The position numbers and the translations under genes were made by a program. A stretch of 64,000 bases of DNA, from the IMG/VR virus record IMGVR_UViG_3300042261_001929, positions 1-64,000 of that record. The stretch is one strand, 5' to 3'. Numbering within the stretch: position 1 is the first letter of the stretch; each line of letters begins with the position of its first letter. Of the stretch, positions 1 to 64,000 are shown one piece after another. The notes under the pieces were generated by a model. It was not told where the DNA came from. It ran no database searches and saw only the letters and a program-made list of their open reading frames with translations. Source of the DNA: a virus.

Positions 1-457
1 GCTTGACTTCTGAGGTTGGTACACCCTGCTTATATGTTTGCCTATGTACCCCACCCTCGCGATGTACCTCGACAATCATCCAGCGCGACAGGGCATTTAC
101 CACAGAAATACCGACACCATGCAACCCACCTGAGCACTTATAGGTGTCATGGTCAAATTTACCTCCAGCATGCAGAATTGTGGTCACAAGCTCCAGTCCG
201 CTTTTTCCATATTGTGTATTAATATCAACGGGAATGCCACGCCCATTGTCGATAACAGTAATGCTCCCATCTAAATTCAATATAACATCAATTTTGTTAC
301 AAAAACCAGCAAGCGCCTCATCAACACTGTTGTCAACAACTTCATAAACAAGATGATGGAGTCCATTTGTATCCACGGACCCGATATACATTGATGGCCT
401 ATGTCTTACGGCCTCTAAACCTTCCAATACCTGAATTGAATCTGCTCCATATTCCAA
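1..457 (-). CDS. gyrB: DNA gyrase/type IIA topoisomerase subunit B, N-terminal part (runs off window)
   Basis: Manual translation from TTG at 457 (GGTGA SD upstream): [25 protein letters not shown]...[18 protein letters not shown]...DNGRGIP...LHAGGKF...[16 protein letters not shown]. Absent from the ORF track. Confidence 0.93.
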
Positions 458-539
458 GATTTTCACCTTCGGTAGAAGCAATGCGTTCAAGGTATAAAAG
501 AGTTTCGCTAAAAAGGGTGTTAAAAGGTAAAAGAGTTTA

Positions 540-875
540 TTAATTTCTTATTATTTTGTATATCTTCTGATTGCCATCACTGTCGTTGTACCTATAAACC
601 GTCAATTTAACAGTGTCTCCGATGTGCGTATCATCAAACCAAAGATCCTCGTCGTCTATGGACTCTTTTATACCCAATACGTCAACCATTGTGTAATAAT
701 GTCTATGTGATGTTTTTCCTGTCGTGTGGTACTCTCCCCATCTATCAATTATTTTCCCGTCAATCACAACCCTGTCACATTTTTCTGTCATCGAATCGTC
801 ATACAGCGCCCATAATAAAACCATCATGGCAAATCCACCTAAAATAATTGCCATTATCCAATCTCCTTTATCCAA
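540..875 (-). CDS. Hypothetical protein with N-terminal membrane anchor
   Basis: One hydrophobic helix followed by a small beta-rich domain; similar layout to 38849..39148. Confidence 0.55.
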
Positions 876-997
876 AATCTCATCTCCATAATGACTGTAT
901 ATTATATAAAAATATATCTATATTTATTATGCTAACAAAACCATTTAACTTATCATCAAATGTCGGCATTCTCTTTTTAAATTCCGAAAAAATAGTG

Positions 998-1018
998 ATC
1001 CCGACAAGTTGTCGGGAT
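998..1018. terminator. Perfect inverted repeat, possible terminator or operator
   Basis: ATCCCGACAA-G-TTGTCGGGAT just downstream of 1032..1616. Confidence 0.45.
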
Positions 1019-1031
1019 AACTGTCTGAATT

Positions 1032-1616
1032 TTAGTTAGCCACTCCTGTATGCATGAAGGTCAGCTCAGCCGGAGTCAGTGGCTTATCTGATTCTACAAT
1101 GATAAACGTGCCTGCTGGTATGATTTTTACATAATTTCCAGCCGTGGTGAAGTAGAAGAAATATTGTCCACTGTCACCAAATGTTCCATCCTCTTCGACC
1201 GCCTCTTGTGTAACCGCAATCCTTCCATTCAACAAGAACGGAATACCGTTGAAATTGTTATCCGATATTGGATAATAGTTTGGATACGTGTCTACAATGG
1301 TCCTTGGCGTAAGTCTCTTTCCTGAAGAGACGATCTTATACAGTACCACATCTTGCATGCAGATTTGACCGTTCTGCCCGATCATATAAATGTACTTTTG
1401 CACGCCTGGGCGGTTATCACGATCGAGCTTCATATTGAGCAAAAGTTGTTCAACAGTCTTGTTATCTTCAACTGGTTTAACCTTCGGTGTGCTCATTGCC
1501 ACGCCTGATGCAGACATTGGCACCACACCTTGGTTTCTTTCAGCGCACCCACTCATCGATACCACAATCAAAACTGCTAACAACAGTCCGATCGCTCCCA
1601 AATTCAAATGCTTCAT
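1032..1616 (-). CDS. Predicted lipoprotein
   Basis: Signal peptide with lipobox-like SMSGC. Confidence 0.65.
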   Translation of the reverse strand: MKHLNLGAIGLLLAVLIVVSMSGCAERNQGVVPMSASGVAMSTPKVKPVEDNKTVEQLLLNMKLDRDNRPGVQKYIYMIGQNGQICMQDVVLYKIVSSGKRLTPRTIVDTYPNYYPISDNNFNGIPFLLNGRIAVTQEAVEEDGTFGDSGQYFFYFTTAGNYVKIIPAGTFIIVESDKPLTPAELTFMHTGVAN

Positions 1617-1627
1617 GTTCTCACCTA

Positions 1628-2125
1628 TTATAACCCTTTCATTTCGTTTCCATAACTATACTCAGGGATTCTATCAGGCAACTGGTTAAAGTCTTCCTTT
1701 GATGGAACACCCTTTGGCCAATTACCAAGATCAGCGATGTTCATATTCCACTGACTTTTCGCTACATTGTAGTTCATGACAACCCTATTTCTGTTCGCGA
1801 TGGTTCCCATGATCTCTGATATGGTTTTAGCATGTAGTTGTTTTGTCGTGCGGTCCCACTTCTTTCTTTCTTCCTCGCTCGTGTTTCCGTTGATCGCCTT
1901 TGCCGTGTTTATCATGCCTACAATATTGGCATCGGCAGCATCAATTGCTCCTTTCTGAGACTGGAACCACTCATATCTTTCTTGAATCCGAGATGGTTGA
2001 ATTTCCTTAACAACGACATCAACGGTTTTGTCTGCATAGTCAGTCGTGAAAAATAGAACCTTTGCTCCAACAACCAAAACACCAATCAATATGCATATTC
2101 CTATCCATTTCAATTCATTTGACAT
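1628..2125 (-). CDS. Membrane-anchored helical protein
   Basis: N-terminal TM helix and long helical body; lies directly upstream of the lipoprotein gene. Confidence 0.6.
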   Translation of the reverse strand: MSNELKWIGICILIGVLVVGAKVLFFTTDYADKTVDVVVKEIQPSRIQERYEWFQSQKGAIDAADANIVGMINTAKAINGNTSEEERKKWDRTTKQLHAKTISEIMGTIANRNRVVMNYNVAKSQWNMNIADLGNWPKGVPSKEDFNQLPDRIPEYSYGNEMKGL

Positions 2126-2204
2126 ACAAAAATAGGATAGTGTTGATCTAATATAAATAGATTACGATCCACCACAATCTTTTTATACATTATTGTGTTA
2201 ATAG

Positions 2205-2930
2205 ATGAGTATGATAAACGAAGCAAAGTTGAGAGAAGAGATGGAGTTTGTATCGTCGTTATCGAACGATATAAAGTCAATGGCTGTGATGTCATGTCTT
2301 TTTAAATGCCAGCAATGTGGAAAATGTTGTAATGATATCGATGGCGTGTCTGTTGATAAGGAAGATATAAAGCGTATTTCAAATGAATTAGGGCATGGTA
2401 TCAATTGGTTTATGAAAAATATGATCGAAGATGTCAAACATCCAGATGATGGTGTATACTTTTTGAAGGATACTAAACTCAAAAGAAGATGTATATTTTA
2501 TGATAATGGGTGTACAATTTATTCAAAACGACCAAAAATATGCAGGTGCTATCCATGCTTCAATGCTGATGATAATGGAATGAGATTCCATATGTACACT
2601 ACATGCCCAGGATCAGTTTCACTGGCAAAAGAGATTTTATATTACAAAACGCATGTAATAGATCCTTCTGAACCAATGTCAACCGATGAGATGACCTCAT
2701 ACGGTATTATAGTTATAGCTGCATATATCCATGTTTGTGAGACCTCGTTAATATCAAAAGATCTTAAAAAAGAACCGAAAAAAGTATTTCCAGAAATCAT
2801 GAAAATGATCAATTTAGATAAAATTGATATTTCGACCGGAAATGGGAGGGCAATAGCAATGAGCTTCCTTGCCCGATACGTACATAACATTGAAGAGTTT
2901 TTTACTCAACTCCAAAATGATAAAAAATAA
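2205..2930 (+). CDS. YkgJ-family (CxxCxxCC) cysteine cluster protein
   Basis: FKCQQCGKCC ... CIFYDNGCTIYSKRPKICRCYP. Confidence 0.8.
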   Translation: MSMINEAKLREEMEFVSSLSNDIKSMAVMSCLFKCQQCGKCCNDIDGVSVDKEDIKRISNELGHGINWFMKNMIEDVKHPDDGVYFLKDTKLKRRCIFYDNGCTIYSKRPKICRCYPCFNADDNGMRFHMYTTCPGSVSLAKEILYYKTHVIDPSEPMSTDEMTSYGIIVIAAYIHVCETSLISKDLKKEPKKVFPEIMKMINLDKIDISTGNGRAIAMSFLARYVHNIEEFFTQLQNDKK

Positions 2931-2931
2931 C

Positions 2932-5900
2932 CTATTCTTTTTCATTTTTTATATAATTATCTACATAATCATCATAAAACCATTCATAATCATCTTCCCA
3001 TCCATCTTGGAATGGGTTTTCGTTGGTTCTAACGTCCAGAACTTCTGAAAAACGGGGTTTTCCTTTGTGAGTACCAATGCCAATCAGAGCATCATATCCC
3101 TCTTTTCTTATTCGGGCAGCTATTATATGCTCTTGGATTGCATATCTTCTTAGGTTCCCTTTTTTTGTGTTTTCATAAATTTCATTTGCATATCCTGGAT
3201 CTCCTCCATACCTTTCTAAAATATTTTCGATTTCAGAAACCACCTTATTAGGAGATACCTGACCAGTATTTACGTAGTAAGAAGCACCTGTAATTTTCTT
3301 GGAAATTTCGTCCTGTAATGCCATCAATTTGGATTTTCCTTCAAGAAGTGTATATGCCCTTTCAGGAACTGCTCCCCCCGTCGCGCCTTTTATTATAAGC
3401 GGGTTCCTAAAGATTGTTTTGCCCTCCATTCTTTCGGGTCCGCCATATTCATTTTTTGTCGATTTATAATGTCTTGCATAAGGCGATTTGGCTTCCGGTA
3501 GATAAAAAACTCCAGATCTTAATGCTAATGATCCTGCTTGCTCTGGTTCTTGGTATCTTACCACTGTCATTTCCAATCCCTTGTCCGTTACTTTTGCCCC
3601 TTCTGTATTTGTTATTGCATCACGAACTTCTGGTCTTGATAATGTTTCAGCACGTTTGGATGACATAAATATTTGAAAATCATCTCTTGACTTAACATCC
3701 TTTATGCTCTTAAAAGTAGCACTGGAAACCGATGACTTAGTATCGGCGCACTCATTCGTGTCAGGATTTTTATCTCCTTTCTTGCATTTATAGTTAAGTT
3801 TAATAGCCTCAATTGGCTCTACATATACCTCATTTTGTTTCATACCTGATTTAAATTTAACTCCTTTTATGAATTCTAGTCCATATTTGTCACATGCTTT
3901 CTTCAATTGTGTACGCGAATCTTCCAAATCCCCTGTTGTACGAAACTCTTTTTCGATTGCACTTGTGCTTAGCGTATAAAAGTTCTTAAGCTTTTTGCTG
4001 TCCGCATTGTCCGGTACCTGAATTATATCCATCTCATCATCTTTTACCATAACGCCCATAGTAGAGCTATAATTGTCCTTCCAGCTCTGCTTGAACATAT
4101 TAATATCGCCAGCGGAGAAGGAAGAAACGCCCTCAAATGATGGAATATCAAGAAGGTTGCCATCCTTGTCACGGCTCTGCCCACCATGTGAGTGAATATT
4201 CACAAGGTCCGTTCTATCCTCTTTTGGTATTTTTGCCAAGTCTTTGTGTTTGAATATCGATCCATCCTTTGTTATCCAAAATCCAGTGTCTGACGTTGTC
4301 AACAATTTTCCTTTTTTTGGTATGTAACCATGATGCAGTCTCCTGACATCCTCTGAAATTGCTTTTTCTACAGCACTGACAATTATAGAATTTTTTCCGT
4401 TGACTGATTCCGTTTTTTCGGTAGTTTGAACTTTACTTCTCAAATAATTCTCGATTTCTCCCTTTATTTCATCAGGGCTTAGATTGGGTTGAATACCAAG
4501 CGTGCTCAGTCTTGAAAAGTATTTCGATTTAGATCCGTCTTTTATTTTCATGACAGTAAAATCAGGGACATTTTTTTGGTCACTTGATGAAAGCATTCCA
4601 ACCGCTTTCAATATGTTACCATTTTGTTCCTTATTATTTGCACGCACAATAATTTCTTTATCACCATATTTGAACCTTGTAATATGCACACCACCAAGCT
4701 CTGGAATGTACGTTTGAGAAACTTCCTTAAATTTTTGACTTCCACCAACTTTTCCACCGCAAGACCCCTCGCCAGTTCCCACCTTCTCGTCATCAGGACA
4801 ATTTGAATTTGACTTTATACCTTCACAAAATTTTCCAGTTTCAGGGTCGTGACACTCGTTAGAATTTTCTTTGATCGGATTGTGTGTCTTTCTCAGGTCA
4901 AAAACCTCTGACAGTCTGGTTGACTTTCCACCTTCTCGCTCAATGCCTATGACCGAATCATACCCCTTGGCACGTATCGCGTGCGCGAAGATATGTTCCT
5001 TAACAGTAAGTCCAATTACATCAGGCGAATCCTCATTTTTCAGAGTGTCATAGATAGGTTTTGCAAAGGTCTTATCCCCACCAAATCCAGACAAAACATT
5101 CTCAATATTACGTATAATGTTATCGGGACCATCACCATCTTCAATCAGTGTCGTGATATTTTCATAAACAACCTTGTTCAACTTATTTAATATTTTATCG
5201 CCCTTTATAGAGACATATGCTCTCTCAGGTACTTCTCCCCCTGTCGTACCTTTTATAATCAATGGATTTTTAAAGACCGCACGCTCTTGAATTTTTTCTG
5301 ATCCACCATATATGTTCGATTCTGGATTATCATATGCTGTTTCTAGAGGAGAATTTTTTTCAGGAAGATAGAAGACACCTGTACGTAGTGCCAATGATCC
5401 TGACTGTGATGGTTCTTGAAACCGTGTTATATCCAACTCAATACCATCTTTTGTCAGTTTTGCCCCTTTGGTATTACGAATTGCATTTTTTAAACCTATA
5501 TTATCATATTCTTTTATAAGATCTCGTGATCCGCCGCATGTGAATCTTCCCGCTTCGTGTGAGTCCAATGGACATTTTGAATTTTCCTTATGAGTAATTG
5601 ATATATCATCAGGAACTACATATTCCTCACTTTGACCATCATTTTCCACGCGAGTTTGCATCCAAGGGGTATTGTCTACATCTCCGGTAGCTGGTTTTTC
5701 ATCAGGAGCATCTAAATAACCCTTTTCGATAAGTTTTTGCCTCTGAAATTGCGTAAGATCTTTCTCGCGCAGGGTTATCATAGAACATCTGCACGATGGG
5801 TGACTATCTTGGGGTATCTCATATAAATCGTTTGTATCCGGATCGACAAAAGGTTCATCTACCGGCACAATGGAGTTCATCACGCCTTCCTTTTCATTGT

Positions 5901-6486
5901 CGATAAACCGCTTACATATCTTACATGAACGATCGTCGCCTATTACCATCCATTGCTTAAACTCCCTGTCAAGCTTCTTGGCAACTCCAAGGACCGCTTC
6001 GTTTTGTGTCCTGTGGTGCTCAGATCTGTATATCATTTTCATTCGCGAAGGGCTCAGCGTATAATTATCCCTATATTTGCGTTCAAACTCGCGCTCTCCG
6101 ACACCCCAGCTATCTTTAAGATCTTTTTTGAGCCTATTGATATCGGTTTGTGTGAGCATTTTTGCCAATTTTAAACCATGATCTTCGAAATATTCTCCTG
6201 CTAAAGACTCCGCAAATCCTTCATCATTAAAAAATGCCTTCGGCTCTGCTTTTTTTACACTATTTACATAACTGTCCTTTATCCCACCATTCCAAATCAT
6301 TGACCATAACTTGAAATTTTTCAATAACAGGCTTTTTCCCACTTTTTTCTGTATATTTAACCACATTATTTCCAATTTGCTTGGGAATTTGCCTTTCGGA
6401 TTCTCCAATTTCTTTGTAGCCTCGGTAAGTTTTCTTCTAAATTGAGGGGAATTCATATCAAAATCATTTATAGGCATATATATCAA
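2932..6486 (-). CDS. MuF/SPP1 gp7-like head morphogenesis protein fused to two ART-like domains and a JAB-like domain
   Basis: MuF motifs KQW...DDRSCKIC...HPSCRC. A duplicated domain GVFYLPE...FxNPLIIKG...GYD...SEV. NIHSH...FSAGD. Four KxN-Cys tags. Confidence 0.8.
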   Translation of the reverse strand: MIYMPINDFDMNSPQFRRKLTEATKKLENPKGKFPSKLEIMWLNIQKKVGKSLLLKNFKLWSMIWNGGIKDSYVNSVKKAEPKAFFNDEGFAESLAGEYFEDHGLKLAKMLTQTDINRLKKDLKDSWGVGEREFERKYRDNYTLSPSRMKMIYRSEHHRTQNEAVLGVAKKLDREFKQWMVIGDDRSCKICKRFIDNEKEGVMNSIVPVDEPFVDPDTNDLYEIPQDSHPSCRCSMITLREKDLTQFQRQKLIEKGYLDAPDEKPATGDVDNTPWMQTRVENDGQSEEYVVPDDISITHKENSKCPLDSHEAGRFTCGGSRDLIKEYDNIGLKNAIRNTKGAKLTKDGIELDITRFQEPSQSGSLALRTGVFYLPEKNSPLETAYDNPESNIYGGSEKIQERAVFKNPLIIKGTTGGEVPERAYVSIKGDKILNKLNKVVYENITTLIEDGDGPDNIIRNIENVLSGFGGDKTFAKPIYDTLKNEDSPDVIGLTVKEHIFAHAIRAKGYDSVIGIEREGGKSTRLSEVFDLRKTHNPIKENSNECHDPETGKFCEGIKSNSNCPDDEKVGTGEGSCGGKVGGSQKFKEVSQTYIPELGGVHITRFKYGDKEIIVRANNKEQNGNILKAVGMLSSSDQKNVPDFTVMKIKDGSKSKYFSRLSTLGIQPNLSPDEIKGEIENYLRSKVQTTEKTESVNGKNSIIVSAVEKAISEDVRRLHHGYIPKKGKLLTTSDTGFWITKDGSIFKHKDLAKIPKEDRTDLVNIHSHGGQSRDKDGNLLDIPSFEGVSSFSAGDINMFKQSWKDNYSSTMGVMVKDDEMDIIQVPDNADSKKLKNFYTLSTSAIEKEFRTTGDLEDSRTQLKKACDKYGLEFIKGVKFKSGMKQNEVYVEPIEAIKLNYKCKKGDKNPDTNECADTKSSVSSATFKSIKDVKSRDDFQIFMSSKRAETLSRPEVRDAITNTEGAKVTDKGLEMTVVRYQEPEQAGSLALRSGVFYLPEAKSPYARHYKSTKNEYGGPERMEGKTIFRNPLIIKGATGGAVPERAYTLLEGKSKLMALQDEISKKITGASYYVNTGQVSPNKVVSEIENILERYGGDPGYANEIYENTKKGNLRRYAIQEHIIAARIRKEGYDALIGIGTHKGKPRFSEVLDVRTNENPFQDGWEDDYEWFYDDYVDNYIKNEKE

Positions 6487-6523
6487 ATTAGAAATAACGT
6501 AAAGGGGAAAACGTAAAAAAGAG

Positions 6524-6760
6524 TTAAAATGTTTTGACTATTTTATCAATTTCCTTCTTAAGGGCGGATGAGTTCGTTTTTGAAAAGTCAAATGCCCAAT
6601 TTACCCACGCCTCATATGCCGCCTTCCCCTTTTCAGTGCTATATGCTGGCATATCGACTCCATATGTTTCTTGGTAAAACGCCTGTGCGTGTTCAAGCAT
6701 TGTCATCTTTTCTGGATTTTTTGTAATAGGCATCACCATCTGTATTTTAGCACCCATCAA
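6524..6760 (-). CDS. Hypothetical protein
   Basis: 78 aa ORF upstream of the MuF gene. Confidence 0.5.
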   Translation of the reverse strand: MMGAKIQMVMPITKNPEKMTMLEHAQAFYQETYGVDMPAYSTEKGKAAYEAWVNWAFDFSKTNSSALKKEIDKIVKTF

Positions 6761-6906
6761 CTAAAGAAAAAAGAAAGATCAAAAAGATCCTTCTTTTCCC
6801 TTGGTTGGTTTTTTGGGTAGATGCTATTACACTGGTAAAGTACTTAAAGGTTTTGGCACAAAGATTTAAATAGAAAAACACCCAACGTGGTAATCAGTGA
6901 ATTAAC

Positions 6907-7146
6907 ATGGTTGACAAAAATGGATTCTACAATAAATATAGTATAACTAGAACTGATGGAACACCGATTAATAGAGATGAGGAGCATTTTGTCTTAAAGC
7001 TCGATTCTGATAGGTTTGCTCGCGATGCCGCAATTTACTATGCCCAAATATCCAATAATGCGTTGCTAGAAAGTGACCTGCGCATACTGTTTAAGCAAAG
7101 AGGATGGGATTTTAGTAAATTGAAGCACTCACCAAGGGTACCATAA
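6907..7146 (+). CDS. Hypothetical phage-type protein
   Basis: GFYNKY..RTDG..FVLKLD.DRFA; TATA-like GATTTAAATA upstream. Confidence 0.6.
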   Translation: MVDKNGFYNKYSITRTDGTPINRDEEHFVLKLDSDRFARDAAIYYAQISNNALLESDLRILFKQRGWDFSKLKHSPRVP

Positions 7147-7179
7147 GCCTTATATACGAAAGCTGTGCAATAGCATGTT

Positions 7180-8403
7180 ATGTTATCCACTGAGAAGGTT
7201 AACCGATATGTAGGAATGACGGCATCAATTCTGAACGAGAACGTACACATCCTTGGCATGAAGAGAAAAAACATAGTGGACTTTGTTATTGCTAATATCA
7301 AGAATAACGATCGGGGGTACATGAGCACCTATAACCCTCTTATTAGGACCATTGTATCGATCGTACTTGAATCTAGAAGAACCAAGGACGAGTCGTTAAT
7401 TGGACTAATTAACATGATCTGTGATGGAAAGATATATCACATGATTGCTTATGACTTCATTACTGCCACAAAAAATGATTTGAGGTCTAGGAGTATCATA
7501 ATGGCAATGGATGAAGTCAAAAGATCAGAGAGTATGATGGAGTTCATATCAAAGAGTGGTTGTTGGAAGGATACCAACGCTATCATCGATATGGCAAATA
7601 CCCTACAATTCCCTGAGATCCCACACACCGAAGAACATATCTTACAAAACACTATTGCCATAGCATCCAGATTGACCAAGGATGAGATTATGGAGTTGGG
7701 AGCAACCCATATAATTGCGAAACATCTTGGGTTAAGGTTTAAGAGAAAAGAACTTCATCAGGCAATACCACGAGTTGTTAGTATCATGAGGAGAATAAGA
7801 AGTTCAAGCAAAAACATGCCATTGATGAATTTGCTTGATCTGATGTATGAAGGAAAACTAAGTGTCATTACTGGCTACTATTTCACGATTGCTACCGACT
7901 TTGACATCAATACAAGAAATGAATTGATGAATAGCCGTGATTTGGCTGGCATTCATAACTATGTCACGAACTTCAGATACCATCCATCAGAATATAACAA
8001 GCTTTACACTCAACTGAAGAACGGTATCAATACCAATGTTGGTAGATGCAATACTACAGAAAAAATAAAGGAGTATTACAAAGCATTGAACGCGATCTCT
8101 CATCGGCCTATGACACCCCTGAAGGATGCCACAGAGCCACAATCAAATGTGGTGCTCAAATCAGAAAGTGTTAATCCAAGAGACAATCTCAATGTACCTG
8201 ATATACTTGAGGTAAACCTTAAGCTAGATCCCCGCTCATTAGAGATATTGGCACAAATATATAAAACATCAATATGGAATTGCAATTCACTCAACGACGA
8301 GGAAGAGGTCGCTGGATTCTTTGATAAACACTTTGCCCAGATTGATCCAAGGTTTACCAAGACAAAGACTCATGGCATTGATCTATCCAAGATTAATGCT
8401 TAA
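7180..8403 (+). CDS. Hypothetical helical protein with internal duplication
   Basis: 407 aa. LIGLINMICDGKIYHMIAYDFITATKND resembles LMNLLDLMYEGKLSVITGYYFTIATDFD. Confidence 0.65.
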   Translation: MLSTEKVNRYVGMTASILNENVHILGMKRKNIVDFVIANIKNNDRGYMSTYNPLIRTIVSIVLESRRTKDESLIGLINMICDGKIYHMIAYDFITATKNDLRSRSIIMAMDEVKRSESMMEFISKSGCWKDTNAIIDMANTLQFPEIPHTEEHILQNTIAIASRLTKDEIMELGATHIIAKHLGLRFKRKELHQAIPRVVSIMRRIRSSSKNMPLMNLLDLMYEGKLSVITGYYFTIATDFDINTRNELMNSRDLAGIHNYVTNFRYHPSEYNKLYTQLKNGINTNVGRCNTTEKIKEYYKALNAISHRPMTPLKDATEPQSNVVLKSESVNPRDNLNVPDILEVNLKLDPRSLEILAQIYKTSIWNCNSLNDEEEVAGFFDKHFAQIDPRFTKTKTHGIDLSKINA

Positions 8404-8454
8404 CTCCCTTTTTTATCGAAACCCTTAAGTAATATCAACGCATACGCTGTTATT

Positions 8455-8934
8455 ATGCTAGAAAGTAACTCATTAAGTGATTTTAATAAAACGTTGAAGA
8501 GCTTACAAGAATGCACTATCCCTACCGCTGTAGAATACCTGATCAAACGGTTATATAACATTGCGGATTCTTATATTGTTACCGATGCGGATATATCAGA
8601 AGAATGGCTAAAGGTCGATACCATAAGAGCTGGTCAATATCATACACAAGGTTTCGGCGCAGAAAAATATGCAAAAGCGGCAGCCGAAAACATAGCATTC
8701 ACGTATTCATACTTTGGTATACCTTCATGGGTTAAAGAGATAGAAAAGCCCGATTTTAAGGATGCATATGATAACATTACAGCGGACAATGACTATGAGG
8801 TGTTTGTGAAGTGTTCAAGAGATCTCGCGACACTTATCAAATACAAAAAAATCGATATCAACGAGGTCGTTAAGAACATGAACACGGCACAGGTAAATCC
8901 TAATGTATTCTTCCCATTTTATAAACCTAGTTAA
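8455..8934 (+). CDS. Hypothetical protein
   Basis: 159 aa ORF with GAAACCCTTAAGTA promoter-like element upstream. Confidence 0.6.
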   Translation: MLESNSLSDFNKTLKSLQECTIPTAVEYLIKRLYNIADSYIVTDADISEEWLKVDTIRAGQYHTQGFGAEKYAKAAAENIAFTYSYFGIPSWVKEIEKPDFKDAYDNITADNDYEVFVKCSRDLATLIKYKKIDINEVVKNMNTAQVNPNVFFPFYKPS

Positions 8935-8940
8935 AATCAT

Positions 8941-10821
8941 TTATTTTTTATATTTGTTCATGATTTTTCCTACGATTGGGTGCGCGTCTTTTCCCATTCT
9001 AAATAGCGAATACTGTTCTGACCACCATTCACTTGAATTTTTCTTACTATAAATGGATGGAAAGTCATCTTTATCATTTTTTGCGGCATCTAAGAAAGTG
9101 TTGTTAATTAGCTGAATATCATCCTTTGATAGTGAATTGTCCCATCTATAATGCCCTGCTTCATGAAATATGATATTTCGAATCCTGTCATTTCCAGGAG
9201 GGAAAAGCTGAGCCGCCGTATTTGGTATGAACTTCCTGCCTTCCTCCTTCTGTTTTATAAGGTCATTCAACTCTATGCTGATCTTAGCCCTTAATTTCAA
9301 TAAACCATAATTTACCTTATCACCCATGCTTTTTCTTGCATTATCAATTTCGGTTAGGCCCTTCTCGCGCACGGCAATCATGCTTTCAAGACTCGATTCT
9401 TCATTGTTCTCCTTCTCGTTTTTAAAATGTCTTGCCGAGATATCAAGTCTAGAAGTTGTCTTTACTATCTTATTTCCATCAGGCCCTCTTTGTGTATATC
9501 TAGTCAACGTCATTCTCGCTGCATTGGCTCCAGGAACATGTCCAATTTCATCGAGGTGTATTGGCATATAGGCATTTTCTTCTTTCAATGCACTCAATAT
9601 AACTTTAGTATCCTCTATTTTAATTCCCTTCAAATCAACTGAAGTTGCTCCGAATGTTTTTTTCATATCTTCGTACACTGGATTAACTTTTGCAGGCTTC
9701 TTTTCTTCCACTTTAGTGTCTGATTCAGCGGGATCACATTCAAATGTGCCCTGTTTATAGCTGTCTTTTTTACATTTTCCTCTCGCGTTCTCCTTTGGTT
9801 CTACATATTTCGACACTGGTAAATCGTTGACAACAACCACTTTCGATCGATTAATTAGGATCATATACTGTTGGTCAGGCACATCAATTGCATCATAACC
9901 CATCAGAGCAGCAAATATGGCTGGTTCTGATAATAGGCTTCCTTTTGCCCGAAGGGATTCATTAAAGTTCTTTGCATCATCAAATTCCTTGAATGACATC
10001 TTTGCCATCTCATCTCTGGATATTTCTTTTTCAAACAAATTGTTTATGTAATCGGACTTTATACGTTCTAATTCCTTATCCTTAATTATCCTAGCATTAT
10101 TAGATAGTGTCATCCTTATTACACTGCCTGATGTTTTGTTATTACTTGTAAGTTCGCTCCTTGAATACTTTTCTGCAACTTCCTTACCTGCTTTTCCATA
10201 TGCTGTATATATTCCAGTCCCATACATTCCGCCTCGCGTTTCGAAATCCCCATTAATGAACGTGTCTTTGGCTTTTGGATCAGATACACCACGCCAAAGT
10301 TCCGCACTTCCTTTTTTTACCAAGGCATCCATCTCTTTTGAAGATACCTTTTTCGGTTTATTGTCATATCCAAGTTCGTGTAAATACCCTTTCACTGCCA
10401 AACTTTCAGGACCATAAAGGCTATCTCGATTTTCCTTTTCAGATACAGGAAACTTACCATATTTGATCTTATACACGATCATCTCTTTGGATGTTTTCAT
10501 TGTATCGAAATCACTCATGCGATCTCGTGACTCTTTCGCTTCATCTCCGTCACTACATTTAAAAGATTCATCTACCGTTCCTTTTTTACATTTGCCGCGA
10601 CGATTTTCCTTAAGATTTATCTTTTCATATTTTCCAGTCAGATCCTTGTTTTCTTTCTTCTTAGAAAATATCTCATTTATTATATTTCCATCATCATCAA
10701 ACTCACTGATAATGACGGTTGTAGCAAGTTCTTCATCAACGGATTCATGATCATCATTCAAATATGCAACCGTGGCATAACTTCCTCCACTTGGTGTAGG
10801 ACCATCAATTTTTTTCATCAT
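8941..10821 (-). CDS. Modular virion-effector-like protein: TPxGG domain, ART-like domain, HExxH metallopeptidase
   Basis: GPTPSGGSY...ISEFDDDG; LWRGV...GMYGTGIY...GYDAI; FHEAGH...SIYS...EWWSE; two KEN-Cys tags. Confidence 0.7.
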   Translation of the reverse strand: MMKKIDGPTPSGGSYATVAYLNDDHESVDEELATTVIISEFDDDGNIINEIFSKKKENKDLTGKYEKINLKENRRGKCKKGTVDESFKCSDGDEAKESRDRMSDFDTMKTSKEMIVYKIKYGKFPVSEKENRDSLYGPESLAVKGYLHELGYDNKPKKVSSKEMDALVKKGSAELWRGVSDPKAKDTFINGDFETRGGMYGTGIYTAYGKAGKEVAEKYSRSELTSNNKTSGSVIRMTLSNNARIIKDKELERIKSDYINNLFEKEISRDEMAKMSFKEFDDAKNFNESLRAKGSLLSEPAIFAALMGYDAIDVPDQQYMILINRSKVVVVNDLPVSKYVEPKENARGKCKKDSYKQGTFECDPAESDTKVEEKKPAKVNPVYEDMKKTFGATSVDLKGIKIEDTKVILSALKEENAYMPIHLDEIGHVPGANAARMTLTRYTQRGPDGNKIVKTTSRLDISARHFKNEKENNEESSLESMIAVREKGLTEIDNARKSMGDKVNYGLLKLRAKISIELNDLIKQKEEGRKFIPNTAAQLFPPGNDRIRNIIFHEAGHYRWDNSLSKDDIQLINNTFLDAAKNDKDDFPSIYSKKNSSEWWSEQYSLFRMGKDAHPIVGKIMNKYKK

Positions 10822-13800
10822 TGTATACCACCCCTTAGAACATTTCTAGCCCTTTGTTTCAATTCATCATCCCTGTTCTTAATATTATTGAGCACGTATT
10901 TATCTAAAACCTTTGATCGATTCGGATATAGAAGCCTAAAAGACTCATTGTTGTTCAGGTACTCTTTTATCGACTCCGCAAAATCTTCAATAAGTCCGGT
11001 TTCTCTCCTATTTGGATCATCTGATTTAAATTGAATATGACTGCTCATCTCAGCATACGCCGATACGTACATACCATTTTCATACTTATGTGGTAATTTT
11101 ACATCTTCTTTCATTGCATCAAACCATGTGGGGTTTTCTGGATCATTGGATTTCTTTTTTTCAGAAAACTTATAGAATTTATTTGGATCTTGACCTAGCT
11201 TTTCATCTCCAATCGATCCTAGCTCAAAATCAAGATTGTGAGCAGCTTCGTGTGTGAGGACTTCCTTATCAATTATGTTTCCTTGTTCGAATAATGAAAC
11301 TTTCCCACCACCCGCACATCCAGCCGATTTAAATTCATGACCGGTCTTTTCCGACCAAAACGCATCGTCAGGATTTGCATATTCAAGAACCTCAACTCTT
11401 GTCACAGCACTTGCGATGTTGGTTGGCATGCAACTTATCTTAAAGAATAATTCATCGATGTCCATGTTTGATCGTTTGTCTTTGACTATACTAACAGTAT
11501 CAAAAACATACCTTGTTGAATCGGTTTTGATATTACCATATGTTGTAGCAACCGCGTCATAAATACCATCCGGTGCATTACTCGTTCTGTATCGGTGTTC
11601 ATCAGCATACGTTTTTACTAGGTTCTGATAAGATTCGTTTATTTTCAGCTTGTAGTACTCCCTTTCCTTTTCAAACCTCTCGAATACTTTTTTCCTTTCA
11701 GCAACAATTTTATCATGTTCCTCAGTAAAATCATCACGGCTAATAACATTAAGAACCGAATCGGGATCGTCATCCGATGCCCCATATTTTGTATATAAGT
11801 CATCAATCTTTTTCTTGTATTCATTATCCTTCTGTCTAAATTTACGCATTGAAGAGTTGTACTTCGCCTTTATTAATATATCGTTGTCAAGGGCCTTTAA
11901 GTACTTACTGTTTTCCCCCATCTTTGAAGTTGATGGTATCGTTAGCATGCTTTTTGATTTGTCTGCCATGAGTTTGATAATTTCCTCAACTTCTTCATTT
12001 GGCAGATCATTGGATGAGGTACCACATAAAAATCTACCGCTCTCAACCGTGCCCTCCGCGCATCTATAATTCAACTTAACTTCATCAGGTTTAACATATT
12101 CTTCATTTTGTTTCATAGCTGGCTTTTTTGGCCGTACTTTCCAATCTACTTCGCTATGCTGAGACAACCGATTCAATGGTATCTTGAATGAAACAAGATC
12201 GCGATCTTTTCCCCAATAGCCTTCTGCATGCTCTTTCGACGGGGAGACGAAAATACCTTCGGGAATATCTCCATTTTTGATTCTGTCAATAACATCAGGT
12301 GTGTGTGATGCCCAAACCTTTACCATTTTTTCGCCAATTCCCATCAAGTCGTTTACCAAATCTTGCGTCTCCTCTGATGCCTCCTCATTGCCTTCAAACA
12401 TTTCAAATTTTCCATCTTCAGAGAGCATCAGTCCAACCGTCATTTTGTCATCTTTATTCGCGGACACATAAACAGGGAACGGAAACACACTTTCATTAGT
12501 AAATAGTTTCCTGTTTGAAAGTAAACGATATTTTGCATCACTTTCATCAAAGCTTGCACCCTTCTCTTTCATCATGGAGTTAATTTTTGAATAGTCATTA
12601 CTGGCCTTTTCTAAGATCTTCTGTCCTTCTTCAGGATGCTCCTCATCGAATAATAACGAAGCAATGGTATCAAGGTTCATTTGTTCATCTGAAAGGTATT
12701 TTCCAGAAGAGCTGTATGAATCGGCCTTGTCTATTGCATCGTAAAAATCATCAATAGTGATTTTTGACTTGAAAAGCTCGGATTCAGTCTCCTCATCTCC
12801 ACATTTAAAAGATTCATCAACCGTTCCCCACTTACATTTTCCTTGTCTATTTTCCTTTACTTCATAACTATTTTGTTTCTGTTGTACAACTCTTTTGGGG
12901 TCTTTCCAGACATAATCATAGGGATCTTGAATCAATTTACCTTCAGCATAAATTTCTCCTGTTCCTGATGAAAAAGAGACATCGCGAGCATCAACCTTAA
13001 ACTCCATCACCTTGCCACCACTGCTATCTTTTTCCCCTCTTAACTTTGCATAATTTGAGGCACCTTCTCCATAGCTACCGAAGTTGCCTTTCGTATGACT
13101 GAAGTATGATCCTTCATTTAGGGTTTTCCCCCTCATTATGCTTTCAGCAGACCTGTTTGAGGTACCATGATATAAAACTACCGCACCGTCCGATTCTGAT
13201 ATTTTTAACCTAAGTCCATTTGATTTAAGTTCATCCCTCATGTCTTGTGCGGCTATTAATCTATTATTCCAGTCATTATGCCAAGTAGTTTCTGTTATTG
13301 TCTCACTATCTACCCTTGGCTTGCCTTGTAGATGGTCTGTAACCTTGTTAATCAAGCTTTCTGTTCTAGGAGAGTCTGGAACATCATCTTCCCTGAAAGG
13401 TCTTAAGGAAGGGCCTTTAACACCTTCTGTGGTACCCCATTCTTTGAGAAGCTTTCTCTCTGAAGACTTCCCATTGCCATCCCAAAAATTCTTCCCGACT
13501 TTTACAACTACATGCTGCCCAATACCACTGTAATTTTGTACGGTGTATAGATCTCCTCCTATCGTATTTTGGATTGCTTTAGCCATTGCATAACAACCAC
13601 CATCCAAGGGTCCGGTTCTTGCCTCATCATTGAATATAGTATACAAATCGTTATTCAATTTTATCTTCTTTGATAAATCCTTTTCATCAAATTGTTTAGG
13701 TTTTTCTTCTTTTTTGTCTTTTTGTAGCTCTCTCAATGCTGCCTTAAAAGTTGCTTTTCCTGCCTCGGTAAATCCACCAGTCTTATATAGCATATCTGGA

Positions 13801-15005
13801 TACTTTTTGAAAAATTCCAATGCAAGCTTTTTACCTAATCCTTTTCCTTGAAATTCTTTTGCAACAGAAAGATCGGTTTCGTCATCACCAAGCATTGATA
13901 TGTAGCCAGCTTCTTTCCCGCCAACCTTAACAATTATTCCGTCTCCAGTATCATGAAATGTGTTATTTCCATCTTTTTTGTACGCATCAATGCCATCAGC
14001 CATACCCTCAATGTCACCGGCATAAATTGCTGGCCTCTCGTCGTCTGATATTCTCTTTGTGTCTGCCTTTTCGATTACTTTTTCAATTCCTTTCTCTCTT
14101 ACCTCATCTTCAGGCGTACATTTAAAAGACTCATCCACTGTGCCCCACTTACATTTACTATTCTCTTTTATTATGTTTGATTCAGCATTTAAAATCATTT
14201 CATATTTCTTGATCTGCCAAGGGTCAATCTTACCTTTTACCCGAACGCCCCCACCGTATACAATACTCTCCGCTACTGTATCTCCCACTTTAACACCGGT
14301 ACCCCTCTGATTTGCTAATTGATCTTTATCAGCTAACATCTTACTAACAGGTACCAAAACTTCATAAACAGTTGATTTTCCGCCGTTGCCCAAATCTCCA
14401 AAGCTTTTTGCTCTTTCTGGTGTATTTGCTAGATATACGTATCCTGATGTCGATTGATAGCTCCTTCTTCTGTTTTTTGAGGTTGGCAACAGACCCTCAC
14501 CCTCGATGTCCAATGTTGGTGATGTACCATGATAGAATTTCATATAGACTGGATTATATTTATCTTTGTTGGCATCAATAACAGCCTTTATTTCTTTTAC
14601 CTTTTCCATTGATGGTATACCCTCAACAAACGGGTTATTGATTACTTTGTTGGATGTTCTTTCTGTCCAATTAAAACCCTTGCTTGCGCTTGTTTTTGAA
14701 TTGGCCTTGTCCCCCTCAAGGCCACACCTAAAAGATTCATCAACAGTACCCCACTTACATTTACTATTTTCTTTGATTTCTTCATCAGGTACTACGTATT
14801 CCTCACCATATTCATTTTCCTCAAATGGCTCAAATTGAATGCCATTATCGCCATCATATACATCAATGTGATCAATTTTTCCCATTAAAATGTCATCGGG
14901 TATCCCATTTGGAAATGCATCACAATGTAACTTATTTATTCCTGACTTGAACATTAAATTGTGTTTGCAATTCATACATGCCCAAGGCATCATAGGTACT
15001 GTCAT
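10818..15005 (-). CDS. Polyvalent protein: CxxC/AFPxGIP domain, ART (YHGT), GNAT, Cys-His-Asp domain, second ART, degenerate ART, HExxH metallopeptidase
   Basis: CMNCKH...CDAFPNGIP; FYHGTS...YVYLA; EFQGKGLG; DGGCYAMA...HVVV...DGNG; LYHGTS...GEI; THEAAH...SAYA...EDFAES; four KxN-Cys tags. Confidence 0.75.
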   Translation of the reverse strand: MTVPMMPWACMNCKHNLMFKSGINKLHCDAFPNGIPDDILMGKIDHIDVYDGDNGIQFEPFEENEYGEEYVVPDEEIKENSKCKWGTVDESFRCGLEGDKANSKTSASKGFNWTERTSNKVINNPFVEGIPSMEKVKEIKAVIDANKDKYNPVYMKFYHGTSPTLDIEGEGLLPTSKNRRRSYQSTSGYVYLANTPERAKSFGDLGNGGKSTVYEVLVPVSKMLADKDQLANQRGTGVKVGDTVAESIVYGGGVRVKGKIDPWQIKKYEMILNAESNIIKENSKCKWGTVDESFKCTPEDEVREKGIEKVIEKADTKRISDDERPAIYAGDIEGMADGIDAYKKDGNNTFHDTGDGIIVKVGGKEAGYISMLGDDETDLSVAKEFQGKGLGKKLALEFFKKYPDMLYKTGGFTEAGKATFKAALRELQKDKKEEKPKQFDEKDLSKKIKLNNDLYTIFNDEARTGPLDGGCYAMAKAIQNTIGGDLYTVQNYSGIGQHVVVKVGKNFWDGNGKSSERKLLKEWGTTEGVKGPSLRPFREDDVPDSPRTESLINKVTDHLQGKPRVDSETITETTWHNDWNNRLIAAQDMRDELKSNGLRLKISESDGAVVLYHGTSNRSAESIMRGKTLNEGSYFSHTKGNFGSYGEGASNYAKLRGEKDSSGGKVMEFKVDARDVSFSSGTGEIYAEGKLIQDPYDYVWKDPKRVVQQKQNSYEVKENRQGKCKWGTVDESFKCGDEETESELFKSKITIDDFYDAIDKADSYSSSGKYLSDEQMNLDTIASLLFDEEHPEEGQKILEKASNDYSKINSMMKEKGASFDESDAKYRLLSNRKLFTNESVFPFPVYVSANKDDKMTVGLMLSEDGKFEMFEGNEEASEETQDLVNDLMGIGEKMVKVWASHTPDVIDRIKNGDIPEGIFVSPSKEHAEGYWGKDRDLVSFKIPLNRLSQHSEVDWKVRPKKPAMKQNEEYVKPDEVKLNYRCAEGTVESGRFLCGTSSNDLPNEEVEEIIKLMADKSKSMLTIPSTSKMGENSKYLKALDNDILIKAKYNSSMRKFRQKDNEYKKKIDDLYTKYGASDDDPDSVLNVISRDDFTEEHDKIVAERKKVFERFEKEREYYKLKINESYQNLVKTYADEHRYRTSNAPDGIYDAVATTYGNIKTDSTRYVFDTVSIVKDKRSNMDIDELFFKISCMPTNIASAVTRVEVLEYANPDDAFWSEKTGHEFKSAGCAGGGKVSLFEQGNIIDKEVLTHEAAHNLDFELGSIGDEKLGQDPNKFYKFSEKKKSNDPENPTWFDAMKEDVKLPHKYENGMYVSAYAEMSSHIQFKSDDPNRRETGLIEDFAESIKEYLNNNESFRLLYPNRSKVLDKYVLNNIKNRDDELKQRARNVLRGGIQ

Positions 15006-18000
15006 TATTCTTTCCTCCTCAAAACGCGGTTAATAGCATCATATGCACTTGGTAATAAGTCCCTGTTAACTTCTTTGCCATTTGTCATCATACTAAACAT
15101 TTCAGCCACACACTCATCCTCGTCAGTTATTGCATATGATGATATAGCGCGCTTAATGTTGTTTGAATTTGCATTGTATGCACCAAATGATTTATCGACA
15201 CTTTCTTTATCCAATTTTTTTTCCTTCCATTCTTTTCTAATTAAGGAATTTTCATCAGGTGTAAATAACTGATACTGAACAGCATGTCCGACTTCGTGAC
15301 AGTAAGTACCCACCAACCCATCGATAGCACACCCCTTTATCTCATCTTTGCGCGATCTTCTTTTCACAACTCTTTCTAATGATGCGTTATAATGGAACGT
15401 AAGTTTTTTCGATGATGGATTATATGTTGCTAAATACGATCCTAGCTCAGAATCAGCCAGTGCAATTTCTGGTAAGTCGAGTTCTTTCAGGGCTGGGAAC
15501 TCGTTAAGCATTCTCGATCTTTCTTTTCCTATAATATTTAATGTATCGAGACATACTTTTGGGTTACTAAGTGCCGATTCTTCTGTAATATTTATTTTTA
15601 GACCCATTTCTTTTTCTGCATCAGAAACCTTGTTAAATTTTTTGTGCGACACTTCCATTTTTAAACGATCGCCATGCTCCTTGATAAAATCGGTTGCAGC
15701 ATATAGTTGCTCCATTTGGAGGGCCTGCCTGGCCCTGCCTTCGGATGTACCTGGGTCACTTTGATTTCTAACAATATTTTGTAAAACATCTCTATATGCA
15801 ATTCTTTGTGCTATTGACATTTCCTTAAGATCTTCGACAATAAGCGCCTTTTCGGCATTTGCTCGTTTCTCAATCGCAGCATCGCGTTTCTCATCAATGG
15901 CTTTCATCTGACTCATGATCTTCTTTTTCTCGCTTGATTTCAAATCGAGACTATAAGTTTTGTATATTTTGTCCCTCTCAGTGCTGAGCTTTTCGACTTC
16001 ATTTCGATGCTTTTCGACCTCTCTATCATCGAAAATATGATCACCTCGCACAAAATAGTCAAATCTCATTTTTTCAATTGGATCTGACCCAACACTTTCA
16101 TAAGTCTTAGATTCTTTTTCTGGTCGTGTTGTATCATTCAAAGCCTCTTTTTTGGTTCTTGGTAATAAACTAACATGATATAAAGTTCCACCGCCTTTTA
16201 TCTTTTCAATTTTTTCAAGCTTGAATGTAGAATTTGACGTGATCAGAATCTCAGATTCTCCACTTTTTTTACCAGCACTGAATCTTGTAATATCCATCGC
16301 ATTCGATCCCGCAGGTATATTAATTTTCATCATATAGGGTTTTTTCTCATACGAGGCAAATCGATCGCTAACGGATTTATCAGGCGAAGTTGAAACAAAC
16401 CCCTTATACTCAAAATTATCGCCTTCTTTTGTACCTTTAATACACGAAAGAAAGTTTAACTTGGACTGCCCAGAAAGACCTCTCCAAACCGTTAAGTCGC
16501 TATCGATTTTGTTATTTTCTATTATTCGATTGAGGTCAGTAATATCAGATCTTACTTCATTTAGCTGCTTTTCAGTAAACCCCATATAAACCCCATTCAT
16601 ATAGTTATTTATAGATGTATATTTAAACCCAGAATAAGCACTTATGGTATCACGATCTTTTGCGCTTAACTTAACAGATTTGTTTGGTTTGTTTGTTATA
16701 AGATCGTTTTTACCCAAAACTTCCTTTAAATTGTCAACGCTCTCTTTAGATACTTTTCCTGATTCCTTTTCCACTTTGACCTGTTTAATGGCTTCAGAAA
16801 CCTTACTTACTTCTAAACTTTTTCCCTCTTTTTTGGCTTTCTTTGCTTCTCTTTTAAGTCTTCTCTCATTTTTCATATTTTTAGCAGCTTCTGCCTTTGT
16901 CTCGCCACAGGAAAAAGAATTCGGTACATATTTTCCTTCAGGACATTTATAATTTAGTTTTATTGTGTTCAAGCTTGATGAGAGAGACGTTTCAAATGCT
17001 GCTTGTATAACATTTTTTAAATTATTATCAATCATAACAGAGTTTAGCTTGGTTCTTGATAAAATCCTCTTAAGAGGAGCAACCATTTCAGGGTAAAAAT
17101 CATTATCAAATTCATGCCCATTCGTAGCCATTGAAAACATTTCAGAAAAGCATTCATCAGGGGTCTTTGTTGCATATTCAGAGACCTGTCCTTCAATCTT
17201 ATTATATAGATCGGAACCACCACCAAAGCTGTGAGAAACCCCTTTCCATGACGCATATATGGCATTTCGTTCCTCTTTGGTAGTTAATTGCTGAAGAGCT
17301 GCATGACCAACTTCGTGCCTATAAAGGTCAGACAGGCTTGTACCCGATAACTGTCTTACGCCGTATCTATCGTTTTTTGCCTTTGATCCCTTTGGTACTG
17401 CCGCATTCTTTCCTCTTGATGCTGAATTAGATAACAGCGTCATTGAATTATCAGAACTATCGAATTTTGCCGCCCCTCCATGTCTGCCTAGTGCCTCATC
17501 ATCAATCTTATATTCTGATATGTCAAGTTTTTTTAGCATCGGGAACTCATTATATATCCTTGCTCTTTCCTCAGACACCTTATTTAGTGTTTTCAATGAT
17601 TCTGCCTTGCTTGCTTTTCCAACAATGGTAACTTTCGCACCAAGAATGTCAATAGCTTTATCAAAGTCTTTAAACTCTTCATGCTTCACTGGCAAGCTTT
17701 TGTTTTTGGTCTTGGATTCCTCTATTTTGTTCTCCAGCGCGTCCCTAGCATAACCATATGCAACAGAAAGCCTTTCATATTGTTTCATGCTGTTTTCATT
17801 TCTTGTGTCCAATTTAAATGTGCGGGTCTTCTCATCCAACACGTTAACGACTTTTGACAGATCAGCCTTAGACATAGATGCGAGAATTTTTGTCATCTTA
17901 TCAAAATCACCCTTTCCTCCCTTTCCGTTAATGATTTCCATCATACTAGATGATTTATCACTGGATATTTTCTTTTTGGTGCTGGCAGGCTTTTCTGCTT

Positions 18001-18130
18001 TTTGTTCTTTTTTACCCATTTCCTTTTCAAGACATTTTTCCGTACAACATAAAGAACCTTTAGCAACAGTTCCGTCCTTGCATCGGGCATTAAGTCTTAT
18101 AACATGAAACCTCTTCAATAAAAACACCAC
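15005..18130 (-). CDS. Polyvalent protein: HExxH metallopeptidase, VIP2/Alt-like ADP-ribosyltransferase, second HExxH metallopeptidase
   Basis: RHEVGH...SEYA...ECFSE; AYSG..YTSINNYM...VWRG...FVSTS...ESEIL (R-S-E ART); CHEVGH...SSYA...ECVAE; two tags. Confidence 0.8.
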   Translation of the reverse strand: MVFLLKRFHVIRLNARCKDGTVAKGSLCCTEKCLEKEMGKKEQKAEKPASTKKKISSDKSSSMMEIINGKGGKGDFDKMTKILASMSKADLSKVVNVLDEKTRTFKLDTRNENSMKQYERLSVAYGYARDALENKIEESKTKNKSLPVKHEEFKDFDKAIDILGAKVTIVGKASKAESLKTLNKVSEERARIYNEFPMLKKLDISEYKIDDEALGRHGGAAKFDSSDNSMTLLSNSASRGKNAAVPKGSKAKNDRYGVRQLSGTSLSDLYRHEVGHAALQQLTTKEERNAIYASWKGVSHSFGGGSDLYNKIEGQVSEYATKTPDECFSEMFSMATNGHEFDNDFYPEMVAPLKRILSRTKLNSVMIDNNLKNVIQAAFETSLSSSLNTIKLNYKCPEGKYVPNSFSCGETKAEAAKNMKNERRLKREAKKAKKEGKSLEVSKVSEAIKQVKVEKESGKVSKESVDNLKEVLGKNDLITNKPNKSVKLSAKDRDTISAYSGFKYTSINNYMNGVYMGFTEKQLNEVRSDITDLNRIIENNKIDSDLTVWRGLSGQSKLNFLSCIKGTKEGDNFEYKGFVSTSPDKSVSDRFASYEKKPYMMKINIPAGSNAMDITRFSAGKKSGESEILITSNSTFKLEKIEKIKGGGTLYHVSLLPRTKKEALNDTTRPEKESKTYESVGSDPIEKMRFDYFVRGDHIFDDREVEKHRNEVEKLSTERDKIYKTYSLDLKSSEKKKIMSQMKAIDEKRDAAIEKRANAEKALIVEDLKEMSIAQRIAYRDVLQNIVRNQSDPGTSEGRARQALQMEQLYAATDFIKEHGDRLKMEVSHKKFNKVSDAEKEMGLKINITEESALSNPKVCLDTLNIIGKERSRMLNEFPALKELDLPEIALADSELGSYLATYNPSSKKLTFHYNASLERVVKRRSRKDEIKGCAIDGLVGTYCHEVGHAVQYQLFTPDENSLIRKEWKEKKLDKESVDKSFGAYNANSNNIKRAISSYAITDEDECVAEMFSMMTNGKEVNRDLLPSAYDAINRVLRRKE

Positions 18131-18200
18131 ACTACTTTAGAATTTTACTCAATTTATGGTATTGCGTAAATGTAGAAACATTTAAATAGTAGTTGTTACA

Positions 18201-19040
18201 TTGATTTATAACATGTCAAAGATAAATAGCAATTGGGTAACAGAAAATGGAATAGTAAGGGTATCAAGCAGCTCACAAGAAGACAACTTAACAAGGATAA
18301 ACCTTTCTGGATCAATGGACGAAGTTATGTTAAAGGAAATAAATGGTACATATCCAGGAAAGATAAGTTGCGATAGAAACAAAAGATTTTGTACATGTGA
18401 TACGAATTATACAAGATATGATAACCCATGTGTGGTGCCATCTGTCGGATATAACTATTCATTTCAAAAAACATTGTTCTTAGAGATTGAAAAATGGGAA
18501 GAACTATCAAAAATTCTTGATTTCGTTGCCATCAGAAACATTGGTATATACTTGGATGGAGAAGTTCCTTGTGGTATCAAAGTGTTGGTATCGGCAAACA
18601 CATTTTCAATTGATAAATATGTAGAAGCAAAAGGGGTCGTAGGGGTCACTGGATATAAAATACCAAACCCGATCGACCTCGGAAATTTTGATAAAAACAG
18701 ACCACTTATAATAGACAGTAATCGGTACACTGGAAACTTTAGGTCAGTTGCATTTCTTATTCAAATAGAAATAGCCACAGACGCTATGCAAGGAGAGATA
18801 AAAATTCCAGACATGAAATTTACTGTTGATATAGAAAAAGAAGAAAAGTTCTGTAAAAACTGTATAAACTGCTTTGGTAGTGACTTTTACACTGGATTAA
18901 CAAACTGCCATCGTCTAGGCTACCAAAAGGATCTTGTCACTGGAATCAAGAAAGACATTATTTTAGAGTGTGGCATGGAAAGATATTGTGGTGAATGTGG
19001 CAAAAACGGTAAATTTTTCGTAAAGAAGAAGAAAAATTAG
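18201..19040 (+). CDS. Hypothetical protein with C-terminal Cys cluster
   Basis: 279 aa; FCKNCINC...C...C...CG..GKFF. Confidence 0.55.
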   Translation: MIYNMSKINSNWVTENGIVRVSSSSQEDNLTRINLSGSMDEVMLKEINGTYPGKISCDRNKRFCTCDTNYTRYDNPCVVPSVGYNYSFQKTLFLEIEKWEELSKILDFVAIRNIGIYLDGEVPCGIKVLVSANTFSIDKYVEAKGVVGVTGYKIPNPIDLGNFDKNRPLIIDSNRYTGNFRSVAFLIQIEIATDAMQGEIKIPDMKFTVDIEKEEKFCKNCINCFGSDFYTGLTNCHRLGYQKDLVTGIKKDIILECGMERYCGECGKNGKFFVKKKKN

Positions 19041-27939: not shown

Positions 27940-29586
27940 TTATCTTATTTTACTAGGTAAGGTAATTCTCCTGTCCCTTCTTGCTGTATAGAGCCCTTGT
28001 AATCGTGATGATGGACTTTCAACCTTTGCTATCATCTGGGATTGTGGTCTTGAAAACAACTTTTGCATGTCCTCATCCTTGACAACGTAAGGATTCATAC
28101 TTGGTAATTTTGGAATGTTCAATTTAATCCTACCATTGAAATATAATATAGCATAGACTAAACAATCTAATTGATCATCATTTTTTCCATTTGGGAAGTC
28201 ACAAACTTCGATTAAAAAATCATCAGACCAATGGTGGGCATTTGGGTTTGGAATAAAAATATGTCCTGACTCACAATCAGGAGCAGCGGCCATTGCTCTA
28301 ATTTCCTTAGACTTTCCACCTGGTGGTAGCTCAACTATTCCTGGTATTTCATGTTTCAGCATTGACATTATTGCCGGACCATTACCTTTATCTTCCACAA
28401 GTTTTTTTCGAGCCTCTGGCCATCGATTTGACAAAATCTTAAACTGTTTCAAAGTTTCTGCAAAGTCTCCTTGACCCCTATATTGCGCCAATAGATACTT
28501 ATCAATCCCCTGTCTACCCCAAATTTGGCCAACGTTGAAATCACTCTTTTCTTTTACTGCTAAATCCCAGACTTGTACAATTTCATCCATATTAGAAGCT
28601 AAATCATGCAAATCCTCTTCTCCATTATAATTAAAGTTTTGGAACCAATCCCTTTCAAAATAAGTACCGGCACTGGCTATCGGATTTTGTTGCATAAGAG
28701 CTGCCCAATCATAAGGCCCCATAACCGACCTCGTAGCAATCAAAGATTCCATAGAAAATCTTTCCGGCCATAACGGTTCTCCAACCTGTCTAGGATCTTC
28801 TAAACATAGTGGTTCCTCAGCTATCATAGGGAAACTGACTACTACCCACTGATCAGCTCTGGGATCATTTTTTGCCAACTCCAACAATCTTCCAGCCAAA
28901 TCCTTTGAAGACCATCTTGTAAGTGTTAACAAAATCCTTGAATCGTCATCCATTCTTCTTGTATAAAACGTGCTAGTATACCAATCCCAAAGCGTACTCT
29001 GAACAGCATTACTCTCAGCGTCTTTCCTATCTTTTGTGGGATCATCGATAATTCCGTGCGTAAAACCCATACCAGTGATACCACCGCCTACACCACTACA
29101 CTTGTAAATACCCTTTCTACCAACTATCTCAAAATTTTCAGTATTTCTCATATAAGCATTACCAGACGTAACTGTCCTAACGGATCTTCCCGATAGTGTT
29201 GTCTCTGGAAAAACTTTCTTGTACTCAGGGCTATCAATAACTCTTTGCACATCTCTATTCATTTTAGTAGCAAGATCCATACCATAACTTGTCGCGATTA
29301 TGCTTGCGTCAGGATTGTGCCCAAAAATCCAAGCCGGTAGCCTTCTAGAAACAAGCTCACTTTTTCCCGACCTCGGAGGCATGAATACCATTAGCCTCTT
29401 GATATCCCCAAAAGCCCATCTCTCCAAATATCGGCAAATCACTTCATGATGCCAATTGACCATATACCTCGGAAACGTATACGTAGTAAAATCCCTTAAA
29501 TGCAAATATGCTTTCCTGATCAAAATCTCATCCAATGTAAATCTTGGTACATAAAAACCATTTCGTTTTTCACTATTTTCTTCCAT
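27940..29586 (-). CDS. terL: Terminase large subunit
   Basis: Walker A MPPRSGKS, Walker B IIDDP, TRW motif, nuclease motifs WDLA, VEDKGNG, NDDQLD. Confidence 0.95.
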   Translation of the reverse strand: MEENSEKRNGFYVPRFTLDEILIRKAYLHLRDFTTYTFPRYMVNWHHEVICRYLERWAFGDIKRLMVFMPPRSGKSELVSRRLPAWIFGHNPDASIIATSYGMDLATKMNRDVQRVIDSPEYKKVFPETTLSGRSVRTVTSGNAYMRNTENFEIVGRKGIYKCSGVGGGITGMGFTHGIIDDPTKDRKDAESNAVQSTLWDWYTSTFYTRRMDDDSRILLTLTRWSSKDLAGRLLELAKNDPRADQWVVVSFPMIAEEPLCLEDPRQVGEPLWPERFSMESLIATRSVMGPYDWAALMQQNPIASAGTYFERDWFQNFNYNGEEDLHDLASNMDEIVQVWDLAVKEKSDFNVGQIWGRQGIDKYLLAQYRGQGDFAETLKQFKILSNRWPEARKKLVEDKGNGPAIMSMLKHEIPGIVELPPGGKSKEIRAMAAAPDCESGHIFIPNPNAHHWSDDFLIEVCDFPNGKNDDQLDCLVYAILYFNGRIKLNIPKLPSMNPYVVKDEDMQKLFSRPQSQMIAKVESPSSRLQGLYTARRDRRITLPSKIR

Positions 29587-29664
29587 GTTCTATCACTAAT
29601 ATCGATTTACGTAAAACCCAACAACCCAAAACCCTTAAATACCATAACTATTATCCAACTAAGC

Positions 29665-29925
29665 ATGGCTAACAAACTTGAAATTCTACTAAATCAGTTG
29701 CCAGAAATGATAAAAACAGACGATGGTATAGAAACCCATCTCTCCATATTTAAATATAGAGAGGTAGATAATACTTTAGGCTGGGGAATTTCATACACGC
29801 GAGATAATGAGGTATTCATATCATCAGCATCAGACGATCTCAGAACCGCTCTTGAAGACATCCTATCCAAAATAGGTGACAAGAGAATAACCAAGAAAAC
29901 CCACACGCCAAAAAAGGTGAAATGA
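29665..29925 (+). CDS. Hypothetical protein (start reassigned to the ATG of MANKLE)
   Basis: AAACCCTTAAATA promoter-like element upstream; avoids overlap with terL. Confidence 0.5.
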   Translation: MANKLEILLNQLPEMIKTDDGIETHLSIFKYREVDNTLGWGISYTRDNEVFISSASDDLRTALEDILSKIGDKRITKKTHTPKKVK

Positions 29926-30369
29926 ATGACAGGAAAGGTATTTAAACTCGAAAAAATAGACCAAGTACGGCAGGGCGATGTATTTCTAAAGCCTGTAGAT
30001 AGCGTACCAGAAGGCTGCGAACCATATAACATAGATGTAGTACATCGTGGCGAAGGCACCCATACCCACCGTATGGAAGGCGAATATAAAATGTTTGAAT
30101 CAAAGACGGTCAACCCATTAACTGAAGAAAAGGACATCTACATAATCATAACACCTGAAGATGCCGAACGCCTCAAAGAAGAAGCCATGAAACAAGGTAC
30201 CCTAACGCACGAGGAACACGACCACATAATTCTTGCGCCAGGTACTTATCTAAAACGCCCGCAGCGTGAATTTGATGCCATTGCTACAATGCAAGAGCGA
30301 ATAGAAGAGAGCCACATCTCTGGAATATTTGACATGTCAATCATGCGACATCGAAGGGTAATCGACTAA
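29926..30369 (+). CDS. RQGDV/HEEH protein, usual neighbour of DUF6745-type genes
   Basis: RQGDV...GEGTHTH...LTHEEH..I.L.PG.Y...QRE. Confidence 0.7.
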   Translation: MTGKVFKLEKIDQVRQGDVFLKPVDSVPEGCEPYNIDVVHRGEGTHTHRMEGEYKMFESKTVNPLTEEKDIYIIITPEDAERLKEEAMKQGTLTHEEHDHIILAPGTYLKRPQREFDAIATMQERIEESHISGIFDMSIMRHRRVID

Positions 30370-30385
30370 AACCGTAGGTGACAAT

Positions 30386-31165
30386 ATGCTAAGGAGACGC
30401 CATTTCATTTTTGAACCAGAATTTAGTGCGCGAATAAACGACTTAGAACTCAGGAGATTCAAGGATATAAATCACAACCAAGGAACAAGACAAACGCCGT
30501 TAAAGCCCAAACCCTCATCCTCATTCACAGAAGAAAATTACCGTATAGATTTTCCACTCCGTGAATCCAATATCCCTCGCGGTATATCAAAAGCTGATGT
30601 ATTGGCCATTGAGCAAATAATATCAACACGTCTAAGTTCCCGAATGATGGGGCAGCTACACTACCCACGCGAATGTTTCCTTACTCGATATGAGGACGGT
30701 TTCAAATTCAACAGAAGAGGCGGGCCAGCCATCACCTACTTCTCCGGTATAGAAGAATATTGGATTCGCGGCAAACGAATATCCGATCATATCACTGAGC
30801 GATTATTCCGCTATGATCACTACAAAATGTCAATTCGCGATATTCTAACTTACCCAAATATCGAAACCCGCCGTGATATCATGGAACTATTAGGTAGTGA
30901 ACAACTCGCGAAAATGATGGCCTCTATGCTGATGCCTATCCACAGCGATTATTTAAATAACCAGCTCTACACCCTTTACAAAACAAAAGAGCCAATTGTC
31001 ATGGATGGCTATCAGGGCTTTGATATGTATTTTATCCATGTCAATGATGCATCTACCTCTCGCGAATACTATCTGCAAGTCCCACCTATGTCCAATGCCC
31101 TCGATGCTGTAGCATGGACGTTCTACGAAACGAAAGAGACCTACCACCCTCGAATTGAGACCTAA
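30386..31165 (+). CDS. DUF6745-like protein
   Basis: NIETRR...NDAST.REYYLQVPP...DAVAWTF. Confidence 0.65.
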   Translation: MLRRRHFIFEPEFSARINDLELRRFKDINHNQGTRQTPLKPKPSSSFTEENYRIDFPLRESNIPRGISKADVLAIEQIISTRLSSRMMGQLHYPRECFLTRYEDGFKFNRRGGPAITYFSGIEEYWIRGKRISDHITERLFRYDHYKMSIRDILTYPNIETRRDIMELLGSEQLAKMMASMLMPIHSDYLNNQLYTLYKTKEPIVMDGYQGFDMYFIHVNDASTSREYYLQVPPMSNALDAVAWTFYETKETYHPRIET

Positions 31166-31518
31166 TGAAATGACAAGCAGAATGACATTTGAAACTTTTT
31201 TTCTTTTGCTTTATGCAATTGGCATCCCAACACTATCAATAATTATAATTATTATCTCAGAACTAAAAATGCGAAAAATTGACAAAATATGGAAATCATT
31301 ACAACAAAAATAGATATCAAGCACAACAAAAATCAACCGAAACCTTAATAAACTTATGACACCTATTAATAGTTATGAACCTGAATACTATCGAGAGTCG
31401 TGTAAAGGCTCAAAAAGTGGCACAGTGGCAAAGATACCTGATCAACAGATACGAAAAACCCCACAAGTACGATGAAGTCGCTCATCAATTTGTTCCACTT
31501 GTGCAAAACCCATAGCCA

Positions 31519-31629
31519 CTACTTTCTTATTTTATTTCCGTGCTCCAAATATTGATGTTCTACCAGCTCTTCTTCACTTTCAAAGCACGCTCGGCATTTG
31601 AAACAACAAAACTTACTATTTTCTTTCAT
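31519..31629 (-). CDS. 36-aa C2H2 zinc-finger microprotein
   Basis: MKENSKFCCFKCRACFESEEELVEHQYLEHGNKIRK fits C-x2-C-x3-F-x5-L-x2-H-x4-H. Below the ORF-track cutoff. Confidence 0.6.
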   Translation of the reverse strand: MKENSKFCCFKCRACFESEEELVEHQYLEHGNKIRK

Positions 31630-31661
31630 ACAAACAAAACAAATCACGTAAAAAGTTTAGA

Positions 31662-32171
31662 TTAAGAGGTATATATCCGCCTCTTAACTGTCTCGATATC
31701 ATCCCTGATCTCAGCACCCCTCATATCAAGCTCGGTGAATCTGGTATCAGTGGATTTCTTCAGTTCAAATGGCATGCCCCTGATAACACCCATTGTACCC
31801 CTTAGCCTATCGCAAGCTCTTGCCAGCTTATTAGCTCTGGCATAAACCTTATCCTCGCAAGTATGAGCATTGAGAATTTGGACACCAAATCCAATAATAG
31901 CATTGTACTCCCAGCCAACGATACCTAATGCAGCTCTAAAATAATCCCTATTATCCCTACCCACCGCACTTGATATTCTCATGTTTAGGGTAGTGTCTCT
32001 CTGAATTGTTGACCAACCAACAGTATCACCACATTTTACATGGCTCTCCAGATACTTAACAAAAGTTCGCGTGTTCCTATGGACTCTAAGAGAGCGCCCC
32101 TTGTAAACCATTTTTATTACATCAGTCTCTTCGGCATTGCACTTTTCAGAATCTCCATTGCAAAATCTCAT
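31662..32171 (-). CDS. Hypothetical protein
   Basis: 169 aa; GGTGA SD. Confidence 0.6.
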   Translation of the reverse strand: MRFCNGDSEKCNAEETDVIKMVYKGRSLRVHRNTRTFVKYLESHVKCGDTVGWSTIQRDTTLNMRISSAVGRDNRDYFRAALGIVGWEYNAIIGFGVQILNAHTCEDKVYARANKLARACDRLRGTMGVIRGMPFELKKSTDTRFTELDMRGAEIRDDIETVKRRIYTS

Positions 32172-32399
32172 TTCTAATCACCTTTGGCAGCAAAAACGCG
32201 CCACAAAAATAACATACCGCAATATACTATAAAAAGGTTTTGGACTAATAATCATCCCTACCACGGAAACAATTCATCTTTATCCATCTCTCCTCATAAT
32301 CATCGTACATTTCGGCATCAGTCAACCTCCTGTTTTCTTCGCGTTCGTTTTCCAAGATCGCGACCATACTTTCTACCTTTCCCATGATTCCACCCACAT

Positions 32400-32790
32400 A
32401 TTTATCATGATCTATACTTATATTCCAAGCATATATTCCTTGTCCAAATTCACTATATAGATCTATATACTTTTTACAAATCTATATACTTTTTAACATA
32501 AACCCTTACACACTCTATTAAATATATTTATATGCTATATAGCATAGATAGCATAAATAATGCTATTATCAATAGCAGTAAAGCTCATAAGGGCATAAAA
32601 TGTAAATAAATATAACATACCCCCTTTTCTAGATATGGGGATATGGAAAAAAATACCCTAAAGCCCTATAATTCAGCCTACTCATATCGTTTCGATGCAC
32701 TATATAGGTCTATTTTGCCATATACATTCACAAGAACCGATAACAGAAAGCTTTATATACTTTTAAGTAAAACAAACAACCGTGATAAAT
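32400..32790. repeat. AT-rich non-coding region with a 16-bp direct repeat
   Basis: ATCTATATACTTTTTA at 32461-32476 and 32480-32495; lies between divergent genes. Confidence 0.55.
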
Positions 32791-32791
32791 T

Positions 32792-33088
32792 ATGGAAATA
32801 ACAAACCTAACTGAGTATCTAAGCAAGGTAAAACCCCTGAGCAATCAGACATCCTATAACTTAGTCCTATACCTTGCTGCAAATGCCCGTGGAGGCATGT
32901 ATCGCGTTATTAAACACGAGTTCTTGCATCCAAACGTCCTATGGGAAGGATCACCAGAAATTATCAAAATCATAGTGAAATACGGCCCCATAGACAAGAT
33001 GATCAAGGACATTCAATCCTATAGGGTGGCTGTGCGAAAAACGCCCATCGACAAGCGAAGGCGTTTTTCTCTCCGCACCCCCCACTGA
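32792..33088 (+). CDS. Hypothetical protein
   Basis: 98 aa ORF with TATA-like element upstream. Confidence 0.5.
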   Translation: MEITNLTEYLSKVKPLSNQTSYNLVLYLAANARGGMYRVIKHEFLHPNVLWEGSPEIIKIIVKYGPIDKMIKDIQSYRVAVRKTPIDKRRRFSLRTPH

Positions 33089-33189
33089 AATGGTGAAGGA
33101 AATGTTACCCGTTACCTGAATCTTGGCACCCGAAACCTATAAATAGTATTCCATCATTTAGCGATTACATAGCAAAAGGAGTTAAACAT

Positions 33190-33738
33190 ATGTTAACAGA
33201 AGAAGAACTTAAGAAAATCGCTACCGACATGAAATCTTCCTTGCAAGAGTTGTCTAAATCTAGTGTTGCTGATGTTTATAACAAAGCCGGAGACATCATT
33301 GTACGATCGGTAGCCGACAAGGCCATGAATAATGAAAAAACTAATGAACTCGGAGCTGAGGCATTGAAACTCTTGCCAGATATCATACCGGCGCTCAGTG
33401 CATTGAGAAAAACCGGTCTAAATCTAGCCGAGGCAGCATCAAAACTTACGAAGGATTTAATCGAAGCGTTAGATACTGTTAATCTAACCAAAGAGAACCT
33501 TAAGCTTAGCATTCGCATAATAGACATCTTGACCGAAATGGTGAAAGAAGAACGGGCAAAAGCCAACTACTATGAAAGCACATTAAGCGACCTAAACATC
33601 ACGTTCATTCCGTGGGGATTGGCACAAAACGGATCTAATATCCCTGTCGATGATTGGTGGAGAAGGCACCGCGAAATTGCCGCTGAAGAAATAAATGTGC
33701 TATTCGGAAAGAAGTATATAGATGAGATAACAAAATAA
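33190..33738 (+). CDS. Hypothetical helical protein
   Basis: AGGAG SD; CGAAACCTATAAATA promoter-like element. Confidence 0.6.
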   Translation: MLTEEELKKIATDMKSSLQELSKSSVADVYNKAGDIIVRSVADKAMNNEKTNELGAEALKLLPDIIPALSALRKTGLNLAEAASKLTKDLIEALDTVNLTKENLKLSIRIIDILTEMVKEERAKANYYESTLSDLNITFIPWGLAQNGSNIPVDDWWRRHREIAAEEINVLFGKKYIDEITK

Positions 33739-33744
33739 ACTTTT

Positions 33745-34188
33745 TTGGAGGATACCTCAATGGAAACGCATGATCATAAGACTGTCAGCGTATTTAACCC
33801 TATAAATAACGGTTTTGTGAATATCGATGAAGGTATTGTTGATCTGATCACAGCCCTTTGGGATAAAAATTTTGAGACAGTTTCGTGTTGTGAGGCCATC
33901 AACAGGAACGAAAACGTGATGATCATATCTTTCATGGGGATATGCACGCTAAAAAGGTTGTTGAAGAAGCTACAGTATACGATTGCAAGCAGTACCAATC
34001 CAGAGATCATACAGTATTCATATAGTGATTATTTTATTAGTCGTATGTGTGGACTTCTCCAGCCAAGATGCGTTCGTCCGGCATGGAAATTTGTATTCTC
34101 TTTTACCAACTATGACATCATCTCAGTTGAGTTCCCAAAAGAAGACTACCAAACGTTCCTAACACTTGTAAAAGAAATGAAAAAATAG
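33745..34188 (+). CDS. Hypothetical protein (ID..I..L...ET..CCE motif)
   Basis: IDEGIVDLITALWDKNFETVSCCE. Confidence 0.6.
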   Translation: MEDTSMETHDHKTVSVFNPINNGFVNIDEGIVDLITALWDKNFETVSCCEAINRNENVMIISFMGICTLKRLLKKLQYTIASSTNPEIIQYSYSDYFISRMCGLLQPRCVRPAWKFVFSFTNYDIISVEFPKEDYQTFLTLVKEMKK

Positions 34189-34222
34189 AAAAATTTTTTA
34201 TCATTTTTTACTTAAAAAATAA

Positions 34223-34552
34223 TTATTGGTGACAGGATTCTTTCAGGCTAGCAATGTCCTTATTTACTTGCTCCAAGTTCATGCCCCCTTCGATCGCCAA
34301 TACCCCAACAAACCTTTCTAACCTTTCCACATATTCTTTCAATTCTTCATACTGAATAAAAATCAGTGGTGTCTCTACATCAAGAGAGACCATTGCATCT
34401 CTTCTCAGATCTGCCTGTTCTTTGCTCGATAATTCATCAAATGTCCATGCTGAGCAATCAGGATTCTCATCCAAAAGATGAAGATACCCCGCCCGTTCAT
34501 CAACCAATGCTGCCTTAACTTCTTCCAAATTATTCATATCCAACTTAAACAC
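34223..34552 (-). CDS. Hypothetical protein
   Basis: Part of a tightly packed minus-strand run. Confidence 0.5.
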   Translation of the reverse strand: MFKLDMNNLEEVKAALVDERAGYLHLLDENPDCSAWTFDELSSKEQADLRRDAMVSLDVETPLIFIQYEELKEYVERLERFVGVLAIEGGMNLEQVNKDIASLKESCHQ

Positions 34553-34801
34553 CTACATTACATAATATTTATTCAATCCAAGTTCACGAAACGCCAAATG
34601 AATAGCCATCAATAATCCGGTATCGCTTTCTCTTGAATCAAAATTTCCGACGACCACAGTAATTTTATGCCCAAACTCTTCATTAACCTTCCAATCCAAT
34701 CTACATTTTTTATGTTTTAGGCTTCGGCTAAAGGCATAGTACATCTTGATGCCATTAATAAAATCACGCTCTTCCTCATCCAATATCACAAAAATCACCA
34801 A
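34553..34801 (-). CDS. Hypothetical protein
   Basis: Part of a tightly packed minus-strand run. Confidence 0.45.
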   Translation of the reverse strand: MVIFVILDEEERDFINGIKMYYAFSRSLKHKKCRLDWKVNEEFGHKITVVVGNFDSRESDTGLLMAIHLAFRELGLNKYYVM

Positions 34802-34817
34802 AAAAGATAGTGCTGCC

Positions 34818-35213
34818 TTAAGAAATTTGCTTTAATGTGTATGTCAGCTTTCGGTTCATGGGTAGCACCACTGTAAATACTGCTTCCTCACATTTTGTGC
34901 CAACGTATGAAATGGACAGTATTGTGTTATCAAATAATACCTCGAATTTTTCATTCACATTGATTATGAACCCGACAGCCTCATAGATATCTTTCGCGGC
35001 TACTACCATTGTTTCGTTCTGTGCTGGATCATATCCAAATGTGAATATTTGATTTCCAGCCCCATTCATTGCCTCACAGAGCGCAACGGATAGTATTTCC
35101 ATATTTTTTTCATCGGTTCGTATCGGAATGATAATCGTTTTTCCGCTAGACGTATCTAAGATAAATATCCTCTGAACTTTCTTTTCTTTGGAAGTGGCTA
35201 CTAATCCAGTCAT
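34818..35213 (-). CDS. Hypothetical protein
   Basis: GAGGTG SD. Confidence 0.55.
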   Translation of the reverse strand: MTGLVATSKEKKVQRIFILDTSSGKTIIIPIRTDEKNMEILSVALCEAMNGAGNQIFTFGYDPAQNETMVVAAKDIYEAVGFIINVNEKFEVLFDNTILSISYVGTKCEEAVFTVVLPMNRKLTYTLKQIS

Positions 35214-35253
35214 AACAACACCTCAAAAATCTAAATAGAGTAGGGAGGAATCC

Positions 35254-36639
35254 CTACTCTTTCATCAGTCTTTCCCTTATCTCATCAAAGGTTATGGTCC
35301 TAACGATTTTGCCATTATCGAATACGGTTTCGAGTACATCCTCACCAACAGCATTCAGTGGCACGGTCTTGTATGTACCATCAACCTTGACGAGCTTCAT
35401 CAAGCCTGCCTTAGACCTCTTTGCGCGGCTGGTAATTGGATCTTTGTATACATCTCTCCACTGACCATCCACCTTTGCAGCACAGCACTTAAAGGCGAAC
35501 TGCATCGTATCCCGATTCAATTTCTGTAACAGCGCGCCGCCCATGCCAAACGCGATATTATCAATGCTCCAACCAGCGTGCTTCATGGCACCCAATATAG
35601 CATTGATGAGATCCTTGTCTACACCATCACCTTGAATTAAGCGAACGTGCGGATCAAGCACCTTGTAACCCTTATCATTTACAGTGAAACCAAACTTTTC
35701 ACCCAAAGTTTCCAAGCAGGTCATCACAACTTCCAATGGGTTACCACTATCAGGACGAACCACGAGTGTGCCATTACGATTCATGACATCATTCTTCAAC
35801 GCGCCGCCCCAGATGTCGCGGCATGCCGCGAATATATCCCATGTATCGGACACACAAGCAATTACACCATTCGGGTACTTCTGCAACATATTTCTCATTG
35901 CATCGGTTTGGCCATCTCTGAGCCACGCGCTCATTGTGGAATGCTCAGACGCTGGAATAGAGAAGCCCGCCATCTTGGCACCATAGTATTCCCTTGCCAT
36001 CCTAAGAGCCGTCATTGTATCCGTGCCTAAGAAGCTCAGCAGGTGAGCAGAACCACCGATAGCAGCGGACTCTACAGAGGAAACACCCCTAAAGCCGAAG
36101 TCATGCAGCTTGAATGGTACACCACCCTTATCGCCGGTCTCCTCAGCATACCAGTCCATGAGCCTTCTTATCTCATAGCTCTGAGTCGCTACCGTACATG
36201 GATACCACAATTGTACAAGTATGGTCTCCAGCCAAGATGTCAGCCACGGAACTCTTGGATCAGTATTTTCGACAGTCATGAGCACATTCTGTACTGGAAT
36301 CTTGGAACCTTCAGGTACCGCTCTGATCTGTACAGGGAGAGCACCATTATATTCATCTAAGATGTACTCCCAACCCTCGCGATTGAAGACACCCTGACCC
36401 ATATGAGCTGTGACTATTTCGTCACCCTCATCAATCTTCTTCTGAGTCACAGCCTTACCAGCAAGGTACTTCTCCAGAATATACTGGAGGCCATAGAACA
36501 CCGTGTAAGGTGCCCATCTACCACTTCTTGCCTCAAAATAAGAAGCAACGAACTGAGTACCCGCTGGATAAAGCGGTGCATGGGAATGCTTATAACTGTC
36601 GGTCAAGTCCAATACAAACTCGTTGTTTTCTTTCATCAT
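35254..36639 (-). CDS. nadV: Nicotinamide phosphoribosyltransferase (NAMPT)
   Basis: TDSYKHSH, LHDFGFRG, SIPASEHS, VSDTWD, VRPDSG, IQGDG, AFGMGG, FAFKC. Confidence 0.93.
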   Translation of the reverse strand: MMKENNEFVLDLTDSYKHSHAPLYPAGTQFVASYFEARSGRWAPYTVFYGLQYILEKYLAGKAVTQKKIDEGDEIVTAHMGQGVFNREGWEYILDEYNGALPVQIRAVPEGSKIPVQNVLMTVENTDPRVPWLTSWLETILVQLWYPCTVATQSYEIRRLMDWYAEETGDKGGVPFKLHDFGFRGVSSVESAAIGGSAHLLSFLGTDTMTALRMAREYYGAKMAGFSIPASEHSTMSAWLRDGQTDAMRNMLQKYPNGVIACVSDTWDIFAACRDIWGGALKNDVMNRNGTLVVRPDSGNPLEVVMTCLETLGEKFGFTVNDKGYKVLDPHVRLIQGDGVDKDLINAILGAMKHAGWSIDNIAFGMGGALLQKLNRDTMQFAFKCCAAKVDGQWRDVYKDPITSRAKRSKAGLMKLVKVDGTYKTVPLNAVGEDVLETVFDNGKIVRTITFDEIRERLMKE

Positions 36640-36645
36640 TTTTTT

Positions 36646-36933
36646 TCACTCCTTTATATCATAGAACTTTTTGTATGCTGTTTTGTCTATCAATTCCAAT
36701 CGCTTAACTTTTCCGGATTCGATGTCTTTGAAGGATATACCACATCCTCCGGCATCCCCGCCTTTTACTTTTCTCCAGAGACCAATTATTGCATACTCAT
36801 TAGATCGATCTCCTTTTATAATTTCGTCGATTCTTACATAGTCAAAGTATCCATCTCTGCGAATACATTTGACAATATCGCCTATTTTGACAGCGAAAAT
36901 GCCAATCGTTGGACCGCTCAGATTCAATTCCAT
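36646..36933 (-). CDS. Hypothetical protein
   Basis: 95 aa ORF upstream of NAMPT. Confidence 0.5.
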   Translation of the reverse strand: MELNLSGPTIGIFAVKIGDIVKCIRRDGYFDYVRIDEIIKGDRSNEYAIIGLWRKVKGGDAGGCGISFKDIESGKVKRLELIDKTAYKKFYDIKE

Positions 36934-36983
36934 GTATGCATCCTCATATGATATACCCCCATATAGGACAGCCTACTATTTAG

Positions 36984-37415
36984 TTATTTCGGTCGGAGAT
37001 CCAATATCATTTTTGGATCTTCAAGTGGATTGCGGCAGCGAACGGCATCGGGCTCCTTGTAATTTTCCAACGCCTTCACTATCATGGTCAATCGGTCCCT
37101 AAGTTCTGCTTCGATCTCGCGAATATCATCCTTCTCATAGTCAATCGTCTTCGCGAACTCTACATACACGAATCTCTGATCACTATAATCAGGCTTCTCA
37201 ATTTCCCAGTTAAAGAACCACTTAAATGGGCCTTTCGTCGCGCGAAATATACCTCTGTAGTCCCAATCATAATAGACGTATCTTTTCACGCTAGGCACAG
37301 CTTCCATTATGATTATATCAGTCGCGAATGACAAACTGTGGTTTCTACCATCTATATATACCTCAGATGGGTCGTCCGTGTGCGCTATTCTTCTCCTGTT
37401 GATTTCTACCTTCAT
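36984..37415 (-). CDS. Hypothetical protein
   Basis: 143 aa ORF. Confidence 0.55.
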   Translation of the reverse strand: MKVEINRRRIAHTDDPSEVYIDGRNHSLSFATDIIIMEAVPSVKRYVYYDWDYRGIFRATKGPFKWFFNWEIEKPDYSDQRFVYVEFAKTIDYEKDDIREIEAELRDRLTMIVKALENYKEPDAVRCRNPLEDPKMILDLRPK

Positions 37416-37483
37416 TCCAACACCAACCCTTATTAATCCAATTTAATAATATTGTCGGGAAAAAGATCTTAATCCACTTTTTT

Positions 37484-37705
37484 TCATTTTCGAACATTCT
37501 GGTCCTTTTCCACAAGCTCACACAACTGCCTTAGCCTTAAGAGACAGTTATGTGCTTCGTTGTTTGTGATGTCTTTTCCAACACCCTCATCATGAAGATG
37601 TCCATTTGGGTCAAATTTGGCTATAAATTCCGCAAACAGTCCAACGATTATTGCATCTTTAGGCTGTACCAAAGATTTGATCTTAGCAAGCAATCCCTTT
37701 GACAT
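37484..37705 (-). CDS. Hypothetical protein
   Basis: GGAGG SD inside the upstream gene. Confidence 0.5.
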   Translation of the reverse strand: MSKGLLAKIKSLVQPKDAIIVGLFAEFIAKFDPNGHLHDEGVGKDITNNEAHNCLLRLRQLCELVEKDQNVRK

Positions 37706-37707
37706 TT

Positions 37708-38112
37708 TTAATCCTCCGCTATATAAATACTTGGATATCTACGCGACAGTTCTTTTTCCGCCTCACTTTCTTTCCTCATTCTTTCGTGTCCCCCAAGATT
37801 GGACCACGAACATACTCCTTTGCCAAGTCCGTCCTCATAATAGCGACTTTTTGCGGTGGCCTTGATCAATTCATCTCTAAGAATCCAGAAATTTTCTACC
37901 AGATATTTTATATCTTTGGTGACGTACATTGTCAATCCTTCTATTGAGCAATTCGGTCTTTGAAGAGATTTTGATACTGTCTCCTTAAATGTCCTAAGTT
38001 CTTCCACCTCAGAGACCGCCGCCACCGCGATTTCAAGAGCATCCCTGAGCATCGTATATTGCTCAGGTGGATAGTTTTGTCGAATTGTTTCAATAGCCTC
38101 TTTACCATCCAT
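37708..38112 (-). CDS. Hypothetical protein
   Basis: EAIETI...YPP..Y..LRDAL..AV N-terminus. Confidence 0.55.
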   Translation of the reverse strand: MDGKEAIETIRQNYPPEQYTMLRDALEIAVAAVSEVEELRTFKETVSKSLQRPNCSIEGLTMYVTKDIKYLVENFWILRDELIKATAKSRYYEDGLGKGVCSWSNLGGHERMRKESEAEKELSRRYPSIYIAED

Positions 38113-38118
38113 TTTTAT

Positions 38119-38310
38119 CTACCGCCTGTTTTTTTCTAGGGCAAAATTCAATATGTCTATAGTCGCCTTTTGAGAATCAATGTGTTCCAAAATTTCTGGA
38201 AGCTTCTCAACAACCCAATTAGCTTCGTTAATTGTCATGCACCTTATATTGATGCCTCTTAGTTTTTCCAATGTCTTATTATCCATCATTTTTACACCTC
38301 TCGCTACCAT
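38119..38310 (-). CDS. Small hypothetical protein
   Basis: ORF in a minus-strand run. Confidence 0.45.
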   Translation of the reverse strand: MVARGVKMMDNKTLEKLRGINIRCMTINEANWVVEKLPEILEHIDSQKATIDILNFALEKNRR

Positions 38311-38385
38311 TGGTATTCGTTATCCTATTAATACTTTACGATTCAGACAAATACCACAGCATTTAAATAGAATAACAAAAAACAC

Positions 38386-38628
38386 ATGCACATGGACGAA
38401 AATAAACAATCCGAAATTTCACCAACAATCTTTGATGAAATGCTTGTCAGCCAACCACTTTTTGAAGAGCTATTTCCATTCGTGGCGGACTACGTACTAA
38501 CTGCGTGGAGAGAACACCCAAGAATGCCAGATAGTCTACTTGAAGAGCTGGTTATGAGAAGAATAGAAACCAATACTGAATGTATAGAGATTTATTTAAT
38601 GGATCGACTGCTTGAAGAAGAGGGATAA
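38386..38628 (+). CDS. Small acidic hypothetical protein
   Basis: CATTTAAATA upstream. Confidence 0.5.
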   Translation: MHMDENKQSEISPTIFDEMLVSQPLFEELFPFVADYVLTAWREHPRMPDSLLEELVMRRIETNTECIEIYLMDRLLEEEG

Positions 38629-38630
38629 AA

Positions 38631-38831
38631 ATGGTTTTGGTTGAAGCTATAACGATAACGGTCATAATTGTCATCTATGCGTTATTACTTGTTATTCCAT
38701 TCTTTGCCATAATGGGGCTACTTGGTGACGACCTCGTATCGCTATTCATTTATTTCATTTGGGTAATATTTATAACTATATATTATTTCATGTGGTTATC
38801 AGAATCGACATATGCATATTTGCTTATATAA
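38631..38831 (+). CDS. Small two-TM membrane protein
   Basis: Two hydrophobic stretches. Confidence 0.5.
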   Translation: MVLVEAITITVIIVIYALLLVIPFFAIMGLLGDDLVSLFIYFIWVIFITIYYFMWLSESTYAYLLI

Positions 38832-38848
38832 CCTTTTTTCAACTTTTT

Positions 38849-39148
38849 TTATAAAACATTTCCCATATAACGGTACTGGTTCCCTCTTATTGTAATAGTA
38901 ACAAGGTCACCCTCGCGATAACTATCATAGACAATTCTGGGTACCTGCTCTATATCATAAAATCGGTCAGACCCAACTAATACAAAATGTAGTGTTCCAC
39001 CGTCATCCATGTACTTTTTTTCAATATAACCAGTAACAGGATGCCGATTTATGTCTCTCGGAATCACAATAAAAACTATTAGAAAAACCAGAAAAATAAC
39101 AACTAACTTACGAAATAATTTCATTTTCGCACTCCAAACATGCCGCAA
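38849..39148 (-). CDS. Membrane-anchored hypothetical protein
   Basis: N-terminal TM helix; YDSYREGDLVT. Confidence 0.5.
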   Translation of the reverse strand: MRHVWSAKMKLFRKLVVIFLVFLIVFIVIPRDINRHPVTGYIEKKYMDDGGTLHFVLVGSDRFYDIEQVPRIVYDSYREGDLVTITIRGNQYRYMGNVL

Positions 39149-39226
39149 AACACCAGTGTCGGGCGATACAATACTTACAGCATAGATCGCCCATTCGCCA
39201 GCAGGTGTTATGTTCGCGGCACTTTC

Positions 39227-39391
39227 CTACTTTCTCTTCCACAGATACAATAACACGCCCACTAACGGGAACAGAAAGGTCAATACTGCCCAAAACACTG
39301 CATTCATATTCCTCTTTACTGCATCAGCATACACGGCATAGGTTACAGCCAGTAATACTACAAATGATACCAGTTCTATAATTCCTGACAT
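39227..39391 (-). CDS. 54-aa two-TM peptide (PLDc_N-like)
   Basis: MSGIIELVSFVVLLAVTYAVYADAVKRNMNAVFWAVLTFLFPLVGVLLYLWKRK; AGGAG SD. Not in the ORF track. Confidence 0.6.
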   Translation of the reverse strand: MSGIIELVSFVVLLAVTYAVYADAVKRNMNAVFWAVLTFLFPLVGVLLYLWKRK

Positions 39392-39642
39392 ATTTTATCA
39401 ATACTCCTGTTTTGCGTAAAAACAGACCAATACCTTTAAATACCAACAGGTATATAAGCCTTTCTATTAAAAAAGGAGTGATTCATTTGGGAAAAAGATG
39501 TGAAATATGTAACCGGTATCATGCAGATCCAATGCCACCGGTATGTACAAAATGTGGAAACCATTTTGGGGTTACCGTTATTCTCAGGTTGCACCTCACC
39601 GGACCACATTATGTAGAATTTCTTAACAGATGGGGTATATAA

Positions 39643-39990
39643 ATGGCTGATAATGATTTTTCAATGACATTCCCGTTGCTTCTGATATTTATACTTTCGG
39701 CTTATGGTGTCCTAACTCTATCAATGATTTCATATGATAGTAGTCACATTCAAAAATACACTGTTGAAATAAAAACAACAGTGAACCCTACACAGACAAC
39801 CGACTTAGGCAACACTATATTTACAGTTACCAATATCGACAAACCCGAATATATTGTTTATGCTATCTGTTCTTCTGCGGAGCTAACTCTCTCCAATCCC
39901 ACAGAAAGTGAGCGCAGATGGGTAGAAACATTAAAAATTGGTGATCGTATAAGACTAAATTCTACAACACAGTCTTGGGAGACAGTATGA
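39643..39990 (+). CDS. Membrane-anchored hypothetical protein
   Basis: N-terminal TM helix. Confidence 0.5.
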   Translation: MADNDFSMTFPLLLIFILSAYGVLTLSMISYDSSHIQKYTVEIKTTVNPTQTTDLGNTIFTVTNIDKPEYIVYAICSSAELTLSNPTESERRWVETLKIGDRIRLNSTTQSWETV

Positions 39991-40187
39991 AAAACAAAAT
40001 ACCTTTTTTACTTAAAGCCCTTGTAATATGGATACTTGCAGCATATTGTACGTCACTATTCTCCGATTTCTCATTCCAAGAGATATTTGTAAAGGTAGGT
40101 TTCGTGATGTTGGCAATTGTTATTGAAATTATCATAATAATATCCACATTGATTTACGGAACACGCCACCACAAATACGAAGAGTAA
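39975..40187 (+). CDS. Small membrane protein
   Basis: Two TM stretches. Confidence 0.45.
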   Translation: MGDSMKNKIPFLLKALVIWILAAYCTSLFSDFSFQEIFVKVGFVMLAIVIEIIIIISTLIYGTRHHKYEE

Positions 40188-40379
40188 TGCGGGGCTATAC
40201 TAATATATCAAACCTACAATATACTTTAAAAAATAAAAATCAGTGATCCTTTTTTATTTTTTGCTCTTCAATTTCGATATCACCAATTGTTGAGACAATG
40301 ATATCCAGTTCTGAATGGTCCCTAATTTCACCACCATCCAGTTCAATATTTTTTAAATCAAATCCTCTCTTACTCATAT

Positions 40380-41403
40380 TTAGTACCTCAACAGCGCACC
40401 GATTCCACCAAAAATTTTCTCTAATTGAGCGCCTTCCTCAAAACCAGAGTCGATGTACTCTATTTTTGTACCATAGGCAACAGATTCGTTTTCTAATCCT
40501 TTATCTACATTTGATAACAAAAGCGTGTCAACTTTTCCATTTCTCAGCTCTTCCAAGACATTTTTCCCATAAGAAACGCGATCATCATTAGCTAGCCGTC
40601 TGAAAAACGTGCTCATAAGCTTCCTTTGTTTAACTAGCTCTGATTCAGCAAGCAACTCTCCAGCATTACCAATAGTCTCTTTAATGCCCTGAACACCAAC
40701 ATAACCGGTATCAATAACACCAAGAATCTTCTTGCGCAGCTCGTGATGTAAGTATTCACCAAGATAAAACTCATTCTTAGTAAGTCCAGGACCACTGATT
40801 ATAATACCAGCAAGATCCTCATCCAAAAGAACTTTATCAATTTTTTCCGCAGAGGATTTATACCACGCGATGATAGCAAGATCCCTATTTTTATCAAATC
40901 TCCTTTGGGACTGTCCACCCCTATCTTGTTTTGATGGAACAATGCTATCTTCATGCAATTTGGTCTCTACATGAACACCTTGTAAAATCGCGAGGTCCAT
41001 TTCGTGCAAATCAATGCATACAATAGCATATTTTACACCCTTGTCAATCATGCTATCAATTGGAGAAAAATCAAACTTGCTTCCGCATCGATAAATTATA
41101 CTCGATAATGGCTTTGGAACCTCAATAATTTCCGATATCCAACCATCAGATGTAGGCCCAACAAATATAACCACGTCTCCAGAGGCCATTTTTAGCCTCT
41201 CTAAGGCACTTTTTATTCCGGATGTAACAGAGTTCCTAGTGACCCTAGATTTTATGTTTGAAGCCTTACCAAGCTCATCTCTGAGCATCCCAGATGCTTC
41301 GGGAACCTTTCCATTAGGTACGTATAGGCTGATCAGTTCTGTGCCCGACCCCTTCAAATTTCGCAGTCCGTCAAAGACAGTATTTCTTAGTTTCTGATAT
41401 CAT
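40380..41403 (-). CDS. prf1: Peptide chain release factor aRF1/eRF1, probably expressed via a +1 frameshift at CTT-TGA-C (41376-41370)
   Basis: GTELISLY, ASNIKS, YRCGSKF, GGQSQRRF, FGGIGALLRY. GAGGTG SD and ATG at 41403 open a 10-codon ORF ending CTT TGA C; the +1 frame continues into the aRF1 ORF. Confidence 0.9.
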
Positions 41404-41546
41404 TACACACACCTCTGTTGTCGATTATTATCTCAAGTCCGTCTAAACTATTTGATCCATTTTTATATGGAATCCGAATATCCTTGATAAATGATGATCC
41501 AAACATATTATCCTCTAAAAATATGTACAGCCATTCTTAGGCTGCA

Positions 41547-41993
41547 TTACTCATCTATTGTTGTACTTTGCTGGCTACTGGTGCCCGCGTCCGCCTTCAC
41601 TTTTGCTGCAATGAGTCCCATAAAAATTGGTAGACGTTGATTGATGCTGTCTAGTGATTTAGCATCCTTACAATAGTTCGTCATGGATACAAATCCAACC
41701 AATGTATATTCCATGATAACGTTCTCATCCCCATCACAGACAGCAATTTTAATCTTATTTGTGTCGGCAGGCTTTATCAAGTAGATAAAGTACGTTATGT
41801 TCTTTTCAACAATGCTGAATACTGATGTAGTATCCATAAAACTTATCCCAATTGGGACGACTTTTTCCCAACGCTCTACAGAGTTCACTAAACGACTTAG
41901 TGATACTTCTCTTTCGCTTTGATCAGTGTTAAACATAGCCGAATCCTCAGCTTCTCGCACTTCAGCCAATATCTTTTCAGTGTCTTCTATCAT
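41547..41993 (-). CDS. Hypothetical protein
   Basis: 148 aa; overlaps the neighbouring stop. Confidence 0.55.
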   Translation of the reverse strand: MIEDTEKILAEVREAEDSAMFNTDQSEREVSLSRLVNSVERWEKVVPIGISFMDTTSVFSIVEKNITYFIYLIKPADTNKIKIAVCDGDENVIMEYTLVGFVSMTNYCKDAKSLDSINQRLPIFMGLIAAKVKADAGTSSQQSTTIDE

Positions 41994-42301
41994 ATATATT
42001 GCTCCATAAATCTGGATCTGATTTTTTGAATATCATCAAGAACATGCTCTTCGGCATATTTCTTTACCGCTGCTTTATATCTAGCTTTGTCCTCTTCATC
42101 ATCACGATAATATCCCCGGATGTCATTGTTCTTGGTGTAATAGGCATACAACAATTTTGCATAGGCCCTTTCTATATATTCCAACATGTCAGCCATGTCG
42201 TCCGCTACGTCAGGAAGCTCACAGCGATATCCCTCACCACACGCTCCCTCGAATCCGAGGGATCTTGCCTCTTTTACCAGAGGATTTTCCGGAATTTCCA
42301 T
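41990..42301 (-). CDS. Hypothetical protein
   Basis: 103 aa ORF. Confidence 0.55.
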   Translation of the reverse strand: MEIPENPLVKEARSLGFEGACGEGYRCELPDVADDMADMLEYIERAYAKLLYAYYTKNNDIRGYYRDDEEDKARYKAAVKKYAEEHVLDDIQKIRSRFMEQYI

Positions 42302-42305
42302 ATAC

Positions 42306-42848
42306 CTAACATGCCTCCATTTTGTTTATTATATCAAATCCCTTTATGTATTCATCCCGCATTTTATTTCCATTTCTTAATATGTATGCTGGATGGTACA
42401 TTGGAATACAGTCTATTCCTGCCCATTTAAATACTTTTCCATTTGCAAGAGATATCCTTTCAGTGGGAAAGAAGTACTTAAGGGCGATTGCGCCCAGCAA
42501 AACGATACGCTTGGGCTTCATCTCAGATATCTGATTCAATAACCACATTTCACATGTTTGTATTTCTTCATGTGTGGGTGCGCGATTGTCTGGCGGATGG
42601 CATTTAACCATATTAGTAATAATATAATTATCAATATTATTTTTTTCCAAGCATTCATCAAGGAGCTTCCCACTCCTCCCGCAAAAAGGAATGCCCTGCT
42701 TCATCTCCTCAAATCCAGGGGCCTCACCAATGATCATAATATAAGGTGATCCCTTCCCTCGCGACACAACCACTTTTCCATTTTCTTTATCACGATTTCC
42801 CGACAAACTACAGTATCGGCAAGCCTGAATCATCTCCGTTAAATTCAT
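42306..42848 (-). CDS. udg: Uracil-DNA glycosylase family 4 (start reassigned to the ATG at 42848)
   Basis: CRYC.L, IGEAPG..E...G.PFCGRSGKLL, TNMVKCHPP.NR.P, C..WL, YHPAY.LR. Confidence 0.9.
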   Translation of the reverse strand: MNLTEMIQACRYCSLSGNRDKENGKVVVSRGKGSPYIMIIGEAPGFEEMKQGIPFCGRSGKLLDECLEKNNIDNYIITNMVKCHPPDNRAPTHEEIQTCEMWLLNQISEMKPKRIVLLGAIALKYFFPTERISLANGKVFKWAGIDCIPMYHPAYILRNGNKMRDEYIKGFDIINKMEAC

Positions 42849-43048
42849 GAGAAACCCACTACAGACGTTGATATAAAATATCCAGATATTGCCCCACCAT
42901 AATACAATATCGTAAAATATGTATCGCTCTTGTTTCCGGTATGCCTGTCGATCAAATGACCCCCAAGCCCACCAATAAAAGCACATCCCAATATAATAAC
43001 AAACATTGATACTAATCGACCAATCGTCTCATATCCATTCATACACAT
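42845..43048 (-). CDS. Small two-TM protein, AtpZ/AtpI-like paralogue 1
   Basis: GGLGGHLIDR...ILYYGGAISG. Confidence 0.45.
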   Translation of the reverse strand: MCMNGYETIGRLVSMFVIILGCAFIGGLGGHLIDRHTGNKSDTYFTILYYGGAISGYFISTSVVGFS

Positions 43049-43282
43049 TCACCTCATTGATGCCACTGTCATAACCATATAGTATATGGACAAAGCTGCA
43101 CATACGATCCCACCAATTATATAGAGCGGTTTATAGAATATTCCCTTGTTCTTCTCTTTCTTCAATAACGTGTCAATGGTAATCCCAATAGCCCCACCGA
43201 TGACCATTCCGATTAGTCCGGACACCATCACAATTATTGTAGCACCGAGGGTATAAACCAGCTTCATAGCCATTGTCATCAT
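43049..43282 (-). CDS. Small two-TM protein, paralogue 2
   Basis: GGAIGITIDT...LYIIGGIV. Confidence 0.45.
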   Translation of the reverse strand: MMTMAMKLVYTLGATIIVMVSGLIGMVIGGAIGITIDTLLKKEKNKGIFYKPLYIIGGIVCAALSIYYMVMTVASMR

Positions 43283-43479
43283 ATTGATCCACCTTTTGAT
43301 ATAAAATTATAAAACATCATTACAAGTCCCACGATTGCTCCCACGACACTAAGTATCACAGACAATTTGTTCTCTGCATGCAATATTTCACGATCTAAAA
43401 TCATTCCGAATATTTGTCCTGTGCATCCACATATAAATGCGAACAATAATATTATACCTAGTTGAAACAATGTTATCAT
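43279..43479 (-). CDS. Small two-TM protein, paralogue 3
   Basis: GQIFGMILDR...LSVVGAIVG. Confidence 0.45.
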   Translation of the reverse strand: MITLFQLGIILLFAFICGCTGQIFGMILDREILHAENKLSVILSVVGAIVGLVMMFYNFISKGGSI

Positions 43480-43483
43480 GGAT

Positions 43484-44026
43484 CTACCCCATTTTGTCTA
43501 AGTCGTTTGCCTTTATAAATGCTTCGATCAAAGGATCGCCATAATAAACTAGATCAAAATAACTTGATCCACTACAATAATACCACAAATATGCATCCTC
43601 ATCTCCGACATCAATTTCCATCAGCCTAGCTAACGTACCTGAGCATGATCGCGAGCCCCATACATTTTCATAACATTCTCCAGCTATCAATAGTCCGACA
43701 TCGCGAGCACTATATTCACTGACCAACTTTAATACGTTTGCGTGCCTTCTTCTTAACTCATCTAGAGAAAAGTCACATATATGTGGCAAATTATTATGTG
43801 TGTTATTATAATTATCCCAGAATATACTAGCCTGTCTTCCGATCTTATTCCATTCCCTAACAGCCTTATGACATTCATCACACAGCAAAGATTTTTTCCA
43901 AAAAAGTACCTTCTTGTTTACATGAGGAATTCCTTCGATTTCTTCTTCACAGATATCGCATTTATCCCAATGCCCAAATATCATAGTAAAAACCCATGTC
44001 CCCACATCATATATGATCGATAACAC
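43484..44026 (-). CDS. Hypothetical protein with N-terminal zinc ribbon
   Basis: CDIC...CDEC. Confidence 0.55.
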   Translation of the reverse strand: MLSIIYDVGTWVFTMIFGHWDKCDICEEEIEGIPHVNKKVLFWKKSLLCDECHKAVREWNKIGRQASIFWDNYNNTHNNLPHICDFSLDELRRRHANVLKLVSEYSARDVGLLIAGECYENVWGSRSCSGTLARLMEIDVGDEDAYLWYYCSGSSYFDLVYYGDPLIEAFIKANDLDKMG

Positions 44027-44148
44027 ATATCACATGTCACAACAACATCCCCCAAAATGCTATGATTTATATGCGGATGTTTTGCAATCCGTGTCTTGCA
44101 CATCTTACATTTAAAGAACAGCTTCACATTATCACCAAAAAAATGAAA

Positions 44149-45378
44149 TTAGTTGGTTACTTCAACTATGACATCAGTGAAGTACTTACCATTCTCAGCA
44201 AACCTCACTTGCCATTTGTTTGAACCAACTTTAAGTAAAAAAATCGTCCTCATTTTATTCATATTCATGACCCTATCAGTATAAAGAGTCTTGTTATCCT
44301 TTGTATTGAACGCTAACCTTATCTGATCGCCCTTGTTAAAACCGTTCTGCATCCAAGTAGCACTTGGTGATACATTAAACATCCTAGTTTTTATAGGAGT
44401 TACCATATCAATGGACGCTATATTGTTCCCAGCTTTTAGTGCCGTGATCTTCGCGCTCACGTTGCCTGACTTTGTAAGAATTATTACATCATCACTTGGT
44501 TTAACAACCGGTGGCGTGGGAGGTACGGGCGGTACAGGTGGCTCTATTGTCTTATCCGCTACAATTCCATAGTATCCGTATGATCCAAATCCAGTGTCGG
44601 CTGTATACGAAATTCGGAACCACCCTGATTCTCCCCAGCTCTTACCCCAACTATTTTTGCAAATCCAGTACTTCTCGGCATCATTCCATCCTACAATAGC
44701 AACAGCATGATTCCCGACATATCCACCATACTCAGCCGTGTAGATGCCCCTCTCATAATTAAAGAAGTCTTCATATACCTGCATGCCGGTAATTACCGGC
44801 CCCTTTGTCACAATCCAGTTTTTAACTTCATCAATGGATGACAACTGCTTGTATGCACCAACCTTAGTTAATTGTGTGCTATACTTTGCACATTTTGCTT
44901 CATCTGTTAAATAGGGATAGCATGATTCATTGCATACACCATATTTCACAAGGGCCTTAAGTGCTGGTTCAAATGTCCATCCAATAGCACAGTTTCCGCC
45001 TCTGGAAAACAAATCCCACTCACTTAAATCTAGATTAAGAGATGAGCTATTCCCATACACTTCCTTTGTACTCTCTGTTGCTGCTATTATAGCAAATGCA
45101 ACACATGCCCCGCACCCTTCCTGACTCCTTATTCCCGTCGCAAAATTCTTCCCATTTACATCCCTAAGATCGTACTTGACCGGATTCGAATATGAGATAC
45201 CAGAAGACATCATTGGCGTCTCGACAGTTGTTTGATTATCTGCCAACCCAAGCATTCCCCTCATCTCAGATAGTGTCATTTCAGAGACTCTGTTTGGGGC
45301 CTCGCTCCAAGATTTGTCGGCTGATATCGGAAATACCAGAATCGACAAAAGTAAAAAAACAGCTAATATTCTTTTCAT
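44149..45378 (-). CDS. Secreted papain-family (C1A) cysteine protease
   Basis: Signal peptide; QEGCGACVAFA, DLSE, NHAVAIVGW, WICKNSWG.SWGE.GWF; Pro-rich linker and C-terminal beta domain. Confidence 0.9.
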   Translation of the reverse strand: MKRILAVFLLLSILVFPISADKSWSEAPNRVSEMTLSEMRGMLGLADNQTTVETPMMSSGISYSNPVKYDLRDVNGKNFATGIRSQEGCGACVAFAIIAATESTKEVYGNSSSLNLDLSEWDLFSRGGNCAIGWTFEPALKALVKYGVCNESCYPYLTDEAKCAKYSTQLTKVGAYKQLSSIDEVKNWIVTKGPVITGMQVYEDFFNYERGIYTAEYGGYVGNHAVAIVGWNDAEKYWICKNSWGKSWGESGWFRISYTADTGFGSYGYYGIVADKTIEPPVPPVPPTPPVVKPSDDVIILTKSGNVSAKITALKAGNNIASIDMVTPIKTRMFNVSPSATWMQNGFNKGDQIRLAFNTKDNKTLYTDRVMNMNKMRTIFLLKVGSNKWQVRFAENGKYFTDVIVEVTN

Positions 45379-45478
45379 CGTACCTCAAATCAACGATATG
45401 ATATATAAATGTTTCGGTAAAATCGAAGGTTATAAATACTATAATCACTACCATACTGGTATACTAAGGTGATGAAAT

Positions 45479-45667
45479 ATGAAAAATCAAGGTGAAAGCT
45501 TAAAGGAATGCGTCACGAGAAAATGGATCGGTTTCTGTGAATTTATGCACTGGCATTTTCCGAATAAGAACATTGGATTCGATGGGTGCTCATTTGAATC
45601 CAGATGCAAACATTGTAATAGAAGGATATTACAGGACAGCCAAGGCAATTGGTTCACAATAGACTAA
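45479..45667 (+). CDS. Small Cys/His protein
   Basis: C...HWH...CKHC...DSQGNWF; GGTGA SD. Confidence 0.55.
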   Translation: MKNQGESLKECVTRKWIGFCEFMHWHFPNKNIGFDGCSFESRCKHCNRRILQDSQGNWFTID

Positions 45668-45702
45668 TTATTTTTTTTTCCTATAAATATATAAAAACAA
45701 GA

Positions 45703-45791
45703 AGCCTCTGGAGGGATTCGAACCCCCTACCTCCTGATATCTTGGATCAAGTCCTACAAGTCAGGCGCACTGCCAACAGTGCTTCAGAGGC
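45703..45791 (-). tRNA. tRNA-Thr(TGT) with a 16-nt canonical intron (45739-45754)
   Basis: Cloverleaf with acceptor GCCTCTG/CAGAGGC. Anticodon arm CCTGA-CTTGTA^intron^A-TCAGG. The intron forms a BHB (CTTG/CAAG helix with TAG and ATA bulges). Confidence 0.9.
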
Positions 45792-45813
45792 ATCATAATA
45801 CTGTATGCGTAAA

Positions 45814-45887
45814 AGCCGCTAGAGGTATTCGAACCCTCGACCTATCGGTTACTGGCCGATCGCTCTATCCAACTGAGCTATAGCGGC
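45814..45887 (-). tRNA. tRNA-Thr(AGT)-like gene, atypical (C33, A34, G53:A61)
   Basis: Acceptor GCCGCTA/TAGCGGC; anticodon loop CCAGTAA; T loop TTCGAAT. Confidence 0.75.
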
Positions 45888-45898
45888 AAAATGATTTT

Positions 45899-46261
45899 TT
45901 AGATGTTCTCTACCATCATCGTACCTGATATCCCTTTTCCTACAGCACTAACGGAATAAACATCTATACTCTTAAACAATTTTAATATATTTCCTATGTT
46001 TATCCACTCTTTTGTTCCGTCTTTGCACTCAACCAATACAAAGTCGTACCACGATCCGATCACAACACCTTCATAATATGACATGAAATGTGGATTTGTT
46101 GCCCATTCTCCAGCTCGATCCTTGTCATCCGTTACATGCCCATACCCAACCGTGTTCCCTATCAGATATGAGCTTGAATTTATATCGGAAGATGCTGATC
46201 CCACTGCTAACAATAAAATCAGCACACCGATGCATAAATACATTCTCATTCTCATACACAT
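45899..46261 (-). CDS. Secreted hypothetical protein
   Basis: N-terminal signal peptide. Confidence 0.55.
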   Translation of the reverse strand: MCMRMRMYLCIGVLILLLAVGSASSDINSSSYLIGNTVGYGHVTDDKDRAGEWATNPHFMSYYEGVVIGSWYDFVLVECKDGTKEWINIGNILKLFKSIDVYSVSAVGKGISGTMMVENI

Positions 46262-46324
46262 GGGATTCTCCTAATCATATTTATACCTTTTGGTTCCCTG
46301 TTTGCCTGACTTCATGCCAAATAA

Positions 46325-46687
46325 TTACTCCCGCTTGACGCCCAAAAGTACATATTTCACAAATCGACCCGCAGAACAGAGTACAATGCCCAAGAAGAGC
46401 CACATGAAACCAAATATTATAGCAAGAGCTGGACCCGTCATAGCCAAACCCGCGATGGTAATTAGTATATAGTTATACTTTAGACCTATCGCGAACACAA
46501 TAAATCCAATGATCGTGAACGATAATAGTTCTAGGGTGTAGTCGCCTTCCTTCGTATCGAGGTTTCGAATGCTTCTTGGAATATGGGCAGCTCCGAGAAA
46601 TATGGCATCGATTAATCCCAACAGTCCTAAGATTGCGAATATTATTAGCGCACTATTGACCACGAGTATGTCAATTGTCCTGTCCAT
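46325..46687 (-). CDS. Membrane protein
   Basis: Three to four hydrophobic segments. Confidence 0.55.
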   Translation of the reverse strand: MDRTIDILVVNSALIIFAILGLLGLIDAIFLGAAHIPRSIRNLDTKEGDYTLELLSFTIIGFIVFAIGLKYNYILITIAGLAMTGPALAIIFGFMWLFLGIVLCSAGRFVKYVLLGVKRE

Positions 46688-46694
46688 ATCTATA

Positions 46695-47042
46695 TCACCA
46701 CTTTACTATATAAACAAAGTTTGGTTTACCAATTTTCGTCATGAAATCGATCATATGTCTAGCTCCCTTTGATCTTCCATCCCAGATCGCGACAAGAGCA
46801 TCCGCATATTTTCCCATTTCCTCATTTCTTTTTATGCCCGCAGATCTACCATACTTATTCCAATCCGCAGGCATTCTCTTTATTGGTATTCCTAGTATAT
46901 CAGCGTATTGCTCACCCAACTGATCAGCGCCGCGAGCAGTTCCCGAAACAACCTCATCTATAACAAAATCGGATAACCGGACGGCCTCTACTACATCATC
47001 GAGGTTCTTTATGGTCCGGCTGCCCGCTATAATAACTTTCAT
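46695..47042 (-). CDS. YspA/DUF2493-type SLOG family protein
   Basis: IIAGSR, VSGTARGAD, PADW.KYG.SAG..RN..M, WDG.SKG..HM. Confidence 0.85.
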   Translation of the reverse strand: MKVIIAGSRTIKNLDDVVEAVRLSDFVIDEVVSGTARGADQLGEQYADILGIPIKRMPADWNKYGRSAGIKRNEEMGKYADALVAIWDGRSKGARHMIDFMTKIGKPNFVYIVKW

Positions 47043-47374
47043 AGCAATTTTAAGTCCTTGGTAAGCTCCTTTGTTTCATCGGTCGCCCTGAAACCCAAAC
47101 ATGTTATAGTTCCTGGGGCTACTTCGGTCAGCCCAGCATCCTCAATATATTCACCATCAATCTCACCATGATCAATCATATCAATGAATTTCTTAAAATC
47201 TTCAGACTGAGCTTTCAATATGATTGCCTTTCCCAATACCGAATATTTCCTTGCTAATTTCATCGCGACATGACTTACCTGTGACGAAATTTTACCCTTT
47301 CTCATCCCAAGACCACTATCAATTATATATACATAAGTTATACTTAGATCCACTATTCCCCTCATGACTACCAC
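47039..47374 (-). CDS. pth2: Peptidyl-tRNA hydrolase Pth2 (archaeal/eukaryotic type)
   Basis: LGMRKGKISSQVSH, KAIILK, EDAGLTEVAPGTITCLG. Confidence 0.85.
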   Translation of the reverse strand: MVVMRGIVDLSITYVYIIDSGLGMRKGKISSQVSHVAMKLARKYSVLGKAIILKAQSEDFKKFIDMIDHGEIDGEYIEDAGLTEVAPGTITCLGFRATDETKELTKDLKLL

Positions 47375-47605
47375 CTATTCCAATGCTACGCTATATCCAT
47401 CGATAAAACCATTGACCCACGCACTCTTGATATCGAGGTCCAGTGTTGATATTTTTTCCTTTTCCTGAATTATACACATAACGAATGCTCCGGCCTTTTT
47501 TCTTTTCTCGATGCGCTGGTTCTTCCCTAACGGGAAATGCCTAATAATTTCGTTCCCTAAATCAGGATCATAGAATGGCTTCCCTATAAAATATTCAATC
47601 TCCAT
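47375..47605 (-). CDS. Hypothetical protein
   Basis: 76 aa ORF at the head of the gene run. Confidence 0.45.
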   Translation of the reverse strand: MEIEYFIGKPFYDPDLGNEIIRHFPLGKNQRIEKRKKAGAFVMCIIQEKEKISTLDLDIKSAWVNGFIDGYSVALE

Positions 47606-47711
47606 GAACCATGATTTTCTTCCTTAATATATAAGCTTTTGGTATTTGCAAAACCCTTAAATATCATCAAATACGATAGTAAGCCCGACACGCATAAGAG
47701 GAGGTTAATAT

Positions 47712-47954
47712 ATGAAGTATGAAGATAAATACCCGAACGCGAAGCATCTTGAAGAAGTTGCTCCATCATTAGTAAAATTTTTACCATCTGAGGAATGCCT
47801 TATATGTGGTGCCCCTACTACCTTTGGTGATATCGATTTTGGAGCACCTTTTTGCTCTGAGGAATGTTTTCAAGCAATGTGGGAGCAATATATTCGCGAT
47901 TCGTGCAGCACCACAGGATATCCAGATGAAAAGGTGATCATCCATGATAATTGA
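47712..47954 (+). CDS. Small zinc-finger protein
   Basis: CLICG...FCSEEC; GAGG SD. Confidence 0.55.
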   Translation: MKYEDKYPNAKHLEEVAPSLVKFLPSEECLICGAPTTFGDIDFGAPFCSEECFQAMWEQYIRDSCSTTGYPDEKVIIHDN

Positions 47955-48285
47955 GTTATCAAACTGTTACTTAAAAATAAAATGGGTGGGGACACAAGAG
48001 GAGCTTGATATTAGAGATTGGTGTTATAGCTCTCACAAGCATCCGTCTAAAAAGAAGACCCAGCCCCTGAAGCATACACACAGCAAGTCACCCAATAAGA
48101 ATATATTGAAGGATCACACAACTTCGATTCGGTATTGCTTAGACTGTTGTAAAAAAACCATGTTCACACACAAAAAAGGCAACAAACATAGCAAATGCAG
48201 TGAATGTGGTAGCACCAGAAGCTCTAGAGGAAAACTAACTACAAAAATGAATGCAGTGTTTCATCCCAATCAGAGACGGGATTAA
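47944..48285 (+). CDS. Zinc-ribbon protein
   Basis: CLDC...HSKCSECG; GGTGA SD. Confidence 0.55.
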   Translation: MIIELSNCYLKIKWVGTQEELDIRDWCYSSHKHPSKKKTQPLKHTHSKSPNKNILKDHTTSIRYCLDCCKKTMFTHKKGNKHSKCSECGSTRSSRGKLTTKMNAVFHPNQRRD

Positions 48286-48288
48286 ATA

Positions 48289-48879
48289 CTAATTTTCATA
48301 TCTTTTATTTTTCCAAAGTCGCTTGCTAACTTGTCGATCTTCGCGCATAGGATAGGATCTTATTTTTCGCTCTTGTTCGCCTGCATCCTCTTGAAGCTCT
48401 TCTATTTCCGCTTCGATGTCTTCAAGCTGATCTTCCCATAATTTAATAGTTGCCTCTTCCTCACTCCCCTCCACAACAAACGTTTCGCGATATACTTCCA
48501 TAATTTTTTCAACAGATGTATAATCGTTTAAATATACAATACGAGAGGATGTAACATTCGGCAACTTTACACTATTAACCTTTCTTTTTCTTAACTTATC
48601 TTTTATATTATTATAGATATCTATTGGTATTGAAGCGAACTTATTATCATAACTATAGACAAAAACCTCATCAATGCTACGACATCTTATACAAAATTGA
48701 ATCTGATTTGCAAGCCCACCATCAAGGTTACTTTGAATGCTTTTTAACTTCCTGCCACATACCAAACAGCAATCATAAGGTTTGACATCTTCAGAAATTT
48801 TCGAAAAAAAGGATTTCAGGGCATCACCTTCTGACATTCGCTGGGCATGATACACATACGGACGTTGGTAGTGTATCAC
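48289..48879 (-). CDS. Hypothetical protein with zinc ribbon and coiled coil
   Basis: CLVCGRKL...CIRC. Confidence 0.5.
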   Translation of the reverse strand: MIHYQRPYVYHAQRMSEGDALKSFFSKISEDVKPYDCCLVCGRKLKSIQSNLDGGLANQIQFCIRCRSIDEVFVYSYDNKFASIPIDIYNNIKDKLRKRKVNSVKLPNVTSSRIVYLNDYTSVEKIMEVYRETFVVEGSEEEATIKLWEDQLEDIEAEIEELQEDAGEQERKIRSYPMREDRQVSKRLWKNKRYEN

Positions 48880-49210
48880 GATATCCAGTTACCCGATGCT
48901 GGGCGATCTGTCTTGTTTTGTTGTTCTCTTCGTACTGAGACACGTTTATACAGAAGGTATGTCCATTTACTTGTGGTATTATCCTATCCTTTTCTATCTC
49001 ACCAATATCGCAATCCCTTACCCCGACCTTATGAACTACGATATTAATCGTGGAATCCCCAACATGCTTTCGTACAATGAAGTCTAACTCCTTTCCATTG
49101 AAGTCAATGTACAATCTTCTTGGGTCCGTTACTTCTCTACCACGGCGGATAGCATGTTTCAAGTCCTCGGCCTCAAAGTTTCCTATATATGTCTTCACCA
49201 TGATTCTCAC
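48824..49210 (-). CDS. Hypothetical protein, paralogue of 49207..49608
   Basis: Shared Y.G...A.D...AI...RLY....GK.L.F...D.DIG..E.D...VNG. Confidence 0.6.
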   Translation of the reverse strand: MRIMVKTYIGNFEAEDLKHAIRRGREVTDPRRLYIDFNGKELDFIVRKHVGDSTINIVVHKVGVRDCDIGEIEKDRIIPQVNGHTFCINVSQYEENNKTRQIAQHRVTGYRDTLPTSVCVSCPANVRR

Positions 49211-49608
49211 CTATCATCGCCCACCGGACAGGCAATACAATGTCCATACCCCATCATTTCCTCAATTTCAGTTCTTCTGTTTCTATACCCTCGAATGGCC
49301 TCGTTATCAATATCCCTTCCTCGGATAGCGTTTTCGAAAGCTGGGATACTAAGACACACTGGAACTCCATTAACAGTATCAAGCTCGGCATCGCCAATGT
49401 CTGAGTCATTTACCGCAATCTCGCGAACTACGTGCTCTTTGATTGCATTAGATGCGTCTCTGGTTCTTCCTACGAATTGCAGTTTCTTTCCTTCCATTCT
49501 TAGGTACAACCGCTTTGCATTCGGATTTATATTTTTCATTGTTTTGATTGCATTATCGACATCACTTGCTCTGACATCACCGAGATACATTCTTACCTTA
49601 GACATCAT
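49207..49608 (-). CDS. Hypothetical protein, paralogue of 48824..49210
   Basis: Shares the motif above; GGTGA SD. Confidence 0.6.
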   Translation of the reverse strand: MMSKVRMYLGDVRASDVDNAIKTMKNINPNAKRLYLRMEGKKLQFVGRTRDASNAIKEHVVREIAVNDSDIGDAELDTVNGVPVCLSIPAFENAIRGRDIDNEAIRGYRNRRTEIEEMMGYGHCIACPVGDDR

Positions 49609-49658
49609 TTCTTTTCACCAAATCCAGAGGTGTATCAGTTCCTATTTATAGGTTTTGC

Positions 49659-50096
49659 TCACCAAAGGCCCCATGCCAATATACCGGCGCGGCCCATTAA
49701 TCTTTTATTCACTACATCCCTGATTATATCTTCATCAAATCTTCCATCACCATCAATAACAGGATACGTTGAAAATGGTCCATGCTCCCTAAATTTAACA
49801 GTATTTCCACAAATGATGTCTACAAATGCTTCGCGACCCTTTTCATCTAACTGAGATAAAATCAATTCAAACGCCTTCACAATATCAGCTTCTTGTGCTG
49901 CTGCTCTCGCGCATTTCTCAGAGCAGTAAATGTCTTCATCATAGATAAAGTCATATCCACAGCTCACACAATGATGATATTTTCCACCACAGTTTTGACA
50001 CACATTATTCTGTTCCATTTTTTTCTCCCCACACAATTCTAAGATATGCAGTACTAATCCGTGATAAAAATTCAGAGTAAGGTATAATATTTCCAT
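49659..50096 (-). CDS. Cys-rich hypothetical protein (likely starts at MEQNN)
   Basis: CQNCG..YH.C.SC...YCSEKC. Confidence 0.5.
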   Translation of the reverse strand: MEILYLTLNFYHGLVLHILELCGEKKMEQNNVCQNCGGKYHHCVSCGYDFIYDEDIYCSEKCARAAAQEADIVKAFELILSQLDEKGREAFVDIICGNTVKFREHGPFSTYPVIDGDGRFDEDIIRDVVNKRLMGRAGILAWGLW

Positions 50097-50286
50097 CTTT
50101 TTCTCTGCATGTTATAAAATCATGATCAAAAAACAGGTGAAACTCTACATCCTCTTTTGAATAAAATTCATCCCCACACGCTTCACATATGAAACACCGG
50201 TCGTCATCCGCTAATGTCTCATAAGCCTCACTGATTGCTATTTCCATTGGATCTTTTATGACTCCAATTCTTTCACTGTCTTCCAT
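50005..50286 (-). CDS. C2H2 zinc-finger protein
   Basis: FICEACGDEFYSKEDVEFHLFFDH. Confidence 0.55.
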   Translation of the reverse strand: MEDSERIGVIKDPMEIAISEAYETLADDDRCFICEACGDEFYSKEDVEFHLFFDHDFITCREKDGNIIPYSEFLSRISTAYLRIVWGEKNGTE

Positions 50287-50740
50287 TTCATATCCCTTAT
50301 ATTTTCAGCTTCATGAATTAATTCATTTTCATAAGGACCATAATATTTTAGGTCCAATATTCTGCTTCGCTTAACAAACGATTCACAGTTGCGATTTTCA
50401 ACTTCAACTAAAATTCCTGTATGCCTTCTATACTCAAATGATTGATAATCAAATTCAGTTACATATAAAATCCAGATGGAGTCGTCATCTATTTCGTCTC
50501 TCCATATTTCTTTGAGAGAGTAACCATCGCTCTCCCAAAGAAAAATTAGTCCACTCAATCTCAACTGTGATTTAGAAGTTTGGTCTCTTGTATTCGGCAT
50601 CATTGTATCCCAACTCCTCAAACCAATTCTTCCCAAACCTTTCTTCAAGCAGTTTTACTTCCCTTCTGCTAAGGTCTTCAGGAAGCAAACCACCATTCAT
50701 GTTTAACAAAAGGTTCGTTGTATCATCAATTTCCAATATT

Positions 50741-51019
50741 CTATCTCCTGCTAGCTCTCTGTTTTTCAACCAAATCAAACATTGGACTTATCACTTTAGG
50801 CACATTAATCTCGATGATCGTTTTATCACTTTTCATCTTATTTAACATGTATTGATGAATAAATGACCTCGTTGTTGATTCTATTCCATCAAAATCAACA
50901 ACGACAATACTTGCGTCTGAGTTGTTTATATCTTCATTGAAAACGTCATCAGCACTGCCTCTAAATGCTAAGTTTGGCGATACCTTCTCTCTTAGTAAAA
51001 TTTTAATTTCATTAACCAT
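50741..51019 (-). CDS. STAS-like DUF4325-type protein
   Basis: L..R.SA..VF...VVVDFDGIE.TTRSF.HQY. Confidence 0.65.
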   Translation of the reverse strand: MVNEIKILLREKVSPNLAFRGSADDVFNEDINNSDASIVVVDFDGIESTTRSFIHQYMLNKMKSDKTIIEINVPKVISPMFDLVEKQRASRR

Positions 51020-51042
51020 AATTTATCACACAAAAAAATGAT

Positions 51043-51471
51043 TTAAGCCTGTGCTCGACGGCTCGTGCTTAAACCTCTTCCCGCTTCAAGAATTGGCAAC
51101 TGTGCTTCCGTTGGTACATATACAATTTCTTTGTCTGCATCAGTTCCGATCTTCTCTGTTATCCAGAGATAGTCCAAATACACTGAATTGTTCTTAAGAG
51201 AGTCACCTATAATTTGATTTGACTGTGCAACTCCTCTTGCCCTCGTTATTTCCGCCTGTGCTAAATAAGTTGCGCTTTCGTTTTTTGCATTTGCCTCAGT
51301 CACAGCAATCATACGAGAGCTTTGGGCCTCTGCCAATCTTGCCTTTCCTGCTTGCTCAGACGACCATACGTTATACAATGGTAGTGCAATCGCGAGCGCA
51401 ACCAAGACGCCGATTACGACCGCGACCGTACCAATTATCATTCCCGTTGATACTTCACCATTTGTTTTCAT
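51043..51471 (-). CDS. SPFH/stomatin-like membrane protein, short form
   Basis: TM helix then AEITRARGVAQSNQIIGDSL...YL.YLWI...YVPTEAQLPILEAGR. Confidence 0.7.
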   Translation of the reverse strand: MKTNGEVSTGMIIGTVAVVIGVLVALAIALPLYNVWSSEQAGKARLAEAQSSRMIAVTEANAKNESATYLAQAEITRARGVAQSNQIIGDSLKNNSVYLDYLWITEKIGTDADKEIVYVPTEAQLPILEAGRGLSTSRRAQA

Positions 51472-53650
51472 CTATATCGCTTTCCTTTTCCAAATACTTG
51501 TTACCCAACAATTTTATCACGGAATCAATATGTATGCTCAATAGTGCTTCGCGCACACCTACGGATTCACCTGATCTCATCTTGAATAATATTGGACTAT
51601 ATTTATACTTTACTGCTTTTAAAGCGAACTCTTTCTGATCATCGATATCACATATTCCCTTGTATGTTTCCTCGATTTCACGTACAAGTGACTCATACAC
51701 ACATTTTGCATATTCAAACTTGTCAATAAACATCGGGAAATATGCTAACAGTTCATCGCTTTCGTTTCTCCGTACTACATCCATTATTTTTCTTGGTGTG
51801 ATGCCATTTTTCAAATGGTGTAGGGCCACGTATTTAGGGGCCTTTAACTTTACCCTGTTGAAGTCCTTGTCCCTTATAACAAAACCTTCATACTTTGCGG
51901 GGTCGAGCTTTGCACATGCCTCTACAACCTCGTCTAGGGTGCCTAAATCGAAGGATCTTACGATATCCCAATCATATTGAAGCCCGATCTCTGGATCGAC
52001 TTCTTTGAGGGTTTTAAGGCTTCTGACACCATGCAATACCAGCTTTGGATCATCATATGATACCACGATCTGATTTAGGGGTGTACACATCTCAAACATG
52101 TAGGTATATCCTTCTTCAGGCAATTTATACCCCATTTTGGTAAATAGTTTCCAGAACATATGGCTAAATGTGTCCTTTCCCATTGGTGTCATACTAGCCA
52201 TACCATCGGGAGTACCCGATGTTCCTGCATACCATATTCCATCGTAATTATATAACTGCATCATTGAATTATGTACAAATATTCCATTTGCCATATAGTT
52301 CCCTGTCGTTGTTTGTATATCATATCCCACCCTTCCTGCCGGAAATTCTTTTTTGGTCAGTTTGGGATAAGATATACTGTTCACTTCTATTTTTATGGGT
52401 ACATATTCTTCCTTTCTACTTAATGTATCCATGATATATGGCACGTTTTGAAACCCCTTTGGTAACTTATAACGCAACCCATGTGGTATATATGGAGATA
52501 TAGACTCCCAGAATCTATTTATTTCTCCACAACGTCCTGAATTTATTCGAATGTTCCACCCTTTCGATTGATATACAGTAACATCAACTGAAAATGTTTT
52601 CCTAAGATGATCTGCCAATCTATTGACATCATTTTCAGCAAACCCATTTGTCGCAAATAAGGCACGATCCGCCTGTTTGCTATTATGAGCTAAACTCCCA
52701 TCATCCATGTACCACTTCGCGAATGAAAATGCATCCATCCAATCAATATTAGATGGTATGCACTTTTTTCTTCCATTTGGGTACCACTCATCTCTTAACG
52801 TTTTTAATATCCGATATGTCTTTGAAGTAATTTGGGTTATATCAGAACCATATCCAGATATGATCTTTCGTGAACTGAGATATGAATCACCCAAGTATTG
52901 TTTTGCCATATCCTCGAAATCGGGATATTTTGATAAGTGCCCCTCTTGAAATTTACAGTTTGTACCATTATAAATTATGCTTCCATCACCGAGCAGCGAT
53001 GATCGTATATAATGCATAGCTGCCTTGTGTGGTGACAACAACACAGATGTTAATATATCGTCTGTTTGGATATTACTTGCTAATTTGTAGCATCCGTTAT
53101 TATAAATTTCATGATTTGTTGTGACCCGAAGTCTCTTAGATGACATATTTTTATGTGGTCCGGGTCTGTCTTTTAAATTGATGTCTACCCAATTTGTTCT
53201 TCCCTTAGACTTTGACCTTCCAATAACATATGTTGGTACGGGATTTCCGTTAGAGTCAATACCAATTAGCTTCGGAGACAGTGATTTGTTAACGATGTCA
53301 CCAATTTTAACTATGCCACCATCCCATAAATTCAATGACGTGTCGTAATAAAAACAACCATCAAGCTTTTCTAATATGCTCGCGGTACTCCAGTCTATAG
53401 GAGCAGCATGTCCCTCATGCACATTGAAGAATTTCTTATAAGGATAAGATATTACTCTCCAATCCTTATCGCGATCCAATATGATCCCTCTACATTCTTG
53501 TACTAAAGGATCGCCCAATGGTGAATCGATTTGACCATACTTAAATGAAATCAAATTCGGATGAGAGGTATGGGATCTGGATTTTATTCCATACTTAATC
53601 CCCAGATCTCCAATAGAACCAGACCGCAAAAATTCTTGAATTTTCAACAT
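51455..53650 (-). CDS. T4 Rnl1-like RNA ligase containing an intein
   Basis: ECRGIIL, YPYKKFFN, EKLDG|S, FEM, EGFV, KLK motifs. Confidence 0.88.
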   Translation of the reverse strand: MLKIQEFLRSGSIGDLGIKYGIKSRSHTSHPNLISFKYGQIDSPLGDPLVQECRGIILDRDKDWRVISYPYKKFFNVHEGHAAPIDWSTASILEKLDGCFYYDTSLNLWDGGIVKIGDIVNKSLSPKLIGIDSNGNPVPTYVIGRSKSKGRTNWVDINLKDRPGPHKNMSSKRLRVTTNHEIYNNGCYKLASNIQTDDILTSVLLSPHKAAMHYIRSSLLGDGSIIYNGTNCKFQEGHLSKYPDFEDMAKQYLGDSYLSSRKIISGYGSDITQITSKTYRILKTLRDEWYPNGRKKCIPSNIDWMDAFSFAKWYMDDGSLAHNSKQADRALFATNGFAENDVNRLADHLRKTFSVDVTVYQSKGWNIRINSGRCGEINRFWESISPYIPHGLRYKLPKGFQNVPYIMDTLSRKEEYVPIKIEVNSISYPKLTKKEFPAGRVGYDIQTTTGNYMANGIFVHNSMMQLYNYDGIWYAGTSGTPDGMASMTPMGKDTFSHMFWKLFTKMGYKLPEEGYTYMFEMCTPLNQIVVSYDDPKLVLHGVRSLKTLKEVDPEIGLQYDWDIVRSFDLGTLDEVVEACAKLDPAKYEGFVIRDKDFNRVKLKAPKYVALHHLKNGITPRKIMDVVRRNESDELLAYFPMFIDKFEYAKCVYESLVREIEETYKGICDIDDQKEFALKAVKYKYSPILFKMRSGESVGVREALLSIHIDSVIKLLGNKYLEKESDIDENKW
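52268..53356 (-). mobile_element. Intein (363 aa) with LAGLIDADG homing endonuclease
   Basis: Starts CFYYDT after EKLDG and ends FVHN|S. Block B VTTNH; LAGLIDADG blocks LLGDGS and WYMDDG. Confidence 0.92.
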
Positions 53651-54036
53651 CTTCGTCCTCTCCTCTCCTCATCAAATAACTTCTTTATCTCAGTCCGTGC
53701 TATAATTGAAATTATAGATGCAACAACAACTACACATGCCATTATATATGAACCTATCGATCGGGCATATGCATCCCCATACAAACAAGATGATATTGCT
53801 AACACGCTGAATGATCCTGTGGCAATAAGACCCAGCCATGCCATTATTAAATCACTATCGCTATATAAATAGGACGGCCTGAATAACATTTGGAGCAAGG
53901 CAATAACAAAAATCGCCGTACCAACGCATAGTAAAACAGCGGATTCACAAAATGCTGCAAAAAATATGATTAAGATGGCTATCCCTACAGTGCTGGGTGC
54001 ATCATTTCGCGATTTATCAAGAGCAAAAATTTTCAT
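53644..54036 (-). CDS. Four-TM membrane protein
   Basis: Hydrophobic segments; GAGGAG SD. Confidence 0.55.
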   Translation of the reverse strand: MKIFALDKSRNDAPSTVGIAILIIFFAAFCESAVLLCVGTAIFVIALLQMLFRPSYLYSDSDLIMAWLGLIATGSFSVLAISSCLYGDAYARSIGSYIMACVVVVASIISIIARTEIKKLFDEERRGRRC

Positions 54037-54063
54037 TTTCTTCTCCTCAATATGAAAACGGTA

Positions 54064-54399
54064 TCAATCTTTCCAAAGGCGTTCTTCCAACTCTTGGATG
54101 TCTTTGTCAATCTTCTCTTGAAACTCTTTCGACTTAAAATACTTTCCAAATCCGGATTCATTCCACCATTTTTCTCTATCTTCGCGATATTTCATCAGCT
54201 CAGGATAAGACAAATATCTTCTACCCCTGCAAGCATGGCACCTCTCAGGTATCCCGCCAATAAAATTTGGATCGTTAGGAGTCTGGCATATCATGTCAGC
54301 AATGCTCCCACCCTCATCCCCCGTACCCTCACACGGAATCAATCTAAGCGTATCGTCATTGATCATCATCTTTTCTCCGATAATAGTATATGTAATCAA
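54064..54399 (-). CDS. Hypothetical protein with DnaJ-like Cys motifs
   Basis: CEGTG...CHACRG. Confidence 0.5.
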   Translation of the reverse strand: MITYTIIGEKMMINDDTLRLIPCEGTGDEGGSIADMICQTPNDPNFIGGIPERCHACRGRRYLSYPELMKYREDREKWWNESGFGKYFKSKEFQEKIDKDIQELEERLWKD

Positions 54400-54865
54400 C
54401 TTTTGAAGGTGTTACAATAATGGCCTCGTCCTCACCCTCAATAACCAGCAAACCATCAGATCTAAAACCGGCTGCGACTTCCCTCGCAGAAAGCTTTGGC
54501 ATCTTGATGGTAAAACTATCATCATCTGTATACACATCGACATACGGTATGCCCCTACTTTGTGGTATTATATTTCCCTCATCACACTTGTTAATGTCTC
54601 TTTTGAGATAGGTTCTATATGCCCGCAGTCTCAAAACATCATTATCAATAGATATTAATGAGGTGTACACGTCTTTAGGTATTCTTATCCATGCTTTGTA
54701 ACACTTCGTGAACTCGATATCAAACTTGCTACTCTTGTCGTTCCACCGAAGGTAGGCATAATTACAATCACAAGACCCCGTTCCACCCATCGACATTTCG
54801 TTATCAATTTCCGTACCTGTGGCCAGTCTTCCACAGCTCTCACAAACAAAAAATTTTTCTTCCAT
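54356..54865 (-). CDS. Hypothetical protein with zinc ribbon
   Basis: CESCG...CDC. Confidence 0.55.
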   Translation of the reverse strand: MEEKFFVCESCGRLATGTEIDNEMSMGGTGSCDCNYAYLRWNDKSSKFDIEFTKCYKAWIRIPKDVYTSLISIDNDVLRLRAYRTYLKRDINKCDEGNIIPQSRGIPYVDVYTDDDSFTIKMPKLSAREVAAGFRSDGLLVIEGEDEAIIVTPSKVDYIYYYRRKDDDQ

Positions 54866-54881
54866 AATAATACATTCCCCT

Positions 54882-55292
54882 CTAATACAACTTAGAAATC
54901 TCTTCTAACCGTTGTCTATCAAGCTCACTCAATGCGGTCTTTTCCCAAAAGTCGAGAAGCGCACTGGGTGTTACGATTTTTAATAGCAAGTTGTCTCTAA
55001 TATCAGCAACCTTACGTTCGGTATCATCATCGTAGCCCCATTCAGTGTATTCACTTAGGAGTTTATGAACTTCATACGCACTATCAGATCCGCTCATAGA
55101 AAAATGTCTAAGAATATCCGATAGGCGCAACCCAATTGGAAGCTTTTTATCAAGTGACTTAAAATCCCTGAATTGATCTTTGATCTTCTCTCTTTCTTTG
55201 CGGTATCGAGCATTGATCTCAACTTCCTTGTCTGTCCTTCGTCTGATTATTTCGGCTTTCAGATCGGAACACGAATAACTACTAAGATCCAT
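54882..55292 (-). CDS. Hypothetical protein, paralogue of 55308..55697
   Basis: Shared DLSSYSCSDL...FRDFK..D.K.P.GL.L.D...DFWEK..L.EL...KLY. Confidence 0.65.
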   Translation of the reverse strand: MDLSSYSCSDLKAEIIRRRTDKEVEINARYRKEREKIKDQFRDFKSLDKKLPIGLRLSDILRHFSMSGSDSAYEVHKLLSEYTEWGYDDDTERKVADIRDNLLLKIVTPSALLDFWEKTALSELDRQRLEEISKLY

Positions 55293-55307
55293 TTTAATTC
55301 TTCCTAA

Positions 55308-55697
55308 TCAATATAACTTAACAATTTCGTTCTTTCGCTTTCTTTCAAGCTCTTCCAGAACCGATTTCTCCCAAAAATCTAGGATAAGTTTCGGTGTTAT
55401 TTCTTTGAATCGAATGCTTATAAAGGTTTTTGATGTCGATCGATCAAAGTTTTCAGTATATTCAACCAGATGACTTTCGAGATAGTGTCTTAGAATATCA
55501 TTGTTAAACTCTGGCAGATCTAACAAGGAAAGACCCTCCGGCATTTTTCTATCAATCTTCTTGAAATCGCGAAACGCCTCTAATATCCTGTTTTTCTCCA
55601 TAGAAAATTTAGCATTGATCTCTTCTTCTTTTGCCTTTCTACGGGCCACAATTTCCTTCTGTAGATCAGAACACGAATAACTACTAAGATCGACCAT
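55308..55697 (-). CDS. Hypothetical protein, paralogue of 54882..55292
   Basis: Shares the motif above. Confidence 0.65.
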   Translation of the reverse strand: MVDLSSYSCSDLQKEIVARRKAKEEEINAKFSMEKNRILEAFRDFKKIDRKMPEGLSLLDLPEFNNDILRHYLESHLVEYTENFDRSTSKTFISIRFKEITPKLILDFWEKSVLEELERKRKNEIVKLY

Positions 55698-55699
55698 AA

Positions 55700-56149
55700 C
55701 TACCTTACCTCCGAATTAAATTCCATGAGTTCGTTGAGTTTAAATACCATAACACTGTATTGATTAAGCAGCTCTAACCCCTTAATATCACTTGGATATT
55801 CCTCTAAATATATTACTGATCTTATTCCAGACTGTAATATCATTTTGGAACAGTGATAGCAGGGTTGTAATGTAGTATACATTGAAGATCCAATAGTTGA
55901 AATACCATACATCGCGCATGAAATGATAGCGTTTTCTTCTGCATGTAATGCGTGACACTCCCATAAGTTCCCAGGATCTTTTTCACATTTCTCACAATGG
56001 GCGACTCCGCTAGGCACGCCGTTATAACCAAGGGCAATAACTCGCTTATCCTGAACTATGGCAGTTCCCACCTTTCTAGATTGACAATTGCTTTTCATCG
56101 CAGCAACTTTTGCAATCTCCATAAAATAATTGTGCCAAGAAATCGTCAT
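55700..56149 (-). CDS. dCMP deaminase
   Basis: YFMEIA...SNC..RKVG...GYNG.PSG..HC...HAEENAI...PCYHC. Confidence 0.88.
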   Translation of the reverse strand: MTISWHNYFMEIAKVAAMKSNCQSRKVGTAIVQDKRVIALGYNGVPSGVAHCEKCEKDPGNLWECHALHAEENAIISCAMYGISTIGSSMYTTLQPCYHCSKMILQSGIRSVIYLEEYPSDIKGLELLNQYSVMVFKLNELMEFNSEVR

Positions 56150-56244
56150 GCTTGGATGATGTATCGTGGAAATATTTATAGTTTTTGGTATTCTATTATT
56201 AGAAAATTATTATAAAAAAAGATTTAGAAGGTAAAAGAGTTTCT

Positions 56245-57012
56245 TCACCTTCTTAGTGGCCGTGGACAATTTGTGCTATAGACGACCCTCTTTTCCGGCA
56301 ACGGCTTCGGTATGTACTCATTCTCAGAGACAATCAATCTGAGGTAAATGGTAGTTGCAGGTTCGTTATGCTCCAAGTCGTCAACAGTGACAAAGTTTTG
56401 GTCCGAGTGACCACTCAATCCTGTTCCAGCTACACTCAATGATTCAGATTGAGGGATAGCACAGCTCTTTGATACACATCTTGATCTCGTAAGAGATGCC
56501 GACTTTATACCACTATAGCCACCATCATGACAACAGTTATAACTCAAACTCACATGATTGCTGAACGGGTCATAGTCAGTATGATCACTGGTAGTGATAT
56601 TGAACGGTGAGATTGGCTGTTCATAGAAGTTATTGATCACGATTGGTGCTCTATAAACTTCTTTTACTTTTCCTGGACGGAAAACCGCCTTTATGACACC
56701 GGTTTCACTATCAAACTCACACAACTCAGCCCGATTCCCTTCCCATGAATTTGCCTTATATGCTGTGAACCTTCCGCTATCATTAGCAGACCTCTCAAGA
56801 TACATGGTCTGACCATATCGCAATCGATAGGTTCCGATGAACTTCCCGTCAATGTAAATATCGACATCGGCAGGTTGACATCCAAACGGTCCCTTGTGAC
56901 TGTTATGTAGTCTTAAGCTGTACTGTTGCCCGTGATTCATTTTTACGTAGCCATCACAGGTCTCTTCTTTACATCCAGATACACTGAATCTGAATCCATT
57001 TAGTTCTGACAT
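56245..57012 (-). CDS. Hypothetical protein
   Basis: YSLRLHN...IDGK...LER...GRF...GVIKAVF...AGTGLSGHSDQNF. Confidence 0.6.
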   Translation of the reverse strand: MSELNGFRFSVSGCKEETCDGYVKMNHGQQYSLRLHNSHKGPFGCQPADVDIYIDGKFIGTYRLRYGQTMYLERSANDSGRFTAYKANSWEGNRAELCEFDSETGVIKAVFRPGKVKEVYRAPIVINNFYEQPISPFNITTSDHTDYDPFSNHVSLSYNCCHDGGYSGIKSASLTRSRCVSKSCAIPQSESLSVAGTGLSGHSDQNFVTVDDLEHNEPATTIYLRLIVSENEYIPKPLPEKRVVYSTNCPRPLRR

Positions 57013-57126
57013 TTTTTTATTCTCCCTAGAAAGAACCTTTTCGGTTCAATCGGATTTCGAAAGAAAACCGAGAATCACATCCTCGATTTTCAAAGTGAGG
57101 TTTCCGAGTCGGACGGAACAAAACCA

Positions 57127-57342
57127 CTATCCCCACACCACCTTGAAGATTTCATAAAGTGGAATCAGCATCATAATCGATATGCATACAATCGCGAATG
57201 CTGCAATCCAGTATACAAAATCTCTTGTTTCGGTAGCACATCGTATTATTAACTTCGTGCCAATGAATATATAGTAATATGCCACGGTGACAAGTATGAC
57301 TCCCATAGCACACGCAATTTGCTCCATCATATTCATGCCCAT
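57127..57342 (-). CDS. Small membrane protein
   Basis: Two TM segments. Confidence 0.45.
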   Translation of the reverse strand: MGMNMMEQIACAMGVILVTVAYYYIFIGTKLIIRCATETRDFVYWIAAFAIVCISIMMLIPLYEIFKVVWG

Positions 57343-57553
57343 ACGATACTCAATACTTTTCCTGACAGTATCAGGAGAACCAAGTCAAAGGCCACCATGA
57401 GGGTGAATACCAATAATCGGATCATTCCGAGTCCTTGTCCCATCCTGTTCATGAGATATATTATATACACAAATACGATATTCATCAATATGACACATAT
57501 CGATGCGAATATTGCATAGCCAATGAACATATCTACCTCTTTTTGGTTTTTTA

Positions 57554-57637
57554 CGCCAGCCGTCTGATTCGAACAGACAAGACCCTTGCGGGCCAACGGT
57601 TTTCAAGACCGTCGCAGTACCATTGTGCCAGGCTGGC
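57554..57637 (-). tRNA. tRNA-Ser(TGA)
   Basis: Anticodon arm ACGGT-CTTGAAA-ACCGT, long variable arm, G73. Confidence 0.88.
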
Positions 57638-57717
57638 ATCCTGCCTGATGTCTCACTATCTTACTATACATTCTGATAGTATTTAAGCTTTTTGGTTTGA
57701 AGCGTCGGTGAAGAGAT

Positions 57718-58137
57718 TCATCTTACTATGTAATCCTTGCCATAATTATGGTTATTTCCGTTGTTTGTTTTTGTCGGATCAATCCTTATCGTAAGGCATC
57801 TATGCCCCTCAATCCGATCTATTGGGATCTTATATAAATTACCATCTGTCATACAGTATACCCAAATTTCATCGATCTCGTCAGATGTATAATATTTGCG
57901 AACATTTTCGTACTTGTTACTGTTTAACGAAAACCCACTAACTTTAATCGTGCCATTCTTCTTGGCTATGTTTTTAACTTGGATTCTAGTAAAATTTCCA
58001 TCCTTTTCCGATACTAGATCATATCTATTGTTGTCTCCAAATGGAATCGACACATTATATCCATTATAGAGTAGATATTCCAGAACCTTTATTACACCAA
58101 TATCACCCTTGCGTTTCGTGTTCATAATATTATTCAT
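57718..58137 (-). CDS. PD-(D/E)XK endonuclease of the I-Ssp6803I-like homing family, free-standing between two tRNA-Ser genes
   Basis: TKRKGDIG...VSIPFGDN.RYDLV...RIQVK...YT.DEID. Start reassigned to 58137 to avoid the tRNA. Confidence 0.8.
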   Translation of the reverse strand: MNNIMNTKRKGDIGVIKVLEYLLYNGYNVSIPFGDNNRYDLVSEKDGNFTRIQVKNIAKKNGTIKVSGFSLNSNKYENVRKYYTSDEIDEIWVYCMTDGNLYKIPIDRIEGHRCLTIRIDPTKTNNGNNHNYGKDYIVR

Positions 58138-58148
58138 CCCAACAAACA

Positions 58149-58234
58149 CGGTGAGAAGGAGAATCGAACTCCTGTGAATCAATTAAGATTCAACGGTTTA
58201 GCAGACCGTCGCTATACCACTAAGCGACCTCACC
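58149..58234 (-). tRNA. tRNA-Ser(GCT)
   Basis: ACGGT-CTGCTAA-ACCGT, long variable arm, G73. Confidence 0.88.
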
Positions 58235-58261
58235 ACAGTACTAGGATATCATACCTAGTAT

Positions 58262-58942
58262 TTAAGACTTTCGGAAACACTCTGGTTCGCATACCTTGAT
58301 AAATTTGTCTGGATTGTGAACCTCGATTGTTACCCATTCTTTTGTTTCGTGCCAATTTTCTTTACAAATTTCTCTTCTCATTCCGATTCTAGGCACCATG
58401 TCACCTATTCTCATAATGACATCATTTGTAATATCTTGTGAAATCACAAACTCGGCATCACTGTTCTTGATTCCTCGTGGCACTAAGTAATAAACATTTT
58501 TTGGTATATGATCAACAACAAATGTTTTTATATCCCTGAATGCGGGCAGCTCATGTGATGATATTATATACTCGATGTCAAATTCCATTAAAGCGGATAA
58601 TAAGTTATCGCGAATTGTCTTTGTGCTATCAATTCCAACCAAACCGAATACCTTTTCACCATGAATGAAAACATAATCTTCGGTTTTGTGTATAGAACCA
58701 GATGCCACCATTTCTTTGAATCGGACATATCCAATATCTTTCCCACTCACCTCGTTAGTTGTGAACCCTTCAGCTACCATAAACATCTGATGTTTTCCAT
58801 CGAAATCAATATCTCTCGATACACCAATATCACGGGATGGTAATATCTTTCTTACAATATTTAACTCATAAATTTTACTAACGTCATTCAATAACTCAAT
58901 ATCTTCTACAGGAATTGCACCTTTCGGTATAAAATTTCCCAT
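58262..58942 (-). CDS. Shortened encapsulin/Linocin-M18-like (HK97-fold) protein
   Basis: VRKILP...EDYVFIHGE...GLVGI...AEFVISQDI...EWVTIEVHNPD. Confidence 0.55.
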   Translation of the reverse strand: MGNFIPKGAIPVEDIELLNDVSKIYELNIVRKILPSRDIGVSRDIDFDGKHQMFMVAEGFTTNEVSGKDIGYVRFKEMVASGSIHKTEDYVFIHGEKVFGLVGIDSTKTIRDNLLSALMEFDIEYIISSHELPAFRDIKTFVVDHIPKNVYYLVPRGIKNSDAEFVISQDITNDVIMRIGDMVPRIGMRREICKENWHETKEWVTIEVHNPDKFIKVCEPECFRKS

Positions 58943-58958
58943 TATTTTTCACATCCAT

Positions 58959-59600
58959 TTATTTTATTTGGGATATATATGGTCTACAGACCCTTACAAA
59001 CTCATCTGGTTTATGAATTTCAACCGTTGCCCATTCACTAATATAATGCCACCATTTCCCATCTTCACCTAAATATGGGGATTCCTCATGAAGGTCTTCG
59101 GATATCACAAATTCCGCAACCTCTGGATCAAGCATGGACTTCGCTGGTATAATATAATGTTCATATTTAGGTATATATGGACAATAATGTACGTCAATAC
59201 CACATGGATCTAACCATCGTGAAGAAGTTATTATGGAACATGGACTAAACTCTTTAATAGTGTTATATAAATCAGTTCGTATCGTTTTAGTGCTATCGAT
59301 ACCTATTAATCCTAATGAGCTTTCACCACATATAAAGCAATGGTCTTCTAATGAGAAGATGTTCCTCTTCGCGATCTCCTTTTCACGGTCGGCTATATCA
59401 TCTTTTTCATTTGTATACCAACCACACGCGAATTTATACATCTGATAATACTTTGCCCATGCGGACTCGTTGCCTTTTGGATCTTTTTCCCACCATCGGA
59501 CAATATCAAACTCGATCTTTCCGACATTTCGTATGGGAAGAATGCTCCTTAATACGTTTTCTCTTCCCTTAACATTTCGATCATATTTTACTCTTGTCAT
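58959..59600 (-). CDS. Shortened encapsulin-like protein, paralogue of 58262..58942
   Basis: LRSILP...EDHCFICGE...GLIGIDSTKTIR...AEFVISED...EWATVEIHKPD. Confidence 0.55.
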   Translation of the reverse strand: MTRVKYDRNVKGRENVLRSILPIRNVGKIEFDIVRWWEKDPKGNESAWAKYYQMYKFACGWYTNEKDDIADREKEIAKRNIFSLEDHCFICGESSLGLIGIDSTKTIRTDLYNTIKEFSPCSIITSSRWLDPCGIDVHYCPYIPKYEHYIIPAKSMLDPEVAEFVISEDLHEESPYLGEDGKWWHYISEWATVEIHKPDEFVRVCRPYISQIK

Positions 59601-59767
59601 TATTCACATCTTCTCTATTATTTATATTCCTTATTATTGTCAGTACGTCAGAAATTGTGCTCTCTACATACCGTTTGCTGACATTTGTTCTTATTATAAT
59701 TCCAGGTCGCAACAAAGGACTGGAAAACTCAATTTGATAGGTTTCATTCATAAAAAATCACTGTTAG

Positions 59768-59843
59768 GTTGAGGGGTGGGGTTTGAACCCACGATCACCG
59801 GATTCACAGTCCGGGGCTTTTATCCTGCTCAGCTACCCCCAAC
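59768..59843 (-). tRNA. tRNA-His(GTG) with encoded G-1
   Basis: CCGGA-CTGTGAA-TCCGG; G-1 pairs with C73. Confidence 0.85.
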
Positions 59844-59849
59844 ACGAAG

Positions 59850-59924
59850 CGGATCTGAAGGGATTTGAACCCCTGACCTATTGGTTCGTAGCCAATTGCT
59901 CTATCCAGACTGAGCCACAGATCC
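59850..59924 (-). tRNA. tRNA-Arg(ACG)
   Basis: ATTGG-CTACGAA-CCAAT; acceptor GGATCTG/CAGATCC. Confidence 0.88.
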
Positions 59925-60177
59925 TTATTCTTCTGATTATCGTTCTAATATTTAAACTTTACTACCGTACCAAAGACATTCCAACCAGCATACCAATTAT
60001 AAATATTGCAATAGCAATGTTAACAATTGATAGGATAAGAGCGTTTGGGATCTCTACAGAACTGTCCTTCATTTTGTTACCACTACCCTTTAAACGATAT
60101 GCCCATCATTACTCCAATAAGTAGGCATCCTGCTCCATAAAAAATAATTAATAGTGTCTCGATTGAAACATATTTCA

Positions 60178-60990
60178 TTACTCATACCTCTTGTTATACA
60201 TCCTTCTGACGACATCAAAGGTTTTTTGATACGCCGGTAGCCTGAAATACCCTTCAGCAAGGCACGCATGATAAATATCGTATATATGCTCTGGTGTCAA
60301 TCTTTCAAGCTCTTCTTCCAGTGTATCTGGATCGCTGCCCAATAACATTTTCATCGGGCGAATGATTATATGGGCCTCGTTGCTCACAATGAAATCCACA
60401 TATTCATGGACATTTCGTATGCCCGCAAAATTAATTCTCGATTCAATTGCAGCATTCAGCCCCCCGTATTTCCCATAGTAAACAAAGAACGCATCATTTT
60501 TGATGCCCCTTTGCTTCATGATATCGATTAATTTGCGTTCGTGCGTGCCTGTGATATTAACGTCATCAACAAAGATGAGAAGCTTTCCTTCTAAGAACTC
60601 TATGTTCATGTAGAAGTCATCGTTATTTATCAAAGCCTCGCGCTTTTCCTTGTTCAAGAATCCATAATCGTTAATATAAGACACTTTCCTGTGGATTGTA
60701 TCGTATTCCACTGGAGATCCATTTTCATGAACCAGTTGCTCATTTAACCGGTTCACAAAGTACTTTGTCATTATGGTTGCCGCGTTTGGTACATGGTTGT
60801 ACGGTGATGGAATCACTACCACCCGATTAGCAAGCAGCACGGCCATATGCTTCATAAAGAAGGCATCCGCCAACCTCTTCCCGAACTCCTTCGCGATTTC
60901 AACACTCCCGAATTTCAGCATAGAATATTCTCTTGGTTGAAACCCAAACCCCTCGTCACCAAAATGATGTAAAGCAAAGCTCTCATGCAT
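60178..60990 (-). CDS. ComF-like phosphoribosyltransferase (PRTase_3-type)
   Basis: YSMLKFG, PSPY..VP.AA, SY.NDYG.L, IFVDDVNITGTHE. Confidence 0.75.
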   Translation of the reverse strand: MHESFALHHFGDEGFGFQPREYSMLKFGSVEIAKEFGKRLADAFFMKHMAVLLANRVVVIPSPYNHVPNAATIMTKYFVNRLNEQLVHENGSPVEYDTIHRKVSYINDYGFLNKEKREALINNDDFYMNIEFLEGKLLIFVDDVNITGTHERKLIDIMKQRGIKNDAFFVYYGKYGGLNAAIESRINFAGIRNVHEYVDFIVSNEAHIIIRPMKMLLGSDPDTLEEELERLTPEHIYDIYHACLAEGYFRLPAYQKTFDVVRRMYNKRYE

Positions 60991-60995
60991 TTAAA

Positions 60996-61676
60996 TCAAC
61001 ACTCCGTGAGTATATTAAGCAATTCATCTGGACTATTCACGCCTAAGCTGTTTATTCCAGCATGGAATGCCCCCAACACATCACAGTTATAATTATCACC
61101 AACATGGACGATGCTATCTGCTTTTATTCCGACATCTCCCGCAAATAGTTTGATATGTTCAAAGAATGCCGGACTTGGTTTTGATCGCCCAACCTCATCA
61201 CTAAATATGCATCGATTAAACTTCAGTCCATTAGCGGTGAAGACATTCTTAAGAAACTCGCCCTTTATGAAATTTGTGTTGCTGCTTACGATAATTACTT
61301 TACTTAGACGTAGCTTCATAATGACCCTAACTAATTCAGGATTGATTTTTGGGGGAAATATCTCCACAAGTTTTTCCATTCCCGCTCTGATCACGTTTGA
61401 GCGAGATGAGCATAAATTTAATCTCTCCGCAAATATATTATATATCACTGGAATGGTTGGGATCACGCCAAGGGTTAACTCCATTTTGGATAGATCCATT
61501 TTTAGCCCGCCATATACGGATTCTACAGTATCTTTCGGCAATCCAAATGTATCGGAAATAAACATGGTCCTTGCTTTTGCGTATTCCTTGTTCGGAGTAA
61601 GAACTGTATTCCATGCATCCAACGATATGAATTTTGCATCCTTTAATATCTGATTCATAGAACAAAGTGTGGACAT
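60996..61676 (-). CDS. HAD-family hydrolase
   Basis: SLDAWNTV, SSNT, FSDEVGRSKP, HVGDN..CD. Confidence 0.85.
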   Translation of the reverse strand: MSTLCSMNQILKDAKFISLDAWNTVLTPNKEYAKARTMFISDTFGLPKDTVESVYGGLKMDLSKMELTLGVIPTIPVIYNIFAERLNLCSSRSNVIRAGMEKLVEIFPPKINPELVRVIMKLRLSKVIIVSSNTNFIKGEFLKNVFTANGLKFNRCIFSDEVGRSKPSPAFFEHIKLFAGDVGIKADSIVHVGDNYNCDVLGAFHAGINSLGVNSPDELLNILTEC

Positions 61677-61696
61677 GCCATTATATAATGCTTGCG

Positions 61697-62101
61697 CTAC
61701 AATCGTATTGTAAACGCTGCATATTTCCAGCTATTTATAATTTCGTCTGGTTTTAAAAACCTTGGAGCAAGATCTTTTGGGTATACAACTAATCCCCAGC
61801 TATCGGTGTTCCAATATTTTTCGGACAGGCACCTAACGACCATCCATCTTGTCATGTCCTCAGCCGTAACATCTCCCATCAATACAATGTTTCGATCGCG
61901 ATAATTGGGCACTTCTTCCCAAGTCCCGTCCTTCCGAGGAATTATTCGGTTACCGTTCTCACTTGATCTTATCGTAAAGTCATCACCAATTACCTTCTCT
62001 TTAGTCCTAAGCTTGATTCGCGAATTTAAACGCTCTATCTGCTCATATGAGAACTTGGGCTTCTTCTGAGGGAATAACCCGTTTAAAAGATTCAATATCA
62101 T
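61697..62101 (-). CDS. Hypothetical protein
   Basis: 134 aa; overlapping stop/start. Confidence 0.5.
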   Translation of the reverse strand: MILNLLNGLFPQKKPKFSYEQIERLNSRIKLRTKEKVIGDDFTIRSSENGNRIIPRKDGTWEEVPNYRDRNIVLMGDVTAEDMTRWMVVRCLSEKYWNTDSWGLVVYPKDLAPRFLKPDEIINSWKYAAFTIRL

Positions 62102-62343
62102 ATTGGTTCGCCCTCCGAGGTGTAATCATAATCATATACATCTTCTGAGTCGAGACGGTTTACTATCTCTTGGTAAGATTCGCGCGATATAATACTTCGT
62201 TCTACAAGGCTATCCAAGAGATCCCCCAAAAGCGCCTTCCCTTCCCAAGCACTCTCAGGATATCTCCCATAAAGTTTATCATACTCTACGCAAAATTTTA
62301 CAATGTCATCCAACTTTATAAGAATATCAGTCATTACTATCAA
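62098..62343 (-). CDS. Hypothetical protein
   Basis: 81 aa ORF in the gene run. Confidence 0.5.
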   Translation of the reverse strand: MIVMTDILIKLDDIVKFCVEYDKLYGRYPESAWEGKALLGDLLDSLVERSIISRESYQEIVNRLDSEDVYDYDYTSEGEPI

Positions 62344-63046
62344 CCAGCTTTATCTTCCCATCTTCAATAATCACATACCGGAACCTGTCTCCACCAAATC
62401 CCTCTTTAGAATACGGGTCAATGACATAAAAATTTTCCAATTTTCCTACGCTCTTCTCAATCCATGCCGGAGGAGTGTGCCCAACAACCTGAACTATGCT
62501 TTTGTACGGCAAGTCGTCAGGCTTTGGCCTATACCACAGTGGGCTATTGTCCTCCCACAAGTCCCTTAACTTCCTCGTGTTTAGGTAATGGGCTAAGCAA
62601 GTTGACGTGCTAGGAAAATCCTCTGTATAAAGATGACTATTAATCATTTTAATAAGTGGATCTATGTTTTGGAAATAGTAATCAGTTGATATTCCAGCAT
62701 GTGTTATCAATATGTTATGGACCTTATGTTTCGGAAATTCATCAACGTGGGCAGCCATCGTAAACATGGAGCTTATTGAAACTATTTTATCTCTCGTTTC
62801 GGTATCATATACATTTTGCGGCCAAATTGCCTTGTTCAACGGCACCGCTGCATCATGATTTCCCCACAAAAGTTCTGCTTCATTTTTGATAAGTAATGCA
62901 ATGCATTCGAGGCCCTGATCTCCCACATCGATGATATCACCGGCATGTATTAACCGGTCAACCCCGATCTCATAACCAGAGTCCTTTAGTGCATTTTTAA
63001 TTAAATGTGGTTGTCCATGACAATCACTTATTACAAGAGTTCTCAT
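62327..63046 (-). CDS. Calcineurin-like metallophosphoesterase
   Basis: SDCHG, GDIIDVG, GNHD, THAG, GHT. Confidence 0.85.
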   Translation of the reverse strand: MRTLVISDCHGQPHLIKNALKDSGYEIGVDRLIHAGDIIDVGDQGLECIALLIKNEAELLWGNHDAAVPLNKAIWPQNVYDTETRDKIVSISSMFTMAAHVDEFPKHKVHNILITHAGISTDYYFQNIDPLIKMINSHLYTEDFPSTSTCLAHYLNTRKLRDLWEDNSPLWYRPKPDDLPYKSIVQVVGHTPPAWIEKSVGKLENFYVIDPYSKEGFGGDRFRYVIIEDGKIKLVDSND

Positions 63047-63504
63047 TAGTTATACACCAACTCGTTGAGTTTGGACACGCATGTCTCCATACACTGTTTT
63101 TCCTTTATTGTGGCTTGATATTTACTTTCTAAAGTATTTGCTATATCTTTTACACATTCAACAACATCTGAATAATACTTAACGATTACTAGACATTCTT
63201 CAGCTCTTGACACATGAACATCGAGAGGCACGATTCTGTCCTTCGGAACCCGTTTGACTTTTCCCAAACTCAATGTGATCTCTTCTTCATCCCAAAAATA
63301 TCGCCGTATTCTAACTTCATATAGCTGCCCATTATGATCTATCAACCTCTTTGATGATATGCCATCACTTGGGATATATTTTTTTAGATGTTTCGGTATG
63401 TTCTTTTTTATGATGTCCGATTTGCAAGACTCAAAATTCTTTTCCTTTGGCTTCCGCTCATTTTCGTTAGCACAACAAAATAGCCTCTTTATAAAATTAA
63501 TCAT
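63046..63504 (-). CDS. Hypothetical protein
   Basis: GGTGA SD; stop and next start overlap (TAATG). Confidence 0.55.
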   Translation of the reverse strand: MINFIKRLFCCANENERKPKEKNFESCKSDIIKKNIPKHLKKYIPSDGISSKRLIDHNGQLYEVRIRRYFWDEEEITLSLGKVKRVPKDRIVPLDVHVSRAEECLVIVKYYSDVVECVKDIANTLESKYQATIKEKQCMETCVSKLNELVYN

Positions 63505-63534
63505 GTCTTATATCACCTTCAAAAAAAACAGTAG

Positions 63535-63611
63535 CGGATCTGGGGGGATTTGAACCCCCGAAATGGCGGGTTAAAAGCCCGCTGGACTCGGCCTGGCTAT
63601 CCAACAGATCC
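63535..63611 (-). tRNA. tRNA-Lys(TTT)
   Basis: GCGGG-CTTTTAA-CCCGC; acceptor GGATCTG/CAGATCC. Confidence 0.8.
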
Positions 63612-63619
63612 AAAAATAT

Positions 63620-63886
63620 TTAAATCTCGATCAGCTTTTTCGCTAAATCGAGAGGGAAAGACGCTCCTGTCTTCCCGATATCTGACGCGGCTCCAATTGG
63701 ATCATTCTCATATCGGAGACTTCCCATCCCAATGAATGCCTCTTCCCCATATTCTTCATTCCTTGTTATGACGATTCCAATGGGAAATGGATTATCCATT
63801 TGCTTAAACCATTTGTACCCAAGCAATGTCTTCATACAATTCCCTTTATCTCGATAGTATTTAAATCTTTCCCTACTTGATCTCAA
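63620..63886 (-). CDS. Hypothetical protein (likely starts at MKTLL)
   Basis: IGIV...AFIG...G..FP...A..L. Confidence 0.45.
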   Translation of the reverse strand: MRSSRERFKYYRDKGNCMKTLLGYKWFKQMDNPFPIGIVITRNEEYGEEAFIGMGSLRYENDPIGAASDIGKTGASFPLDLAKKLIEI

Positions 63887-64000
63887 TTAACATTATGGTA
63901 GGCTCGGTATCTTCACTGATAGGTACATCATTTATAGAATTTATGATGCCCTTCATCGCGAGTCGGTTGAGTTCATCCATCGCGCGATCGCTGAGATTAC

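What the first reader, a model, noticed from the sequence alone, without database searches (positions are those of the whole stretch)
40380..41415. Viral aRF1 with a bacterial RF2-style +1 frameshift (CTT-TGA-C)
Seen on the minus strand: GAGGTG-6 nt-ATG ATA TCA GAA ACT AAG AAA TAC TGT CTT TGA C GG ACT... The frame stops after 10 codons. A +1 slip at CTT-T gives MISETKKYCL-DGLRNLKGSGTELISLY, a normal-looking aRF1 N-terminus. The main frame is closed upstream by TAA TGA and has only an SD-less TTG as an alternative start. Known: CUU-UGA-C is the autoregulatory frameshift site of bacterial prfB, and giant-virus eRF1 genes also use recoding. The internal SD of prfB is not evident here. Inference: convergent feedback control, so viral aRF1 is made only when termination is weak. 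I am not aware of this being described for aRF1.
Basis: partly seen in the sequence, partly recalled or inferred. Interest (0 to 1): 0.85.

Follow-up and report, generated by a model that had tools for sequence, protein, structure and literature searches.

The report
Frameshift-gated release factor in archaeal virus
A tailed virus, presumably of methanogen-type archaea, carries its own translation-termination factor (aRF1) whose full-length product needs a ribosome slip of one base at a stop codon ten codons in; two distant relatives share the same break, so it is probably a built-in feedback switch like those known in bacteria and giant viruses.

Summary
On the minus strand, GAGGTG-6 nt-ATG (41403) opens a 10-codon frame ending TAC TGT CTT TGA C. 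The +1 frame then runs 330 codons as an aRF1 with NIKS, YxCxxxF and GGQ. An independent study's assembly gives identical bases, so this is not an assembly error. Two relatives at about 60% protein identity break at the same codon: TAC TGT CTT TAG C in a 76.6-kb tailed-virus contig, and TAT TGT TTT TAG C in a peat contig. Both have an SD-backed ATG upstream, and neither has a start codon in the +1 frame ahead of the conserved GTEL motif. The joined products align without gaps to relatives that have unbroken genes. The best reading is a conserved programmed +1 ribosomal frameshift at YUU-U-stop-C. It probably makes aRF1 synthesis inversely dependent on termination activity; that step is inferred, not shown.

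It is not unprecedented. Mimivirus and Megavirus eRF1/aRF1-type factors use CUU-UAG-C and CUU-UAA-C (Jeudy 2012). New here are a tailed virus that presumably uses archaeal translation, a site at codons 9-11, no internal SD, no read-through stop, and interchangeable UGA/UAG and CUU/UUU. Another first-reader note on this same genome made the same observation; none on other DNA did.

The parts
41410..41415 (-). Shine-Dalgarno-like GAGGTG, 6 nt upstream of the ATG
   Evidence: SD-like 4-mers precede 48% of this genome's ATG ORFs of 100 aa or more, against 10.5% of random positions, and AGGTG is the commonest. L002 and L003 have GGTGA 5 nt before their ATG.
41374..41403 (-). Zero-frame leader: ATG plus nine sense codons (MISETKKYCL), the N-terminus of the full-length protein
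   Evidence: Relatives read MTINNYCL (L002) and MDDENSNYCF (L003). The last residue (L/F) aligns with F/L/V/I at position -10 from the G of GTEL in unbroken relatives.
41370..41376 (-). Shift heptamer CTT TGA C: P-site Leu codon that can re-pair on TTT, in-frame stop, and C as the fourth base
   Evidence: The same place reads CTT TAG C in L002 and TTT TAG C in L003. Only 2 of 33 TGA stops of long ORFs in this genome are followed by C. None of 87 ATG ORFs of 100 aa or more has CTT or TTT before its stop.
40383..41372 (-). +1-frame body of aRF1 (330 codons, from GAC Asp11 to Tyr340)
   Evidence: Pfam eRF1_1/2/3. 51-62% identity to a clade of short aRF1s and about 43% to cellular aRF1s.
40380..40382 (-). 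True stop codon TAA, followed by A
41247..41258 (-). NIKS stop-codon recognition motif (residues 49-52 of the joined product)
41073..41093 (-). YxCxxxF motif (Y104-F110)
   Evidence: Invariant columns Y104, C106 and F110.
40911..40919 (-). GGQ peptidyl-tRNA hydrolysis motif (G162-Q164)
   Evidence: Invariant columns; sequence.
41355..41357 (-). TTG, the only canonical start in the +1 frame before the GTELISLY motif; rival initiation site
   Evidence: It has no SD. It is not conserved: L002's first +1-frame start lies 112 nt after its ATG, beyond the GTELITLYVP motif, and L003 has none in 70 codons.

Best explanation
The gene encodes a functional, shortened aRF1 (class-I release factor of the archaeal/eukaryotic type) carried by a tailed virus. 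Ribosomes start at the SD-backed ATG 41403 and translate ten codons. They then pause with Leu-tRNA on CUU in the P site and UGA-C, a poor termination context, in the A site. If aRF1 activity (host or viral) is high, the chain is released as a 10-residue peptide. If it is low, the P-site tRNA slips one base forward from CUU to UUU, GAC (Asp) is read next, and the 340-residue aRF1 is made. Synthesis of the viral factor would therefore be self-limiting and highest when termination capacity is short. Shown here: the anatomy of the site, its reproducibility, and its conservation in two distant relatives with variation that preserves function (CUU or UUU; UGA or UAG; always C). Inferred: that slippage occurs on archaeal ribosomes, and that it acts as negative feedback.
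For: (1) Same break in three genes. The window has TAC TGT CTT TGA C, L002 has TAC TGT CTT TAG C and L003 has TAT TGT TTT TAG C. Each lies 8-10 codons after an ATG preceded by GGTG-type SD, and each is followed by a +1 ORF of 330-333 codons. (2) The genes are old and under selection. Protein identity is about 60%, yet only 20% of third codon positions are identical in all three. NIKS, YxCxxxF and GGQ are intact. (3) There is no conserved alternative start in the +1 frame. The window has an SD-less TTG, L002's first start lies beyond the conserved GTELITLYVP motif, and L003 has none in 70 codons. (4) The joined products align without a gap to unbroken relatives. Position -10 from GTEL is L/F against F (P0011, P0014), and position -9 is D/S against D/S. 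The broken allele therefore equals an unbroken one plus one T. (5) The differences fit the mechanism. UUU-U allows perfect re-pairing, and UGA and UAG are both expected to be read if, as the NIKS, YxCxxxF and GGQ motifs suggest, the factor reads all three stops. The codon after the slip is C-ending in 3 of 3 although GAC is only 25.5% of GAY and AGC about 30-43% of AGY (rough chance 0.03). (6) The bases are identical in an assembly from an independent study. (7) The two relatives sit in a well-supported clade (95/98). All its other members have N-terminally truncated gene calls, as expected when gene callers cannot find a start. L003's own 344-codon ORF was called as 224 aa (P0021). (8) There is experimental precedent for the same heptamer in an eRF1/aRF1-type viral factor (PMC3521657). 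The prfB consensus is YTT_TRA_C (PMC3711429). (9) Cellular aRF1 loci fetched here have continuous ORFs with ordinary starts.
Against: No experiment or ribosome data show frameshifting here. In archaea only -1 frameshifting has been demonstrated, according to the 2021 review PMC8211752. No stimulatory element was found: there is no SD-like run next to the site, the consensus RNA fold is weak (-7.8 kcal/mol over 125 columns), and there is no Rfam match. Only three cases are verified at DNA level. The closest relative (P0003) and at least eight others have unbroken genes. The tree does not place the window inside the frameshift clade, and the AU test for a single clade gives p 0.074. Origin is therefore one gain with losses, or two gains. 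Because neighbouring residues in unbroken relatives are F/L followed by D/S/N/K, a single T insertion automatically creates YTT-T-stop, so the stop itself is weaker evidence of design than it looks. One unbroken relative (P0009, MKELKGRATEL...) has an N-terminus only three residues longer than the TTG-41357 product, so a truncated protein might work in the window's case. A near-identical variant in another assembly has an extra G that splits the gene near codon 118 of the 325-codon TTG ORF, about residue 133 of the joined product (P0122/P0002). This is either an assembly error or a sign that the gene can be lost.
Confidence: 0.72

Rival explanations
1. The 10-codon frame is a regulatory upstream ORF. 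The aRF1 is started separately in the +1 frame, at TTG 41357 or by termination-reinitiation at a nearby non-canonical codon such as the CTG found two codons after the junction in all three genes. This would give a protein without the N-terminal helix.
For: TTG 41357 exists 14 nt after the TGA. A CTG is present two codons after the junction in all three genes. One unbroken relative (P0009) has a very short N-terminus.
Against: TTG 41357 has no SD. L003 has no ATG/GTG/TTG in 70 codons, and L002's first start removes the conserved GTELITLYVP strand. The CTG encodes a Leu conserved across aRF1s (the L of LxxL), so its conservation is explained by the protein. The zero-frame residues continue the ungapped alignment with unbroken relatives. 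A plain uORF would not need a YTT-T slip codon followed by C in every case.
Confidence: 0.12
2. The gene is a pseudogene, or is decaying after a one-base insertion in a short T run. It is no longer translated into a working factor.
For: Insertions arise at T runs. Many relatives have unbroken genes. A near-identical variant has a second frame break inside the gene (P0122/P0002).
Against: Three lineages with saturated synonymous sites (20% third-position identity) keep 330-codon +1 frames open, keep about 60% protein identity and keep all catalytic and decoding motifs. The break is at the same codon and in the same context in all three. A 226-nt contig inside the gene appears in an RNA library; this is a weak hint only, because DNA carry-over is possible.
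Confidence: 0.06
3. The frame is corrected before translation: by RNA-polymerase slippage on the T run, or by genome heterogeneity in T-run length within the virus population, rather than by the ribosome.
For: The site contains T3 (window, L002) or T5 (L003). Contig data cannot reveal minority variants.
Against: Runs of 3-5 T are far shorter than the runs of about 8 or more that are known to give productive transcriptional slippage (established knowledge). This model does not explain why a stop codon followed by C sits immediately after the run in all three genes. Two independent assemblies give the same length.
Confidence: 0.04
4. The break comes from a sequencing or assembly error, or the genome uses an alternative genetic code that reads TGA as sense.
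For: None beyond the general error-proneness of metagenome assemblies.
Against: Contigs from two studies carry identical bases, and the break recurs in relatives. Reading TGA or TAG as sense leaves the ribosome in the wrong frame, with further stops within about 20 codons. All three stop codons end long ORFs in this genome (TAA 52, TGA 33, TAG 19).
Confidence: 0.01

Closest known systems
Mimivirus R726 / Megavirus mg280 class-I release factor recoding (Jeudy et al. 2012, PMC3521657)
   Same: It is a virus-encoded release factor of the eRF1/aRF1 type with NIKS, YxCxxxF and GGQ. Full length requires a +1 frameshift at CUU-stop-C (CUU UAG C and CUU UAA C there; CUU UGA C, CUU UAG C and UUU UAG C here). 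The stop codon differs between orthologues while the site is kept. The stop+C tetranucleotide is rare at genuine gene ends. Autoregulation is proposed for both.
   Different: Those are giant viruses of amoebae; this is a tailed virus (T4-type large terminase; a Baseplate J gene lies next to the relative's copy), presumably using archaeal ribosomes. The giant-virus genes also need an upstream UGA read-through, and none is present here. By the product sizes reported there, the giant-virus site lies further into the coding region, after the read-through stop, whereas here it is at codons 9-11. The proteins are only distantly related (the viral clade here is about 43% identical to cellular aRF1s), so the origin is very likely independent. 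Their frameshift was shown experimentally in E. coli; this one has not been tested.
Bacterial prfB (RF2) autoregulatory +1 frameshift, consensus YTT_TRA_C (PMC3711429; PMC12421855)
   Same: The heptamer is the same (the window's CTT TGA C is identical to the E. coli site). A P-site Leu-tRNA slips from CUU to UUU. The A-site stop is read by the factor that the gene itself encodes. The site is early in the gene. The logic is negative feedback on termination capacity.
   Different: RF2 is unrelated in fold and origin to aRF1. prfB has an SD-like element 3 nt upstream that stimulates the shift, and none is present here. prfB sites use UGA (rarely UAA), which RF2 reads, whereas here UGA and UAG interchange, as expected for an omnipotent factor. 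The prfB site is near codon 26 (established knowledge); here it is at codons 9-11. The host system is bacterial, not archaeal.
Eukaryotic +1 frameshift sites without SD (yeast Ty1 CUU AGG C; antizyme UCC UGA U). Comparison from established knowledge, not tested here
   Same: The shift relies on a slippery P-site codon plus a slowly decoded A-site codon, and it senses the concentration of a trans-acting factor. The CUU...C context is shared with Ty1.
   Different: Ty1 uses a rare sense codon, not a stop. Antizyme senses polyamines and has a downstream pseudoknot. No such element was detected here.
Recoding known in archaea and archaeal viruses (review PMC8211752)
   Same: Frameshifting on archaeal ribosomes is established for S. 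solfataricus fucA1 (-1) and suggested for tail genes of haloarchaeal tailed viruses, including a possible +1 event in HSTV-2.
   Different: None of these involves a release factor, a stop-codon-dependent +1 site or feedback on termination. The review lists no aRF1 case.

Membership tests
aRF1/eRF1 class-I release factor | Three-domain architecture (Pfam eRF1_1, eRF1_2, eRF1_3) | tested here: met
   eRF1_2 at 1.2e-25, eRF1_3 at 8e-12 and eRF1_1 at 6.8e-07, all above the curated cut-offs.
aRF1/eRF1 class-I release factor | Decoding motifs NIKS and YxCxxxF, and catalytic GGQ | tested here: met
   ASNIKS at residues 47-52; Y104, C106 and F110 invariant; G162, G163 and Q164 invariant.
aRF1/eRF1 class-I release factor | Release activity on archaeal ribosomes with aEF1-alpha | not testable with these tools
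   The C-terminal FEEG...GG..A.LRY block is conserved. The clade lacks the roughly 45-residue domain-3 insert of the 415-aa cellular aRF1s, as do some 362-370-aa aRF1s in the alignment.
prfB-type autoregulatory +1 frameshift | Shift-prone YUU codon followed by U, so that the P-site tRNA can re-pair in +1 | tested here: met
   CTT-T in the window and L002, TTT-T in L003.
prfB-type autoregulatory +1 frameshift | In-frame stop in the A site that the encoded factor itself reads, followed by C | tested here: met
   TGA-C, TAG-C and TAG-C. That the encoded aRF1 reads these codons is inferred from the NIKS/YxCxxxF motifs and was not assayed.
prfB-type autoregulatory +1 frameshift | SD-like stimulator about 3 nt upstream of the shift codon | tested here: not met
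   The sequence upstream is AAGAAATACTGT, AACAACTACTGT or AGCAACTATTGT, with no G-rich anti-SD complement.
prfB-type autoregulatory +1 frameshift | The product is bacterial RF2 | tested here: not met
   The product is aRF1. The site works like prfB but the gene is not a member of that gene family.
prfB-type autoregulatory +1 frameshift | Frameshift efficiency falls as release-factor activity rises | not testable with these tools
   This needs a reporter with aRF1 titration.
Mimiviridae-type class-I RF recoding (Jeudy 2012) | CUU-stop-C +1 site inside an eRF1/aRF1-type viral gene, conserved between orthologues with a different stop codon | tested here: met
   compared with the text of PMC3521657.
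Mimiviridae-type class-I RF recoding (Jeudy 2012) | Additional upstream UGA read-through event | tested here: not met
   The zero frame has only 8-10 sense codons between the ATG and the shift stop, with no other stop.
Mimiviridae-type class-I RF recoding (Jeudy 2012) | Carried by a giant virus of eukaryotes (Nucleocytoviricota) | tested here: not met
   The window has a T4-type large terminase and a Mu F-like protein. A Baseplate J gene lies next to L002's copy. The record is 77.9 kb.

The most novel reading that the evidence does not exclude
Tailed viruses of archaea have independently evolved, perhaps twice within one aRF1 clade, the same stop-codon-gated +1 frameshift that controls bacterial RF2 and mimivirus eRF1. 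This would be a third origin of one regulatory solution. It would also be the first release-factor-sensing +1 frameshift operating on archaeal ribosomes, working with a bare YUU-U-stop-C heptamer at codons 9-11 and no helper element. It would imply that these viruses actively manage termination capacity in their hosts.
Probability: 0.55. Interest if true: 0.8.

Novelty: new variant of a known kind. Interest (0 to 1): 0.7.

Why it matters
Autoregulation of a release factor by a frameshift at its own stop codon is a textbook case of recoding, but it is established only for bacterial RF2 and for two giant-virus factors. A conserved example in viruses that presumably use archaeal ribosomes would show that the same minimal signal (YUU-U-stop-C) evolves repeatedly wherever a release factor gene is free to regulate itself. 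It would give a natural and compact +1 frameshift cassette for studying reading-frame maintenance and aRF1 competition on archaeal ribosomes, where only -1 frameshifting has been demonstrated. It would also raise the question of why archaeal tailed viruses need their own termination factor at all. Practically, gene callers truncate these genes: L003's 344-codon frame is annotated as 224 aa. Viral aRF1s with this switch are therefore systematically mis-annotated.

Tried and rejected
DNA for the truncated relatives P0005, P0006, P0008, P0012 and P0017-P0020 could not be fetched, so their breaks are inferred only from truncated gene calls.
- IMG/VR was scanned with the protein, with two alignments and with a GTELISLYVP-based DNA pattern. 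It holds only one relative of this clade, the contig behind L002/L042/L043, plus a giant-virus eRF1 and a distant 24% match.
- tblastn against GenBank phages gave no match.
L005 is cut by its contig end. The genome-contig scan returned only cellular aRF1s at 40% identity or less.
- An alternative code was rejected, because reading the stop as sense does not restore the frame.
- A search for a downstream stimulatory structure gave only a weak consensus fold, and there was no Rfam match in 40000-42000.
- Host identification failed. The protein atlas returns only viral terminase clusters for the large terminase. No terminase match was found in the L002 record, which is 54% complete. A tRNA-3'-end-like fragment just upstream of L002's gene is not called by ARAGORN. 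It was not found, allowing up to 2 mismatches, in the 401 genomes searched from the phylum of a Methanocellaceae MAG.
- Flanks of L002, L003 and L004 share nothing but the aRF1 gene with the window genome by tblastx.
- RNA-library contigs (X4, X5) cover only 226 nt inside the gene and do not reach the site.
- Structure and complex prediction were not run, because they would not discriminate between the readings.

Full report
**What is there.** The window is the first 64 kb of a 77.9-kb IMG/VR virus record. It is a tailed virus. It has a T4-type large terminase at 27940-29586 and a Mu F-like domain in a 1184-aa protein. It has 19 tRNA genes, 39% G+C, and ordinary use of all three stop codons (TAA 52, TGA 33, TAG 19 among 104 ORFs of 100 aa or more).

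- GAGGTG, six bases, then ATG (41403-41401).
- Nine further sense codons ending TAC TGT CTT.
- TGA (41373-41371), then C.

Reading from GAC at 41372 gives 330 more codons, ending at TAA 40382-40380. The joined 340-residue product (P0001) matches Pfam eRF1 domains 1, 2 and 3 above their cut-offs. It carries NIKS, YxCxxxF and GGQ at columns that are invariant across viral and cellular relatives. The +1 frame is closed by TAA TGA just upstream. Its only canonical start ahead of the conserved GTELISLY motif is TTG 41357, which has no SD.

**Is it an error?** No. A 978-nt contig from a lake metagenome of a different study (run X3) covers 40872-41700 with no difference and no gap. A 12.4-kb contig from the probable source sample does the same. 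These are contigs, so minority variants cannot be excluded.

**Relatives.**
- A word-indexed search found about 20 close relatives (51-62% identity, about 330-340 aa) that form a clade apart from cellular aRF1s, which are about 43% identical or less.
- In a library clustered at 50% identity, the clade collapses to this gene's own cluster plus one other. It is therefore a small family.
- Nine members have ordinary continuous N-termini, for example MLPVNELRELRGRGTEL and MIVFSRLKEVRGRGTEL. Nine others were called with truncated N-termini.
- L004 (57% identity) is continuous. L005 is cut by its contig end.
- L002, a 76.6-kb IMG/VR contig whose aRF1 follows a Baseplate J gene, reads GGTGAATTAA ATG ACC ATT AAC AAC TAC TGT CTT TAG C.
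- L003, a 1.6-kb peat-metagenome contig, reads GGTGAATCGA ATG GAC GAC GAA AAT AGC AAC TAT TGT TTT TAG C.
- In both, the +1 frame continues for 332-333 codons as aRF1.

Three genes at about 60% protein identity are therefore broken at the same codon in the same way. Only 20% of their third codon positions are identical in all three.

**Why this points to a programmed ribosomal frameshift.**
- The downstream frames are long, open and under evident protein-level constraint, so they are translated.
- The only conserved initiation signal is the SD-backed zero-frame ATG. SD-like 4-mers precede 48% of this genome's ATG ORFs against 10.5% of random positions.
- The +1 frame has no conserved start. The window has an SD-less TTG. 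L002's first start lies beyond the conserved GTELITLYVP motif. L003 has no ATG, GTG or TTG in 70 codons.
- The joined proteins align without a gap to the unbroken relatives. The zero-frame L/F falls at position -10 from GTEL, where P0011 and P0014 have F. The first +1-frame residue (D or S) falls at -9, where P0011 and P0014 have D and S.
- The variation between the three sites is the kind that keeps a +1 site working. CUU to UUU allows re-pairing of a Leu tRNA, as in prfB (established knowledge), and UUU to UUU is perfect.
- UGA and UAG are both expected to be read if, as its decoding motifs suggest, this aRF1 reads all three stops.
- The base after the stop is C in all three. C-ending Asp and Ser codons are the minority here (GAC 25.5% of GAY; AGC about 30-43% of AGY).
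- Stop+C is rare at real gene ends in this genome (13 of 104; TGA-C 2 of 33).
- No ATG-initiated ORF of 100 aa or more ends with CTT or TTT before its stop (0 of 87; about 3.7 expected from codon usage).
- Cellular aRF1 loci fetched in the same scans all have ordinary continuous starts.

**Limits of the evidence.**
- In unbroken relatives the junction residues are F/L followed by D/S/N/K, whose codons begin GA, AG or AA. One inserted T therefore creates YTT-T-stop automatically, and the stop alone is not strong evidence of design. The weight lies on retention of the break across deep divergence together with the missing alternative start.
- The tree places L002 and L003 in a well-supported clade (95/98) in which every other member is a truncated gene call. 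L003's own 344-codon ORF was called as the 224-aa P0021, which shows how callers handle these genes.
- The window's gene falls outside that clade, in an unresolved polytomy with unbroken genes. Forcing all break-carrying and truncated rows together costs 19.9 log-likelihood units, with AU p 0.074. The data do not decide between one gain with losses and two gains.
- No stimulatory element was found. There is no SD-like run next to the site, only a weak consensus fold, and no Rfam match.
- One unbroken relative (P0009) has an N-terminus barely longer than the TTG-41357 product.
- A near-identical variant from another assembly carries an extra G that splits the gene near codon 118 of the 325-codon TTG ORF (P0122 plus P0002). 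This is either an assembly error or evidence that the gene can be lost.
- Transcription is hinted at only by a 226-nt contig in an RNA library. It does not reach the site.

**Mechanism proposed.**
1. Initiation occurs at ATG 41403.
2. At codon 10, Leu-tRNA sits on CUU in the P site and UGA-C sits in the A site.
4. Termination releases a decapeptide. Slippage followed by decoding of GAC yields full-length aRF1.

Because the product is the factor that reads the stop, output should fall as termination activity rises. The anatomy and its conservation are shown here. Slippage on archaeal ribosomes and the feedback are inferred by analogy with prfB and with Mimivirus R726.

**Comparison with what is known.**
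- The heptamer of the window is identical to the E. coli prfB site, and all three sites fit the prfB consensus YTT_TRA_C (PMC3711429). However, the prfB internal SD is absent and the protein is unrelated to RF2.
- The nearest precedent is Jeudy et al. 2012 (PMC3521657). Mimivirus R726 and Megavirus mg280 are eRF1/aRF1-type factors that require a +1 shift at CUU UAG C and CUU UAA C, shown by expression in E. coli and mass spectrometry, together with an upstream UGA read-through.
- The present case shares the motif, the protein superfamily and the viral setting. It differs in virus type (tailed virus rather than giant virus), presumed host domain, lack of read-through and position at codons 9-11. 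It almost certainly has a separate origin.
- A 2021 review of recoding in archaea lists only -1 frameshifting as demonstrated, a possible +1 event in a haloarchaeal myovirus tail gene, and no release-factor case (PMC8211752).
- Full-text searches found no paper describing aRF1 genes in archaeal tailed viruses or a frameshift in them. The library is incomplete, so this is not proof of absence.

**Host.** An archaeal host is inferred, not shown. aRF1 is the archaeal/eukaryotic type of release factor. Among the cellular relatives that carry names are methanogen- and ANME-related lineages: Methanophagales, Methanoperedens, Methermicoccaceae and Methanocellales. The sequence occurs in freshwater and lake assemblies, and the relative L003 comes from a peat metagenome. 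Attempts to pin the host down failed.

**Verdict.** The frameshift reading is well supported by comparative evidence, and feedback is plausible but untested. It is a new variant of a known kind of regulation, not a new kind.

Noticed in passing
window 40997-41010 (minus strand, around ...TTG CAC GAA ATG GAC...): Another assembly of a near-identical virus (28.6-kb contig) encodes the aRF1 as two pieces. P0122 ends ...CIDLH then GNGPRDFTRCSCRDQIA, and P0002 starts MDLAILQG. This is consistent with one extra G after CAC. It is either an assembly error or a truly broken allele.
   Followed up: partly
L002 2885-2945 (just upstream of the relative's aRF1 start): A GGAGCAA...GGTGG-TTCGATT-CCACT-ATGCTCCA segment looks like the T arm and 3' acceptor strand of a tRNA, but the whole is only about 56 nt. 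ARAGORN calls nothing, and no match was found in 401 genomes of one archaeal phylum. It could be an attachment-site remnant or a tRNA-like minihelix. It is followed by CATATAAAA, which also occurs upstream of the window's gene (41455-41467).
   Followed up: partly
window 45814-63611 and genome 65428-76272: The record has 19 tRNA genes. They include Thr(AGT) and Arg(ACG), whose A34 anticodons are unusual for archaea, as well as Tyr(GTA), Cys(GCA) and Phe(GAA). Tyr and Cys are the two codons just before the shift codon in all three genes, and Phe is the shift codon in L003. No tRNA-Leu was found in this 56%-complete record.
   Followed up: no
window 51455-53650 (minus): A 731-aa ORF combines a T4-type RNA ligase domain with a LAGLIDADG endonuclease domain inserted in it. 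It may be an intein or a homing-endonuclease insertion.
   Followed up: no
window 15005-18130 (minus): A 1041-aa protein in the portal/MuF region has an ADP-ribosyltransferase exoenzyme domain (2.6e-21) and a weak C-terminal zinc-peptidase match. It may be virion-delivered cargo.
   Followed up: no
window 35254-36639 and 60178-60990 (minus): The virus encodes nicotinamide/nicotinate phosphoribosyltransferase (NAMPT-type) and a ComF-like PRTase. Together they suggest a virus-encoded NAD salvage module.
   Followed up: no
L003 (whole aRF1 ORF) against protein P0021: Public gene calls for frameshift-bearing aRF1s are badly truncated (224 aa called from a 344-codon open frame), so database searches by length or N-terminus under-count this family.
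   Followed up: yes
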